Shown: positions 1 through 64,000 of the stretch, piece by piece
Layout of the letters: each line of letters starts with the position of its first letter
How positions within the stretch are numbered: the first letter of the stretch is position 1
Origin: Macrostomum hystrix
Lineage: Eukaryota; Animalia; Platyhelminthes
Assembly (NCBI GenBank): GCA_950097015.1
Contig: CATNEN010000038.1
Coordinates: 8,556,001-8,620,000 of the forward strand
Direction of reading: 5' to 3'
Length of the DNA stretch: 64,000 nt
Position numbers and translations under genes: made by a program
Notes under the pieces: model-generated
Database searches by the model: none
The model's input: only the letters and a program-made list of their open reading frames with translations
What the model was told of the DNA's origin: nothing

Positions 1-55
1 TGGCTGCAGGTCTAGTGTCACCAAATGATGTCACCTTCAATTATCATTATTATAA
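1..55 (+). mobile_element. 3' tail fragment of tRNA-derived SINE family A, in a TOM1-family intron
   Basis: TGGCTGCAGGTCTAGTGTCACCAAATGATGTCA...ATTATTA matches the 3' end of the family A copies at 29002-29371 and 61455-61793. Confidence 0.75.
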
Positions 56-175
56 TAGTGGTTCTTACTTTTTCATGTGTTTGAAAATGCTCTTGTACTT
101 ATGGCAGCAGTTATAATAAAGAAAGTAATTATTTTTGTTTCTTTAGAAATCAGCCATTGTTTTCAACTTTTGCAG

Positions 176-583
176 ATAACCAACGAAACTGTACTAAGCG
201 ACCTCTTGCACGTCAACGACGACCTAAACTCGGCCTTCTTACGCTTCGATCGCTTCGAAAATTCTCGACCGCCCGTCGGACAGAGGCAGCAAGAGCAGCA
301 GCAGCTGCAGCAGCAGCAACGGCAGGAGCAGTCTAGCTCCATTTACCCCTCAATAAGTACAACCACCGCTGGTGTCAACCTCATCGACCTATCAGACGAA
401 TGTCCGCCGCCGCCGTCGCGTCAGCAGGCGTCGTCGACGACTGCTCAGAATCCCGGCAATCTGCCGGACTCGGAGGTGGAGCTGCGCGAAATGGAGGCCT
501 GGATGCGCAGCGAGGGCATGACGGAGAGCGCCAGCGCTGCCGCTGACGACATTCGGAGCCAGGCCGAGAGATTTCAATTGTGA
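176..583 (+). CDS. Last coding exon of a TOM1/TOM1L-family endosomal adaptor (end of GAT domain plus C-terminal tail); 5' part lies outside the window
   Basis: Acceptor TTTTGCAG ends at 175. ITNETVLSDLLHVNDDLNSAFLRFDRFE resembles the GAT helix motif (LLxVNDxLNxxFxRYxRF). EMEAWMR resembles the TOM1/TOM1L2 IExWL tail motif. Confidence 0.75.
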   Translation: MTNETVLSDLLHVNDDLNSAFLRFDRFENSRPPVGQRQQEQQQLQQQQRQEQSSSIYPSISTTTAGVNLIDLSDECPPPPSRQQASSTTAQNPGNLPDSEVELREMEAWMRSEGMTESASAAADDIRSQAERFQL

Positions 584-1702
584 TTCGGAAAGTACTTTTT
601 CTTCCAAGAAACACATCTAACAAACTGCTCATCTCGCGGTTGTATTATTTACCTTGTCTCGCTCATTCCAGCTTGGAGTCGAACAAATTTTGTTTAACTG
701 CTCAATCTCCTGAAGCTATTTGTCATAACAGCGTCCAGTTCTGTGATTCTTAATATTCTATTTTAACTAATAGAAAATTGTGATTTTGCTACTACAATTA
801 GTAGTAGGCGGACGCGCTCTACCGCTCTCGCACTGGATTATCCAGGGCACCCGGCCAATCGGGATAAAGCCACCCACCCATCCCTCGCAAGGACCAATCC
901 AGAGCGAGGGCTCTAGTGGGGACCGCATTCCTACTATTATTATCAGAAATACTCGTATAAAGCACTATTACTATTTTATTATTAGTAAAAAAGTTATTAA
1001 CCTTATTCTGTTACTAATAGTATGCAGAGTGTTTTGACTGCCAATAAATTTTCCGCTTTTAATTTTAAATTTCTTGAATTACTGAATTAATTGCGCGGTG
1101 CGATATTTTAGTAAATGTTAAGGCCAATTATGAGACCAATGTAACTCATATAGCATGTAATTAGACTTCCATGCGACAAATCTGCTGTGTAGATTCGATT
1201 GCCTAGGTGCAGTCCAGGCAAATGCTGATAAAAGTGGTGCGTAGAGCTCATTCATACTTTTTATCTATCACGCTTCAGTGTAAATTGATGCGATTCTTAA
1301 TTAATAAACACTCTTTTACCTTTTTTGCTGCACAAACAGGTTTATTAACATTTAACGGTTGAGCAGGACCATTTTCTGCTAAGTTTGACAAATAACTTCC
1401 AATATCTTTACGCAGATTTTTTGCTTATTTTATAGAGAGAAAAAAGATTTCTTCCTAACAAAGAATCAATTTGTGTTAATTTTTTAGTTAAATAAATGGT
1501 CGCACTATGATTAAAATATCGAAGCCACTTCTACATTTATTAAACGGAACAGCCAATCGATTGTTCTATAGTTGAGTATGTCAAAGCGTAAAAAATACAA
1601 CTATGCAGTAATTTCTTGCCTACTTGCTATTGCATTGTAAATGTACATTGAATTTGCAGGCCGAGTACATTACCTGCAGTTAAAGATGTCAACCTCACTC
1701 CA

Positions 1703-2661
1703 GAGCCACGCACCTCCGCCACTTCTATCCAGCAACCCACCTCCGCCACTTCTATGCAGCCACCCATCTCTGCCACTTCTATCCAGCCACCCACCTCCGC
1801 CACTTCTATCCAGCCACCCACCTCCGCCACTTCTATGCAGCCACCCATCTCTGCCACTTCTATCCAGCCACCCACCTCCGCCTCTTCTATGCAGCCACCC
1901 ACCTCCGCCACTTCTATCCAGCCACCCACCTCCGCCACTTCTATCCAGCCACCCACCTCCGCCTCTTCTATGCAGCCACCCACCTCCGCCACTTCTATCC
2001 AGCCACCCACCTCCGCCACTTCTATGCAGCCACCCATCTCTGCCACTTCTATCCAGCCACCCACCTCCGCCACTTCTATCCAGCCACCCACCTCCGCCAC
2101 TTCTATCCAGCCACCCACCTCCGCCACTTCTATGCAGCCACCCATCTCTGCCACTTCTATCCAGCCACCCACCTCCGCCACTTCTATGCAGCCACCCATC
2201 TCTGCCACTTCTATCCAGCCACCCACCTCCGCCACTTCTATCCAGCCACCCACCTCCGCCTCTTCTATGCAGCCACCCACCTCCGCCACTTCTATCCAGC
2301 CACCCACCTCCGCCACTTCTATGCAGCCACCCATCTCTGCCACTTCTATCCAGCCACCCACCTCCGCCTCTTCTATGCAGCCACCCACCTCCGCCACTTC
2401 TATCCAGCCACCCACCTCCGCCACTTCTATGCAGCCACCCATCTCTGCCACTTCTATCCAGCCACCCACCTCCGCCACTTCTATCCAGCCACCCACCTCC
2501 GCCACTTCTATCCAGCCACCCACCTCCGCCACTTCTATCCAGCCACCCATCTCTGCCACTTCTATCCAGCCACCCATCTCTGCCACTTCTATCCAGCCAC
2601 CCACCTCCGCCACTTCTATCCAGCCACCCACCTCCGCCACTTCTATCCAGCCACCCACCTC
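1703..2661. repeat. 27-bp minisatellite (CAGCCACCCACCTCCGCCACTTCTATC), about 35 copies
   Basis: Direct tandem periodicity; explains four overlapping ORFs with a 9-aa period. Confidence 0.97.
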
Positions 2662-3328
2662 GGACACTTAGTAACAAAGTAACAGAAATTTTTAACATCC
2701 GATTTTTCAATCGTATAGGAATTGAAAATTAGTAAATAAAAAAAAGTTAAGGTAAGAAGCTACCTTGTAAATGTATTTAAATAGAACAGTGCACTGAAGC
2801 CAAAATGACAGTGCTGTGTACTGACCAAATATATGTTCACGCACCGCTATAATATGCTGCGTGTAACATTAGTAACAATATTAAACTAACACGAAGAAAC
2901 ACACCGACCAAAGCGATCTTCTGCCGCATGCAAAAAAGTAAATAAAAATCTATAAGAAATCTCATACTGTTCACTTTTGTACAATTTCTTTAAAGATAAA
3001 ACAACCAAGCAAAGAAAACAAAACAAAACCTCAATAATTTTTGCTAGCACTGACGTTACAAATATTCTAAATTTAAATAAAGCAGACCTTTGATTGAAAC
3101 TGCTAATAATGAGCAAGCATTCACAAATTTGCCCACAAAAAGCTGTGCATCGTAATAAAACGCAACAAAACTATGAAATTCATGACGTCAGGACGTTCAT
3201 TGTGGATAGCATGATAAAAAAATCAAGGGCCAGCGAAATAAATACTGGACTATTAGTTAAAACCTTGGATTCAAGGTGTGATTCATAATATAATTTAGTT
3301 TCTCAGTCATGATAAAACTACTATATAA

Positions 3329-5377
3329 GATTCTAATTTGGGATCCTGCCACGATTCTAATTAGGGATCCTGCCACGATTCTAATTTGGGATCCTGCCAC
3401 GATTCTAATTTGGGATCCTGCCACGATTCTAATTTGGGATCCTGCCACGATTCTAATTTGGGATCCTGCCACGATTCCAATTTGGGATCCTGCCACGATT
3501 CTAATTTGGGATCCTGCCACGATTCTAATTTGGGATCCTGCCACGATTCTAATTTGGGATCCTGCCACGATTCTAATTTGGGATCCTGCCACGATTCTAA
3601 TTTGGGATCCTGCCACGATTCTAATTTGGGATCCTGCCACGATTCTAATTTGGGATCCTGCCACGATTCCAATTTGGGATCCTGCCACGATTCCAATTTG
3701 GGATCCTGCCACGATTCTAATTAGGGATCCTGCCACGATTCTAATTAGGGATCCTGCCACGATTCTAATTTGGGATCCTGCCACGATTCTAATTTGGGAT
3801 CCTGCCACGATTCTAATTTGGGATCCTGCCACGATTCTAATTTGGGATCCTGCCACGATTCTAATTTGGGATCCTGCCACGATTCTAATTTGGGATCCTG
3901 CCACGATTCTAATTTGGGATCCTGCCACGATTCTAATTTGGGATTCTGCAACGGTTCTAATTAGGGATCCTGCCACGATTCTAATTAGGGATCCTGCCAC
4001 GATTCTAATTAGGGATCCTGCCACGATTCTAATTAGGGATCCTGCCACGATTCTAATTAGGGATCCTGCCACGATTCTAATTAGGGATCCTGCCACGATT
4101 CTAATTAGGGATCCTGCCACGATTCTAATTAGGGATCCTGCCACGATTCTAATTAGGGATCCTGCCACGATTCTAATTAGGGATCCTGCCACGATTCTAA
4201 TTAGGGATCCTGCCACGATTCCAATTTGGGATCCTGCCACGATTCTAATTTGGGATCCTGCCACGATTCTAATTAGGGATCCTGCCACGATTCTAATTAG
4301 GGATCTTGCTACAATTGTAACTTGGGATCCTGCCACGATTCTAATTAGGGATCCTGCCACGATTCTAATTAGGGATCCTGCCACGATTCTAATTAGGGAT
4401 CCTGCCACGATTCTAATTAGGGATCCTGCCACGATTCTAATTAGGGATACTGCCACGATTCTAATTAGGGATCCTGCCAAGATTCTAATTAGGGATCCTG
4501 CCACGATTCTAATTAGGGATCCTGCCACGATTCTAATTAGGTATCCTGCCACGACTCTAATTAGGGATCTTGCCACGATTCTAATTTGGGATCCTGCCAC
4601 GATTCCAATTTGGGATCCTGCCACGATTCTAATTTGGGATCCTGCCACGATTCTAATTAGGGATCCTGCCACGATTCTAATTAGGGATCTTGCTACAATT
4701 GTAACTTGGGATTCTGCCACGATTCTAATTAGGGATCCTGCCACGATTCTAATTAGGTATCCTGCCACGATTCTAATTAGGTATCCTACCACGATTCTAA
4801 TTAGGGATACTGCCACGATTCTAATTAGGGATCTTGCTACAATTGTAACTTGGGATCCTGCCACGATTCTAATTAGGGATCCTGCCACGATTCTAATTAG
4901 GGATCCTGCCACGATTCTAATTAGGTATCCTGCCACGATTCTAATTAGGTATCCTACCACGATTCTAATTAGGGATACTGCCACGATTCTAATTAGGGAT
5001 CCTGCCACGATTCTAATTAGGGATCTTGCTACAATTGTAACTTGGGATCCTGCCACGATTCTAATTAGGGATCCTGCCACGATTCTAATTAGGTATCCTG
5101 CCACGATTCTAATTAGGTATCCTACCACGATTCTAATTAGGGATACTGCCACGATTCTAATTAGGGATCTTGCTACAATTGTAACTTGGGATCCTGCCAC
5201 GATTCTAATTAGGGATCCTGCCACGATTCTAATTTGGGATCCTGCCACGATTCTAATTAGGGATACTGCGACGATTCTAATTTGGGATCCTGCCACGATT
5301 CTAATTAGGGATCTTGCTACAATTGTAACTTGGGATCCTGCGACGATTCTAATTAGGTATCCTGCCACGATTCTAAT
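3329..5377. repeat. 24-bp minisatellite (GATTCTAATTWGGGATCCTGCCAC), about 85 copies
   Basis: Tandem periodicity with TTTGGG and TTAGGG variants. Confidence 0.97.
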
Positions 5378-5404
5378 GAGGGGATAGTTAGTGATAGTAA
5401 GGGA

Positions 5405-5580
5405 TCTCATTTGGTGACACTGGACGCGCAGCTAGCGAGGAGGCAAAATTGCCCATCTGTACGCTCACACAGGTGTGACTTTCTCATCGCCCGAATTTAA
5501 TGTGGCCTCGGTCGCGTAATCGAGCTTAGGGACCTTGGTGCGTGAGGCAAACGCGTTAAACGCTCAGCCACTGACCCCAG
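5405..5580 (-). mobile_element. SINE family A copy, internally deleted
   Basis: tRNA-like head (rc GGGGTCAGTGGCTGAGCG...GCTCGATTAC) and body segments shared with 29002-29371. Confidence 0.8.
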
Positions 5581-5914
5581 TCAGGAGCCCTGCCGCGATA
5601 ATAAAAAAGAAAATCGTAGGTCTTTTTAGAAAAAATCAAAGACGCATGCAAATACAGAATAGATGTATAAAATACATAACAAATTTGTTACTTAAGTAGT
5701 AGCAATCGTAGGACTAATTTGCTTGCATATCCTAGATTTTTTACAAATTATTACTTAAATAAAACGAACTTCATTATAATCATACTACTGGGCGTTTGGG
5801 ATGTGAGTAGTATAACAGATATTTGATTAAGTAACAGACCAAATCTAGACGGTCGAAGAAATGTAAACTTTTACTGGCTGGCCTTAACAATGCTGAATTG
5901 TCCTTCAATGGCAC

Positions 5915-7165
5915 TCAGGATTCGGCCGGCGTACCTCCTTCACCGACGGCACCGTCTGCGACGTCGCTTTTTGACACGGCACCGCGCTGCTGCTCATCAG
6001 CCACCAGCTGCTGCTCCCAGCTACCGGAGCCAGTGGCGACGCCGGCGCCGACACCGTCCAGATCGTCGTCGATAAAGCCGCCGTCCTCCGGCACGGCGGG
6101 ACTGGCACCTCCGTCTTCTTCACGATGATCTTCCGAAGACTGCGGCTGCTGCTCGTCCCCGGCGTCTCCGCCGCCGCCGCCACCTCTGCGGCCGCGGCGC
6201 GGTTTCCGACGTCGACCGCCTCCGCCACCGCCGCCACGCCTGCCGCCGCCAGCATCTGCCGCGGCTTCTCCGCGACAACGATCGTTTCGAATGGTGATGG
6301 TGAAGTCGCCGGGAATGAAGGTGCCAGCTGAGTGCCCAATGTGCCGCTCCACTGAGTCTGGAGGGGGCGGATGGGACTCAGGTGAGTCTGGAGGGGGCAG
6401 ATGGGACACATCAGCTGAGTCTGAAGGGGGCGGATGGGACACATCAGGTGAGTCTGGAGGGGGCAGATGGGACACATCAGCTGAGTCTGAAGGGGGCGGA
6501 TGGGACACATCAGCTGAGTCTGGAGGGGGCAGATGGGACACATCAGCTGAGTCTGAAGGGGGCGGATGGGACTCAGAGAGTCTGGAGGGAGGCGGATGGG
6601 GACACATCAAATGAGCCTATGAGGGGGGGCGGATGGGACTAAGATGAGTCTGGAGGGGCGGATGGGACACATCAGCTGAGTCTGGGGGAGCTCAGCCAGT
6701 TTGCTCACACTCATGCCGCTCTTCCTCGAACTGCTGCTGCCTATTTCGCTGCCTTCGCCGGCCGCCTCTGCCGTTAGCGTCAATGCCGGCAGCTGGGTGA
6801 TCAGCCGGATAGTCACCGATTGGCTGCCAGTCCTCCTGTGGCCGGTGGCCGCCGGTAGCGGCTCCCCCAGCGAATGGATTGCCCATTGGGTAGGGCCGCC
6901 TGGCTGGAAAGCCACCCCTGCTGCCAGAGCGCTGCTGTTGCTGCTGCAGATAGAGCAGCCTTTCAAGCTTCAAACGTTCCCGTTCGATATCCTCTTCAGA
7001 GACGTTTGGCATTGGCTGCTGCTGCTGCTGATTCAGGGAAGGCTGGAAGCCGCCGCTGCGGCCGCCACCTCCGCCTCGATGGCCTCCATTGCCCCGACGA
7101 AGGCTAGAATTCACGAATGTGGCAGGCCGGTACATCGGCTGCTGCTGATGCTGCGTGTCTGGGTC
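5915..7165 (-). CDS. Low-complexity RGG/Q-rich protein; exons ~7165-6709 and ~6357-5915 (first in-exon ATG at 7135)
   Basis: TTTTGCAG acceptor before 7165, phase-1 GTGAGC donor after 6709 and phase-1 CAG acceptor before 6357 or 6351 join the two GC-rich ORFs in frame. RGG/GGGR tracts and an acidic tail; family not recognised. Confidence 0.6.
6352..6690. repeat. 33-bp intronic minisatellite (GAGTCTGGAGGGGGCRGATGGGACACATCAGCT)
   Basis: About 10 tandem units filling the intron. Confidence 0.93.
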
Positions 7166-7386
7166 CTGCAAAATGTTTTTCTGTATTAATTTATTAAGAC
7201 AAAATAGGGGACATTGTCATCCAGCTTTGAAGTCAGTGCTATTAAGTTCTGATTGAGTGGTCATGAGTTCGAATCTGTACAATCCCAGCTTAAACAAAAT
7301 AAAAGCAGAAAATTGTAAGTCAGAAAAATGTTGGTTTCCTTTTAACTAATTGTTCAGCTTTGTACTAATTTCACCAACTTTGCATA

Positions 7387-7637
7387 CATACATGCACAAC
7401 ACCTGGCCGACCTGGCCGAACTGGCCAGGTGAAACGAGGGCCAAGCAAGGTAAGTCACAAAAACCAATCAACCAAGCGCAAAAAAATCAAAGGGGGGACC
7501 AAGGGACAAAAAAGGAAAGCGTGAAGAAGAGGAAAAAGGGGAGAGAAAAAGAGAGCAAATGAGAGCATTTTAAGTCATAAATAGAGCAAAAACTAAGTCG
7601 CACGGCCGGCTAAGATTTGGGAGGTTGCACATGTATG
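7387..7637. mobile_element. hAT-type MITE, copy 1
   Basis: Ends CATACATGCACAAC ... GTTGCACATGTATG; flanking 8-mers TTTGCATA/TTTGTGTA (degenerate TSD); body homologous to copy 2 in inverted orientation. Confidence 0.75.
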
Positions 7638-8205
7638 TTTGTGTATCTCCAATGGGTGTCTGAATATGTTGCCTGATACAAGGCCAAATGCACAAACTGT
7701 TATGTATAGTGCTTATAGCTATATATGATTTGATTAAATTACAACAATATTGGACAGCATCACACTTATAATACTAAGGTAGGCCTATGTTGATATAACT
7801 TGCTAAAATAAAGTTACAACAGGTTGTGGCATAATCATACCCTAGAAAGTTATTTAAGTTTTACTTGCACTGAAAATTGCTTGGAAATTTCAGTGACTAT
7901 TCTGATTCTAACTATGTCTAGGTAGAATGCTTATGCTGGATAAGTATATCAATACTTGTTGACATTATTGGGAACTGCAATAAATATTTATAGAGCTAAT
8001 TTAATGTTTTTATGTAGCTAGTTTGTTTTGTTATAAACCAACTAGATGTATGGACATGATTTTGGTTTTGGTTCTAACAAGTTTTATCTGGATCTGGGCC
8101 TTCTGGGGTCATTACAAGCATGTAGTGAGATGATTTTCTTTAACATAAACAAGCCTATATAAGTGTATAGGCTATCTCAGTATATGAGCAATCAGCAATA
8201 TAGGC

Positions 8206-8498
8206 CATACATGTGCAACCTCCCAAATCTTAGCCAGCCGTGCAACTTAGTTTTTGCTCTATTTACAACTTAGTTTGCTCTCATTTGCTCTCTTTTTCTC
8301 TCCCCTTTTTCCTCTTATTCACGCCTTCCTTATTTGTCCCTTGGTCCCCCCTTTGATTTTTTTGTGCTTGGTCAATTGGTTTTTGTGACTTACCTTGCTT
8401 GGCCTTCGTTTCTAATACTAATAATTAGAAACGAAATAATTATATTAATAATAATAATTTCTAATGATGCCTGCTTGGCTGGGTGTTGCGTATGTATG
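8206..8498. mobile_element. hAT-type MITE, copy 2 (inverted relative to copy 1)
   Basis: Ends CATACATGTGCAAC ... GTTGCGTATGTATG; 8-bp TSD ATATAGGC/ATGTAGGC. Confidence 0.8.
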
Positions 8499-9680
8499 AT
8501 GTAGGCTATATAAAAATATTAAAATACAATGTGTTCCAATTGTAATTTTATATTGATGACAATGATGGATTGTTATAGCTATGTGTACATTATTTTAGGG
8601 GGTCATTAGCCTACCAAGTTCATTATTAAAAACTTAAGAGCAGACCAATTTATTTGTATATAGACTAAGTCAGAGGCTTATAAGACTATAGGCATAGCTA
8701 GACCTATCTAATCTAAGAAACACAAATATAAAACCGGAGTCTTTTTGCTACTTAAAATTTTCCCAAACCAACCAGCTAGATATCATAGCTCATCTTGTTA
8801 TATTTTGTTTTTAGTGTAGTGTAGTTGCTACCATAAAAATGTATGGATAAGGCCAATGGTAACAATTGACATGTTACCATGCTTATCACAGTTCTGGTGC
8901 CTGCTGGTTCAATTAAAACCCAGGGCCAGGGTAATTATGACTGGTATCTGAACACTTCATTCTCTTACAACTTCGTCATCCAGATGACGAATTCTTCATG
9001 ATCTGAGAGAGTGGAAGAGGGTGGGTGACGAAGTGAATTCGATTTGTGAATACACACTCCGTCCTCTATATCATTTATAGCTTGTTTTTTCAGTATTTGC
9101 ACACCGTGTTATTCCTTTTTTTATTTCGTTCTTTTTTATAAATGGGTAGCTTTAGCTTTGGTGGGCAAGCTGAAAAAGCCTAATAATCACTCTTTAATTG
9201 TTTTTACTTCAAAAAGTTTTTTTTCTTTCATTTTCTAATCCGTTTTCTAGCTTTCTGTCATATGTCACAAAGGGTCAGTAAGACTTTCATAAAAAACACG
9301 TTCTAACTTCAGGGACTTTGTTGATTAGAGCTATTGAATTGCGTGGAAATTCAAAACCTCGTAAAATATAAATTGTACTAAATGATTCTGTTGAAATAGC
9401 TAGGGAGCAAAATGGTTCCTGTAATTCATGATGTCAAATTATAAAGTTGAATTTATTTTTGCAATAAATTATTATAGAAAAAATATTGAAATAGAATTAA
9501 AATACAAAAAACAAGAGACAACTAATACATAATTTTCATTTGGATAGTATTTCTTAAGCACAACTGTTTTTATACTGCTCTGAACAAAGTTGCACTCCGG
9601 ACTCACAATGAAGAACCAAGTAGTTATACTACAGTGGTCCTTGTGAAGAACTCGGCGAAAACAGTTAAGAATTCTTTAGC

Positions 9681-10272
9681 CACCGTGTACTGAAAGTTTT
9701 GAGATGCACCAAAACCAAAAGTGTCTGAGTCAAATTTTCTGTCACAATTTTTCAAAGTAGTTGCCACCAGCTTGTACACATTTCCTCATTCGGTGAAACC
9801 ACTGCGTCCAGGCTCCAGCACAGGTCACTCGCGGGTCCTCGTCGATGATTCTCCGGACGGCAGCGATGTTTTCGTCCGTGACAGCGGAAGCTGGACGTCC
9901 CGACCGAGGCTCGTCATCAAGGCTGCTCCGGCCCCACTTGCATTCGCTGTACCACCGAAAAACGGTGGCACGTGAAGGGGCTTGGTCTCCAAAGGCAGCA
10001 CGTAAACTTTGAACGCATTGCTCTTGCGTGAGACCTTTACGCTGGTCGTAAACTATCATGGCACGAAAGTCGCGGTTTGTCAACTCCATTGGAGCGAGTA
10101 CAGTTTGGTAGGGGGTATTGACTTTTAAGAGTGATTGTGAAAAATTGACAAGAGCGAAAAGGCAGAAAATTTATACTCATTCATTTTTAAGGTGGTAGAG
10201 TATGTACATTAAAAGGCGTGCAGCTGCGACTTATAAGTCAGACGTATCTCAAAACTTTCAGTACGCCCCTCG
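9681..10272 (-). mobile_element. Internally deleted mariner element
   Basis: Inverted repeat GTACTGAAAGTTTTGAGAT at 9687 and its complement at 10246-10264, ending in a mariner-like terminus (rc CGAGGGGCGTACTG). Encloses a transposase ORF. Confidence 0.9.
9742..10089 (-). CDS. Truncated mariner transposase: HTH DNA-binding region fused in frame to the extreme C-terminus, catalytic domain absent
   Basis: FGDQAPSRATVFRW...GRSSLDDEPRSGRP...IDEDPRVT followed directly by W..RMRKCVQAGGNYFEKL. Confidence 0.8.
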   Translation of the reverse strand: MELTNRDFRAMIVYDQRKGLTQEQCVQSLRAAFGDQAPSRATVFRWYSECKWGRSSLDDEPRSGRPASAVTDENIAAVRRIIDEDPRVTCAGAWTQWFHRMRKCVQAGGNYFEKL

Positions 10273-10483
10273 TTTAGCATAATCTAAAAGTACCAAATAA
10301 CTAGCTTTCTAATCAAAATTATAATTACCCATACTATATTTGGGAAATTTGGGTAAGTAAATAATATTTGTCAGACAACTTTTTCGTACAATTAATTTTA
10401 TTACCACGGCGTAACACAGACAAAGTGTAACCGTAATGTACAATATATATTGAATTCTACTGAACGCCGATTTCAGCTCACAA

Positions 10484-10750
10484 TATCCTGATTCACAAAA
10501 TCTTGATTCACAGAATCCTGATTCACAGAATCCTGATTCACAGAATCCTGATTCACAGAATCCTGATTCACAGAATCCTGATTCACAGAATCCTGATTCA
10601 CAGAATCCTGATTCACAGAATCCTGATTCACAGAATCCTGATTCACAGAATCCTGATTCACAGAATCCTGATTCACAGAATCCTGATTCACAGAATCCTG
10701 ATTCACAGAATCCTGATTCACAGAATCCTGATTCACAGAATCCTGATTCA
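10484..10750. repeat. 15-bp minisatellite (ATCCTGATTCACAGA), about 18 near-perfect copies
   Basis: Tandem periodicity. Confidence 0.97.
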
Positions 10751-11289
10751 ATTGGTACACAAATTCCGATAGTATTGGTGCCACTGTGGTGTACGTTGCT
10801 TTTGTATTTGATAATGCTGATTTATCGAAAAATATATAATCAGCTCCCGTTAGTGGCGTGCGTTTTAATATTAATTATAGATATACATAACCAAGGGCTT
10901 CTTAACAGTAGGACTTACCAAGCAATTTTGCCGCCCGTTTTTATACCAAGGGGGATTCCTCCCTGACAATTTTTTTGGCAGCGCCCGAATGCTAACAGCG
11001 TTGGGTGGTGACTGATTGGTTGACAGACTAGGCGATGGTGTCCTGTGGTTGAGCTGCGCCTAATATTTTGGCTTGAGCATTGAAATTTGAGAAATTCGCG
11101 TCAGGGTGTCCATAGTAGCTTAGTTCCACCTGTTGTAGCCCTTGAAGGTCCAGCAGTCTGTCTAGATAAAGTTAGGTGACCACCGAAGACGGAGATGATG
11201 CAGGCACACTCGGGTGACATGCTGATAAAGTTTGAAGGTCTGGAAAGGCCGCACTGAGGCGCAGTGCAAATTCGTGTATAGGGGTGTAT

Positions 11290-11435
11290 GAAATACACTA
11301 GCTCTTATGGGAAAAATCGGACCTTCGGCCAGAAACGTTGAATATCTCGACGGTATGAAGAGCTGGCGACTTGTTTCTTGTTTCAGAAGATGCGCAACAA
11401 AAAGTTGGCCCGTGTTCTTGAGTTTCTCCCCCCTT
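11290..11435 (+). pseudogene. Possible decayed BEL/Pao LTR-retrotransposon C-terminal fragment
   Basis: Frameshifted peptides AGDLFLVSEDA and LARVLEFLP resemble the GDLVLV..D...W.L.RV.E..P motif that follows the BEL/Pao integrase. Confidence 0.3.
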
Positions 11436-11901
11436 GGTAGTTCTACTGTTAATAACCTTTGTGATTAAGTGATTAAATATTAACTAAAGGCTGCTTTGAT
11501 TATTCGTGTCTATGGCTTTATACGGGGCCGTAGTCCAATGCACTTAAACATGCGCTAAGTTTTCCAACTTAACTCTTCGTTTTCCATTCCTTGTTGCGTT
11601 CAGTCGGAATCCAGGCACTGATGACAGGATGTTCACCAAATATATTTTTGAGAAATATTAGTTTTTATGATTTGTGGCGCTTGCCCCCAGACTCTTAGAA
11701 AACAGTTAAAAAACAGAGATTCTTTTTAAATTAACAGAGATTCTGTTCAGTGAAATTTCCGCACTGTCTCACAGACAGCCAGACTACTAAAAGTAGAATT
11801 CTCAGCATTTAAAATCTATCTTGCCATGAACATTGTCTGAGCGTAAAAAGTGCTTAGCCAATCAACGGTCGAATTCGTCACAAAAGCCAGTCTCACTGGT
11901 C

Positions 11902-11909
11902 TTATAAAT
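11902..11909 (+). promoter_or_regulatory. Candidate TATA box (TATAAATA)
   Basis: Canonical TATAWAWA about 50 nt upstream of the ATG at 11954. Confidence 0.35.
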
Positions 11910-11953
11910 ATAGGCCACTATTGCTTTGGAATGCCCTACGGCTAAATTTTTAA

Positions 11954-12331
11954 ATGACGAAACCAAGACGCAATAATCTTTATACTCGTAATTTAAGGAG
12001 TCGGAACAGGAAACGAGATCAGGAGATCGAAAAAGATCAAAAGAAGATTCGTCGTAAGACCAAAATGACACCGACTAGAGAAGTAAAGTCCAGAAACAAG
12101 AGAAGTAAGAACGCGCCGCAGCCAAGGAATCGTTGGTGCAAAATCAAGGACATTGTCTGCAAAAGTAAGGAATTCCTCCAATCAAAAATAAGCAAAGGTA
12201 TCAAATACGTTTGCGAAAATCCTAAACAATGTTTAGAATCTTTGAATGAAATTATAGTTCAGTGTCATAAAGTAGCTCAGAATGGTAGAATACTATATGA
12301 GTTGCTTGTTGAGCCAGCCATGAAAAATTGA
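11954..12331 (+). CDS. Orphan intronless 125-aa protein with an Arg/Lys-rich N-terminal half
   Basis: Non-repetitive ATG-to-TGA ORF in AT-rich DNA with upstream TATA; no family recognised. Confidence 0.4.
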   Translation: MTKPRRNNLYTRNLRSRNRKRDQEIEKDQKKIRRKTKMTPTREVKSRNKRSKNAPQPRNRWCKIKDIVCKSKEFLQSKISKGIKYVCENPKQCLESLNEIIVQCHKVAQNGRILYELLVEPAMKN

Positions 12332-12494
12332 TAAATTGATAAAACTGATTTCAAAAAAAAAAATGTAAGAAAACGTCAAAAGAAATCAGTTTCAAAGAAA
12401 ACAAATAATAGCTGGGAGTAAAAACTAAGTCGTTACATTTGGCTTTAGAGACAAAATACAAATTGTATTCTAATACGAAAGTAACGACCTAGCT

Positions 12495-12631
12495 GCGGAC
12501 CAAGCAGACAGCAGCCTTCACGTGGCGGTCCGTGTCAGTACCTCGGGGCGATGTCGCACGCTGTAAAATCAGAAGCGATCCGAGCTGAATGCAACTGCTG
12601 CCACTCGCCTCGAGGGAAGCCAATCGCTGTC
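12495..12631 (+). ncRNA. HDV-like (CPEB3-type) self-cleaving ribozyme
   Basis: P1 GCGGACC 12495-12501 / GGTCCGT 12527-12533 (G1-U wobble); P2 GACAGCA 12507-12513 / T(C)GCTGTC 12624-12631; P3 GCC/GGC around L3 TTCACGT; J1/4 GTCAG; P4 CCTCGGGGCGA 12541-12551 / TCGCCTCGAGG 12605-12615; J4/2 GCCAA with putative catalytic C12620. Confidence 0.85.
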
Positions 12632-12669
12632 TAAATTGCAGTTTCGACAATCAGATGACCCTTTTAATT

Positions 12670-12919
12670 TTCCTGTCTTCTCTCTACTGCCTCCTGCTTC
12701 CTGTCTAATCTCTACTGTCTCCAGTCTTCTTGTCTCCTTGTCTCCTTTCTCCTCTCTCCTGTCTTACCTCTACGGCCTCCTGTCTCCTTGTCTCCTTTTC
12801 TCCTTTCTCGTCTCTCCTGTCAATCTCAAGGGTCTCCTGTCTCCTTGTCTTTAAGTCTCCTTCTCTCCTGTCTACTGTCTTCTGTCTTCTGCCCATTGTA
12901 TCCTGTATCCTGTCTCTTT

Positions 12920-12953
<34 letters not shown>

Positions 12954-12986
12954 TTTCTTCTCCTGTCTCCTGTCTCCTGTCTCTTT

Positions 12987-13020
<34 letters not shown>

Positions 13021-13053
13021 TTTCTTCTCCTGTCTCCTGTCTCCTGTCTCTTT

Positions 13054-13087
<34 letters not shown>

Positions 13088-13585
13088 TTTCTTCTCCTGT
13101 CTCCTGTCTCCTGTCTCTTTCTTCTCCTGTCTTCCGTCTCTTTCTTCTCTTGTCTCCTGTCTCTTTCTTCTCCCGTCTTCCGTCTCTTTCTTCTCTTGTC
13201 TCCTGTCTCTTTCTTCTCCTGTCTACTGGCTCCTTCTCCTGTCTCCTGTCTCCTGTCTCTTTCTTCTGGTAAGACATGTGTCTCCTGTCTCCTGTCTCCT
13301 GTCTCTTTCTTCTCCTGTCTCCCGTCTCTTTCTTCTCTTGTCTCCTGTCTCTTTCTTCTCCTGTCTACAGGCTCCTGTCTCCTGTCTACTGTCTTCTGTC
13401 TACTGTCTCCTGTCTCCTATCTACTGTCTCCTGTCTACTGTCTACTGTCTTCTGTCTTCTGTCTCCTGTCAACTGCCTACTGTCTAATATCTACTGGCTC
13501 CTGTCTTCTGTCCCCTGTGTACTATCTCCTTGTCTCCAAATTGTCTCCTGTCTCTTTGACTTCCTGACTATCGTCTCCTTGTCAG
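12670..13585. repeat. Pyrimidine-rich satellite block (TCCTGTC / TCTACTGTC based)
   Basis: Tandem 7-bp-based units. Confidence 0.93.
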
Positions 13586-13689
13586 CCCTTGTACTAGGCG
13601 AGAGGGACTCACAGGACATTTGTTTTACTAAGTCTCCGCAAGCCGAATTCTATAGTACATTCAATATCCGTGCATGAGATGAGAAGACT

Positions 13690-13915
13690 CCACTGGAACA
13701 ATTTGTGTCCTTTAGCAAGACACTTAACTCTGCATTGCTTTCAGTTCACCCAGCTGTTAAATGGGTATCAGCATCAGCTGGGATAATTGAAGGTGGGTGT
13801 GGCCTCCTTGGACTGAACAGCCGTACGCAGCCTTCAGATGCGCCGCGCAATAGCTGCGGCTGTGCTGTCGGCTGCACATCTGGCCCAATTGAACCAGGTG
13901 TAATCAATAAAAAAT
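13690..13915 (+). mobile_element. CORE-type SINE family B, 5'-truncated copy
   Basis: TGTGTCCTTTAGCAAGACACTTAACTCTGCATTGCTTTCAGTTCACCCAGCTGTTAAATGGG resembles the MIR/CORE domain; body shared with 27795-28075 and 34598-34912. Confidence 0.75.
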
Positions 13916-14415
13916 TATGACTAATTAATAACTGTAATAAATAAAGTTATTATTTTTTTTTATTACAAATCCTTGACTGTTACATTTGATGTCCACGATA
14001 AATCAGCACTATTTTTTTTAATCTCAAAGTCATGAAACAAGCACTTAAATTATTAAATTATTAAATTATTAGTATCATAATATGAAACCAGCAGCCTTCT
14101 CAGTTTTTCGCGCTGTGTACATGAATTGTCTGTTTTAGCGTGAACTGCTGTTCCGATGTGTACATGTACTGTGCACGCACACTTTACACTGCTGTAAAGT
14201 CTCAAAGGCAATTCCGTGGCCAAGCCGTGGTCTGGCCTTGGAAATACCTCCGCAACATGGAACTGATCGAATAGAAAAGTTACGGGTCATTACCGTATCG
14301 TATAATCGCATTGTTTTTTTCACCGATGTCAAGAGCTGAGAAAACTGACACTCAAATGATTAACCCAGCAAATTTACACTTACTACCGATTCTGGTAGAA
14401 GCAAAAGTATTTAAG

Positions 14416-14476
14416 GCAGCGGTCGGCAAACTCTGGCCCGCACGCCAGATGCGACCCTCGAAGCTCCCAAATCCGG
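14416..14476 (+). mobile_element. Isolated hAT (Charlie-like) element end
   Basis: CAGCGGTCGGCAAACTCTGGCCCGCACGCCAGATGCGACCC resembles common Charlie-group termini; no partner end seen. Confidence 0.45.
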
Positions 14477-14479
14477 TAT

Positions 14480-15200
14480 CCTGTCTCATCTCTCCGCTGC
14501 CTCATCTCTCCGCTGCCTCATCTCTCCGCTGCCTCATCTCTCCGCTGCCTCATCTCTCCGCTGCCTCATCTCTCCGCTGCCTCATCTCTCCGCTGCCTCA
14601 TCTATCCTCTGTCTCATCTATCCTCTGTCTCATCTCTCCCCTGTCTGATGTCTCCCCCCGCCTCATCGCTCCTCTTTCTTATCTCTTCTCTGTCTCATCC
14701 CTCCCTGTCTCATCTCTCCCTGTCTCATCTCTCCGCTGCCTCATCTCTCCGCTGCCTCATCTCTCCGCTGCCTCATCTCTCCGCTGCCTCATCTCTCCGC
14801 TGCCTCATCTCTCCGCTGCCTCATCTCTCCGCTGCCTCATCTCTCCGCTGCCTCATCTATCCTCTGTCTCATCTCTCCCCTGTCTGATGTCTCCCCCGCC
14901 TCATCGCTCCTCTTTCTTATCTCTTCTCTGTCTCATCCCTCCCTGTCTCATCTCTCCCTGTCTCATCTCTCCCTGCCTCATCTCTCCCTGTCTCATCTCT
15001 CCGCTGCCTCATCTCTCCGCTGCCTCATCTCTCCCTGCCTCATCTCTCCCTGTCTCATCTCTCCCTGTCTCATCTCTCCCTGCCTCATCTCTCCCTGTCT
15101 CATCTCTCCGCTGCCTCATCTCTCCCTGCCTCATCTCTCCCTGTCTCATCTCTCCGTGTATCATCTCTTCCTGTCTCATCTCTACTGTCTCAGCTCTCCT
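14480..15200. repeat. 16-bp minisatellite (CTCATCTCTCCGCTGC) with 15-bp variants and a duplicated ~240-bp higher-order block
   Basis: Tandem periodicity; GATGTCTCCCCC...TCGCTCCTCTTTCTTATC occurs twice. Confidence 0.93.
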
Positions 15201-15797
15201 ACTCTCCTCAGCGGAATGCAAGGCTCTAAAATGTTAATAGACGAGACAAAAGTAAACGTTCGTTAATAAATTGAATATAATTCCTTTATTAATTCCTATA
15301 TGCAGCACTCAAGCAGCATTGGTTTCATAATTATGGCGTAGCCTACCTAAAGGACAATATAATAGCTATTGGTAACTAATTCCTCTTAAATCTAAAATGC
15401 TCTCGATAATATAACAGTAAGTGGAAATTACTCAGAGCGCCAAGACACAAATGATATGTATTCCTCAAATTTGAGCCCGTCTGTTTAATGCAATAGCCTA
15501 AGCCACCTCGAAGAGGGCAGTAGATTTATTGATTGATTTTGGATTATTGGTTTCCCACTTGATCCAAATTCCTAATTCGCTTTTAGATTCAGCAGACCAT
15601 TAAAGTTGAAAAGTCTGCGGTACTAGAGCTAGGAAACAGCTGTTTTTTTTACTCGTCTCTATGTTTCTGCTTACTAACTGGAATAAAGCTGAAAAGGAAT
15701 TGGCTGATCCTGTGTTTGCGGAGCGAATTCAATGCAATGCGAGCTCTGTTTAAGTTGAATATTCAGCGAAGTTATTTTCAGCTGCTTTAAAGTGTAA

Positions 15798-16447
15798 TAC
15801 TCAGCAACAGCTAAACCCCCCAACTCACGCTGTCACACGGCCAAAAAGTTTTGTATGCCATCGGTGACTCAGAAATGTGTGAAGGCTGCCGCCACCAAAT
15901 TACTCAGACGCGAGCGCAAAATGCGGCATGGGGGGTTTGGGGAGGGGTGGCGCAACTCAACCCACTGGTGGCTGCATTGCGCAATGGTAAACCATCAGTA
16001 GTTAAAGAGGAGGGTGCAAATCAATACGAGTATTACTTGAATTTGGCACAACAGCACACACCACAGTGAAAAGACGACAACGCTGCGCCACATCGAGCAG
16101 CACACGTGCAGCTGCTGAAGGAGCAGCTCGGCATTCGCACATTGAACTGGCCGTCAAAGTCTCCAGACATGAACCCCATCGAGCATGTCTGGGACTTTGT
16201 AAAGCGAAGAGTTCAGCAGGATGCCCCACAGAATGCTGAACAGTTGCGACTGGCGGTGCTGAATGCCTGGCAGCAGCTGCCCCAAGAGTTCATCAACCGG
16301 CTGGTGATCAGGATGCCACGACGAGTCACGGCACTTTTGCATGCTCGTGGTTCCTACACACGATACTGAGACTAGAATTAAAGACATTGCTTAACTTTTG
16401 TGTCCGTGTGACAGCGTGAGTTGGGGGGTTTTAGCTGTTGCTGAGTA
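15798..16447 (+). mobile_element. Internally deleted Tc1-family transposon (about 650 bp)
   Basis: About 53-bp TIRs (TACTCAGCAACAGCTAAACCCCCAACTCACGCTGTCACACGG and its complement at 16393-16447), right flank TA. Transposase C-terminus DDNAAPHRA...WPSKSPDMNPIEHVW...RGSYTRY at ~16073-16369. Confidence 0.92.
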
Positions 16448-16477
16448 TACTAAAATATACGAGGCGTACTCGCAGTG

Positions 16478-19400
16478 GACAGTAGACTGTAAGAGAGGAC
16501 CGTAGAGAGAAGACAGGAGAGAGGAGACAGAAGACAGTAGATAGAGGACAGTGGATAGAGGACAGTAGATAGGAGACAGTAGATAGAAGACAGGTGACAT
16601 GAGACAGCAGACACTAGAAATGATAAAGTAGAGAGGAGAGAGAAGACAGAAGGACAGAAGACAGAAGATAGTAGAAAGGAGACATTAGAAAGGAGATAGT
16701 AGAGATGAGACAGAAGACATGAGAGAGGAGACAGTAGATAGAAAACAATAGATAGAAAACAGTAGATATAAAACAGTAGATAGAAAACAGTAGATAGAAA
16801 ACAGTAGATAGAAAACAGTAGATAGGAGAAAGTAGATAGGAGACAGTAGATAGAAAACAGTAGATAGAAAACAGTAGATAGAAAACTGTAGATAGAAAAC
16901 AGCAGATAGGAGACAGTAGATAGAAAACAGTAGATAGAAAACAGTAGATAGGAGACAGTAGATAGAAAACAGTAGATAGAAAACAGTAGATAGAAAACTG
17001 TAGATAGAAAACAGTAGATAGAAAACAGTAGATAGGAGACAGTAGATAGAAAACAGTAGATAGGAGACAGTAGATAGAAAACAGTAGATAGAAAACAGTA
17101 GATAGGAGACAGTAGATAGAAAACAGTAGATAGGAGACAGTAGATAGAAAACAGTAGATAGAAAACAGTAGATAGAAGACAGTAGATAGAAGACAGTAGA
17201 TAGATAACAGTAGATGGAAGACAGTAGATAGAAAACAGTAGATAGAAAACAGTAGATAGGAGACAGTAGATAGAAAACAGTAGATAGGAGACAGTAGATA
17301 GAAAACAGTAGATAGAAAACAGTAGATAGGAGACAGTAGATAGAAAACAGTAGATAGGAGACAGTAGATAGAAAACAGTAGATAGAAAACAGTAGATAGA
17401 TAGAAAACATTAGATAGAAAACAGTAGATAGAAAACAGTAGATAGAAAACAGTAGATAGGAGACAGTAGATAGAAAGCAGTAGATAGAAAACAGTAGATA
17501 GAAAACAGTAGATAGAAAACAGTAGATAGAAAACAGTAGATAGAAAACAGTAGATAGAAAACATTAGATAGAAAACAGTAGATAGAAAACAGTAGATAGA
17601 AAACAGTAGATAGAAACCAGTAGATAGGAGACAGTAGATAGAAAGCAGTAGATAGAAAACAGTAGATAGAAAACAGTAGATAGGAGACAGTAGATAGAAA
17701 ACAGTAGATAGGAGACAGTAGATAGGAGACAGTAGATAGAAAACAGTAGATAGGAGACAGTAGATAGAAAGCAGTAGATAGAAAACAGTAGATAGAAAAC
17801 AGTAGATAGAAAACAGTAGATAGAAAACAGTAGATAGAAGACAGTAGATAGAAGACAGTAGATAGATAACAGTAGATGGAAGACAGTAGATAGAAAACAG
17901 TAGATAGAAAACAGTAGATAGAAAACAGTAGATAGAAAGAAAACATTAGATAGAAAACAGTAGATAGAAAACAGTAGATAGAAAACAGTAGATAGGAGAC
18001 AGTAGACAGAAAGCAGTAGATAGAAAACAGTAGATAGAAAACAGTAGATAGAAAACAGTAGATAGAAAACAGTAGATAGAAAACATTAGATAGAAAACAG
18101 TAGATAGAAAACAGTAGATAGAAAACAGTAGATAGAAACCAGTAGATAGGAGACAGTAGATAGAAAGCAGTAGATAGAAAACAGTAGATAGAAAACAGTA
18201 GATAGGAGACAGTAGATAGAAAACAGTAGATAGGAGACAGTAGATAGGAGACAGTAGATAGAAAACAGTAGATAGGAGACAGTAGATAGAAAGCAGTAGA
18301 TAGAAAACAGTAGATAGAAAACAGTAGATAGAAAACAGTAGATAGAAAACAGTAGATAGAAAACAGTAGATAGGAGACAGTAGATAGAAAACAGTAGATA
18401 GGAGACAGTAGATAGAAAACAGAAGATATAAAACAGTAGATAGGAGACAGTAGATAGGAGACAGTAGATAGAAAACAGTAGATAGAAAACAGTAGATAGG
18501 AGACAGTAGATAGAAAAAAGTAGATAGAAAACAGTAGATATAAAACAGTAGATAGAAAACAGTAGATAGAAAACAGTAGATAGAAAACAGTAGATAGGAG
18601 ACAGTAGATAGGAGACAGTAGATAGAAAACAGTAGATAGAAAACAGTAGATAGGAGACAGTAGATAGAAAACAGTAGATAGAAGACAGTAGATAGAAAAC
18701 TGTAGATAGAAAACAGTAGATAGAAAACAGCAGATAGGAGACAGTAGATAGAAAACAGTAGATAGAAAACAGTAGATAGGAGACAGTAGATAGAAAACAG
18801 TAGATAGAAAACAGTAGATAGAAAACAGTAGATAGAAAACAGTAGATAGAAAACAGTAGATAGAAAACTGTAGATAGAAAACAGTAGATAGAAAACAGTA
18901 GATAGGAGACAGTAGATAGAAAACAGTAGATAGGAGACAGTAGATAGAAAACAGTAGATAGAAAACAGTAGATAGGAGACAGTAGATAGAAAACAGTAGA
19001 TAGGAGACAGTAGATAGAAAACAGTAGATAGAAAACAGTAGATAGAAGACAGTAGATAGAAAACAGTAGATAGGAGACAGTAGATAGAAAACAGTAGATA
19101 GAAAACAGTAGATAGAAGACAGTAGATAGAAGACAGTAGATAGATAACAGTAGATGGAAGACAGTAGATAGAAAACAGTAGATAGAAAACAGTAGATAGG
19201 AGACAGTAGATAGAAAACAGTAGATAGGAGACAGTAGATAGAAAACAGTAGATAAAAAACAGTAGATAGGAGACAGTAGATAGAAAACAGTAGATAGGAG
19301 ACAGTAGATAGAAAACAGTAGATAGAAAACAGTAGATAGAAGACAGTAGATAGAAGACAGTAGATAGATAACAGTAGATGGAAGACAGTAAATAGAAAAC

Positions 19401-22400
19401 AGTAGATAGAAAACAGAAGATAGAAAACAGTAGATAGAAAACAGTAGATAGAAGACAGTAGATAGAAAACAGTAGATAGAAAACAGTGATGGAAGACAGT
19501 AGATAGAAAACAGTAGATAGGAGACAGTAGATAGAAAACAGTAGATAGAAAACATTAGATAGAAAACAGTAGATAGAAAACAGTAGATAGAAAACAGTAG
19601 ATAGGAGACAGTAGATAGAAAACAGTAGATAGAAAACAGTAGATAGATAGAAAACATTAGATAGAAAACAGTAGATAGAAAACAGTAGATAGAAAACAGT
19701 AGATAGGAGACAGTAGATAGAAAGCAGTAGATAGAAAACAGTAGATAGAAAACAGTAGATAGAAAACAGTAGATAGAAAACAGTAGATAGGAGACAGTAG
19801 ATAGAAAACAGTAGATAGGAGACAGTAGATAGAAAACAGTAGATAGAAAACAGTAGATAGATAGAAAACATTAGATAGAAAACAGTAGATAGAAAACAGT
19901 AGATAGAAAACAGTAGATAGGAGACAGTAGACAGAAAGCAGTAGATAGAAAACAGTAGATAGAAAACAGTAGATAGAAAACAGTAGATAGAAAACAGTAG
20001 ATAGAAAACAGTAGATAGAAAACATTAGATAGAAAACAGTAGATAGAAAACAGTAGATAGAAAACAGTAGATAGAAACCAGTAGATAGGAGACAGTAGAT
20101 AGAAAGCAGTAGATAGAAAACAGTAGATAGAAAACAGTAGATAGGAGACAGTAGATAGAAAACAGTAGATAGGAGACAGTAGATAGGAGACAGTAGATAG
20201 AAAACAGTAGATAGGAGACAGTAGATAGAAAGCAGTAGATAGAAAACAGTAGATAGAAAACAGTAGATAGAAAACAGTAGATAGAAAACAGTAGATAGAA
20301 AACAGTAGATAGGAGACAGTAGATAGAAAACAGTAGATAGGAGACAGTAGATAGAAAACAGAAGATATAAAACAGTAGATAGGAGACAGTAGATAGGAGA
20401 CAGTAGATAGAAAACAGTAGATAGAAAACAGTAGATAGGAGACAGTAGATAGAAAAAAGTAGATAGAAAACAGTAGATATAAAACAGTAGATAGAAAACA
20501 GTAGATAGAAAACAGTAGATAGAAAACAGTAGATAGGAGACAGTAGATAGGAGACAGTAGATAGAAAACAGTAGATAGAAAACAGTAGATAGGAGACAGT
20601 AGATAGAAAACAGTAGATAGAAGACAGTAGATAGAAAACTGTAGATAGAAAACAGTAGATAGAAAACAGCAGATAGGAGACAGTAGATAGAAAACAGTAG
20701 ATAGAAAACAGTAGATAGGAGACAGTAGATAGAAAACAGTAGATAGAAAACAGTAGATAGAAAACAGTAGATAGAAAACAGTAGATAGAAAACAGTAGAT
20801 AGAAAACTGTAGATAGAAAACAGTAGATAGAAAACAGTAGATAGGAGACAGTAGATAGAAAACAGTAGATAGGAGACAGTAGATAGAAAACAGTAGATAG
20901 AAAACAGTAGATAGGAGACAGTAGATAGAAAACAGTAGATAGGAGACAGTAGATAGAAAACAGTAGATAGAAAACAGTAGATAGAAGACAGTAGATAGAA
21001 AACAGTAGATAGGAGACAGTAGATAGAAAACAGTAGATAGAAAACAGTAGATAGAAGACAGTAGATAGAAGACAGTAGATAGATAACAGTAGATGGAAGA
21101 CAGTAGATAGAAAACAGTAGATAGAAAACAGTAGATAGGAGACAGTAGATAGAAAACAGTAGATAGGAGACAGTAGATAGAAAACAGTAGATAAAAAACA
21201 GTAGATAGGAGACAGTAGATAGAAAACAGTAGATAGGAGACAGTAGATAGAAAACAGTAGATAGAAAACAGTAGATAGAAGACAGTAGATAGAAGACAGT
21301 AGATAGATAACAGTAGATGGAAGACAGTAAATAGAAAACAGTAGATAGAAAACAGAAGATAGAAAACAGTAGATAGAAAACAGTAGATAGAAGACAGTAG
21401 ATAGAAAACAGTAGATAGAAAACAGTGATGGAAGACAGTAGATAGAAAACAGTAGATAGGAGACAGTAGATAGAAAACAGTAGATAGAAAACATTAGATA
21501 GAAAACAGTAGATAGAAAACAGTAGATAGAAAACAGTAGATAGGAGACAGTAGATAGAAAACAGTAGATAGAAAACAGTAGATAGATAGAAAACATTAGA
21601 TAGAAAACAGTAGATAGAAAACAGTAGATAGAAAACAGTAGATAGGAGACAGTAGATAGAAAGCAGTAGATAGAAAACAGTAGATAGAAAACAGTAGATA
21701 GAAAACAGTAGATAGAAAACAGTAGATAGGAGACAGTAGATAGAAAACAGTAGATAGGAGACAGTAGATAGAAAACAGTAGATAGAAAACAGTAGATAGA
21801 AAACAGTAGATAGGAGACAGTAGATAGAAAACAGTAGATAGAAAACAGTAGATAGGAGACAGTAGATAGAAAAAAGTAGATAGAAAACAGTAGATAGGAG
21901 ACAGTAGATAGAAAACAGTAGATAGAAAACAGTAGATAGAAAACAGTAGATAGAAAACAGTAGATAGGAGACAGTAGATAGAAAACAGTAGATAGAAAAC
22001 AGTAGATAGGAGACAGTAGATAGAAAACAGTAGATAGAAAACAGTAGATAGGAGACAGTAGATAGAAAACAGTAGATAGGAGACAGTAGATAGAAAACAG
22101 TAGATAGGAGACAGTAGATAGAAAACAGTAGATAGGAGACAGTAGATAGAAAACAGTAGATAGAAAACAGTAGATAGAAAACTGTAGATAGAAAACAGCA
22201 GATAGGAGACAGTAGATAGAAAACAGTAGATAGAAAACAGTAGATAGGAGACAGTAGATAGAAAACAGTAGATAGAAAACAGTAGATAGAAAACTGTAGA
22301 TAGAAAACAGTAGATAGAAAACAGTAGATAGGAGACAGTAGATAGAAAACAGTAGATAGGAGACAGTAGATAGAAAACAGTAGATAGGAGACAGTAGATA

Positions 22401-25400
22401 GAAAACAGTAGATAGAAAACAGTAGATAGAAGACAGTAGATAGAAGACAGTAGATAGATAACAGTAGATGGAAGACAGTAGATAGAAAACAGTAGATAGA
22501 AAACAGTAGATAGGAGACAGTAGATAGAAAACAGTAGATAGGAGACAGTAGATAGAAAACAGTAGATAAAAAACAGTAGATAGGAGACAGTAGATAGAAA
22601 ACAGTAGATAGGAGACAGTAGATAGAAAACAGTAGATAGAAAACAGTAGATAGAAGACAGTAGATAGAAGACAGTAGATAGATAACAGTAGATGGAAGAC
22701 AGTAGATAGAAAACAGTAGATAGAAAACAGAAGATAGAAAACAGTAGATAGAAAACAGTAGATAGAAGACAGTAGATAGAAAACAGTAGATAGAAAACAG
22801 TGATGGAAGACAGTAGATAGAAAACAGTAGATAGGAGACAGTAGATAGAAAACAGTAGATAGAAAACATTAGATAGAAAACAGTAGATAGAAAACAGTAG
22901 ATAGAAAACAGTAGATAGGAGACAGTAGATAGAAAACAGTAGATAGAAAACAGTAGATAGATAGAAAACATTAGATAGAAAACAGTAGATAGAAAACAGT
23001 AGATAGAAAACAGTAGATAGGAGACAGTAGATAGAAAGCAGTAGATAGAAAACAGTAGATAGAAAACAGTAGATAGGAGACAGTAGATAGAAAGCAGTAG
23101 ATAGAAAACAGTAGATAGAAAACAGTAGATAAAAAACAGTGATGGAAGACAGTAGATAGAAAACAGTAGATAGGAGACAGTAGATAGAAAACAGTAGATA
23201 GAAAACATTAGATAGAAAACAGTAGATAGAAAACAGTAGATAGAAAACAGTAGATAGAAAACAGTAGATAGAAAACAGTAGATAGGAGACAGTAGATAGA
23301 AAACAGTAGATAGAAAACAGTAGATAGATAGAAAACATTAGATAGAAAACAGTAGATAGAAAACAGTAGATAGAAAACAGTAGATAGGAGACAGTAGATA
23401 GAAAGCAGTAGATAGAAAACAGTAGATAGAAAACAGTAGATAGAAAACAGTAGATAGAAAACAGTAGATAGAAAACAGTAGATAGAAAACATTAGATAGA
23501 AAACAGTAGATAGAAAACAGTAGATAGAAAACAGTAGATAGAAAACAGTAGATAGGAGACAGTAGATAGAAAGCAGTAGATAGAAAACAGTAGATAGAAA
23601 ACAGTAGATAGAAAACAGTAGATAGAAAACAGTAGATAGGAGACAGTAGATAGAAAACAGTAGATAGGAGACAGTAGATAGGAGACAGTAGATAGAAAAC
23701 AGTAGATAGGAGACAGTAGATAGAAAGCAGTAGATAGAAAACAGTAGATAGAAAACAGTAGATAGAAAACAGTAGATAGAAAACAGTAGATAGAAAACAG
23801 TAGATAGGAGACAGTAGATAGAAAACAGTAGATAGGAGACAGTAGATAGAAAACAGAAGATATAAAACAGTAGATAGGAGATAGTAGATAGAAAACAGAA
23901 GATAGAAAACAGTAGATAGGAGACAGTAGATAGAAAACAGTAGATAGGAGACAGTAGATAGAAAACAGTAGATAGGAGACAGTAGATAGAAAACAGTAGA
24001 TAGAAAACAGTAGATAGGAGACAGTAGATAGAAAACAGTAGATAGAAAACAGTAGATAGAAAACAGTAGATAGAAAACAGTAGATAGAAAACAGTAGATA
24101 GAAAACAGTAGATAGAAAACAGTGATGGAAGACAGTAGATAGAAGACAGTAGATAGATAACAGTAGATGGAAGACAGTAGATAGAAAACAGTAGATAGAA
24201 AACAGTAGATAGGAGACAGTAGATAGAAAACAGTAGATAGGAGACAGTAGATAGAAAACAGTAGATAGAAAACAGTAGATAGGAGACAGTAGATAGAAAA
24301 CAGTAGATAGGAGACAGTAGATAGAAAACAGTAGATAGAAAACAGTAGATAGAAGACAGTAGATAGAAGACAGTAGATAGATAACAGTAGATGGAAGACA
24401 GTAGATAGAAAACAGTAGATAGAAAACAGAAGATAGAAAACAGTAGATAGAAAACAGTAGATAGGAGACAGTAGATAGAAAACAGAAGATATAAAACAGT
24501 AGATAGGAGATAGTAGATAGAAAACAGAAGATAGAAAACAGTAGATAGGAGACAGTAGATAGAAAACAGTAGATAGGAGACAGTAGATAGAAAACAGTAG
24601 ATAGGAGACAGTAGATAGAAAACAGTAGATAGAAAACAGTAGATAGGAGACAGTAGATAGAAAACTGTAGATAGAAAACAGTAGATAGAAAACAGTAGAT
24701 AGAAAACAGTAGATAGAAAACAGAAGATATAAAACAGTAGATAGAAAACAGTAGATAGAAAACAGTAGATAGAAAACAGTAGATAGAAAACAGTAGATAG
24801 AAAACAGTAGATAGAAAACAGTAGATAGAAAACAGTAGATAGAAAACAGTAGATAGGAGACAGTAGATAGAAAACAGTAGATAGAAAACAGTGATGGAAG
24901 ACAGTAGATAGAAGACAGTAGATAGATAACAGTAGATGGAAGACAGTAGATAGAAAACAGTAGATAGAAAACAGTAGATAGGAGACAGTAGATAGAAAAC
25001 AGTAGATAGGAGACAGTAGATAGAAAACAGTAGATAGAAAACAGTAGATAGGAGACAGTAGATAGAAAACAGTAGATAGGAGACAGTAGATAGAAAACAG
25101 TAGATAGAAAACAGTAGATAGAAGACAGTAGATAGAAGACAGTAGATAGATAACAGTAGATGGAAGACAGTAGATAGAAAACAGTAGATAGAAAACAGAA
25201 GATAGAAAACAGTAGATAGAAAACAGTAGATAGAAGACAGTAGATAGAAAACAGTAGATAGAAAACAGTGATGGAAGACAGTAGATAGGAGACAGTAGAT
25301 AGAAAACAGTAGATAGAAAACAGTAGATAGATAGAAAACATTAGATAGAAAACAGTAGATAGAAAACAGTAGATAGAAAACAGTAGATAGGAGACAGTAG

Positions 25401-27085
25401 ATAGAAAACAGTAGATAGAAAACAGTAGATAGGAGACAGTAGATAGAAAGCAGTAGATAGAAAACAGTAGATAGAAAACAGTAGATAGAAAACAGTAGAT
25501 AGAAAACAGTAGATAGAAAACAGTAGATAGAAAACAGTAGATAGAAAACAGTAGATAGGAGACAGTAGATAGAAAACAGTAGATAGGAGACAGTAGATAG
25601 GAGACAGTAGATAGAAAACAGTAGATAGGAGACAGTAGATAGAAAGCAGTAGATAGAAAACAGTAGATAGAAAACAGTAGATAGAAAACAGTAGATAGAA
25701 AACAGTAGATAGGAGACAGTAGATAGAAAACAGTAGATAGGAGACAGTAGATAGAAAACAGAAGATATAAAACAGTAGATAGGAGACAGTAGATAGAAAA
25801 CAGAAGATAGAAAACAGTAGATAGGAGACAGTAGATAGAAAACAGTAGATAGGAGACAGTAGATAGAAAACAGTAGATAGGAGACAGTAGATAGAAAACA
25901 GTAGATAGAAAACAGTAGATAGGAGACAGTAGATAGAAAACAGTAGATAGAAAACAGTAGATAGAAAACAGTAGATAGAAAACAGTAGATAGAAAACAGA
26001 AGATATAAAACAGTAGATAGAAAACAGTAGATAGAAAACAGTAGATAGAAAACAGTAGATTGAAAACAGTAGATAGAAAACAGTAGATAGAAAACAGTAG
26101 ATAGAAAACAGTAGATAGAAAACAGTAGATAGAAAACAGTAGATAGAAAACTGTAGATAGAAAACAGTAGATAGAAAACAGTAGATAGGAGACAGTAGAT
26201 AGAAAACAGTAGATGGAAGACAGTAGATAGAAAACAGTAGATAGAAAACAGTAGATAGGAGACAGTAGATAGAAAACAGTAGATAGGAGACAGTAGATAG
26301 AAAACAGTAGATAGAAAACAGTAGATAGGAGACAGTAGATAGAAAACAGTAGATAGGAGACAGTAGATAGAAAACAGTAGATAGAAAACAGTAGATAGAA
26401 GACAGTAGATAGAAGACAGTAGATAGATAACAGTAGATGGAAGACAGTAGATAGAAAACAGTAGATAGAAAACAGTAGATAGGAGACAGTAGATAGAAAA
26501 CAGTAGATAGGAGACAGTAGATAGAAAACAGTAGATAGAAAACAGTAGATAGGAGACAGTAGATAGAAAACAGTAGATAGGAGACAGTAGATAGAAAACA
26601 GTAGATAGAAAACAGTAGATAGAAGACAGTAGATAGAAGACAGTAGATAGATAACAGTAGATGGAAGACAGTAGATAGAAAACAGTAGATAGAAAACAGT
26701 GATGGAAGACAGTAGATAGAAAACAGTAGATAGGAGACAGTAGATAGAAAACAGTAGATAGGAGACAGTAGATAGAAAACAGTAGATAGAAAACAGTAGA
26801 TAGGAGACAGTAGATAGAAAACAGTAGATAGAAAACAGAAGATATAAAACAGTAGATAGAAAACAGTAGATAGAAAACAGTAGATAGAAAACAGTAGATA
26901 GAAAACAGTAGATAGAAAACAGTAGATAGAAAACAGTAGATAGAAAACAGTAGATAGGAGACAGTAGATATAAAACAGTAGATAGAAAACAGTGATGGAA
27001 GACAGTAGATAGAAGACAGTAGAGAGGAGACAGGAGACATGAGACAGGGGAGAGGAGACAGTAGAGTTGGCTGTCATAGTAGACA
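16478..27085. repeat. ~10.5-kb satellite with a 14-bp unit (AGTAGATAGAAAAC / AGTAGATAGGAGAC) and higher-order duplications
   Basis: Continuous 14-bp periodicity; all long FSIYCFLSTV ORFs derive from it. Confidence 0.98.
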
Positions 27086-27794
27086 GGGAACAAAAATGTG
27101 TTATTTGGCGTGTCGAATGTTATAACAACAGGAAAGTGCATATGAAAGTCCATTACTTGAAGTAGTTGATACGTTTCGGCGTGTATATGTAAGGAGTTGA
27201 AAGTTTTATTAACGTAGCCAATTACAGATTTCTCTGAAAAAAGTTTTGATCACTCGTTAATTTGACTACGTCGAAATTGTGTCTGAATCTAACTCTACTT
27301 AGAGTAAAGCACAAAGCATTTAAAAAATAATATACAAATTTGTCTCTAAATGAACTACAAGTTCTCTCTCAGTACGTCTTATATCTCTCTTTTAGACACT
27401 TCTGCAAAAACATCCTTGTGTCTGTTTATTTGAAGCGAGAAAAACTGTAAACAGGAAAACTAAGTAGAGAAATAGTGCTCAGGTTTTACAGCGCGTAAGA
27501 AATTTACAATTTAAGATAAATTATAGCAAATTTTTAGATGCTCAAAAAGAAACCAATTTTTGAGTCTGTGTCTGACTGTCTCAATGTCTCAACTCATGCT
27601 GATCTCTTTAAAGTAATGTTTAATTCCGGCAGGACGGTCTGAAAACATAGATTTCGAACAGCAGTTATCAATGGAATTATATCAAAGTTTAAGAATATTA
27701 CCTATGTGCTGATTGGATAATCAGTAGATATCTACCTATCTGTGAGTGGTACAACGCACTCAACTACTAAGTAAATTATTAATTATGACAGTTG

Positions 27795-28075
27795 ACTCCA
27801 CATATTCCGATCGGGCCAAATGTGCAGTGGATAGCACAGCAGCAGCTATTGCGCAGGCTGCGTACTGCTGTTCAGTCCATGGACTGGTGGAGGGCGCCGC
27901 AAACACCCACCATTACCAGAGCTAATGCTGGTACACATTTGAAATCTGGGTGAACTAGAGTTAAATTAATTACAGAGTAGAGTCTAGTGTGCTAAATGGC
28001 ACAAATGGTTCCAGTGGAGTCGGGAATCGAACCCCGAACTTCAAGTCGTGAGTCTGATGCTCTAACCACTTTCAG
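27795..28075 (-). mobile_element. CORE-type SINE family B copy (diverged)
   Basis: tRNA-like head (rc TGGTTAGAGCATCAGACTCACGACTTGAAGTTCGGGGTTCGATTCCCG); body homologous to 34598-34912. Confidence 0.8.
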
Positions 28076-28331
28076 GCCAGTTTACTAAGTCAAGATCACC
28101 TAGAGAAATATAGCGCTTCGGTTTCAGAATTTCATAGTTCCAATATAAAAGCCGAACAATACCTAGCATCATTCGGTTTTGAGACTGTTTCAAAAGCTGC
28201 TTAACTCACGTGTTTTTTGCGCGTTAAAACAACAGCTAAACTGACTAAACAAGCACTACAATGGATAGAGCAGCGATGGCTGAAATCGCACATACAGCGA
28301 GCTGTACACCTAAAAATGTAAGATAAGCGAT

Positions 28332-28866
28332 TTAAAATAATCCTGCACAATGCCCGGCCAACAGGCAGCAAGTGCAACAGCCCAGCAGCTTACATGAATT
28401 CGACGCGCCATTTTCGGGAATTTTGGAGACACTCGAGTTGCTGGTAGCGTTGCACCGTAGTCCTGATCAAAATTTGACGGTATATAATTCTACATGGTAC
28501 GAGAAAGAAACTTACTGACACAAATGGTGTGTCATAACAATTCGCCCAGTGTGACATCGACATTAAACTGGCTTTTCATGTTTAAGTGCACATGTGCTCA
28601 TGTCTTACCTGAATAGCCAGATGGACAGGTACAGATAAAATATGGATCCAAAAATGTTATAATACAGGTGCCACCATTCTGACAGACAGGCAGTGTAGAG
28701 ATGCCTTTGGTAGGCTGAATTGTATGACAGATGCCATCAGTATCCGTAATGCAGTACGGATTGCCAAAGGGCGGCGGGCAGTTGCAAGGTGGACTGGCTG
28801 TGTAGTTGTTACAGGTGCCACCGTTGTAGCAGATGATTTTCGAGCAGTCAGCAGCTGCTATGCGGT
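28332..28866 (-). CDS. Small protein with two EGF-like repeats; exons 28866-28609 and 28462-28332; probable hydrophobic upstream exon ending at 29693
   Basis: CYNGGTC...CNCPPPFGNPYC and CQNGGTC...CTCPSGYS|GLRC completed across a phase-1 GTAAGA..CAG intron. An upstream phase-1 exon encodes ISASALIVISILLEAWFA. Confidence 0.65.
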
Positions 28867-29001
28867 CTGCACAACAGCATTTGCAAACTATTATGATAGT
28901 GCACATAATCAATTAAGATATCAAGATAGTACGAGCTTATATTCTGACCATGGATGGGACTTTTGCTAAAGTTTGAGTGCTGAGAAGTTGATTGAAGCCT
29001 A

Positions 29002-29371
29002 TAATATAATAATAATAATAATTGCAGGAGGGCTGCGGGCAATGACACAGTTTGGTGACACTAGACCCGCAGCCAGCGAGGAGGCAATTCTGCCCATTTC
29101 GCTGACTCCTGAGCACACCCGCACACAGAGACACCGTTCGCAGGCAAACGCTCACACAGGTGTGTACATCTGCCCTGACTTTCTCATCGTCAGGCAGTGT
29201 ACACTCTCACTGTGCCTTGGAGGTTGGCCCTCAAGGGCGTAAATTGCACGACAAGCCCCCAAGCCCTCTCTCCGCGGCTGCGCCCCAAATAAATGTGGCC
29301 TCGCCGTGGAATCGAACTTAGGGACTGTGGTGCGAGTGGCAAACGCGTTAACCGCTCTGCCACCGACCCCC
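29002..29371 (-). mobile_element. Full-length tRNA-derived SINE family A
   Basis: A box TGGCAGAGCGG, B box GTTCGATTCC, (ATT)n tail, 13-bp TSD TGATTGAAGCCTA/TGATTGCAGCCTA (28989-29001 and 29372-29384). Confidence 0.9.
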
Positions 29372-30819
29372 TGATTGCAGCCTAAGTCAAGGAGTCCTTA
29401 TAAAATATATAGACTCAATATATGAGTCTAAAGCTCACTGGTGCCCAAATGTTGGGTTGTAGTGAGGCGTGGCCTATGGGCCTGTCTCAATATGCAAAAC
29501 CAAAATGTACGTGTACGTGGAGTATGGCAAACTGTTTTATTGATTTGTCAAGTCCTTAAAGTATATTAAGTATATAAAGTATATATTGCGCCATTTCCAA
29601 GAAAAATCACACTGGGTCAATACGATTTCGGCCATAGACAAATATACGGCTAGAAAATTCCAGCAAGAAATTATGCAACAAAATGTAGTCACCTGCAAAC
29701 CAGGCCTCTAGCAGAATGCTAATCACAATAAGCGCTGATGCTGAAATAGGCCAGGTTGCTTGTCCTGACCAATTGCTAACGTCAAGTTAGCAACACGGTG
29801 ATTGTGTTTAATTTTTAGTGAAGCTTGTTTTTGTTTTCACTTACATCCTTCTGGTAGAGTCGAAAATTCTATTTTTTTAGAAACTAATGCTAATGATTTG
29901 TGGTATTTCCACAAGGGGGAATTCAAATTCTAGATTGATTTTTCTACAGTTAAGGCGACAAAAAAAATAAAATAAAATACATTTTTTTTGACCCGGAGGA
30001 AAGGTATAGGTCGTTTAGTTAAGCTTTCGTGAGCACCCAATGCAGCTGTGTCAAACCTTGTTCAAAGTCATGGTCCCACTTAAAAATGTACCACCACCTT
30101 GTTATAATTTTCTGAAAACTTCCAACATCTATAAATTGTTTTTATCCTAAATGCGTATTGGACAATCAATTAATGACGCCATTTTCTGGTGCATGCACTC
30201 CGCGAATAAAATTCCTGTTTCAACCAGTTCTGGGCGATGAGTGACGGCAGAAACTCTGCGAGGTGTCCACGTTTCCTCCCGCGTGCACTTTCCGCCCTTT
30301 GCAGTCTAGAAATTGAAGGCCTAAACCTTCTTAGCCCGATCAAGAAGGTTAGAACAGCCAATAAGACCTTAATCCTATACAATGGCCTTCGCCCTTAATT
30401 TAATCTTCCCAATTTCTCTCCCGTCTGTCTTGTTAGCCTTGGAGGCTCCATTTATGAATCGAGCTGGGGCGTCTGGCCCTCCAAAGTCCAACGTGACCCG
30501 GCCGCTCTGCGTGCGTCATCCCTCGCCCTGGCGCAGACACCACCGAGACGAGGGCACGGCGGGCAGTTCAGCCGAATCCCATCTCCCTGGAACAACCGTA
30601 AGCCAATGCTGGGCCTTCGCAAGTTTCCCATTGCACATAAAGGGGCAGCAGTGCGTGGAGATATGACCGTCAATCATCTGTGAAGGCTTCCTCCTGCGCC
30701 CCAATTCCCATCGCTGCGCAAATCTGCGGATTTAAAGGCCAACCAACGAGCCGAACCGATTCCAGGAAACCCGGACCCGCAGTCTGCCGCACTGACTAAA
30801 CTGACTAAACTGAATCGCG

Positions 30820-32566
30820 ATGGGAATTCTCTCGCCTTCGTCACCCGCTTCTGGCGGCGAGGGTGGTCGAGGCGGTCGCATCATGCGCGTCTTCAGTCGC
30901 AAGAAAAAATCCGCCGAGACGGCCGCGACGATGCCGCCAAGTTCGTCAAATTCGGCGACACCAAAACTGCATCGCGAGAGCGATGAGCTAGCTCAGTTTG
31001 AGCAAAGAGAAGCGACTACAACAGGCCAATTCAGCAGTGAGTCAAGTTAACTGTCCTGCAGCAACAATTCTTCACTTTCTTCACTTCACTTTAAATATCG
31101 CCATTGTGCAAGAAACTTTGGAATATCTATATCTATATATTTATACTCCGTATATCTATATCTATAGAAAAATATTACGCTACCCACTTTTTATATAGCG
31201 AAATACATAGGAAGCACCGTATGCATTTGACAAAAAGCGCATCGAAATATTCTGTACAAGTACTCTCGGTTGAGTTGGCTGAGTTGAGTGAAATGCATAT
31301 GTCCGGGCTGGCTAGTGTGGCCCACATCCATAACATCCCACACAACGCAGTCCTCTGTACCCCGCCACCAGAGTTGAAGAACACCTTCGACTTCTTCGAC
31401 ATTGACAATGACGGCCGAATTTCTAGTGAAGAGCTACGCAAAGTGCTGAAATTCCTTGGAACTAAAGTCAGCGAGGAAGAGGCCAGACTAATGATCGCTG
31501 AGTTTGATGCTAACCGTGAGTCGTAGAAAATTTGTTTTCATGTGTTCTCAATTGGTCAGGACAGAAAGTGTCTGTCATCCCGGCTGTAATGCTGACAGAG
31601 CAAAAATGACCGCAAAAGCATTTCCCATCGTAGGCAACGGAACAGTGGAGTTCAACGAATTCCTGGAAATGATGACTCGCTATCAGAGAAAAAGTTGTCT
31701 GCAAATTTACCACGAAGTTCCTTCAACGGAGGAAGCGGATGTCCTGGAGGCCTTCCAGGTAAGAGCTCTTTTTTATTTTGCAGCGTTGCAGGCTTAATCC
31801 GTATCGTAAAAGGTAAAAGTAAGTTAGTTTTGTTTAGGGGCAAGTCGCCATACCTCTTCCTGTCACCAAACCAATTCGTGCAGGCGTTCGACCACAACGG
31901 CGACAACAACATAGACTTCGGCGAGCTCAAGAAGACGATGCAGTTCCTTGGCGAGTGGGTCTCTGACAACGACATTCGCTGCATGATGCGACAGGCCGAC
32001 AAGGACGGAGATGGCAGGATTGATCTTCAAGGTGGGTGCCATTTATCAAGAAGCGAAGAAGTTCATATTGCACCTGATTCAAGGGTCCTGATTCAGCTGG
32101 GAAGGCCTTCTAAGGGGAAGAAAGAATCTTCTTAAAAGAAGAAGCAATTCTGCCCATTTCGCTGACTCCTGGCATGGGCACACACGCACACTGATACTGT
32201 ACGCAGGCACACGCTCACACAGGTGTGTACATTTGCCCTGACTTTCTTATTGTCAGGCAGTGCACACGTTTACTATGCCTTGGAGGTTGGCCCTCAAGGG
32301 CGCAAATTGCGCAACAAGTCCCCAAGCCTTCTCTCTGCGGCTGCGCCCCAATGAATGTGACCTCACCGCGGAATCGAGCTCAGGGACCTTAGTGCTTGAG
32401 GGAAACGCAAAAACCGCTCTGCCACATACCCTAGAGCTAATGCTTATATATGTAAACATATTAGTTGAAATAGTTGATGAAATAGTTGAAATCCATTCCA
32501 TTAATCTCGTTTGCAGAATTCAAAAGCCTGATGGCAGCTCTCAGAGGTGGCGCTGGACGCCAATAA
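30820..32566 (+). CDS. Calmodulin-like 4-EF-hand protein with N-terminal extension; exons 30820-31036, 31372-31515, 31634-31758, 31884-32031, 32517-32566
   Basis: EF loops DIDNDGRISSEE, DANRNGTVEFNE, DHNGDNNIDFGE, DKDGDGRIDLQE; all junctions are GT-AG and in phase. Confidence 0.88.
32143..32432 (-). mobile_element. SINE family A copy (3'-truncated), intronic
   Basis: Colinear similarity to 29085-29371. Confidence 0.85.
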
Positions 32567-33721
32567 AAACAAGGATATAGTACACAGGCACACGAACGGC
32601 GGCCCATGTTCTCCTGTACATTCGAGTGTACAGCAGTCAGTCAGTACAGTGTAAAACTGTCAAACAAAACAGTATATTATGTGTAGCTGCTGTTAAAAAA
32701 TAAAGCTAAAACTGTTATTTCAATAACGTCGCTATTTTTCAGAAATTCCCAAATTCTGTCAGTTCAGTTTTGAAGGCTAACGTCATAGTGCCAGAATAAT
32801 TTATGTACATTTTTCTTGAACTCATAATTTAGAAAATGCCAGTTATACCAGTGGGTATTATGGCTATGAGTGCAACACATCAGCATATACCATGCTTGTA
32901 CGCTACAAATGTCTATGGCCTAAAGTTATTTAGCAAGTTTAGCAAGACCGATGAGTAGATTTTCAAATTTTACCATGCTACCAAGGTATTGTGACTATAG
33001 AAGCTAAATACATCCTATAACGTCAAGCGATGTAATTTTCAACTACCTGTTTCGCAAAATAATTATTTCATATCATGTTTCATCGTATAGAGACAGGTGT
33101 AAAATGCAGTTCAAAGTAATTGCCATGTAAGTCCAACAGTAGCTTTTACAGGTAGACAAAACATGTAGGATTGTGATGTCATTTATTTTTGTAATTTTAT
33201 TGCTAAAAAGTACAAATACTGCTTCGTCAGGCGTACAGAAAAAGACAAAAGTTTTAGCTCGCACCACTTTAACTGGCCTTTCTAAACTGAATTGAGTACG
33301 TCCTGTGAAAAGAGTCCAGTTGGTCTAGCGCAGCTGGACTCACCAAAAAATCTACTGAACTTAAATGCAGCGACAAAAATACAGTAAAATGATAGTATCT
33401 GCCAGATGCATGCCTCTAGTTAAAACAATAAGCTTCATGGTAAAGCAGCAAACTGCCCTGTTTAGCAGTCAGCCAACTCAGTCCTGAAATAAGTTATCAA
33501 TACTAAAATCACTAAGGATTTATTACTTATTAAAGCAGGGTATTTTAAAAAACTGAAAGGAAATTTTAATCTACATGTAATGTAATATTGTAATATATTC
33601 AGGTACATTGTGGACTGCACTGGGATCACACATAATTGTGTAACCGCATCTCAAAGATTATTGCGTATCAAAACCCACCATTTGAATGCCGACAAGCAAG
33701 CCGATTCACCTCACAGCAATG

Positions 33722-34363
33722 TCAAGCCCTTCTCGAGCTCTCGTCCTCGCTGCCAGAGGCCAGCTTGAACAGGTGGTTCAACAGCCGCTCATCGTCAATC
33801 ACCGTAGCCAGCTGGTCGTTGCGCATCAGCTGCACCAGCATCTGGGAGACGCGCCTGTTGAGCTGGTCCAGAAATGGCCGGTGGTTGCGGCGCACCTTGG
33901 GCAGCAGGGCCGCGGTCATTTTGTCCAGCAGGTCCGCCTGTGTCGCCGCGTCGGGCCGCTCCGTGCGCAGCTGTGTGACCAGCTCGCGCAGCTGCGGGTG
34001 GTCCATCAGCGACTCCACATCGGAGCGCACCGAGTCGCCCAGATTGCCTTGGACCTCCGTCGACACGAACTGCTTGATGGAGGACCACTCGGAGCTGATT
34101 GCACCGCCGATGTCTCGGAGACGATTATCCAGAAGCCTAGCGAGGTCCTGCCGAAGCTGCTCATTGCTTGGCTGCTCCTGCTGCTGCTGAAGCTCAAAAC
34201 TACTTTTGCTGGCGTCTATTGTAGACGACTTAGTGGTCAGGTTGGAGTTGCTGTTGTTGTTGTTCTTATTGGAGCCCAGGTCGCCATAGAGAGTGAGCTC
34301 CTGCCTCTCCGCAGGCTGCTGGGTATCGCACACCAGCTTCACTACAATAGGCTTAGTGTGCAT
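33722..34363 (-). CDS. Uncharacterised 213-aa protein, probably helical
   Basis: GC3-rich coding-like ORF; ATG two nt after a TGCAG acceptor-like site; no family recognised. Confidence 0.65.
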   Translation of the reverse strand: MHTKPIVVKLVCDTQQPAERQELTLYGDLGSNKNNNNSNSNLTTKSSTIDASKSSFELQQQQEQPSNEQLRQDLARLLDNRLRDIGGAISSEWSSIKQFVSTEVQGNLGDSVRSDVESLMDHPQLRELVTQLRTERPDAATQADLLDKMTAALLPKVRRNHRPFLDQLNRRVSQMLVQLMRNDQLATVIDDERLLNHLFKLASGSEDESSRRA

Positions 34364-34597
34364 AGCTGCACTTTTGAAACCCTATCTGACCCACGCGCGA
34401 AGGTAAATAATAGCAGAAGTGCTTTGACTGAGTAGCAAATCACGCTCAACCGATTAGAATGGCCATAGAATGAGCAACTTCTGCAGCTTACAGACAAAGT
34501 TCTATAAATAAATTGAAGCTTTCCATCTACAAATGGAATTAAATTGTACAAATGGAATCGTCCTGCTCGTTGAAACATCACACCACATCTCGTGGAT

Positions 34598-34912
34598 AAA
34601 AAATAGTTGATTGCATCTGCCCTGATTGGGCCAGATGTGCAGCCGACAGCACAGCTGCAGCTATTGCGCGGCGCATCTGAAAGCTGCGTACGGCTGTTCA
34701 GTCCATGGACTGTGGAAACGGGACGCCGCACCAACTCTCAATTACCCCAGCTAATGCTGGTACCTATTTAACAGCTGGGTGAACTTAACCAATGCAGAGT
34801 TTATTTTCTTGCTAAAGTACACAAATTGTTCCAGTGGTGTCGGGAATCGAACCCCCGACCTTCAAGTCGTGAGTCCGACGCTCTAACCACAAGGCTACAA
34901 CCTACTTACAAC
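34598..34912 (-). mobile_element. Full-length CORE-type SINE family B
   Basis: tRNA head (TAGCCTTGTGG...GTTCGATTCC), CORE-like domain, candidate TSD CTCGTGGAT at 34589-34597 and 34913-34921. Confidence 0.85.
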
Positions 34913-34929
34913 CTCGTGGATCAGTACGT

Positions 34930-35320
34930 CAAGCTACCTCACCACATCACACCTCAGTGACCAGAACCTCAAGCTACCTCACCACATCACACCTCAGTGA
35001 CCAGAACCTCAAGCTACCTCACCACATCACACCTCAGTGACCAGAACCTCAAGCTACCTCACCACATCACACCTCAGTGACCAGAACCTTAAGCTACCTC
35101 ACCACATCACACCTCAGTTACCAGAACCTCAAGCTACATCACCACATCACATCTTACTGACCAGAACCTCAAGCTACTTTACCGTATCACATCTCACTGA
35201 CCAGAGTTACCAAACTGACCAAAGTTACCTCACGACATCGCACCTTTGTGAACAGATAAGGTCACCTACAGGTCAAGCTACATCTCACACCTCGCAGACT
35301 AGAACGTCAAGCTATTTCAA
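34930..35320. repeat. 39-bp minisatellite (AAGCTACCTCACCACATCACACCTCAGTGACCAGAACCTC), decaying to the right
   Basis: Tandem periodicity. Confidence 0.9.
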
Positions 35321-35736
35321 CACGTGTGTGACCGTCACGTCACAACAGCGTAAATTTTATCAAAGGCCGCATGAAAACCTCAAAGAAATGATTAATGCAA
35401 ACTCTGAATCAAAGGTTTAATATTTTGCTCTATACACTACTCACAAAGTACGAAAGGTGTGTGAGACTGTATGTGTGCTTGTTTCCACATAAAAACCGTA
35501 ACGCAAGGTTAGCAACCACTAACAGGTCAGTGATTTCTACTGTTAGGTGCAACTTTCTTCAACTAAAATAACTAATAGCAAAATGTTTTTTTCACAACAT
35601 ATCGGATCGAATTCGGTAACTCAGGCGACAGTCTTTTATGCAATAGTAGAGCAATAATCTAAACGCTAAATGATTTTAAAACACGCACAGGCATTCTCTC
35701 AGCATCTGCAGTATCAAACAGAAGTTGCTTCTTGGT

Positions 35737-36189
35737 TCACCTTGACTTGCCAGACTCCCAGCCGCTGTGCTCCCTCATCCAGTCGAATCCGCGCACCGAG
35801 GCTTCGGCCAGCTCGCCAGGATAGCAGACCCCGGCCCCGGCTGCCAGGCCAAGGGTGCCGTAGGCCAGCCGACGGAGGCCGCCGCCGCGGTGACCGGCCA
35901 CGAGGCCGCCGAGACCGCACAGGCCGACCAGAGCGGCTCGGGTCAGTAGGCCGGGGTCAGCCCGGATTCGCTCCACAGTTTCCCGACTGTGGGCGCTGCC
36001 GGTGGCGGCCACATTCTGGCCCCGCTGCCAGGCTGCGGTCAGGGCGCCGGTGTCCACGCTGGACTCCAGAACTCGGCGCGCCGGAGACACCAGAGGTTCA
36101 AGAGGCGAGGCGGGAGCTGGCTCCAGCACGTAGCTGCGATCTGCCAGGTCGTTGGCGTAGATGTCCAGGTCGCGAAGGTGGCTAACCAT
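35737..36189 (-). CDS. APOO: MICOS complex subunit MIC26/MIC27 (apolipoprotein O-like)
   Basis: LRDLDIY N-terminal motif; GLGGLVAGHRGGGLRRLAYGTLGLAAGAGVCYP matches the ApoO/MIC26 double-TM region ending in CYP. Confidence 0.75.
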   Translation of the reverse strand: MVSHLRDLDIYANDLADRSYVLEPAPASPLEPLVSPARRVLESSVDTGALTAAWQRGQNVAATGSAHSRETVERIRADPGLLTRAALVGLCGLGGLVAGHRGGGLRRLAYGTLGLAAGAGVCYPGELAEASVRGFDWMREHSGWESGKSR

Positions 36190-36302
36190 TGTTTGAAGAA
36201 AGCCTCTGGCTGGAAGCGAATGATTTTCTACACCTGTGTGCTTAATCCTTTAAAAACATTTTCTTTTGGGAAACGCGAGGACTTTGCTGTGATTGTTTGA
36301 TA

Positions 36303-37730
36303 AACAGCATGAAGCTAATAGAGAACTGGCCAGAAGCTAATAGAGAACCAGCCTGAAGCTAATAGAGAAACAGCCTGAAGCTAATAGAGAACTGGCCTGA
36401 AGCTAATAGAGAACCAGCCTGAAGCCAATAGAGAACCAGCCTGAAGCTAATATAGAACTGGCCTGAAGCCAATAGAGAACTGGCCTGAAGCTAATAGAGA
36501 ACCAGCCTGAAGCTAATAGAGAACCAGCCTGAAGCTAATAGAGAACCAGCCTGAAGCTAATAGAGAACCAGCCTGAAGCTAATAGAGAACTGGCCTGAAG
36601 CTAATAGAGAAACAGCCTGAAGCTAATATAGAACTAGCCTGAAGCTAATAGAGAAACAGCCTGAAGCTAATAGAGAAACAGCATGAAGCTAATAGAGAAA
36701 CAGCCTGAAGCTAATAGAGAACTAGCCTGAAGCTAATAGAGAAACAGCCTGAAGCTAATAGAGAACCAGCCTGAAGCTAATAGAGAAACAGCCTGAAGCT
36801 AATAGAGAACCAGCCTGAAGCTAATAGAGAACTGGCCTGAAGCTAATAGAGAAACAGCCTGAAGCTAATAGAGAACCAGCCTGAAGCTAATAGAGAACCA
36901 GCCTGAAGCCAATAGAGAACTGGACTAAAGCTAATAGAGAAACAGCCTGAAGCTAATAGAGAACTGGCCTGAAGCTAAAAGAGAACCAGCCTGAAGCTAA
37001 TAGAGAACTAGCCTGAAGCTAATAGAGAAACAGCCTGAAGCTAATAGAGAAACAGCCTGAAGCCAATAGAGAACCAGCCTGAAGCTAATAGAGAACCAGC
37101 CTGAAGCTAATAGAGAAACAGCCTGAAGCTAATAGAGAAACAGCCTGAAGCTAATAGAGAACCAGCCTGAAGCTAATAGAGAAACAGCCTGAAGCTAATT
37201 GAGAACCAGCCTGAAGCTAATAGAGAACTGGCCTGAAGCTAATAGAGAAACAGCCTGAAGCTAATAGAGAACCAGCCTGAAGCTAATAGAGAAGCAGCCT
37301 GAAGCCAATAGAAAACTGGACTAAAGCTAATAGAGAAACAGCCTGAAGCTAATAGAGAACTGGCCTGAAGCTAATAGAGAACCAGCCTGAAGCTAATAGA
37401 GAACTAGCCTGAAGCTAATAGAGAAACAGCCTGAAGCTAATAGAGAAACAGCCTGAAGCTAATAGAGAAACAGCCTGAAGCTAATAGAGAAACAGCCTGA
37501 AGCTAATAGAGAACCAGCCTGAAGCTAATAGAGAACCAGCCTGAAGCTAATAGAGAACTGGACTGAAGCTAATAGAGAACCAGCCTGAAGCTAATAGAGA
37601 ACTGGCCTGAAGCTAATATAGAACTAGTCTGAAGCTAATAGAGAAACAGCCTGAAGCTAATAGAGAACCAGCCTGAAGCTAATAGAGAACCAGCCTGAAG
37701 CTAATAGAGAACCGACCTAAAGCTAATAAA
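36303..37730. repeat. 22-bp minisatellite (GAAGCTAATAGAGAACCAGCCT), about 65 copies
   Basis: Tandem periodicity. Confidence 0.97.
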
Positions 37731-38087
37731 AAAACTAACCAGAAACGAACAGAGAACGAGCCGGCAACTAACATGTCTATTTATTTCTTTCGTAAATAAT
37801 AATAAAAACTAATATCGAACAAGCAAAGCACACTTATAGATATCACATTTGCAATTCTTGAGAACATTTAATTATTCAAGTGAGCGAATATCTTTGAACA
37901 TTATGCTAAAAAATGAGCATTTTTTTTCCAGGTGAAAAGTATACCGTACAAAAAGGAAAGTTTTTGAAAAAGTTTGGCGCTAAACTACAGAAATGTTTAC
38001 TTGAATTTAAACTGTACCCGGAAACTACACAACAATGCAAGCCTTCCAGATCCCAAAGCAGAAATCAAATGCTCGCAGTCACTTACC

Positions 38088-40129
38088 TCAGACTCTGGGA
38101 TAATGACTGCTCAGACCTGAGGATGTGGGATAATGTCTGCTCAGACCTGAGGATGTGGGATAATGACTGCTCAGAACTGAGGATGTGGGATAATGACTGC
38201 TCAGAACTGAGGATGTGGGATAATGACTGCTCAGACCTGAGGATGTGGGATAATGACTGCTCAGACCTGAGGATGTGGGATAATGACTGCTCAGAACTGA
38301 GGATGTGGGATAATGACTGCTCAGAACTGAGGATGTGGGATGATGTCTGCTCAGAACTGAGGATGTGGGATAATGTCTGCTCAGACCTGAGGATGTGGGA
38401 TAATGTCTGCTCAGACCTGAGGATGTGGGATAATGACTGCTCAGAACTGAGGATGTGGGATAATGACTGCTCAGACCTGAGGATGTGGGATAATGTCTGC
38501 TCAGAACTGAGGATGTGGGATAATGACTGCTCAGAACTGAGGATGTGGGATAATGTCTGCTCAGACCTGAGGATGTGGGATAATGTCTGCTCAGACCTGA
38601 GGATGTGGGATAATGTCTGCTCAGACCTGAGGATGTGGGATAATGTCTGCTCAGACCTGAGGATGTGGGATCATGTCTGCTCAGACCTGAGGATGTGGGA
38701 TAATGTCTGCTCAGACCTGAGGATGTGGGATAATGTCTGCTCAGACCTGAGGATGTGGGATAATGTCTGCTCAGACCTGAGGATGTGGGATAATGTCTGC
38801 TCAGACCTGAGGATGTGGGATAATGTCTGCTCAGAACTGAGGATGTGGGATAATGTCTGCTCAGACCTGAGGATGTGGGATAATGTCTGCTCAGACCTGA
38901 GGATGTGGGATAATGTCTGCTCAGACCTGAGGATGTGGGATAATGTCTGCTCAGACCTGAGGATGTGGGATAATGTCTGCTTAGACCTGAGGATGTGGGA
39001 TAATGTCTGCTCAGACCTGAGGATGTGGGATAATGTCTGCTCAGAATTGAGGATGTGGGATAATGTCTGCTCAGACCTGAGGATGTGGGATAATGTCTGC
39101 TCAGACCTGAGGATGTGGGATAATGTCTGCTCAGACCTGAGGATGTGGGATGATGTCTGCTCAGACCTGAGGATGTGGGATAATGTCTGCTCAGACCTGA
39201 GGATGTGGGATGATGTCTGCTCAGACCTGAGGATGTGGGATAATGTCTGCTCAGACCTGAGGATGTGGGATAATTACTGCTCAGACCTGAGGATGTGGGA
39301 TGATGTCTGCTTAGACCTGAGGATGTGGGATGATGTCTGCTCAGACCTGAGGATGTGGGATGATGTCTGCTCAGACCTGAGGATGTGGGATGATGTCTGC
39401 TCAGACCTGAGGATGTGGGATAATGTCTGCTCAGACCTGAGGATGTGGGATAATGTCTGCTCAGACCTGAGGATGTGGGATAATGTCTGCTTAGACCTGA
39501 GGATGTGGGATAATGTCTGCTCAGACCTGAGGATGTGGGATAATGTCTGCTCAGAATTGAGGATGTGGGATAATGTCTGCTCAGACCTGAGGATGTGGGA
39601 TAATGTCTGCTCAGACCTGAGGATGTGGGATAATGTCTGCTCAGACCTGAGGATGTGGGATAATGTCTGCTCAGACCTGAGGATGTGGGATAATGTCTGC
39701 TTAGACCTGAGGATGTGGGATGATGTCTGCTTAGACCTGAGGATGTGGGATAATGTCTGCTCAGACCTGAGGATGTGGGATGATGTCTGCTCAGACCTGA
39801 GGATGTGGGATAATGTCTGCTCAGACCTGAGGATGTGGGATGATGTCTGCTCAGACCTGAGGATGTGGGATAATGTCTGCTCAGACCTGAGGATGTGGGA
39901 TAATTACTGCTCAGACCTGAGGATGTGGGATGATGTCTGCTTAGACCTGAGGATGTGGGATGATGTCTGCTCAGACCTGAGGATGTGGGATGATGTCTGC
40001 TCAGACCTGAGGATGTGGGATGATGTCTGCTCAGACCTGAGGATGTGGGATAATGTCTGCTCAGACCTGAGGATGTGGGATAATTACTGCTTAGACCTGA
40101 GGATGTGGGATGATGTCTGCTCAGACCTG
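38088..40129. repeat. 30-bp minisatellite (GGATGTGGGATAATGTCTGCTCAGACCTGA), about 68 copies
   Basis: Tandem periodicity with no indels. Confidence 0.98.
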
Positions 40130-40224
40130 GAAGTATCTGGAAGAGTTGCAAATAACTGAACTCGCTCAGACTCAGAGAAATGATCTGCTTGCATCAGCAA
40201 GAGAATAAAAAAATACTGGTTAAC

Positions 40225-42354
40225 TCAAAAGCGCGAGGTGTCCCTGCCAAACAACAGAGCTTTAGTCCAGTCTACGGGTACCTGTAGTCGTAGCCGCCAG
40301 CTGCCCAGCCTGGTGAGGTAGGCAGATCTCCACAGCAGCCAGGAGGTGAAGCCGTGCAGCTTGACATCGGGCATGTCTGTCAGCGCCTTGTAATCGCCGA
40401 TGTACGCCAGCATTCCACGGCCGGCAAATCTGAAGGGCTCGTCCTCCTGCAGCGGGCTCCGGCCGCGGTCCCGGCCGTCCACACCCCGGTTGAGCCGGCT
40501 GGCCAGGTAGCGGCCCTGTCGCTCAGCCACCTGGGCGGTGCAGGGCAGCGGGCTATCAACGATGGAGGCGCAGTCACCGATGGCGAAGGCCCGGCCGCTA
40601 CTGTCGGCCAGGACGCGAAGCTGCGGATCCGTCAGTAGCTGGCCGCTGCGACTCTTCGGCGCGTCCTGCATGTCGCGAATTAAAGGCCGCGGCGCCAGGC
40701 CGGTGCTCCACACGATAAGGCCGGCTGGAAGGCGGCTGCCGTCTCTGCGGGGCACAGCGCTTCAGGCTTTGCACTTCAAAGGAACCTCGATCAATGAATG
40801 CTGAACTTCAGGATTCATCAAACCATTTAACTTTAACCAAAAATTTCAGGGACAACTTAGATACAAAAATCAAAAGTAGCCTACAAACCCCACTTTTAGA
40901 AAGCTTCAAAAACCAAAAAAACTTCGGGGATCTCCAAAACCTAAAAACTTCAGGGAGCTTCAAAAACTAAAAACTTCAGGGGCTCCTAAATCTAAAAACT
41001 TCAGGGGCTCCTAAATCTAAAAACTTCAGGGGCTCCTAAATCTAAAAACTTCATGGGCTCAAAAATCTAAAAACTTCATGGGCTCCAAAACCTAAAAACT
41101 TCATGGGCTCCAAAATCTAAAAACTTTAGGGGCTCCAAAACCTAAAAACTTCATGGGCTCCAAAATCTAAAAACGTCAGGGGCTCCAAAATCTAAAAACT
41201 TCAGGAACTTACTTAAGCGTCACTCCGTGTGCATCAACCGAAGCCACTGTGCCGCGTTTTAAATTGAAATTTGATCTAGCCCGAATCTTTCTCTCGGCGT
41301 ACATTCTGAGAGAGGCGTCGAACGATGCCAGTATCTGGTCGGACTCCACCAGGGTCACGCGCACATCGGCGGCCCGGTGCCTGTACAGGCGAGTCAGATC
41401 CGAGCGGGCAAAGTCGTACAGCTCTGAGCCGAATTCAACGCCAGTCGGGCCGCCGCCAACAATGACCGTGTGCAGCACGCGAGCCCGCTCCTCGGGCCCA
41501 ACCCAGGCCTGCTGAGCCAGCTCAGTGTTCTCAATCAGGCGCTCACGGATGCGCCTGGCGTCCGTCACCTCCTGTATGACGGCGGGCGGATCGGAATTCA
41601 GTCTCAACGTTATGTTTGAACACTGGCATACCTTTCATACTCTAGTGATCGAGTTGTTCATGTCACCCTTACATAATATAATAATATTCGCAGGAGGGCT
41701 GTACGCACTGGCACATAATTTTGTGACACGCAGCCAGCAATTCTGCCTATTCTGGATGAATGTGGCCTCACTGCGGAATCGAGCTCAGACAACTCAGTCA
41801 CTCACATTAGGAACTGGCCATTCATATCATGTCAATAAACCGATTGATGGAAAGGAAGTTTCCGCATTCCCCAGTGCTCACAAAGCTCTCACCTTAAGAA
41901 ACAGAGCGTGCTCATTAACACCCGGCACTCCAAAGGTGTTAGTAAGCGCTCCAACCCCAATGACCAGCCGGTCGTAGCCAATCTGGTAAGTGGCCCGGCT
42001 GCCCAGGCACGATCTACAGGTGATCTCTCCAAGGCTGAAGTCAACCTCGGTAGCCTCTGCCAGGTGAAAGTGTTCAGATTGTCTGAAACCGCACTCACGC
42101 ACGGGCTCAATAATGGAGCGAAATTCCAGAGTGCCGACAGTGGTGGAGCATAACAGCGGCGTGAAAAGAAAATGATTGCGCGGCGAAACAACAATCACAT
42201 CGAATTTGGATTTGTCAATATTGCGAAGCACCGAGTAACTGCCCCAGCCCGTGCCAAGAATCACTAGGCGCTTCCTGCTTCCATTGAAGTCTGAACGACA
42301 ACGCCGAAAGCCTTTGAAGGCTTTGCCAACAACTGGCCGAAGGACAGACGACAG
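40225..42354 (-). CDS. Type II (alternative, non-proton-pumping) NADH:quinone oxidoreductase, NDH-2; exons 42354-41893, 41571-41213, 40744-40225; start-codon exon not located
   Basis: RLVILGTGWGS, SPRNHFLFTPLL, GTLEFRSIIEP, YDRLVIGVG, VIVGGGPTGVEFGSE, VWSTG, AIGDC, TAQVAERQG, MLAYIG, WRSAYLT, FGRD; GT-AG junctions in phase. Confidence 0.93.
40880..41205. repeat. 25-bp intronic minisatellite (TCTAAAAACTTCAGGGGCTCCTAAA)
   Basis: Tandem periodicity inside an NDH-2 intron. Confidence 0.92.
41675..41790 (-). mobile_element. Short, internally deleted SINE family A remnant in an NDH-2 intron
   Basis: GCAGGAGGGCTG...GCAATTCTGCC...GAATGTGGCCTCACTGCGGAATCGAGCTCAG matches family A. Confidence 0.7.
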
Positions 42355-42451
42355 CTGCAAGAAAAAAAAATTGTCAATGTCAATGTTAGTGTAATTGCAC
42401 ATTGACAACATGGTAAGGGTCTGTTCAGTGTACGAGCGTAATTACTTGTTC

Positions 42452-43041
42452 TCTATCTATTTGCAGGGCGGCCCGGTGCACTTGTCGCACAAGCGACGGC
42501 GCAGCATGCCCCCAGACTGTCGAACTAAGTGCTTAGCGCCCATCGCGCCGCCTCCCCTGAGCGGGCACCACACACAGCAGCACAGACCAGCCGGGGAGGG
42601 CAGGAGTCACCCAGAATAGGCAGCAGTGCCCCCCACCCCAGCCCCACACGCACAGAGCAGACCAAGCCGGCGCGGAAGGCTGATATGAAATCAGTCAATC
42701 AGTCCTCAGGGGGGCCGGCTGATGAGTGTACACTTATCCAATCATGCTGACAGAAATCCAGAAAGCGCGCAGCAGTTTACACCCGCCCCCCAGCCACCCC
42801 CAAGGCCTAATGCCCCAGCGCCAATGCACACAACTCACACAACACAGAACAGGCACACAGAGGGTAGGAGCGAAGCTATTATTTCAAGCTTTGATTGCAC
42901 GAAATATGGTGCACCTCTGCCGGTTGCTACTGTCCAAACCCTCCAAAAAGTCCCAAAATTAATCGTGACTTTTAGTGAAAATTGAACTAGGGTCCATTGG
43001 AGTGCGAGGCAGCGACGCTAGCCACTGACCCACTCACCCCT
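42452..43041 (-). mobile_element. Candidate long (~590 bp) tRNA-headed SINE-like element, family C
   Basis: Head rc GGGGTGAGTGGGTCAGTGGCTAGCGTCGCTGCCTCGCAC...CTAGTTCAATT resembles the family A head; GC-rich body; ends CCCTGCAAATAGATAG; only one copy in the window. Confidence 0.5.
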
Positions 43042-46000
43042 GTAAATACTTGTTAGTGATAAGGATAATTATTTATATTTGTTTTTACTATGTGAATTAT
43101 TAGACTTTTTGTCTTAATATGGAATTTTAAGTAGGCCATCTCAGTATAATATGTTACATTAGATAATTAGGTTAGATAATTATTGTTTTGTTAGCAATAC
43201 TGGCAACACTGACAACAATCATTTCTACTTCAAAGCTATGATCTGCTACAGATCTATGCATACCTGTAGCTTGTTGGTTGTCTATAGTTTGTCACTCATT
43301 CAAATTTTGAAGTTGTTCTGTTATCTATTATGAAATAGTTAAATTCATTCATTAATGTAAAACTAGAGGATTGCTAATTGCTTTTTCACTTTGTGATAAC
43401 ATTAATAGAACTTGGCTTACAGCTGATAGCCTTTGGACTGCTAAAGACATCAGTGTTTAGTCAGGCCATTTGTACAAATAACAATGTTGATGGCCATAGT
43501 CAGGAAGCTGCAGTTCTATGTGGTGCTCTAATTATGCTGACATTAGCAATATTTTACTAAATGGTAAAAACCACCAACTTTACCGCATTGTAATGTCATC
43601 AGTACCCTGCAGTTTCCATTTTTTACCAAATGGTAACTGTACTCAAACCACTGTTTTTCAAACATCATTTCAGGCTTGGAATATTTGGAAGACTATCTGG
43701 TGAACAGTGATTTTAGTTTCAAATATAAAGTCAGGGTAATTATAATTAGTCTTACTCTATTATTGCATTGTGTACATTTTGTAGCTAGTTGAATTGAGGT
43801 TCTTTAAACAGTGCAATAAATTCTGCATAGTCCACCACAGGGTAACCCTATTGGAATAAATGTCAAAAACCTGCGGACACATCACATGGGTGTCAAAGAT
43901 GTGGCTCAAAAGTGCGCCATGCAGCCATGCACCGCTACATGCCACCCTCCCACTGCAATGTGGTGCAATGCCCTGCAATGCGACACAACACCAAAAAAGT
44001 CTGAAAATGCAATGGACAGTTGGATGCGATTTGTAAACTTATACCAATAGGGCAGGGTATTGTGTTGACATTAGGCCTACAATGTAGTAAAGTTAGTGGT
44101 TTTTTTACTGGGCGGTAAAATGTTGCTAATATATTATGTTGAATAAGTAAGAAAGTAATAGTGTTTTGTACACTTGGCCCTTAGGCAGTAATTCTCAATC
44201 AATATGTCTCTGATATTGTTCTGAGCAAACGAAATAATTGATAAATAAGCATATTTAGACTTTAGAAGATATCATAAGTCAATACGTATACATGTGATAG
44301 TTTCTTCAAATATAAAATTCAAGTGAAATAATAAACACAGAGAAATTGAATTGATCATTTCTGTGGTTTCTTCAGATAGTCAAAATAACCGAGGAGACTC
44401 CCATAGATTTATATGTATAGCCCAAGTATATTCTGCTGCTGCATTAATCATTTTCGAATGCACAGAAACAGGGCCTACAAAAGATTGTTTTGTCCATTGT
44501 ACTATTTACTTAAAATATAAATAAGTAAATGAAAAAGTAATGGCTTACTAAGGATGCGGATTTTATATCTAAATATATTTTACAGTTCCACGTAGACAAA
44601 TAATGGAATTTATTATGATTAGGCCTAGTATATTAATCTCTCTCTTTAATTACTACTACTACTACAAAACGAGCGCGTGCAACTTCTTTGATAAAGTCCG
44701 TTTCAAACACTTTTTGAGTTCATTAAAACAAATGTCCAGACGACTGTATAGTGACAATAACGGCTCGATGAATACATCTTTATGCTTCAGGCTTGAATAA
44801 AAAGCCGACGCACTGAGCTCAAAAGTTGTATCATATACCAATATTTTTACCGTTTTTGCAGGAATTTAAATTTCATCTTGACCTCGTTTCATGCCGGAAT
44901 GCTGGCCCGGGCCACGGAAACTCGGCTTAACCTGTTAATATAGGCCTATCTAGGCCTACTAAACAAAAATAAATTTGATATGATTGTGAAAGTCCATTTT
45001 AACATATTGATTTGCCTTAAGTCCTTACAGGACTGCAATCGACAAGAAAATACAACTATGGAATTGTGTGAATACTTCTGCTTTATGTCATGAAGCCAAT
45101 ATATAAACATTTGTTTTAAAAATGAAATCCAATATGACTTTAACTGTATTAACATTTTTCTGCTTTTTAATTTCTGTAAAATCTTTTAACTTTTTATTCA
45201 TGAAATCATAGCATGTTCAATGCTATGCTACCATAGCTGACAATGTTTGCATTGAAGAACCTCTAGTCTTAAGCTCTTGTCAAGCAAAAACTAATTGCTT
45301 GTAGGCCTACACAACACAGTTTTATCTAATTGATTAGGCCCTACACAAACACAGCAGTAAATAATGACATCAATATGTAAACTTACTTAAAGTTAACATC
45401 AAATCAAATTGAAAAAAAATATATTTGTTTATCTTGAAATGTATTTACTTTGAATTACATAATGTAGAATTACATAATACATCATATTTACTAGTTACCA
45501 CACGGTATATTACCAAAAAGCTGACCCTACCCTAAAAGCTCTATCAATAACTTCAGTTAATCACCAAAATGCACTCATACCAAAATGCATAAGGCTCCTA
45601 AAATTTTAGATAATGTAAACTCAAATGTAATGCAACACATTATGTTAACATTGGTGTTTAGCACCATGGCTGCACTGTACTATGCCATAACACTGCCTGC
45701 CTCAATTCCTTGACTCCACTCTAGGGTGACGTGACACAACACTTAAAAAATCTGAAAATTTTACAGAGTAGGCCTAGGGCATCATTTGCCCACTTATTTC
45801 AATAAGGCTTAGGAGGGGTACGTTGCTGTATGGCTGCAATGACCATAACTAATACAATTATGGCTAGAGTCTCTTGATATTGATGGCTGCTATGTCCCTC
45901 ATTATATTGAGTTGTTGGTGTTAATTGCTTATAGACATGGCAGCCATGGCCATGTTTATTTTTCCAGAATTGAAGGGGAACACAGCTATGTCAATAACAA

Positions 46001-46830
46001 CAGGCAAGCTATGATCCCAATATATGTATAGATACAGCTACTATCTTTTTATCTATAATATTGAGTTGTTGATGTGACAGTTTTTGTTTAGAGATCATTT
46101 CTTAAGAAAATCTGTAATAATTGAAAAAATCAATGGACCTTGTGAATTTATTTAAAATTAGTTTCTTTATAAATGACTAACTATAGTGACTTGGACCATA
46201 AGGTTAGAAAAAACTTTTGCAAAAAATGTATTTACAAAAAAGCAAGGATAATGTAAGTGTTAGCTAAATTTATACACAGAGCAGTCATCTAATGTAGGGT
46301 ATGGGAGTAGTAACTTGACAAGGCAAAGTGAGTGCATTTTCTTGTTCTAGTGTTGATGCATATTAAACCATTTGACCAGCAGGTGAAAATTTCACTTTAC
46401 AGCTGACTGGCACATGCATCTGCGCAAACTCTTTAGACAGCTGTTTCGTCAGGATACAAATAGCCAACAAGAACCTGCTGGCTCTGAGTTTGTTGGTCAG
46501 GTGCGCAGGTGAGTCCATTGTTATAATTTCTTAATTAATCTCATAAGTATATGCATTTAGATAGCTCAAATGGTAATCTTTACAATTCTTTTTTCTTGCC
46601 CACAGGTTAACTTTATTATTCAAGAATCTACTACTTGCAGTAGTTTGCAAAACAAAAATGCAATATTTTGTGCGACTTCGTTCCTCAAAATTGCCGTTTT
46701 TACACAAATAGTTTTCCCTTTGCATGATCCCCACAGTCTGGGCCACCGCAGCCTCAGTACACCGAATCTCGGTCGTCACCATCGACAACATGGATTGTAT
46801 CACCAGCCGAGTGATGACCAGAGCCAGCCA

Positions 46831-49444
46831 ATGGATGCATCTTCGGGTGACTGCGGCCTACTGCTTTGCAGTCTCCTCCTGCCCTCGTCTCTAGGCGAAA
46901 ATTCCTGCGGCTCGGCCTGCCAGGCCGCCGGGACGGCAGCGCCGGCTTCGGCTTCAGCGTCGAGTTATTCAAGACGCGGCGAGTTTCTTTATCGAGCCAG
47001 GTGCAACGACGCACAGGCAGTGCTCAGATTTCTGTCCAGGGGTGGCGGCCCGGTCGACCTGGTTCAGGTTGGTTGCTATGCTGTGTCTAAAGTGGCTTGG
47101 CCTAATACTGCCGAAATTCTTTACATTATTGGCTTTTGTTCCAAATTCGAGTCAGCTCTGCTTAGACTGTTAAGGATCCCCTCAGATTGCTAAAGATCCT
47201 ATCCTCCTAGGTTCCAAAGATCCCCTCAGATTGCTAAAGATCCTCCCAAGTTCTAAAGATCCCATCAGATTGCTAAAGATCCCCTCATATTGCTAAAGAT
47301 CCCCTCAGATTGCTAAAGATCCTCTCAGATTGCTTAAGATCCCATCGGATTGCTAAAAATACCCTCAGATTGCTAAAGATCCCCTCAGATTTCTAAAGAT
47401 CCCCTCAGATTCCTAAATATCCCCTCAGATTCCTAAAGATCCCCTCAGATTCCTGAGGATCCTCTCAGATTGCTTACGAGCCATCTATTAGAAATCTATT
47501 AGATTTCGATTTCAATTGGAGCTGAAATCTGAAATTCTTCAGGGCGGCAGTCGGCGCACAGCTCTGTGCTACGCGGCCGCCAACGGCAACAGCCGCCTGG
47601 CCGAGGAGCTGCTGGCTCTCGGCGCCGCAGTCGACGGCCTCGGCTACGAGGTGCCGCTGATTCACGCATGCGAGCGCGGCCACCTGGAGACAGTCCGGCT
47701 GCTGCTCGCCTCCGGCGCTTCTTCCGCCTGCCGCGACGCTCGCGGCTCTACGCCTCTCATCAAAGCCGTCGGCCAGGGTCACCTGGAAGTTGTCCGGTTA
47801 CTATTGACAACGGCTGGCGTGACGGGTACTGCCATAGACGCCTCCTGCATTGACGCCATCAGCACTGAGCCGTGCTTCAACTGTCTGGAGGCTGATGGTG
47901 AGGGATTGCTTTTGAGAGATTTTTAACCCCATAGTTCCCATTCCAGAAAGATCCGTATAACCCCAACTATCAGTAAATATCATATTCCGTGTGCAGGTAA
48001 AAAATCCTATTTTTTAATCCCCATCCAGACCAATCTGTTGGCCCGACCGGCGCACCCGACTGCGGCGGTCTCAGCGCGTTGATGCGCGCCACTCACGAGC
48101 TTCGCGTCGACGTCGCCCGCCTCCTGTTGGAAGCCGGTGCCAACGTCGACCTGGCCAACAGCCGCGGCCACACAGCCGCGCACTCCCTAGCTCTTACCTG
48201 CCGCCTGCCCGCTGCTCCAGTGCCGCACCTGTTGCATCATCCACCGCTGCACTGGGCGGCCGCGGCTCGCCTCCTGCTGTGCCGGCCCTGCCGCGTCAAT
48301 GCCAGAAATCGGTGCGGAGAGACGCCACTCGATCGCCTGATCGCGTGCGCGCCGGCAACACTGGAGCTGGCGCCGTTTAAGGTTTGCCGGTTGCTTTTTC
48401 TTAGGAGTTTGTGAAAATCCCCAGATGCTCAGATTTAGGTAGTTGCTCATCCAGATCCTCAGATTTGAGTAGTTGCTCATCCACATCCTCAGATTTGAGT
48501 AGTTGCTCATCCACATCCTCAGATTTGAGTAGTTGCTCATCCAGATCCTCTGATTTGAGTAGTTGCTCATCCACATCCTCAGATTTGAGTAGTTGCTCAT
48601 CCAGATCCTGAGATTTGAGTAGTTGCTCATCCAGATCCTCAGATTTGAGTAGTTGCTCATCTAGATCCTCAGATTTGAGTAGTTGCTCATCCAGATCCTC
48701 AGATTTGAGTAGTTGCTCATCCAGATCCTGAGATTTGAGTAGTTGCTCATCCACATCCTCAGATTTGAGTAGTTGCTCATCCAGATCCTGAGATTTGAGT
48801 AGTTGCTCATCCAGATCCTCAGATTTGAGTAGTTGCTCATCTAGATCCTCAGATTTGAGTAGTTGCTCATCCACATCCTCTGATTTGAGTAGTTGCTCAT
48901 CCACATCCTCATGTTTTAATTAGCCTGTAGAACAGCTTGACTCGTACTCGAGTAGTTTGACTACTTCAAGTAGCTTATTCTCCAGGCGCAGGCAATCACA
49001 GCATGGTGCGAAGTTGTCCGCCTACTGCTGGTTTACGGCTCGGACCTGTCCAACAAAGTGACGTTCAATCATCGCGAGACCACGCTAGACCGCCTAGTGC
49101 GCAAGCTCCTGGCCCTAATGGAGTGCAGCGCCAGCTCTCAGGAGTTCCTTGCCCTGGCCCGCCTGCTGCTCACCCTGTCAAGGCTGAGTCCGCGCCGCAG
49201 GCGGCTGGCCTCTGCCGCCTCCTACCTAGCCGGCCATCAGCTGGCGGCTAGCGAGCCGCGGCTCGGTCGTTTCTTTCTCCGCCTGCGCGACAACCTGTCC
49301 GGCCCGCTTACGCTGAAATCTGCGGCCGCTTTGCGACTGCGCCAGACCTGCCGCGATCCGCTCGTTGCCAGGGCCTGCCGCCTTCCGTTGCCAGGGACGC
49401 TGATTCGCTATGTGGTGTTTGGCGTCGCTGAGTCCTCTGCCTGA
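46831..49444 (+). CDS. Ankyrin repeat and SOCS box (ASB-type) protein; exons 46831-47067, 47543-47897, 48029-48381, 48986-49444; probable 5'-UTR intron 46509-46605
   Basis: Ankyrin motifs TALCYAAANG, PLIHACERGHLETVRLLL, TPLIKAVGQGHLEVVRLLL, GANVDLANSRGHT; SOCS box PLTLKSAAALRLR...LPLPGTLIRYV; junctions in phase. Confidence 0.9.
47172..47473. repeat. 20-bp intronic minisatellite (AAAGATCCCCTCAGATTGCT)
   Basis: Tandem periodicity. Confidence 0.92.
48420..48911. repeat. 30-bp intronic minisatellite (CAGATTTGAGTAGTTGCTCATCCASATCCT)
   Basis: About 16 tandem units. Confidence 0.96.
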
Positions 49445-49729
49445 AAGAAATTTTATAGTAACTTTCAGAGCACAAAATGTAGGCCTTCTCAGCTAAAAGC
49501 GTTTCAGCTCATATAATAGAAATCCTGTGCATAGGCTTGGATACAGCGCGAAGTGCAGTTCTAAGAAATCCTTTGCAATTGTACATTGAGCAGAAGAGGC
49601 CGGGAGAATACCATAGCGTTCTAGGTTTAGTAAGGGCCTTTTAAAATGTACTTAGTATCGCCAAGACATGGTGATCAAAGTACCAGTTATTCCCAACTGA
49701 GTGTACATCAAGGAGACCTGGCTTCGTAC

Positions 49730-49992
49730 AATAGAGAATTCTGGAGGAATCCCAGTCAGATGTACAGCAGATAACTCTAGGGGAATGCCAGTACTAAAGT
49801 GGTTTTGGAAATTCTCCAGTCGGATGTACAGCAGAGAACTGTGGGGAATCCCAGTGCTAAAGTGGTTTTGGAAATTCCCTTGTCGAATGTACAGCAGATA
49901 ACTCTACGGGAACGCCAGTACTAAAGTGGTTTTGGAAATTCTCCAGTCGGATGTACAGCAAGAGAACTGAATCCAAGGGGAATCCCAGTGCT
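49730..49992. repeat. Short tandem array with a ~63-bp unit (GATGTACAGCAG...CCAGTRCTAAAGTGGTTTTGGAAATTC), alternating A/B units
   Basis: About 4 copies. Confidence 0.85.
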
Positions 49993-50889
49993 TTGACTTA
50001 GGAGCTCCGCAGTCCCTTACCTTTAGGGATTAGGGTTAATTATAATCTTGCTGCCTTCTGCTCCTTACTAATGATTTCTTAATTATTTTTGGCAGAAATT
50101 AAAAAAGGTATTTATTTTTTTCGAAATTGACTTTTTACAAGCGTATTAAGGCCTTTTTAAGTGCTGTGAACTTTGTACTTTTGAGGCGATGCATATTATT
50201 TCCAGTACTTGATCCGCTTTTATCCCAATATTTTTTGCTCTTGCCCGCCCTAACACTTGTGAGCCATGCGATCTTTTGTCAGCTGTTTAAATCTGCGAAC
50301 AAGGCAAAACGAAATTAGCAACTCAAACGCCTCAAAAAAAAGTAATTTTTCCTAATCTGCTCTTTATTTGAAAGTATTTTATGCATTCGCCAATATATTT
50401 TTGTTGTTTGTTACCGTTATCTGATCTGTCAAATAGCACTGCCGGTCAGTGAACAGCATGTGACCATATTCCTGTTAATACTACTGTTGCTTTTCATCAG
50501 CAATTCTTGCGCACACTCTTGTATAGGTCATTGAAACTGGCTTTTAAAATTTGCGTTTCTGATAGTCAGGCCTAGCCACCAGTAACTAGACAAGCTGAGC
50601 TCTTGCAAATCTAATTTGTCACTATAATGCTATATGGATCGCATAAAGTACACACAAACCAATAGCAGAACAGTCTGTTTGCATTGTGTGCTATTTATCA
50701 GTAGGAAAAAAATACGGTTTTTCGTGAGAATGATCTTTCAACGTTTATCATTTTTCGGCATATATTTTAAAGTGACTTCCTGATGCGCACTTACTCATGT
50801 ACATGTACCCCTGCTGTGAAATCATTTACACTAACTCCCATCTGACCTTCAACCACTACACTTTGACTCCATTCGAGTCCAACCCCCTC

Positions 50890-51170
50890 CATAATGTACT
50901 TTGGCTTCAGCCCCCGCCCCACCTCTCTCCATCAATGTACATCAGCTACAGCCTCGCCCCACCTCTCTCCACCAATGTACATTAGCTACAGCCTTGCCCC
51001 ACCTCTCTCCACCAATGTACATCAGCTACAGCCTTGCCCCACCTCTCTCCACCAATGTACATTAGCTTCAGCCTTGCCCCACCTCTCTCCACCAATGTAC
51101 ATTAGCTACAGCCTTGCCCCACCTCTCTCCACCAATGTACATTAGCTTCAGCCTCGCCCTACCCCCCTAC
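50890..51170. repeat. 40-bp minisatellite (CCCCACCTCTCTCCACCAATGTACATTAGCTACAGCCTTG)
   Basis: About 6-7 copies. Confidence 0.93.
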
Positions 51171-51643
51171 GCTAACATACAGCAGCTTTTTAAACCCGAC
51201 CACGCCGTCAATATACAATGGCTCCCTACTTACTCATAAGCCTCATAACTTACCTCCATCTTAATTTATACCATCCCTTTCTTTCAAAAAGCTTTCAAGC
51301 CTCAGAACCTTTTATTGTCCTCGCTTTGTGATATTATTTTTTGTAGGCTAATTCTACATGTGCACCCGTGTTTATCAGCTATAGAGGGCACTAATTACAC
51401 ATTCCATTATAATTATTTTTACTTATTATGTTTTAAAAGCTTTCGCTGTTTAAAATACACAGGGACCAACTGCTTTTTGCGCTCTGCTGTTTCTCTATTT
51501 GCTAGTATAAATGACAAGCATGGCTGTCAAACCTTTTGATTTTGTTACTTTTTATATACTCTGAGATGTCGCTGTTGGGAGAAAATGAAAAGAAGTAGCA
51601 ACAATACCGCCGCAGTATCCGACACCCGCCTGGCTGCTTTCAG

Positions 51644-53664
51644 TTCTCCCTGCGTCACCTCGCGGCTGCCGGGACCCGCCTGGGACCCAGCCGGCACAGT
51701 TGCCTGTTCACCGCGGCCAGACAGCAGCCTGGCCCTGCCGCCGTGTTGCGCCATCGGTTGCGCAATCAGCTGACCTCAGGCTTGGGCCAGGGGCGCGGAT
51801 GCTCCACCGGGCAGGCTGGCGCCGCCACCTGGCACCCGATGGTGGCTCACCTCACTGCCAATCAGCGGCGCGCTGTCGGCGTCTGGCTGGCCACCTGCGC
51901 CGGCATGACGGCTGGCGCGGTGGTGCTCGGCGGACTCACCCGGCTGACCCGTTCTGGCCTAAGCATGACCAACTGGTCGCTCTTCAAGGTCGTTTGAGTT
52001 TAAACTCCCTTCCCTCAGTGCTTCCATTGCGCCCACCCTCTCCGCCAATGTACACTGGCCCCCTTACCCCCACCCTCCTCCGCCAATGTACACTGGCCCC
52101 CTTCAAACCCCCACCCTCCTCCGCCAATGTACACTGGCCCCTTCAAACCCCCACCCTCCCCGAAAATGTACACTGGCTCCTGCTAATCTATAAGCGTTAT
52201 GTCCGCTTCCAGGAGCTGCCGCCCACATCCCAGGCCGACTGGGAACGGGAATTTCAGCGCTACCAGGCCTACCCAGAGTACGAGTACATTGTCCGCGAGC
52301 GGGGCAGCATGACCCTGGCTGACTTCAAGGCAATCTACTGGCTGGAGTTCCTGCACCGCAGCTGGGGCCGCGCCATTGGGGCCGCTTTCGTCCTGCCGGC
52401 TGCCTATTTTTGGATGCGTGGCCGCTTCCAGGTGAGCCGAGGCGAAAGACATCAGAGCCGCTCCATAGCTGCCCAGCTTTTGAAGTGCAGGTGTTTCAAA
52501 AGACACCTGGAGACAGCATCCGCAGCCTTCAAATGTCGCCATCCGTAATTTAAACGGACACCATCGCCCCATCTCGATCCCGGCCCATCCACCCCCACTC
52601 AAATGACACCATCCGCCATCACTCAAATGACACCATCCGCCATCACTCAAATGACACCATCCGCCATCACTCAAATGACACCATCCGCCATCACTCAAAT
52701 GACACCATCCGCCATCACTCAAACGACACCATCCACCCCACTCAAATGACACCATCCGCCATCACTCAAATGACACCATCCGCCATCACTCAAACGACAC
52801 CATCCACCCCACTCAAATGACACCATCCGCCATCACTCAAATCACACCATCCGCCATCACTCAAATGACACCATCCACCCCACTCAAATGACACCATCCG
52901 CCATCACTCAAATCACACAACCCCCACCTCCACCGCAGCCTGGCATGCGCAAGCGAGTCCTTGTCTACGGCGGTCTGATTCTCGGCCAGGGCCTGCTGGG
53001 CTGGTACATGGTGCGCAGCGGACTGAGCAAGGCCACGCTGACCCAGGATGTGCCCAGAGTGAGCCAGTACCGACTGTCCGCCCACCTGGGATCGGCCCTG
53101 GTACTTTTCTCCCTGTTCACCTGGTCAGCCCTGACCCACCTGCTGCCCGTGTCGCAATTCGGCGCAGCAATCGGCATGCGGGGTCGACTGGCAGGCGCCG
53201 CCCACCTGCTCACCTCCTTGACATTCGCCACCGCAGTCTCCGGCGCCTTCGTAGCTGGCATTGACGCCGGCCTTGTGTACAACAGCTGGCCAAAGATGGC
53301 CGACCGGTGGGTGCCCAGCGACTACTGGGCCTTGCAGCCCGCCTGGCGCAACCTGTTTGAGAATCCGAGCGCTACCCAGTTCAACCACCGGCTCCTCGGC
53401 CACACCACCGCCTGCTCCGCGGCAGCCGTCTGGCTTTGGGTGGCCACCTCGGCCGGCGTCGGCAAATCCTCGGCCCTACCGGCGCGCACCAAACTGGCGC
53501 TTAACTGCCTACTGGCAGTTGTGTGTACTCAGGCCAGTTTGGGCATCGCCACCCTGCTCACCTACGTGCCGGTAACGCTGGCCGCCTGCCACCAGGCTGG
53601 CAGCGTGGCCCTGCTGGGCACCGCCACCTGGCTGATGCACGAGCTGCGCCGCCTGCCCAAATAG
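51644..53664 (+). CDS. COX15: Heme A synthase COX15; exons 51644-51988, 52213-52431, 52939-53664; start-codon exon not located
   Basis: [101 protein letters not shown]. Confidence 0.96.
52030..52180. repeat. 36-39-bp intronic repeat (CCACCCTCCTCCGCCAATGTACACTGGCCCC)
   Basis: 4 copies; shares CCAATGTACA with 50890-51170. Confidence 0.85.
52555..52920. repeat. 24-bp intronic minisatellite (ACTCAAATGACACCATCCGCCATC)
   Basis: Tandem periodicity. Confidence 0.93.
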
Positions 53665-53970
53665 ACTGCGGCCTCATTCAGCTAGCTCTACTAATAGTAG
53701 TCTGTTGCAATCATGGCCGTAACATAATTTTTTGTATTTTGAAAGATGATTTAAATTTTATATGCTCCTGTGTTTTATGCAATTATAAAATCGATTCGTT
53801 GGCATTCTGTAACTTTAAGGCTACATTTTTTCATAATTTATCTGCTTTTCATTATTTTCTATATTTCTAAGACTAAGTTATTTAAGTTTAGACTATTTGA
53901 AGAGTATGTAGAATATGAATATTTGTACTTCTGTACTTCCTTAAACATGCAGCAATTTTTAGCTCGTAGT

Positions 53971-54576
53971 TTAGTGAATATCGCCGTACGGCTGGGTTCC
54001 TGACTTCTGAACCACAGGGAACTTCAGCACCTGGCAGTTCGCATCGCAGCAGTCCATCAGGTAGCCGTAGCCAATGCGGCCTGCTAGAATAGCCTTCGAC
54101 GTGGACCTCGATGCTCTTGACAATATGCTTGGCTTTAGTGTCGAATTCTTTGAAGTTGCCGCCGATTGAGCGTTGCAATACGAAGTCTTGAAATTGTTTG
54201 AGATTTTCGAATCCGTCTCCTTTGATCCCGCTGTCGCATAAAATCCAAGCAGGATGCCGCTGCGCTTAACCCTATCTGGCCAGGCTAACAGGCGGGAGCG
54301 AGTGCAATCGTCCGCCTCAACTCTTGCAATCAGCTGATTTGTGTTGCCATGCCCGGTTGGCTCAGCTGCGACAGACAGCAGCCTGCCAAAGCCGAGTGCT
54401 TGGCGGCCCACCAGATTCCTGTCACAGTAGTACAGGCAGACTGTGATTTGTGCGGCAGTTTTTGATGATTTATTACTAGCTGACGATGCCTCTCCACTGC
54501 AGCCAACTTGCCGGCTGTCCATGCTGCACGGATTCTCGCTAATTCTAGACCATAAATTGATTGCCCGCCAATTCAT
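53971..54576 (-). CDS. Hypothetical 201-aa protein
   Basis: Non-repetitive ORF in a GC-elevated island; ATG directly after GCAG; no family recognised. Confidence 0.35.
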   Translation of the reverse strand: MNWRAINLWSRISENPCSMDSRQVGCSGEASSASNKSSKTAAQITVCLYYCDRNLVGRQALGFGRLLSVAAEPTGHGNTNQLIARVEADDCTRSRLLAWPDRVKRSGILLGFYATAGSKETDSKISNNFKTSYCNAQSAATSKNSTLKPSILSRASRSTSKAILAGRIGYGYLMDCCDANCQVLKFPVVQKSGTQPYGDIH

Positions 54577-55215
54577 CTGCCCAAGACTTCCTGATCAATT
54601 TTTACCATAGACAAACTCGTCAAATGTACAAACGAGAAAGTGGCCAGTAATAATTCGGTCCTGCCGTTGATAAATCGCCTTCACTGACACCATAAGCCAT
54701 CTAGTCTGTAGCTCAAGGACCGAAAATTTCAACTAAGGCCACACTGGCACCATTTTAAAGTACATCCGTTCTATCGGACAAGGTCTGATACTGCAACAAA
54801 AGGTCGCACTTGTTCTATTTACTAAATCCAGTTGGTTAATAAAGTGTTCATAGTTTCAAAAGAGGCAGCACTTACATATTAAATCAATCCTTTCTTGACA
54901 TGAAGAGCAGCGAGTGTAAGCATAGGTCCTAGGCTTCGCAAATAGACACCATTTATGCTATCAAACTAAATGTACGAGATGTAGTTATCAAAAAGTGATA
55001 ATTTCAACAAGGGTAACACAGCACCACATACAAGATCGTGCGTATCTATTCTGACGGTCAAGGTTTTCAATTTTAAGAAAGGTTTGCGTTCAGAATCCGT
55101 GAATTTTTTCAAGACCAGTATTATAAGAAGATTCAGTTTTTCTTTGAAACACCATGAGCACAGCAAAATATGTCATCAATTGAGCAGTCGTCAGAAGCCT
55201 ATATAATTATTGCAG

Positions 55216-57199
55216 ACGTCACACAGCGAGCTGACGGGCCACCCCGTCGAGTCACCGACTATCGAGGTGGCTGTGCTGCTGTCGGATGAAAAGGAGCGCA
55301 AACTTCGATTTCTTGAGAGATGCCGAGAGTCCCAGCCATCAGGGGTTCGATTCACTCGCATAGAACTAGACGACCTACTGGCTTCCGGCAGTCGCTACCG
55401 GGTGGTGCTGCACAAGATTCACGCTGACCTCACCTCGAATGAGCCCGACGCGGCTGACCGGGTGCGCCGCTTCAAGGCCTGGATTGCCGAACGGGGCGCC
55501 GAGCTGATCCTGCTGGACCCCCTGCCTGGCCTGGAGACTATGCTGCTGTACCGGTTTGACCAGTGTCAGGCTATGTCCAGGTGGGACAGTCCCGCCACAA
55601 ACCATCTGCCCCTCACAAACCATAGTCCGCTCCTCATCGACAATAATCCGCCACTCACTAACCCAAATCCGCTCCTCATTGACTATAATCTGCCCCTCAC
55701 AGAAGATAATCCAACCTTCACAGACGATAATCCGCCCTTCACAGGATAACCCGCCCCTCACAAGCCATAATCCGCCCTCGCAAGGCAATCCATAATCCGC
55801 TCCTCATTGACCATAATCCGCCTCTCAGAGACAATAATCCGCTCCTCACAGAAGATAATCCACCCTTCACAGACGATAACCCGCTCCTTCGCTCAGGTGC
55901 GCCGCCGCCTGCCCCCAGCCGCTGCGCAGCCAGGTCTACGTGCCGCGCTACGCTTTGATGCGCCATGCGGGCGAGCCGCCAGTTGACGCCGAGGGCCCCC
56001 TCCGCTATCCGCTGCTGTGCAAGCCGCACCTGGCCTCCGGCGCCGACGCGCACGACATGTCGCTAGTGTTCTCAGCCGAGCAGCTGGTCGAACTCAGCAC
56101 ACCTGTGGTGGCGCAGGAATTTGTCAACCACGGAGCCAAGTTAATCAAGGTGCCAGAATTCTACCACCGAGTATGCTAATAGAAACCCGCTGTCCTAAAT
56201 ATTGTCTAATGTCCTATGTTGGCGGCGTGCCGCAAGCACATTCGAATCTGCCCCTCGATCCGCCCCTCACCCATGGATCCGCCCCTCACCCTCTGATCCG
56301 CCCCTCACACTTGGATCCGCCCCTCACCCTCTGATCCGCCCCTCACCATCTGATCCGCCCCTCACCCTCTGATCCGCCCCTCACCCTCTGATCTGCCCCT
56401 CGCCCTCTGATCCGCCCCTCACCCTCTGATCCACACCTCACGCTTGGATCCGCCCCTCACCCTCTGATCCGCCCCTCACCCTCTGATCCGCCCCCTCACG
56501 CTTGGATCCGCCCCTCACCCTCTGATCCGCCCCTCACCATCTGATCCGCCCCTCACCCTCTGATCCGCCCCTCACCCTCTGATCTGCCCCTCGCCCTCTG
56601 ATCCGCCCCTCACCCTCTGATCCACACCTCACGCTTGGATCCGCCCCTCACGCTTGGATCCGCCCCTCACCCTCTGATCCGCCCCTCACCCTCTGATCCG
56701 CCCCCTCACGCTTGGATCCGCCCCTCACCCTCTGATCCGCCCCTCACCCTCTGATCCGCCCCCACGCTTGGATCCGCCCCTACCTAGCGCAGCCCCGCGT
56801 CTATCCGAACTCACCCAGGTGTACGTCCTCGGCAACCGAATTCACGCCTGCATCCGGCCGTCAGTTCGCGACTTCCCGGCTGGCTACGCCGGCGCGCCGA
56901 TTCGATTCTCCAGCCACGCCGTCTCCAAGGCCGGCTGCCGCTCGAACCTGTCAGAGCAGCCAGCTGCAGCCAGTAGCGAAGACCTTTTAGCCCGCTATTC
57001 TCACCTGCTCAACCCTCTCAGCGCAGTCTGTCGCGCGGTGCTGGGCCTGGAACTGCTGAACCTGGACCTCGTTCCTGACTGCGCCACCGGCCGGCTTGCC
57101 CTGGTGGACATCAACCAGTTTCCCGGCTTCGAGTCCATGCCCGGGTTCGTTGACGCCCTGATTCAACTAATTCAACAGAAGGTGTCCGAGAGCTCTTGA
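55216..57199 (+). CDS. ITPK1: Inositol-tetrakisphosphate 1-kinase / inositol 1,3,4-trisphosphate 5/6-kinase; exons 55216-55580, 55897-56149, 56819-57199; start codon uncertain
   Basis: LSDEKERKLRF, VVLHKI, LLDPL, LRYPLLCKP..A.G...HDMSLVF, PVVAQEFVNHGAKLIK|VYVLG, RPS, LVDINQFPGF (ATP-grasp ITPK1 motifs); junctions in phase. Confidence 0.92.
55590..55890. repeat. ~21-bp degenerate intronic minisatellite (ATAATCCGCCCCTCACAGA..)
   Basis: Tandem periodicity. Confidence 0.85.
56245..56782. repeat. 19-20-bp intronic minisatellite (CTGATCCGCCCCTCACCCT)
   Basis: Tandem periodicity. Confidence 0.95.
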
Positions 57200-57256
57200 C
57201 TGTGGAATCTGTACAGGTGTAGGATGGAAAGGCGCCAGACTGCCCCGAGTCTATTA

Positions 57257-57294
57257 TCTGTCCGTCTGCCTGTCTGTCTGTCTGCCTGCCTGCC

Positions 57295-57361
<67 letters not shown>

Positions 57362-57376
57362 TTGTCTGTCTGTTTG
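57257..57376. repeat. (TCTG)n microsatellite
   Basis: Direct inspection. Confidence 0.95.
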
Positions 57377-57817
57377 ACTTGTCCATTTTTCTAGAATTTA
57401 TTTTTTTTTTCACCAATCTGGTTTTCCAATCCTGGTCTTGTTATGATTCGGTCACTATCCGAAATCATGATGCTTTATTCGCTGATGCTAATTCAGCATT
57501 ATCAGAGCTCTATTTGAAGCAGATTTTACCAGCTAGCACTATTAGCTGTCTGTTCTTTTATTAACTTTGAACTTGCTGCTGCTCGTTATAAACATTTTAA
57601 GCGCACATCTGTAGTTTACACTTCTCTTTTTATAATTATACTATCCAAGCCTCTACTGAGTTTTTTCTGTTTGACTAACTTTGTCTACTCAAATAGTTCT
57701 CATTCGAGCGCTGTGTTTTTGCTTTAGAAAAAGAACGCTGTTTTGTTACACTTTGCTTAGGTATAACATAAATATGCATAAAATATTTTGCTGTCACAAT
57801 GAGGCCAGTAACCTAAT

Positions 57818-58575
57818 CACTCTCCATCACTCTCTCACCCTCCCCCACTCTGTCTCACTCTCCCCCACTCTTTCACACTCTCCCCAACACTCTTCCCCAC
57901 TCTTTCACACCCTCCCCCACTCTTTCACACTCTCCCCCACACTCTCCCCCCACTCTTTCTCACTCTCCTTAACTCTCTCTCACCCTCCCCCACTCTGTCT
58001 CACTCTCCCCCACACTCTCCCCCCACTCTTTCTCACTCTCCCCCACTATTTCTCACTCTCCCCTACTCTTTCTCACTCTCCCCCCAATCTTTCTCACTCT
58101 CCCCTACTGTTTCTCACTCTCCCCCATTCTTTCTCGCTCTCCCCCATTCTTTCTCACTCTCCCCCACTCTTTCTCACTCTCCCCCATTCTTTCTCGCTCT
58201 CCTCAACTTTTTCTCACTCTCCCCACTCTTTCTCACTCTCCCCTACTCTTTCTCACTCTCCCCCCAATCTTTCTCACTCTCCCCTACTGTTTCTCACTCT
58301 CCCCCATTCTTTCTCGCTCTCCCCCATTCTTTCTCACTCTCCCCACTCTTTCTCACTCTCCCCCATTCTTTCTCGCTCTCCTCAACTTTTTCTCACTCTC
58401 CCCACTCTTTCTCACTCTCCGCCACTGTTTCTCACTCTCCCCCATTCTTTTTCGCTCTCCCCATTCTTTCTCACTCTCCCCCACTCTTTCTCACTCTCCC
58501 CATTCTTTCTCACTCTCCCCCACTCTTTCTCACTCTCCCCCACTCTTTCTCACTCTCCCCCACTCTTTCTCACTC
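57818..58575. repeat. ~20-bp pyrimidine-rich minisatellite (CTTTCTCACTCTCCCCCACT)
   Basis: Tandem periodicity. Confidence 0.94.
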
Positions 58576-59359
58576 AGTTATTTCTGTTCTCTTCCATCCA
58601 GGATTTAATAAATCCCAAACCGACCTGTTTGGCTGCTGTTACTGTGTTTTTATCTTTGCCGCGGCTGGCGAATTTAGTTTTCAGTGAAAAGTGAGTCAAT
58701 ATTCAAGTAGGCCATTGCTAGTTACAATTTTCGTTGCAAATTATTGACAAGCTTGAAGTCTAACACAGTCTGTCAAGTATAAAGTCGTCACATTGGTATT
58801 GAGATATTGGTATTCAATAAAATCAATTGAAATCTGATATTTAAAACTAGATGCGCACAATGTCCTTGTTTTATTATTTATTTCATTTTCTGTACGAGCG
58901 TACGTTTACCAATTACAATTACGCTAAATTGCACAGAATACTTAAATAAGGAGAGGTTTTCAACAGCATTATATTGTACTAATTTCAGTAAGAAGCGGTA
59001 AGTTCATTGGTGCAACCGGTTTAATAATATAAATGACTGCGTAAGTGCATATATATCAATAAATTTCAACTAGTTATCGCGCTTTCTGGTGATAAATCTG
59101 ATAATATTAATATTATCAAGCCAAAATTATGACGCAATTTGGCAGATTCTTAGCTTAAGATACTGCTATTAAAATTTTCACGCAATAAAAGTGTTTAATT
59201 CACAACAATCAGAGATAATATATTCGATTTGGTAAAACCTGTTGGGTTTTTGTTTCAGCTACTTGCAATCAGCTACTCTGGCAGTTTCTTTAGTGTTAAA
59301 TCTGTATTGCTTTGGATGCAGAAACCTGGGTGCATAAAGTACAGGTACGCATTTCCTAA

Positions 59360-61252
59360 TTAACCACGAAAACCAGGTGACAGCTGCGCCGATTCGAATT
59401 GAGTCTTTGCGCTTCCATGCCGATGCTCGCACTCTAGGCCAGCTCCGCCTTCAGCTGATGTCTCTCTGGAGTTCTTGCACTTCCTAGCGTCGCTGTGAGC
59501 CGTCCTAATCGAAAGCTTCACCTTCTCATCGTCGCCAATGACATCCTCAGTGTCGACGGCGCTGTCGGACCGTTGCTCCATGTCGAGGCTGATCGAGGAC
59601 TTTTCGGACGAGCCGCCGCTGTCGCCGTCGCCTCGACCTCCACAGCGGCATCCGACCGGGCGCATCTGGCGCACCGTGTTGGGCATCGCCCGGCCGCGGG
59701 TCTCCGGCAGCAGCAGCGTCGACAGGCCAGCCAACACGGTGACGCTGCCGTACAGCAGACTTGGCAGCGGCTGGTACATCTCCGACAGTATGCCGCCTAG
59801 CTCCGGCGCCATGAACTGGCCAAGACCCATGATGCTGAAGGCGAAGAACAGCGAGCAGCTGCGCACCGTTGTCGGCAGGACCTCTGAGCCATAGACGTTC
59901 AGCACGCTGAAGGTGATGGTGATGCTGAACTTTACGGCGATGGCCAGACAGCTGTAAGCCTGGAACACCACTTCGGGGTCGCGCTGCACAAAAGGCATTG
60001 CGATGAGGCCCAGGCCGCAGAAGCACATTGTGCTGAGGGTTGTCGGTTTTCTGCCAATTCTATTGATCATCTGCCAGGCTATGAGGTAGGCCGGGACCTC
60101 CAGCAGGCCCGAGATGAGCACGTTCATGTACACGTCCTTAGTGATGAAGTCCCGCTGGAAGCACATCGAGTGATAGACAAACGAGGACGTGAAGAAATTG
60201 AAGGTCACCACAGCCAGTGTGACCACATAGTCAAGCCTACAGATGTTCTCCTTGGGCAGGCACTTGATCGCGCCGCTAGACGCTGACTCCTCGCTGTTCA
60301 CCAACTCGTTATCGGTAATGTCGAACTTGTCCAGCGCCTCCGGGCAGCCGGAAAACTTGCACACCTGGCGCAGGATTCGTTCGGCTCTGCGCGTTTTACC
60401 CCGGGTGAGCAGCCATCGCGGAGACTCGGGCAACACAGGGATGTAGGTGGCGAAGCTCAGTCCGGTGATGAGAACCACGGCGATCATCTGGTGCCGCCAG
60501 TTCAGCACGTAGTAGCCGATTGCGGCTGAGCCGCAGTAGGCCACCACCCAGGTCATCCAGAACATGTTGCCGTGTAGGCTGCGGTAGTTCTCGCCCACCA
60601 GCTCCGTTATGAGGATGAGGCCCATCAGCAGCGCTGGGTCGCCACAGCCCATAAAGAAGCGCAAGACCATCTGGCCCGTGAGATCCTTGACAAAGACTGT
60701 GGCCACGTTGCAGGCCAAGTTCAGGTAGCAGAATGCTACTAGGATGGGCTTGCGCCCCACGAGGTCTCCTAGAGGGCCTATAAGGGTTGACAGGAAGATG
60801 CCGAACTGCAGCACTGTCTGCATCCGGTCCTTCAAGTACTCGCGCTCGCAGACCATCTCGTACTCAATAAGCATTGTCCAGCGGTTCGGTTGGTCCGGGT
60901 TGAACTTCCAGGCTTCGCACTTATCTAAGCTCAATGGCGTTTCGTTGCCCGACGCTGTCAGAAGGTTTAAAAGACCGTCGGAGCTGTGCCAGAATCTTGG
61001 CGCGCGACAGGTAAAGTCCTCGATGCTGAAGTTCGTAGCGAAGCTGTTATTGCTGGCGACATCCGACCACGCCAGGGTCTGGTTGTCCACGATAGCCTGG
61101 GCGCAGTGGAATGGTACACTAGCCGTAGCCAGATTCATCACGAACATATCGAAGGCGGATTTCATTGATAAGACCGACAGCAGGATCGTGATGGACCAGC
61201 GATAGCATGGGCCGGACTTGGAGATTTGCTTTAGAAGGTCTTCGTAAAGCAT
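59360..61252 (-). CDS. SLC22-family (organic cation/anion, MFS) transporter with a single coding exon
   Basis: Cys- and N-glycosylation-rich first loop ending TMLIEYEMVC, GDLVGRKP, ELVG, PESPRWLL, RIGRK, EVLPTTVR, LLPETRG; about 12 hydrophobic segments. Confidence 0.93.
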   Translation of the reverse strand: MLYEDLLKQISKSGPCYRWSITILLSVLSMKSAFDMFVMNLATASVPFHCAQAIVDNQTLAWSDVASNNSFATNFSIEDFTCRAPRFWHSSDGLLNLLTASGNETPLSLDKCEAWKFNPDQPNRWTMLIEYEMVCEREYLKDRMQTVLQFGIFLSTLIGPLGDLVGRKPILVAFCYLNLACNVATVFVKDLTGQMVLRFFMGCGDPALLMGLILITELVGENYRSLHGNMFWMTWVVAYCGSAAIGYYVLNWRHQMIAVVLITGLSFATYIPVLPESPRWLLTRGKTRRAERILRQVCKFSGCPEALDKFDITDNELVNSEESASSGAIKCLPKENICRLDYVVTLAVVTFNFFTSSFVYHSMCFQRDFITKDVYMNVLISGLLEVPAYLIAWQMINRIGRKPTTLSTMCFCGLGLIAMPFVQRDPEVVFQAYSCLAIAVKFSITITFSVLNVYGSEVLPTTVRSCSLFFAFSIMGLGQFMAPELGGILSEMYQPLPSLLYGSVTVLAGLSTLLLPETRGRAMPNTVRQMRPVGCRCGGRGDGDSGGSSEKSSISLDMEQRSDSAVDTEDVIGDDEKVKLSIRTAHSDARKCKNSRETSAEGGAGLECEHRHGSAKTQFESAQLSPGFRG

Positions 61253-61454
61253 GATTACTGCTTCTACTTTGCTGCTTAATAGGACCGATATGCTCCAGCC
61301 TGTTCATAAGTCTACAATGGAAGAAGAGTTGCAAAGGCGCTATATCACTTTAGTGTTCAGGTGCAAGAAAGTCTTGCTTACAGATCTGGACCATTACGCT
61401 GTCTCGATAGCTGCTCTATATTGATTATTCATGCAAACGTCAGATGGAGAGTGA

Positions 61455-61793
61455 TTGGCGGTCTATCGCGTCTGCCTCTCGCAGCAAGATCCCTGAGCTC
61501 GATTCCGCGGCGAGGCCACATTCATTTGGAGCGCAGCCGCGGAGAGAAGGCTTGAGGGCTTGTCGTGCAATTTACACCCTTGAGGGCCAACCTTCAAGGC
61601 ACAGTGAGAGTGTACAACTGTCTGACGATGAGAAAGTCAGGGCAGATGTACACACCTGTGTGAGCGTGTGCCTGCCTACGGTATCTGTGTGCGTGTGTGC
61701 TCAGGAGTCAGCGGAATGGGCAGAATTGCCTCCTGGCTGCGGGTCACCAAATGATGTGCCATTGCCCGCAGCCCTCCTGCAAATTATTATTAT
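61455..61793 (+). mobile_element. SINE family A copy
   Basis: GCTCGATTCC B box, body colinear with 29002-29371, (ATT)n tail. Confidence 0.88.
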
Positions 61794-63584
61794 TCACACA
61801 GATGTGTACTCACGAGTGTGGCTTCCAATATCCAGTCGCCTCCGACGTTGAGTTTGAATGCTTAGGAGCAGCTACCATACGGCCAGAAAGAGGTACTTGA
61901 AGCTTCTCTGTGCTCTGCAATACTGAAGGCAGGATCGCTCGACGCTGGCTTAAGGACGCCTGACAAATAAAATTGGCGACCTAAAAAGGGCTTCGAAAGA
62001 GAGAGCAATAAAAATTGAGGCCGCGGGAGCAGGCTTTATAGTAAGGCCTTTTCTCTCGACGCCAACCCCGGCTGCCCATGGGTCTGCTCCGCACCTACCC
62101 ACTGCTCCCTTCAGTCCGCAGCGCAGGCAGAACAGCCTCCTACCCCAGTGTACTTGAATGTGCAGTTCTATTCTGTCTCTCTATTCAGCCAGCTGAATCG
62201 CCTTTTTCATCTCCTTCCCACCAGTCCGGGAATTTTCCATGATGCTAAATTTAGCGCTGGGTTTTTTCCTAAGCAGTGTGTTGCAATTCTGTTAGGCGCT
62301 GGTTCTGCATCTCCGCTGCATTGGAGCCCCACTAGCGCTCACTAAATTTACAGTTCAGAGTAGCATTTGGGTGCATAAAAACTGGTGCTTGTCTCGGGAG
62401 TCCTATTGTAGCTAGGGTATGTTCTCGCATTATTTATTAGGTTAGGTAAAGCAAAGTGGCATGCAATTTCGTTTCTGGTTTCTTCTTTATGCCTCACTTT
62501 GGAGTGCGCCTACCTATATGTTTCATTGCTTATTTGCAACTCTATTTGTTTTCGGCTTAAGTTTATACGAAAAACGAGTAGCTTGTAATAAGCATGGCTT
62601 TGTTGTTCATTGCGCCTATTGTTTTTAAGATCTCTGCACTTGATAACAAGGCACAGAGGGGGCAGGTAGGTCACGGGCCAAGAGCCGGCCTACAAAAATG
62701 ATAAAAACCGGAGCATACCGGTTTCTGATGGGACCATCTTCAGCGTGAAGCATCTTTTTTACGGACTTAAAACTGGCCTTCTTGTGGCCCTATCAGTCTG
62801 ATCTCTGAAAACTGCTATTAGAAAAAAATTATTTGACTCTACAGCAGGTTTAGTTAGGCCAAGTCAGATTTCACTTGACTTGACCCATGCAAAACAAATT
62901 CAGTTCCAAGAACCAGCCGGTTCACGCACCACTGTATTTCAGAGCTGGCAGTTCTCGCAGCTCTTTTACTGAATTTTCGCACTTGAAACTTGTCTTTGCT
63001 GGTCACTTTAAGTCCAGAAGGTTCTGCAATTCATGCAGTGACGCGTGCAGGCGAGTGACCTAATTTCGGCTGTTAATTAAAGTACACGTTGGCACGGCGG
63101 CTTAGTAACTTCTGCGTCTAACCTCTAAATACTTTTGCAGGTATTCCAGAGGCAGCAGGGAAATTTGAGATCATTTGAAGGTGAAAACTTCCCCGAAACG
63201 ATGGATCTCGATTTGGGGATTTGAATAATTCATTCATTCAGCCATGCAATAGCATTCGCATACAAAAAGCAGTGGCAGTAGCTGCAGTGGCCGGTAGAGT
63301 TTGTTTATACGAGCGTACATGTCGATGGTGACTATTATGATCATGAGTTAGATTGTATATTTGCGACTGCTCATAGCAAAACTGAACAAAAAGAGACTGA
63401 AGAAGCAGATTGCTGACAAAAATATCCGACACCGTGAAGGTTGTCCATGCAGCTCTATGTACACTCATTTTAAGCATTGCTACACATTTGAAGTACGCTA
63501 CTATTGTCAGTAGGCCATGCAGCACACACTGACGAAATATTGTAATCGAGGCAAATCAGATCGAATTTTATGACCTTAGCCCAT

Positions 63585-63918
63585 CAAATCCACGCTGTCG
63601 CCCTCCAAATCCACTGTGTCGCCCTCCAAATCCATTGTGTCGCCATCCAAATCCACTGTGTCGCCATCCAAATCCACTGTGTCGCCATCCAAATCCACTG
63701 TATCGCCCTCCAAATCTACTGTGTCGCCCTCCAAATCCACTGTATCGCCCTCCAAACTACTGTGTCGCCCTCAAAATCCAGTGTGTCGCCATCCAAATCC
63801 ACTGTGTCGCCATCCAAATCCACTGTGTCGCCATCCAAATCCATTGTGTCGCCATCCAAATCCACTGTGTCGCCATCCAAATCCACTGTGTCGCCATCCA
63901 AATCCACTGTGTCGCCCT
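63585..63918. repeat. 21-bp minisatellite (CCAAATCCACTGTGTCGCCAT)
   Basis: About 16 copies. Confidence 0.95.
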
Positions 63919-64000
63919 TTAATTTAAGAAATGTGAGACTCAAGTCAAATTTACTACTCGAGCTGTGAGGCATTTTAGGAAACGATATATACTCGAGTTT

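What the first reader, a model, noticed from the sequence alone, without database searches (positions are those of the whole stretch)
12495..12631. Complete HDV/CPEB3-type self-cleaving ribozyme with a long P4 insertion
Seen in sequence: every element of the HDV double pseudoknot is present in the right order on the + strand. These are a 7-bp P1 (GCGGACC/GGUCCGU) with a G-U pair at the cleavage site, P2 GACAGC/GCUGUC, a 3-bp P3 (GCC/GGC) closing L3 UUCACGU, GUCAG right after P1, an 11-bp P4 with a ~53-nt insert, and J4/2 GCCAA. Established knowledge: L3 UUCACGU followed after P1 by GUCAG is the arrangement of the mammalian CPEB3 ribozyme (single-pair P1.1), and HDV-like ribozymes often mark 5' ends of R2/RTE/L1Tc-type retroelements. 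Inference: cleavage occurs between T12494 and G12495, with C12620 catalytic. No reverse-transcriptase ORF follows, so the context is not the usual one.
Basis: partly seen in the sequence, partly recalled or inferred. Interest (0 to 1): 0.88.

Follow-up and report, generated by a model that had tools for sequence, protein, structure and literature searches.

The report
Loop-E variant HDV-type self-cleaving ribozyme
This 137-base stretch very probably is a self-cutting RNA of the hepatitis-delta type, of a variant already shown to cut itself in fungi; here it sits in an animal genome, away from any jumping gene, and its role is unknown.

Summary

Four relatives in the same genome keep P1, P2 and P4 through changes on both sides, while the catalytic core stays fixed. 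A scan of public metagenomes found 73 more members. A model built from those alone finds the window copy at 59.5 bits, the only hit in the window.

The element is best filed under a described class: the "variant HDV ribozymes" with a loop-E (AGUA/GAA) motif at the base of P4 and one extra base between P2 and P3. Li and Breaker (2017) showed that fungal examples cleave in vitro. It is not a member of the mammalian CPEB3 family: 30.3 bits against a cut-off of 35.

P4 is long but within the class's variable range. No reverse transcriptase follows and the surrounding DNA is single-copy. Upstream lie a TATA box, an orphan 125-aa ORF and a very stable 68-nt hairpin that ends 2 nt before the cut site.

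In the same genome a loop-E-less relative heads a LINE that carries a 2A peptide. Other agents of this scan had already reported LINE-head HDV-like ribozymes elsewhere in this genome.

Expression and cleavage could not be tested. Verdict: a new member of a known kind.

The parts
12495..12631 (+). Whole ribozyme, 137 nt. The predicted cut lies between U12494 and G12495.
   Evidence: Sequence; models R1, R2 and R3; Rfam CPEB3 model 30.3 bits.
12495..12501 (+). P1 5' strand, GCGGACC. It pairs with 12527-12533, GGUCCGU; the first pair is G.U.
   Evidence: In 4 genome copies, 5 of 7 pairs changed on both sides and all cells are paired. In 66 distinct metagenome rows, all 7 pairs covary.
12507..12512 (+). 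P2 5' strand, GACAGC. It forms a pseudoknot with 12626-12631, GCUGUC.
   Evidence: In 4 genome copies, 3 of 6 pairs changed on both sides and all cells are paired. 41 of 55 metagenome members have a P2 of 5 bp or more at this place, with 43 different sequences.
12513..12513 (+). Single unpaired base between P2 and P3, a hallmark of the variant class.
   Evidence: class definition in PMC5640933.
12514..12526 (+). P3 (GCC/GGC) closing L3, UUCACGU (12517-12523). C12519 is placed to pair with G12534 as P1.1.
   Evidence: L3 is identical in all 5 genome copies.
12534..12540 (+). J1/4 (G12534, U12535), the first P4 base C12536 (pairs with G12619), and the 5' strand of the loop-E motif, AGUA 12537-12540.
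   Evidence: GUCAGUA is conserved in the copies on contigs 38, 1 and 3. AGUA/GAA is the canonical sarcin-ricin motif sequence (PMC1865062).
12541..12615 (+). P4: an 11-bp helix (12541-12551 with 12605-12615) plus a 53-nt irregular apical hairpin.
   Evidence: Fold of 12539-12618: -32.8 kcal/mol, z -3.5. 4 compensatory changes against the contig 1 copy.
12616..12625 (+). 3' strand of the loop-E motif (GAA 12616-12618), G12619 (pairs with C12536), and J4/2, CCAAUC, with the putative catalytic C12620.
   Evidence: GAAGCYAA is present in 40 of 55 metagenome members although the search pattern did not require it.
12626..12631 (+). P2 3' strand, GCUGUC.
12425..12492 (+). Stable 68-nt hairpin that ends 2 nt before the cut site. 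It may insulate the ribozyme fold or form the 3' end of the upstream product. Whether it belongs to the element is inferred.
   Evidence: Inverted repeat I1. Fold -22.4 kcal/mol, z -6.05. It stays separate from the ribozyme in the joint fold. Single copy in the genome.
11903..12331 (+). Possible upstream transcription unit: TATAAAT at 11903-11909 and an orphan basic ORF at 11954-12331 (125 aa). A run of 11 A follows at 12353-12363. The link to the ribozyme is conjecture.
   Evidence: No Pfam family, no homologue, no Atlas hit, single copy.

Best explanation
Window 12495-12631 (+) encodes a self-cleaving ribozyme of the HDV family, of the loop-E variant class.

When transcribed, the RNA should fold into the nested double pseudoknot: P1 stacks on P1.1 and P4, and P2 stacks on P3. 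The 2'-OH of U12494 then attacks its own phosphate. C12620 in J4/2 acts as general acid, and a divalent metal ion is held by L3. The products are an upstream RNA ending in a 2',3'-cyclic phosphate and a downstream RNA starting with a 5'-OH at G12495.

Shown here:
- the complete architecture;
- its maintenance by compensatory changes in paralogues and in 73 environmental relatives;
- the absence of a retroelement body.

Taken from the literature:
- the chemistry of the reaction;
- the finding that fungal members of this variant class cleave at the base of P1.

Inferred: this copy is a stand-alone processing element. It would cut a short transcript that starts near the TATA box at 11903 and runs through the orphan ORF and the 68-nt hairpin. 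It is not the head of a mobile element. What the cut is for (3'-end formation, down-regulation, or release of the downstream RNA) is not known.
For: 1. All elements are in the canonical order and register, and the minimum-energy fold recovers P1, P3 and P4.
2. The window copy and the contig 1 copy have unrelated flanks. Between them, 7 pairs changed on both sides, none on one side only, and 96% of cells are paired, against 35-44% in slid controls.
3. Across four genome copies, 14 of 27 pairs changed on both sides and 95.7% of cells are paired; 0 of 500 shuffles reach this. L3, GUCAGUA and GAAGCYAA do not vary.
4. A metagenome scan with an 18-base core pattern gave 104 stretches. 73 of the 80 fetched loci hold a full model match. 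In 66 distinct rows, 94.8% of cells are paired against 59.7% when shuffled, and 360 cells carry a change on both sides. There are 39 different P1 and 43 different P2 sequences.
5. Model R3, built only from those metagenome rows, hits the window at 12485-12641 with 59.5 bits, E 1.9e-15.
6. Li and Breaker 2017 (PMC5640933) define exactly this variant: an E-loop in P4 and an extra base between P2 and P3. They show cleavage at the base of P1 for two fungal examples. Their alignment holds rows with GUCAGUA...GAAGCUAAGA.
7. There is no RT or endonuclease ORF on the + strand downstream and no target-site duplication. Leader and ORF are single-copy.
Against: - No experimental or expression evidence.
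- No Rfam family reaches its gathering score.
- The whole-ribozyme fold energy is only modestly better than shuffles (z -1.34), which is expected when a pseudoknot is ignored.
- The cleavage-site pair is G.U, whereas the fungal class typically has C-G.
- The long, irregular P4 could slow folding.
- The upstream ORF is an orphan and may not be a gene, so the proposed transcription unit is weak.
Confidence: 0.85

Rival explanations
1. It is the head, or a remnant of the head, of a retroelement. This could be a LINE whose body was lost, or a short non-autonomous element that LINEs mobilise. On this reading the ribozyme only trims the element's RNA to its 5' end.
For: - A related ribozyme with the same L3, the same CCAA and the extra base, but no loop E, heads an APE-RT-RNase H LINE that carries a 2A peptide.
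- At least 7 LINE copies begin their homology at the ribozyme's first base.
- Other agents' notes report ribozyme-headed LINEs and a 256-bp mini-element in this genome.
- A simple repeat, (TCCTGTC)n, starts 40 nt after the ribozyme.
Against: - No RT or APE ORF downstream.
- No target-site duplication of 9 nt or more within 9 kb.
- The flanks of the window and contig 1 copies are unrelated, and leader and ORF are single-copy.
- The LINE's own tail is (CA)n, not TCCTGTC.
- Retrotransposition truncates 5' ends, not 3' ends, so solo heads are not its normal product.
- Most metagenome members of the loop-E type also lack a downstream RT.
Confidence: 0.08
2. It is a structurally intact but silent relic: a ribozyme sequence kept by recent origin rather than by selection, never transcribed at this locus.
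For: - The neighbourhood is repeat-rich: minisatellites, mariner/Tc1 remnants and a 10.5-kb satellite.
- The upstream ORF has no relatives.
- No RNA data were available.
Against: - The window and contig 1 copies have diverged to 78% column identity, yet every stem change in P1 and P2 is compensated and the core is untouched. Drift without selection would not give this.
- A highly stable hairpin is placed 2 nt before the cut site.
Confidence: 0.05
3. It is a fragment of an endogenised viroid-like or delta-like circular RNA: a basic ORF followed by an HDV-type ribozyme, as on the deltavirus antigenome or in ambiviruses.
For: - A basic ORF is followed by the ribozyme 164 nt later.
- The same ribozyme type follows an ambivirus-like RdRp ORF in 5-kb metagenome contigs.
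- Ambivirus-like circular RNAs with 'CPEB3' ribozyme hits are on record (10.1101/2022.07.19.500677).
Against: - No rod-like self-complementarity: only 53-60% of bases are paired when 11400-12670 is folded as a circle, and there are no long-range inverted repeats.
- No second ribozyme on the other strand.
- The ORF matches no family.
Confidence: 0.02

Closest known systems
Variant HDV self-cleaving ribozymes with an E-loop in P4 (Li and Breaker 2017, BMC Genomics 18:785, PMC5640933). E-loop-bearing HDV variants are also mentioned in PMC13635239.
   Same: - Nested double pseudoknot.
- Loop-E (AGUA/GAA) motif replacing the base of P4.
- One extra base between P2 and P3.
- GUCAGUA ... GAAGCYAA signature.
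- Variable P4 tip.
- Varied, non-retroelement gene contexts.
   Different: - Reported there from 26 filamentous ascomycetes; this copy is in an animal genome.
- The cleavage-site pair here is G.U (G-C in a paralogue), not the C-G typical of fungi.
- P4 here is longer (75 nt) than in most members.
Mammalian CPEB3 ribozyme (Rfam RF00622)
   Same: - Identical L3, UUCACGU.
- GU joiner followed by a P4 that opens with a C-G pair.
- C-N-A-A in J4/2.
- 5-nt J1/2.
- P2 contains GCAGC-like bases.
   Different: - Scores below the family's gathering score (30.3 and 34.3 against 35).
- CPEB3 has a short continuous 7-bp P4 without a loop E, and no extra base between P2 and P3.
- It is 68 nt long and lies in an intron of one conserved gene.
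Retrotransposon 5'-end HDV-like ribozymes (R2, RTE, L1Tc/Pr77), including the ribozyme-plus-2A layout of L1Tc (PMC3185411, PMC3383444, PMC5814959)
   Same: - Same fold and chemistry.
- A close relative in this very genome heads an APE-RT-RNase H LINE with a 2A peptide.
   Different: The window copy has no element body, no repeat family and no target-site duplication. It carries the loop-E motif, which the LINE-head copies lack.
HDV-type ('CPEB3'-scoring) ribozymes of ambiviruses and other viroid-like circular RNAs (Lee et al., 10.1101/2022.07.19.500677)
   Same: The same core signature was found 73-160 nt after an ambivirus-like RdRp ORF in 5-kb metagenome contigs (L151, L129, L119).
   Different: The window locus is chromosomal, is not rod-like, and has one ribozyme on one strand only.

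Membership tests
[quoted passage not shown] | Nested double pseudoknot, with strands in the order P1-P2-P3-L3-P3'-P1'-P4-P4'-P2'. | tested here: met
[quoted passage not shown] | Cleavage site at the first base of a roughly 7-bp P1. | tested here: met
   The 7-bp P1 starts at G12495 with a G.U pair. In the LINE-head relatives, copy homology starts at the equivalent base.
[quoted passage not shown] | Catalytic cytosine in J4/2 followed by N-A-A, and an L3 able to form P1.1 with J1/4. | tested here: met
   C12620-C-A-A; C12519 of L3 can pair with G12534. These bases are invariant in the genome copies.
[quoted passage not shown] | Site-specific self-cleavage giving 2',3'-cyclic phosphate and 5'-OH ends. 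| not testable with these tools
   No RNA runs listed. Shown only for fungal class members in PMC5640933.
Loop-E variant HDV ribozymes (Li and Breaker 2017) | P4 partly replaced by an E-loop motif. | tested here: met
   AGUA 12537-12540 and GAA 12616-12618, between C12536-G12619 and the P4 helix. The motif sequence is confirmed in PMC1865062.
Loop-E variant HDV ribozymes (Li and Breaker 2017) | One extra nucleotide between P2 and P3. | tested here: met
   A12513.
Loop-E variant HDV ribozymes (Li and Breaker 2017) | C-G pair at the cleavage site (described as 'typical'). | tested here: not met
   G.U here. In the metagenome members the first pair is G-C in 28, G.U in 19 and C-G in 3. The paper calls the feature typical, not obligatory.
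Loop-E variant HDV ribozymes (Li and Breaker 2017) | Matches a covariance model built from independent members. | tested here: met
   R3, built from 73 metagenome rows, gives 59.5 bits, E 1.9e-15. The authors' own model was not available. Their alignment rows share GUCAGUA...GAAGCUAAGA.
Mammalian CPEB3 ribozyme (RF00622) | Score at or above Rfam's gathering cut-off of 35 bits. | tested here: not met
   30.3 bits for the window, 34.3 for the contig 1 copy, 12.5 for the contig 3 copy, and no hit for the LINE head.
Mammalian CPEB3 ribozyme (RF00622) | Location in an intron of a CPEB3 gene. | tested here: not met
   No CPEB/RRM family among the ORFs around the site. The region is repeat-rich and intergenic-looking.
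Retrotransposon 5'-end HDV-like ribozymes | Endonuclease/reverse-transcriptase ORF downstream, and a repeat family whose copies start at the cut site. | tested here: not met
   No such ORF. Flanks are single-copy. No target-site duplication. The feature is met only by the contig 2 relative.

The most novel reading that the evidence does not exclude
The ribozyme is the 3'-end-forming signal of a small RNA polymerase II gene. The layout would be: TATA box, 125-aa ORF, encoded A-run, 68-nt terminal hairpin, then self-cleavage 2 nt past the hairpin. That would be a poly(A)-independent way of making a stable mRNA or ncRNA 3' end in an animal. The copies on contigs 1 and 3, which also lie just after or at the end of ORFs, would work the same way.
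Probability: 0.1. Interest if true: 0.75.

Novelty: new member of a known kind. Interest (0 to 1): 0.42.

Why it matters
It extends the loop-E variant of HDV ribozymes, described and bench-tested only in filamentous fungi, to an animal genome.

In that genome the variant is kept at three unrelated, non-retroelement loci under clear structural constraint. A loop-E-less relative heads an active-looking LINE in the same genome.

The metagenome scan shows the same core in fungal-type loci, in one Helitron, in tandem 290-nt units and in ambivirus-like RNAs. The class is therefore far more widespread than the 230 fungal examples on record.

The biological role of the stand-alone copies is an open question in both fungi and animals. 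This locus, with its upstream hairpin and possible promoter, is a compact test case.

Tried and rejected
- Rfam at gathering thresholds over the whole window: nothing.
- Pattern TTCACGT-N10-GTCAG in the own genome: 30 hits against 28 in the control, so chance level. Only the window, contig 1 and contig 3 copies passed the helix checks.
- Patterns with GTCAGTA and GAAGCYAA found no further genome members.
- A degenerate head on contig 5 (L040/L045) has only the P3-L3 core and 4 bp of P1.
- Target-site duplications: none.
- Flank homology between copies: none beyond the ribozyme.
- Orphan ORF: no Pfam family, no homologue, no paralogue, no Atlas hit.
- The contig 3 ORF's weak ion-channel (Lig_chan) match of 20 bits was not confirmed by a genome-wide family search. 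It has no homologues in the length range searched, 0.55-1.75 times the query.
- Delta- or viroid-like origin: no rod-like fold.
- CPEB3 ancestry idea: weakened, because the paralogues and LINE heads do not score with the CPEB3 model.
- RNA evidence: no run was listed.
- Weinberg et al. 2015 (PMC4509812) is not held in the library.
- Complex prediction, structure prediction and fold search were not needed.

Full report
**Observation.**
- P1 GCGGACC/GGUCCGU, with G12495.U12533 at the cleavage site
- a 5-nt J1/2
- P2 GACAGC/GCUGUC
- P3 GCC/GGC closing L3 UUCACGU
- GUCAG after P1
- an 11-bp P4 helix with 53 nt between its strands
- GCCAA before the 3' strand of P2

RNAfold recovers P1, P3 and P4 in the minimum-energy structure. 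P2 is a pseudoknot and cannot be predicted by that program. No Rfam family reaches its gathering score over the window. On the local stretch, the CPEB3 model aligns P1, P3, L3 and GUCAG at 30.3 bits (cut-off 35), E 1.8e-6. The long P4 throws off the alignment of the 3' half.

**Relatives in the same genome.**
The window is contig 38:8556001-8620000 of a 220-Mb, 42-contig assembly. DNA, pattern and covariance-model searches of that genome found four more copies:
- Contig 1:21386463-21386582 (-), 120 nt, with a long P4.
- Contig 3:1128919-1128988 (-) and contig 3:1137599-1137668 (-), 70 nt each, with a 3-bp P4.
- Contig 2:4795181-4795248 (-), 68 nt.

The flanks of the window and contig 1 copies share nothing beyond the ribozyme. 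Between these two copies, 7 pairs differ on both sides and none on one side only (1 in P1, 2 in P2, 4 in P4). 96% of cells are paired, against 35-44% when the partners are slid. With the two contig 3 copies added, 14 of 27 pairs have changes on both sides and 95.7% of cells pair; no shuffle out of 500 reaches this. L3, the GUCAGUA stretch and GAAGCYAA are invariant. This is the pattern expected of an RNA kept for its fold. The own-genome model searches scored only 150 of many first-look candidates, so five copies is a lower bound.

**Anatomy, refined.**
The copies on contigs 38, 1 and 3 share the layout GU-C-AGUA-[P4 helix]-GAA-G-CYAA. Here C12536 pairs with G12619. AGUA (12537-12540) faces GAA (12616-12618). 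C12620 follows, in the C-N-A-A context of the catalytic cytosine. AGUA/GAA is the canonical sarcin-ricin (loop-E) motif sequence (PMC1865062). A single unpaired base, A12513, separates P2 from P3. The P4 domains fold as long hairpins: z -3.5 for the window and -5.6 for contig 1.

**The known class it belongs to.**
Li and Breaker (BMC Genomics 2017, PMC5640933) described 230 "variant HDV ribozymes" in 26 ascomycetes. They differ from the classical consensus by (i) a typical C-G pair at the cut site, (ii) an E-loop partly replacing P4, and (iii) an extra base between P2 and P3. The authors showed cleavage at the base of P1, with cyclic-phosphate and 5'-OH products, for Penicillium chrysogenum and Aspergillus niger examples. 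They noted "widely variable gene associations". Their alignment contains rows reading ...GUCAGUAG...GAAGCUAAGA.... A 2026 preprint reports confirming four A. nidulans variants. A 2026 structural paper mentions E-loop-bearing HDV variants among its candidate set (PMC13635239). The window copy meets features (ii) and (iii) but has G.U at the cut site.

**Independent relatives.**
A scan of public metagenome contigs for CCTTCACGTGG-N8-GTCAGTA returned 104 stretches. In 73 of the 80 fetched loci, model R2 found a full-length match. Counts from my script:
- 55 non-duplicate rows carry the 3' motif.
- 43 of them have a perfect 7-bp P1, with 39 different sequences.
- 54 have a 3-bp P3.
- 41 have a P2 of 5 bp or more at the right place, with 43 different sequences.
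- 40 have GAAGCYAA, which the search pattern did not require.

On the stored structure, 94.8% of cells pair, against 59.7% in shuffles and 39-52% when slid; 360 cells carry changes on both sides. A model built from these rows alone (R3) finds the window at 12485-12641 with 59.5 bits, E 1.9e-15, and nothing else in the 64 kb. The LINE-head copies score about 28 bits. P4 in these members ranges from 11 to 65 nt, so the 75-nt P4 here is long but not of a different kind.

**Context in the window.**
No endonuclease or reverse-transcriptase ORF lies downstream on the + strand. Forty bases after the ribozyme a (TCCTGTC)n array begins (12671-13537). Further satellites and mariner/Tc1 remnants surround the locus. 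No target-site duplication of 9 nt or more was found.

Upstream lie:
- TATAAAT at 11903-11909
- an ORF at 11954-12331 (125 aa, very basic), with no Pfam family, homologue, paralogue or Atlas hit
- a run of 11 A at 12353-12363
- a 68-nt hairpin at 12425-12492 that ends 2 nt before the cut site (-22.4 kcal/mol, z -6.05)

In a joint fold the hairpin and the ribozyme stay separate. Leader and ORF are single-copy in the genome.

The contig 1 copy has a similar layout: TATAAAA, a 43-aa ORF, a stop 37 nt before the cut site, and AATAAA just after the ribozyme. The contig 3 copies lie within the last 29 codons of a 160-aa open frame that has a membrane-spanning segment. That frame sits in two tandem duplicates, 97-100% identical upstream.

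**The LINE-head relative.**
The contig 2 copy has a continuous P4 (CACAGA/UCUGUG) and J4/2 CCAAAU. It is followed in frame by a 2A peptide (DVEPNPGP) and an APE-RT-RNase H ORF. At least seven copies of this LINE begin their homology at the ribozyme's first base. Other agents of this scan had already reported such ribozyme-plus-2A LINEs in this genome, which they call a flatworm. I did not verify the taxon. The genome does hold 116 ionotropic-receptor-type channel matches, Tc1/mariner remnants and LINEs, which fits an animal.

**Contexts of the environmental members.**
Downstream ORFs are ordinary eukaryotic genes: ankyrin, SAM, fungal transcription factor, HET and isocitrate dehydrogenase domains. 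None is a reverse transcriptase.
- Several members sit 73-170 nt after the stop of a long ORF.
- One of those ORFs is a 1981-aa Helitron Rep/helicase with a C-terminal endonuclease.
- Two ~5-kb contigs carry homologous ~740-aa ORFs, and a third carries a 758-aa ORF I did not compare. The Atlas features of one of them (L151) match ambivirus RdRps at 0.98.
- Ambivirus-like circular RNAs with "CPEB3"-scoring ribozymes are on record.
- One contig holds tandem units of about 290 nt, each with a ribozyme.
- Many hits are orthologous loci of related species, with flanks 78-85% identical and ribozymes 80-94% identical.

**Explanation and rivals.**
The best reading (0.85) is an active or recently active self-cleaving ribozyme of the loop-E HDV variant class. 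It would act as a stand-alone RNA-processing element on a local transcript. Its purpose is unknown. The rivals:
- Retroelement head or remnant (0.08). Against it: unique flanks and no element body.
- Silent relic (0.05). Against it: the compensatory changes.
- Endogenised viroid- or delta-like fragment (0.02). Against it: no rod-like fold (only 53-60% of bases paired), no second ribozyme, and no protein similarity.

Chance is excluded by the model scores and the covariation.

**Limits.**
- No RNA run was listed for this stretch. Expression and cleavage in vivo are untested.
- No collection of eukaryotic genomes could be searched.

**Verdict.**
A well-supported, complete HDV-family ribozyme. 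It is a new animal member of a variant class already described and bench-tested in fungi. It is not a CPEB3-family member and not a retrotransposon head. Interest is moderate.

Noticed in passing
window 12425-12492: A 68-nt imperfect hairpin (-22.4 kcal/mol, z -6.05) ends exactly 2 nt before the predicted ribozyme cut. The upstream product would therefore end in a hairpin with a 2-nt 3' overhang. It is single-copy in the genome.
   Followed up: partly
window 11903-12363: TATAAAT, then an orphan basic ORF of 125 aa (11954-12331), then a run of 11 A. There is no family, homologue or paralogue. The copy on contig 1 has a similar TATA-short ORF-ribozyme layout.
   Followed up: partly
window 12671-13537, 14481-15183, 16525-27023: Three simple-repeat arrays: (TCCTGTC)n starting right after the ribozyme, a 16-mer array, and a 10.5-kb array of a 14-mer (AGATAGAAAACAGT). 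The last gives very long spurious ORFs on the minus strand.
   Followed up: no
L037/L051 (contig 2:4785200-4796762), minus strand: A LINE with a 68-nt HDV-like ribozyme at its exact 5' end. The frame stays open through the ribozyme. A 2A peptide (DVEPNPGP) lies about 50 codons downstream, followed by an APE-RT-RNase H ORF of 1234 aa and a (CA)n tail. At least 7 copies exist in the genome. The open frame also extends about 250 codons upstream into flanking DNA.
   Followed up: partly
L051:2530-2645 (-): A U5 spliceosomal RNA gene (72 bits, gathering score 40) lies about 700 nt upstream of that LINE copy.
   Followed up: no
L043:8899-9378 (-) and L047:7579-8058 (-), contig 3: Two tandem duplicates 8.7 kb apart. 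In each, the 70-nt ribozyme lies inside the last 29 codons of a 160-aa open frame that has a transmembrane segment. The 30 nt just upstream of the cut site hold a cluster of 11 differences, while the ribozyme is 70/70 identical.
   Followed up: partly
L045:4300-6545 (+), contig 5: A decayed LINE head. Only the P3-L3 core (GCCTTCACGTGGC) and 4 bp of P1 remain. A DVETNPGP 2A motif and APE and RT ORFs follow.
   Followed up: partly
L151, L129, L119 (metagenome contigs of 4.9-5.1 kb): The same ribozyme type lies 73-160 nt after the stop of a 734-758-aa ORF. For L151 the language-model features match ambivirus RdRps (0.98). These are probably ambivirus-like circular RNA genomes.
   Followed up: partly
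L143:1766-7953 (+): The ribozyme lies 170 nt after a 1981-aa Helitron-type Rep/PIF1 helicase ORF with a C-terminal endonuclease domain. The contig ends inside the ribozyme.
   Followed up: no
L081:3800-4525; also L121, L094, L106, L102: L081 holds tandem units of about 290 nt, each with a ribozyme, some decayed. The other four are contigs of 1.0-1.4 kb with direct terminal repeats of 96-313 nt. These may be small circular RNAs or tandem arrays carrying this ribozyme.
   Followed up: no
window 41878-42411 (-), 51700-53664 (+), 59360-61252 (-): Ordinary host genes far from the ribozyme: a pyridine nucleotide-disulphide oxidoreductase fragment, COX15/CtaA in two exons, and an MFS sugar-type transporter.
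   Followed up: no
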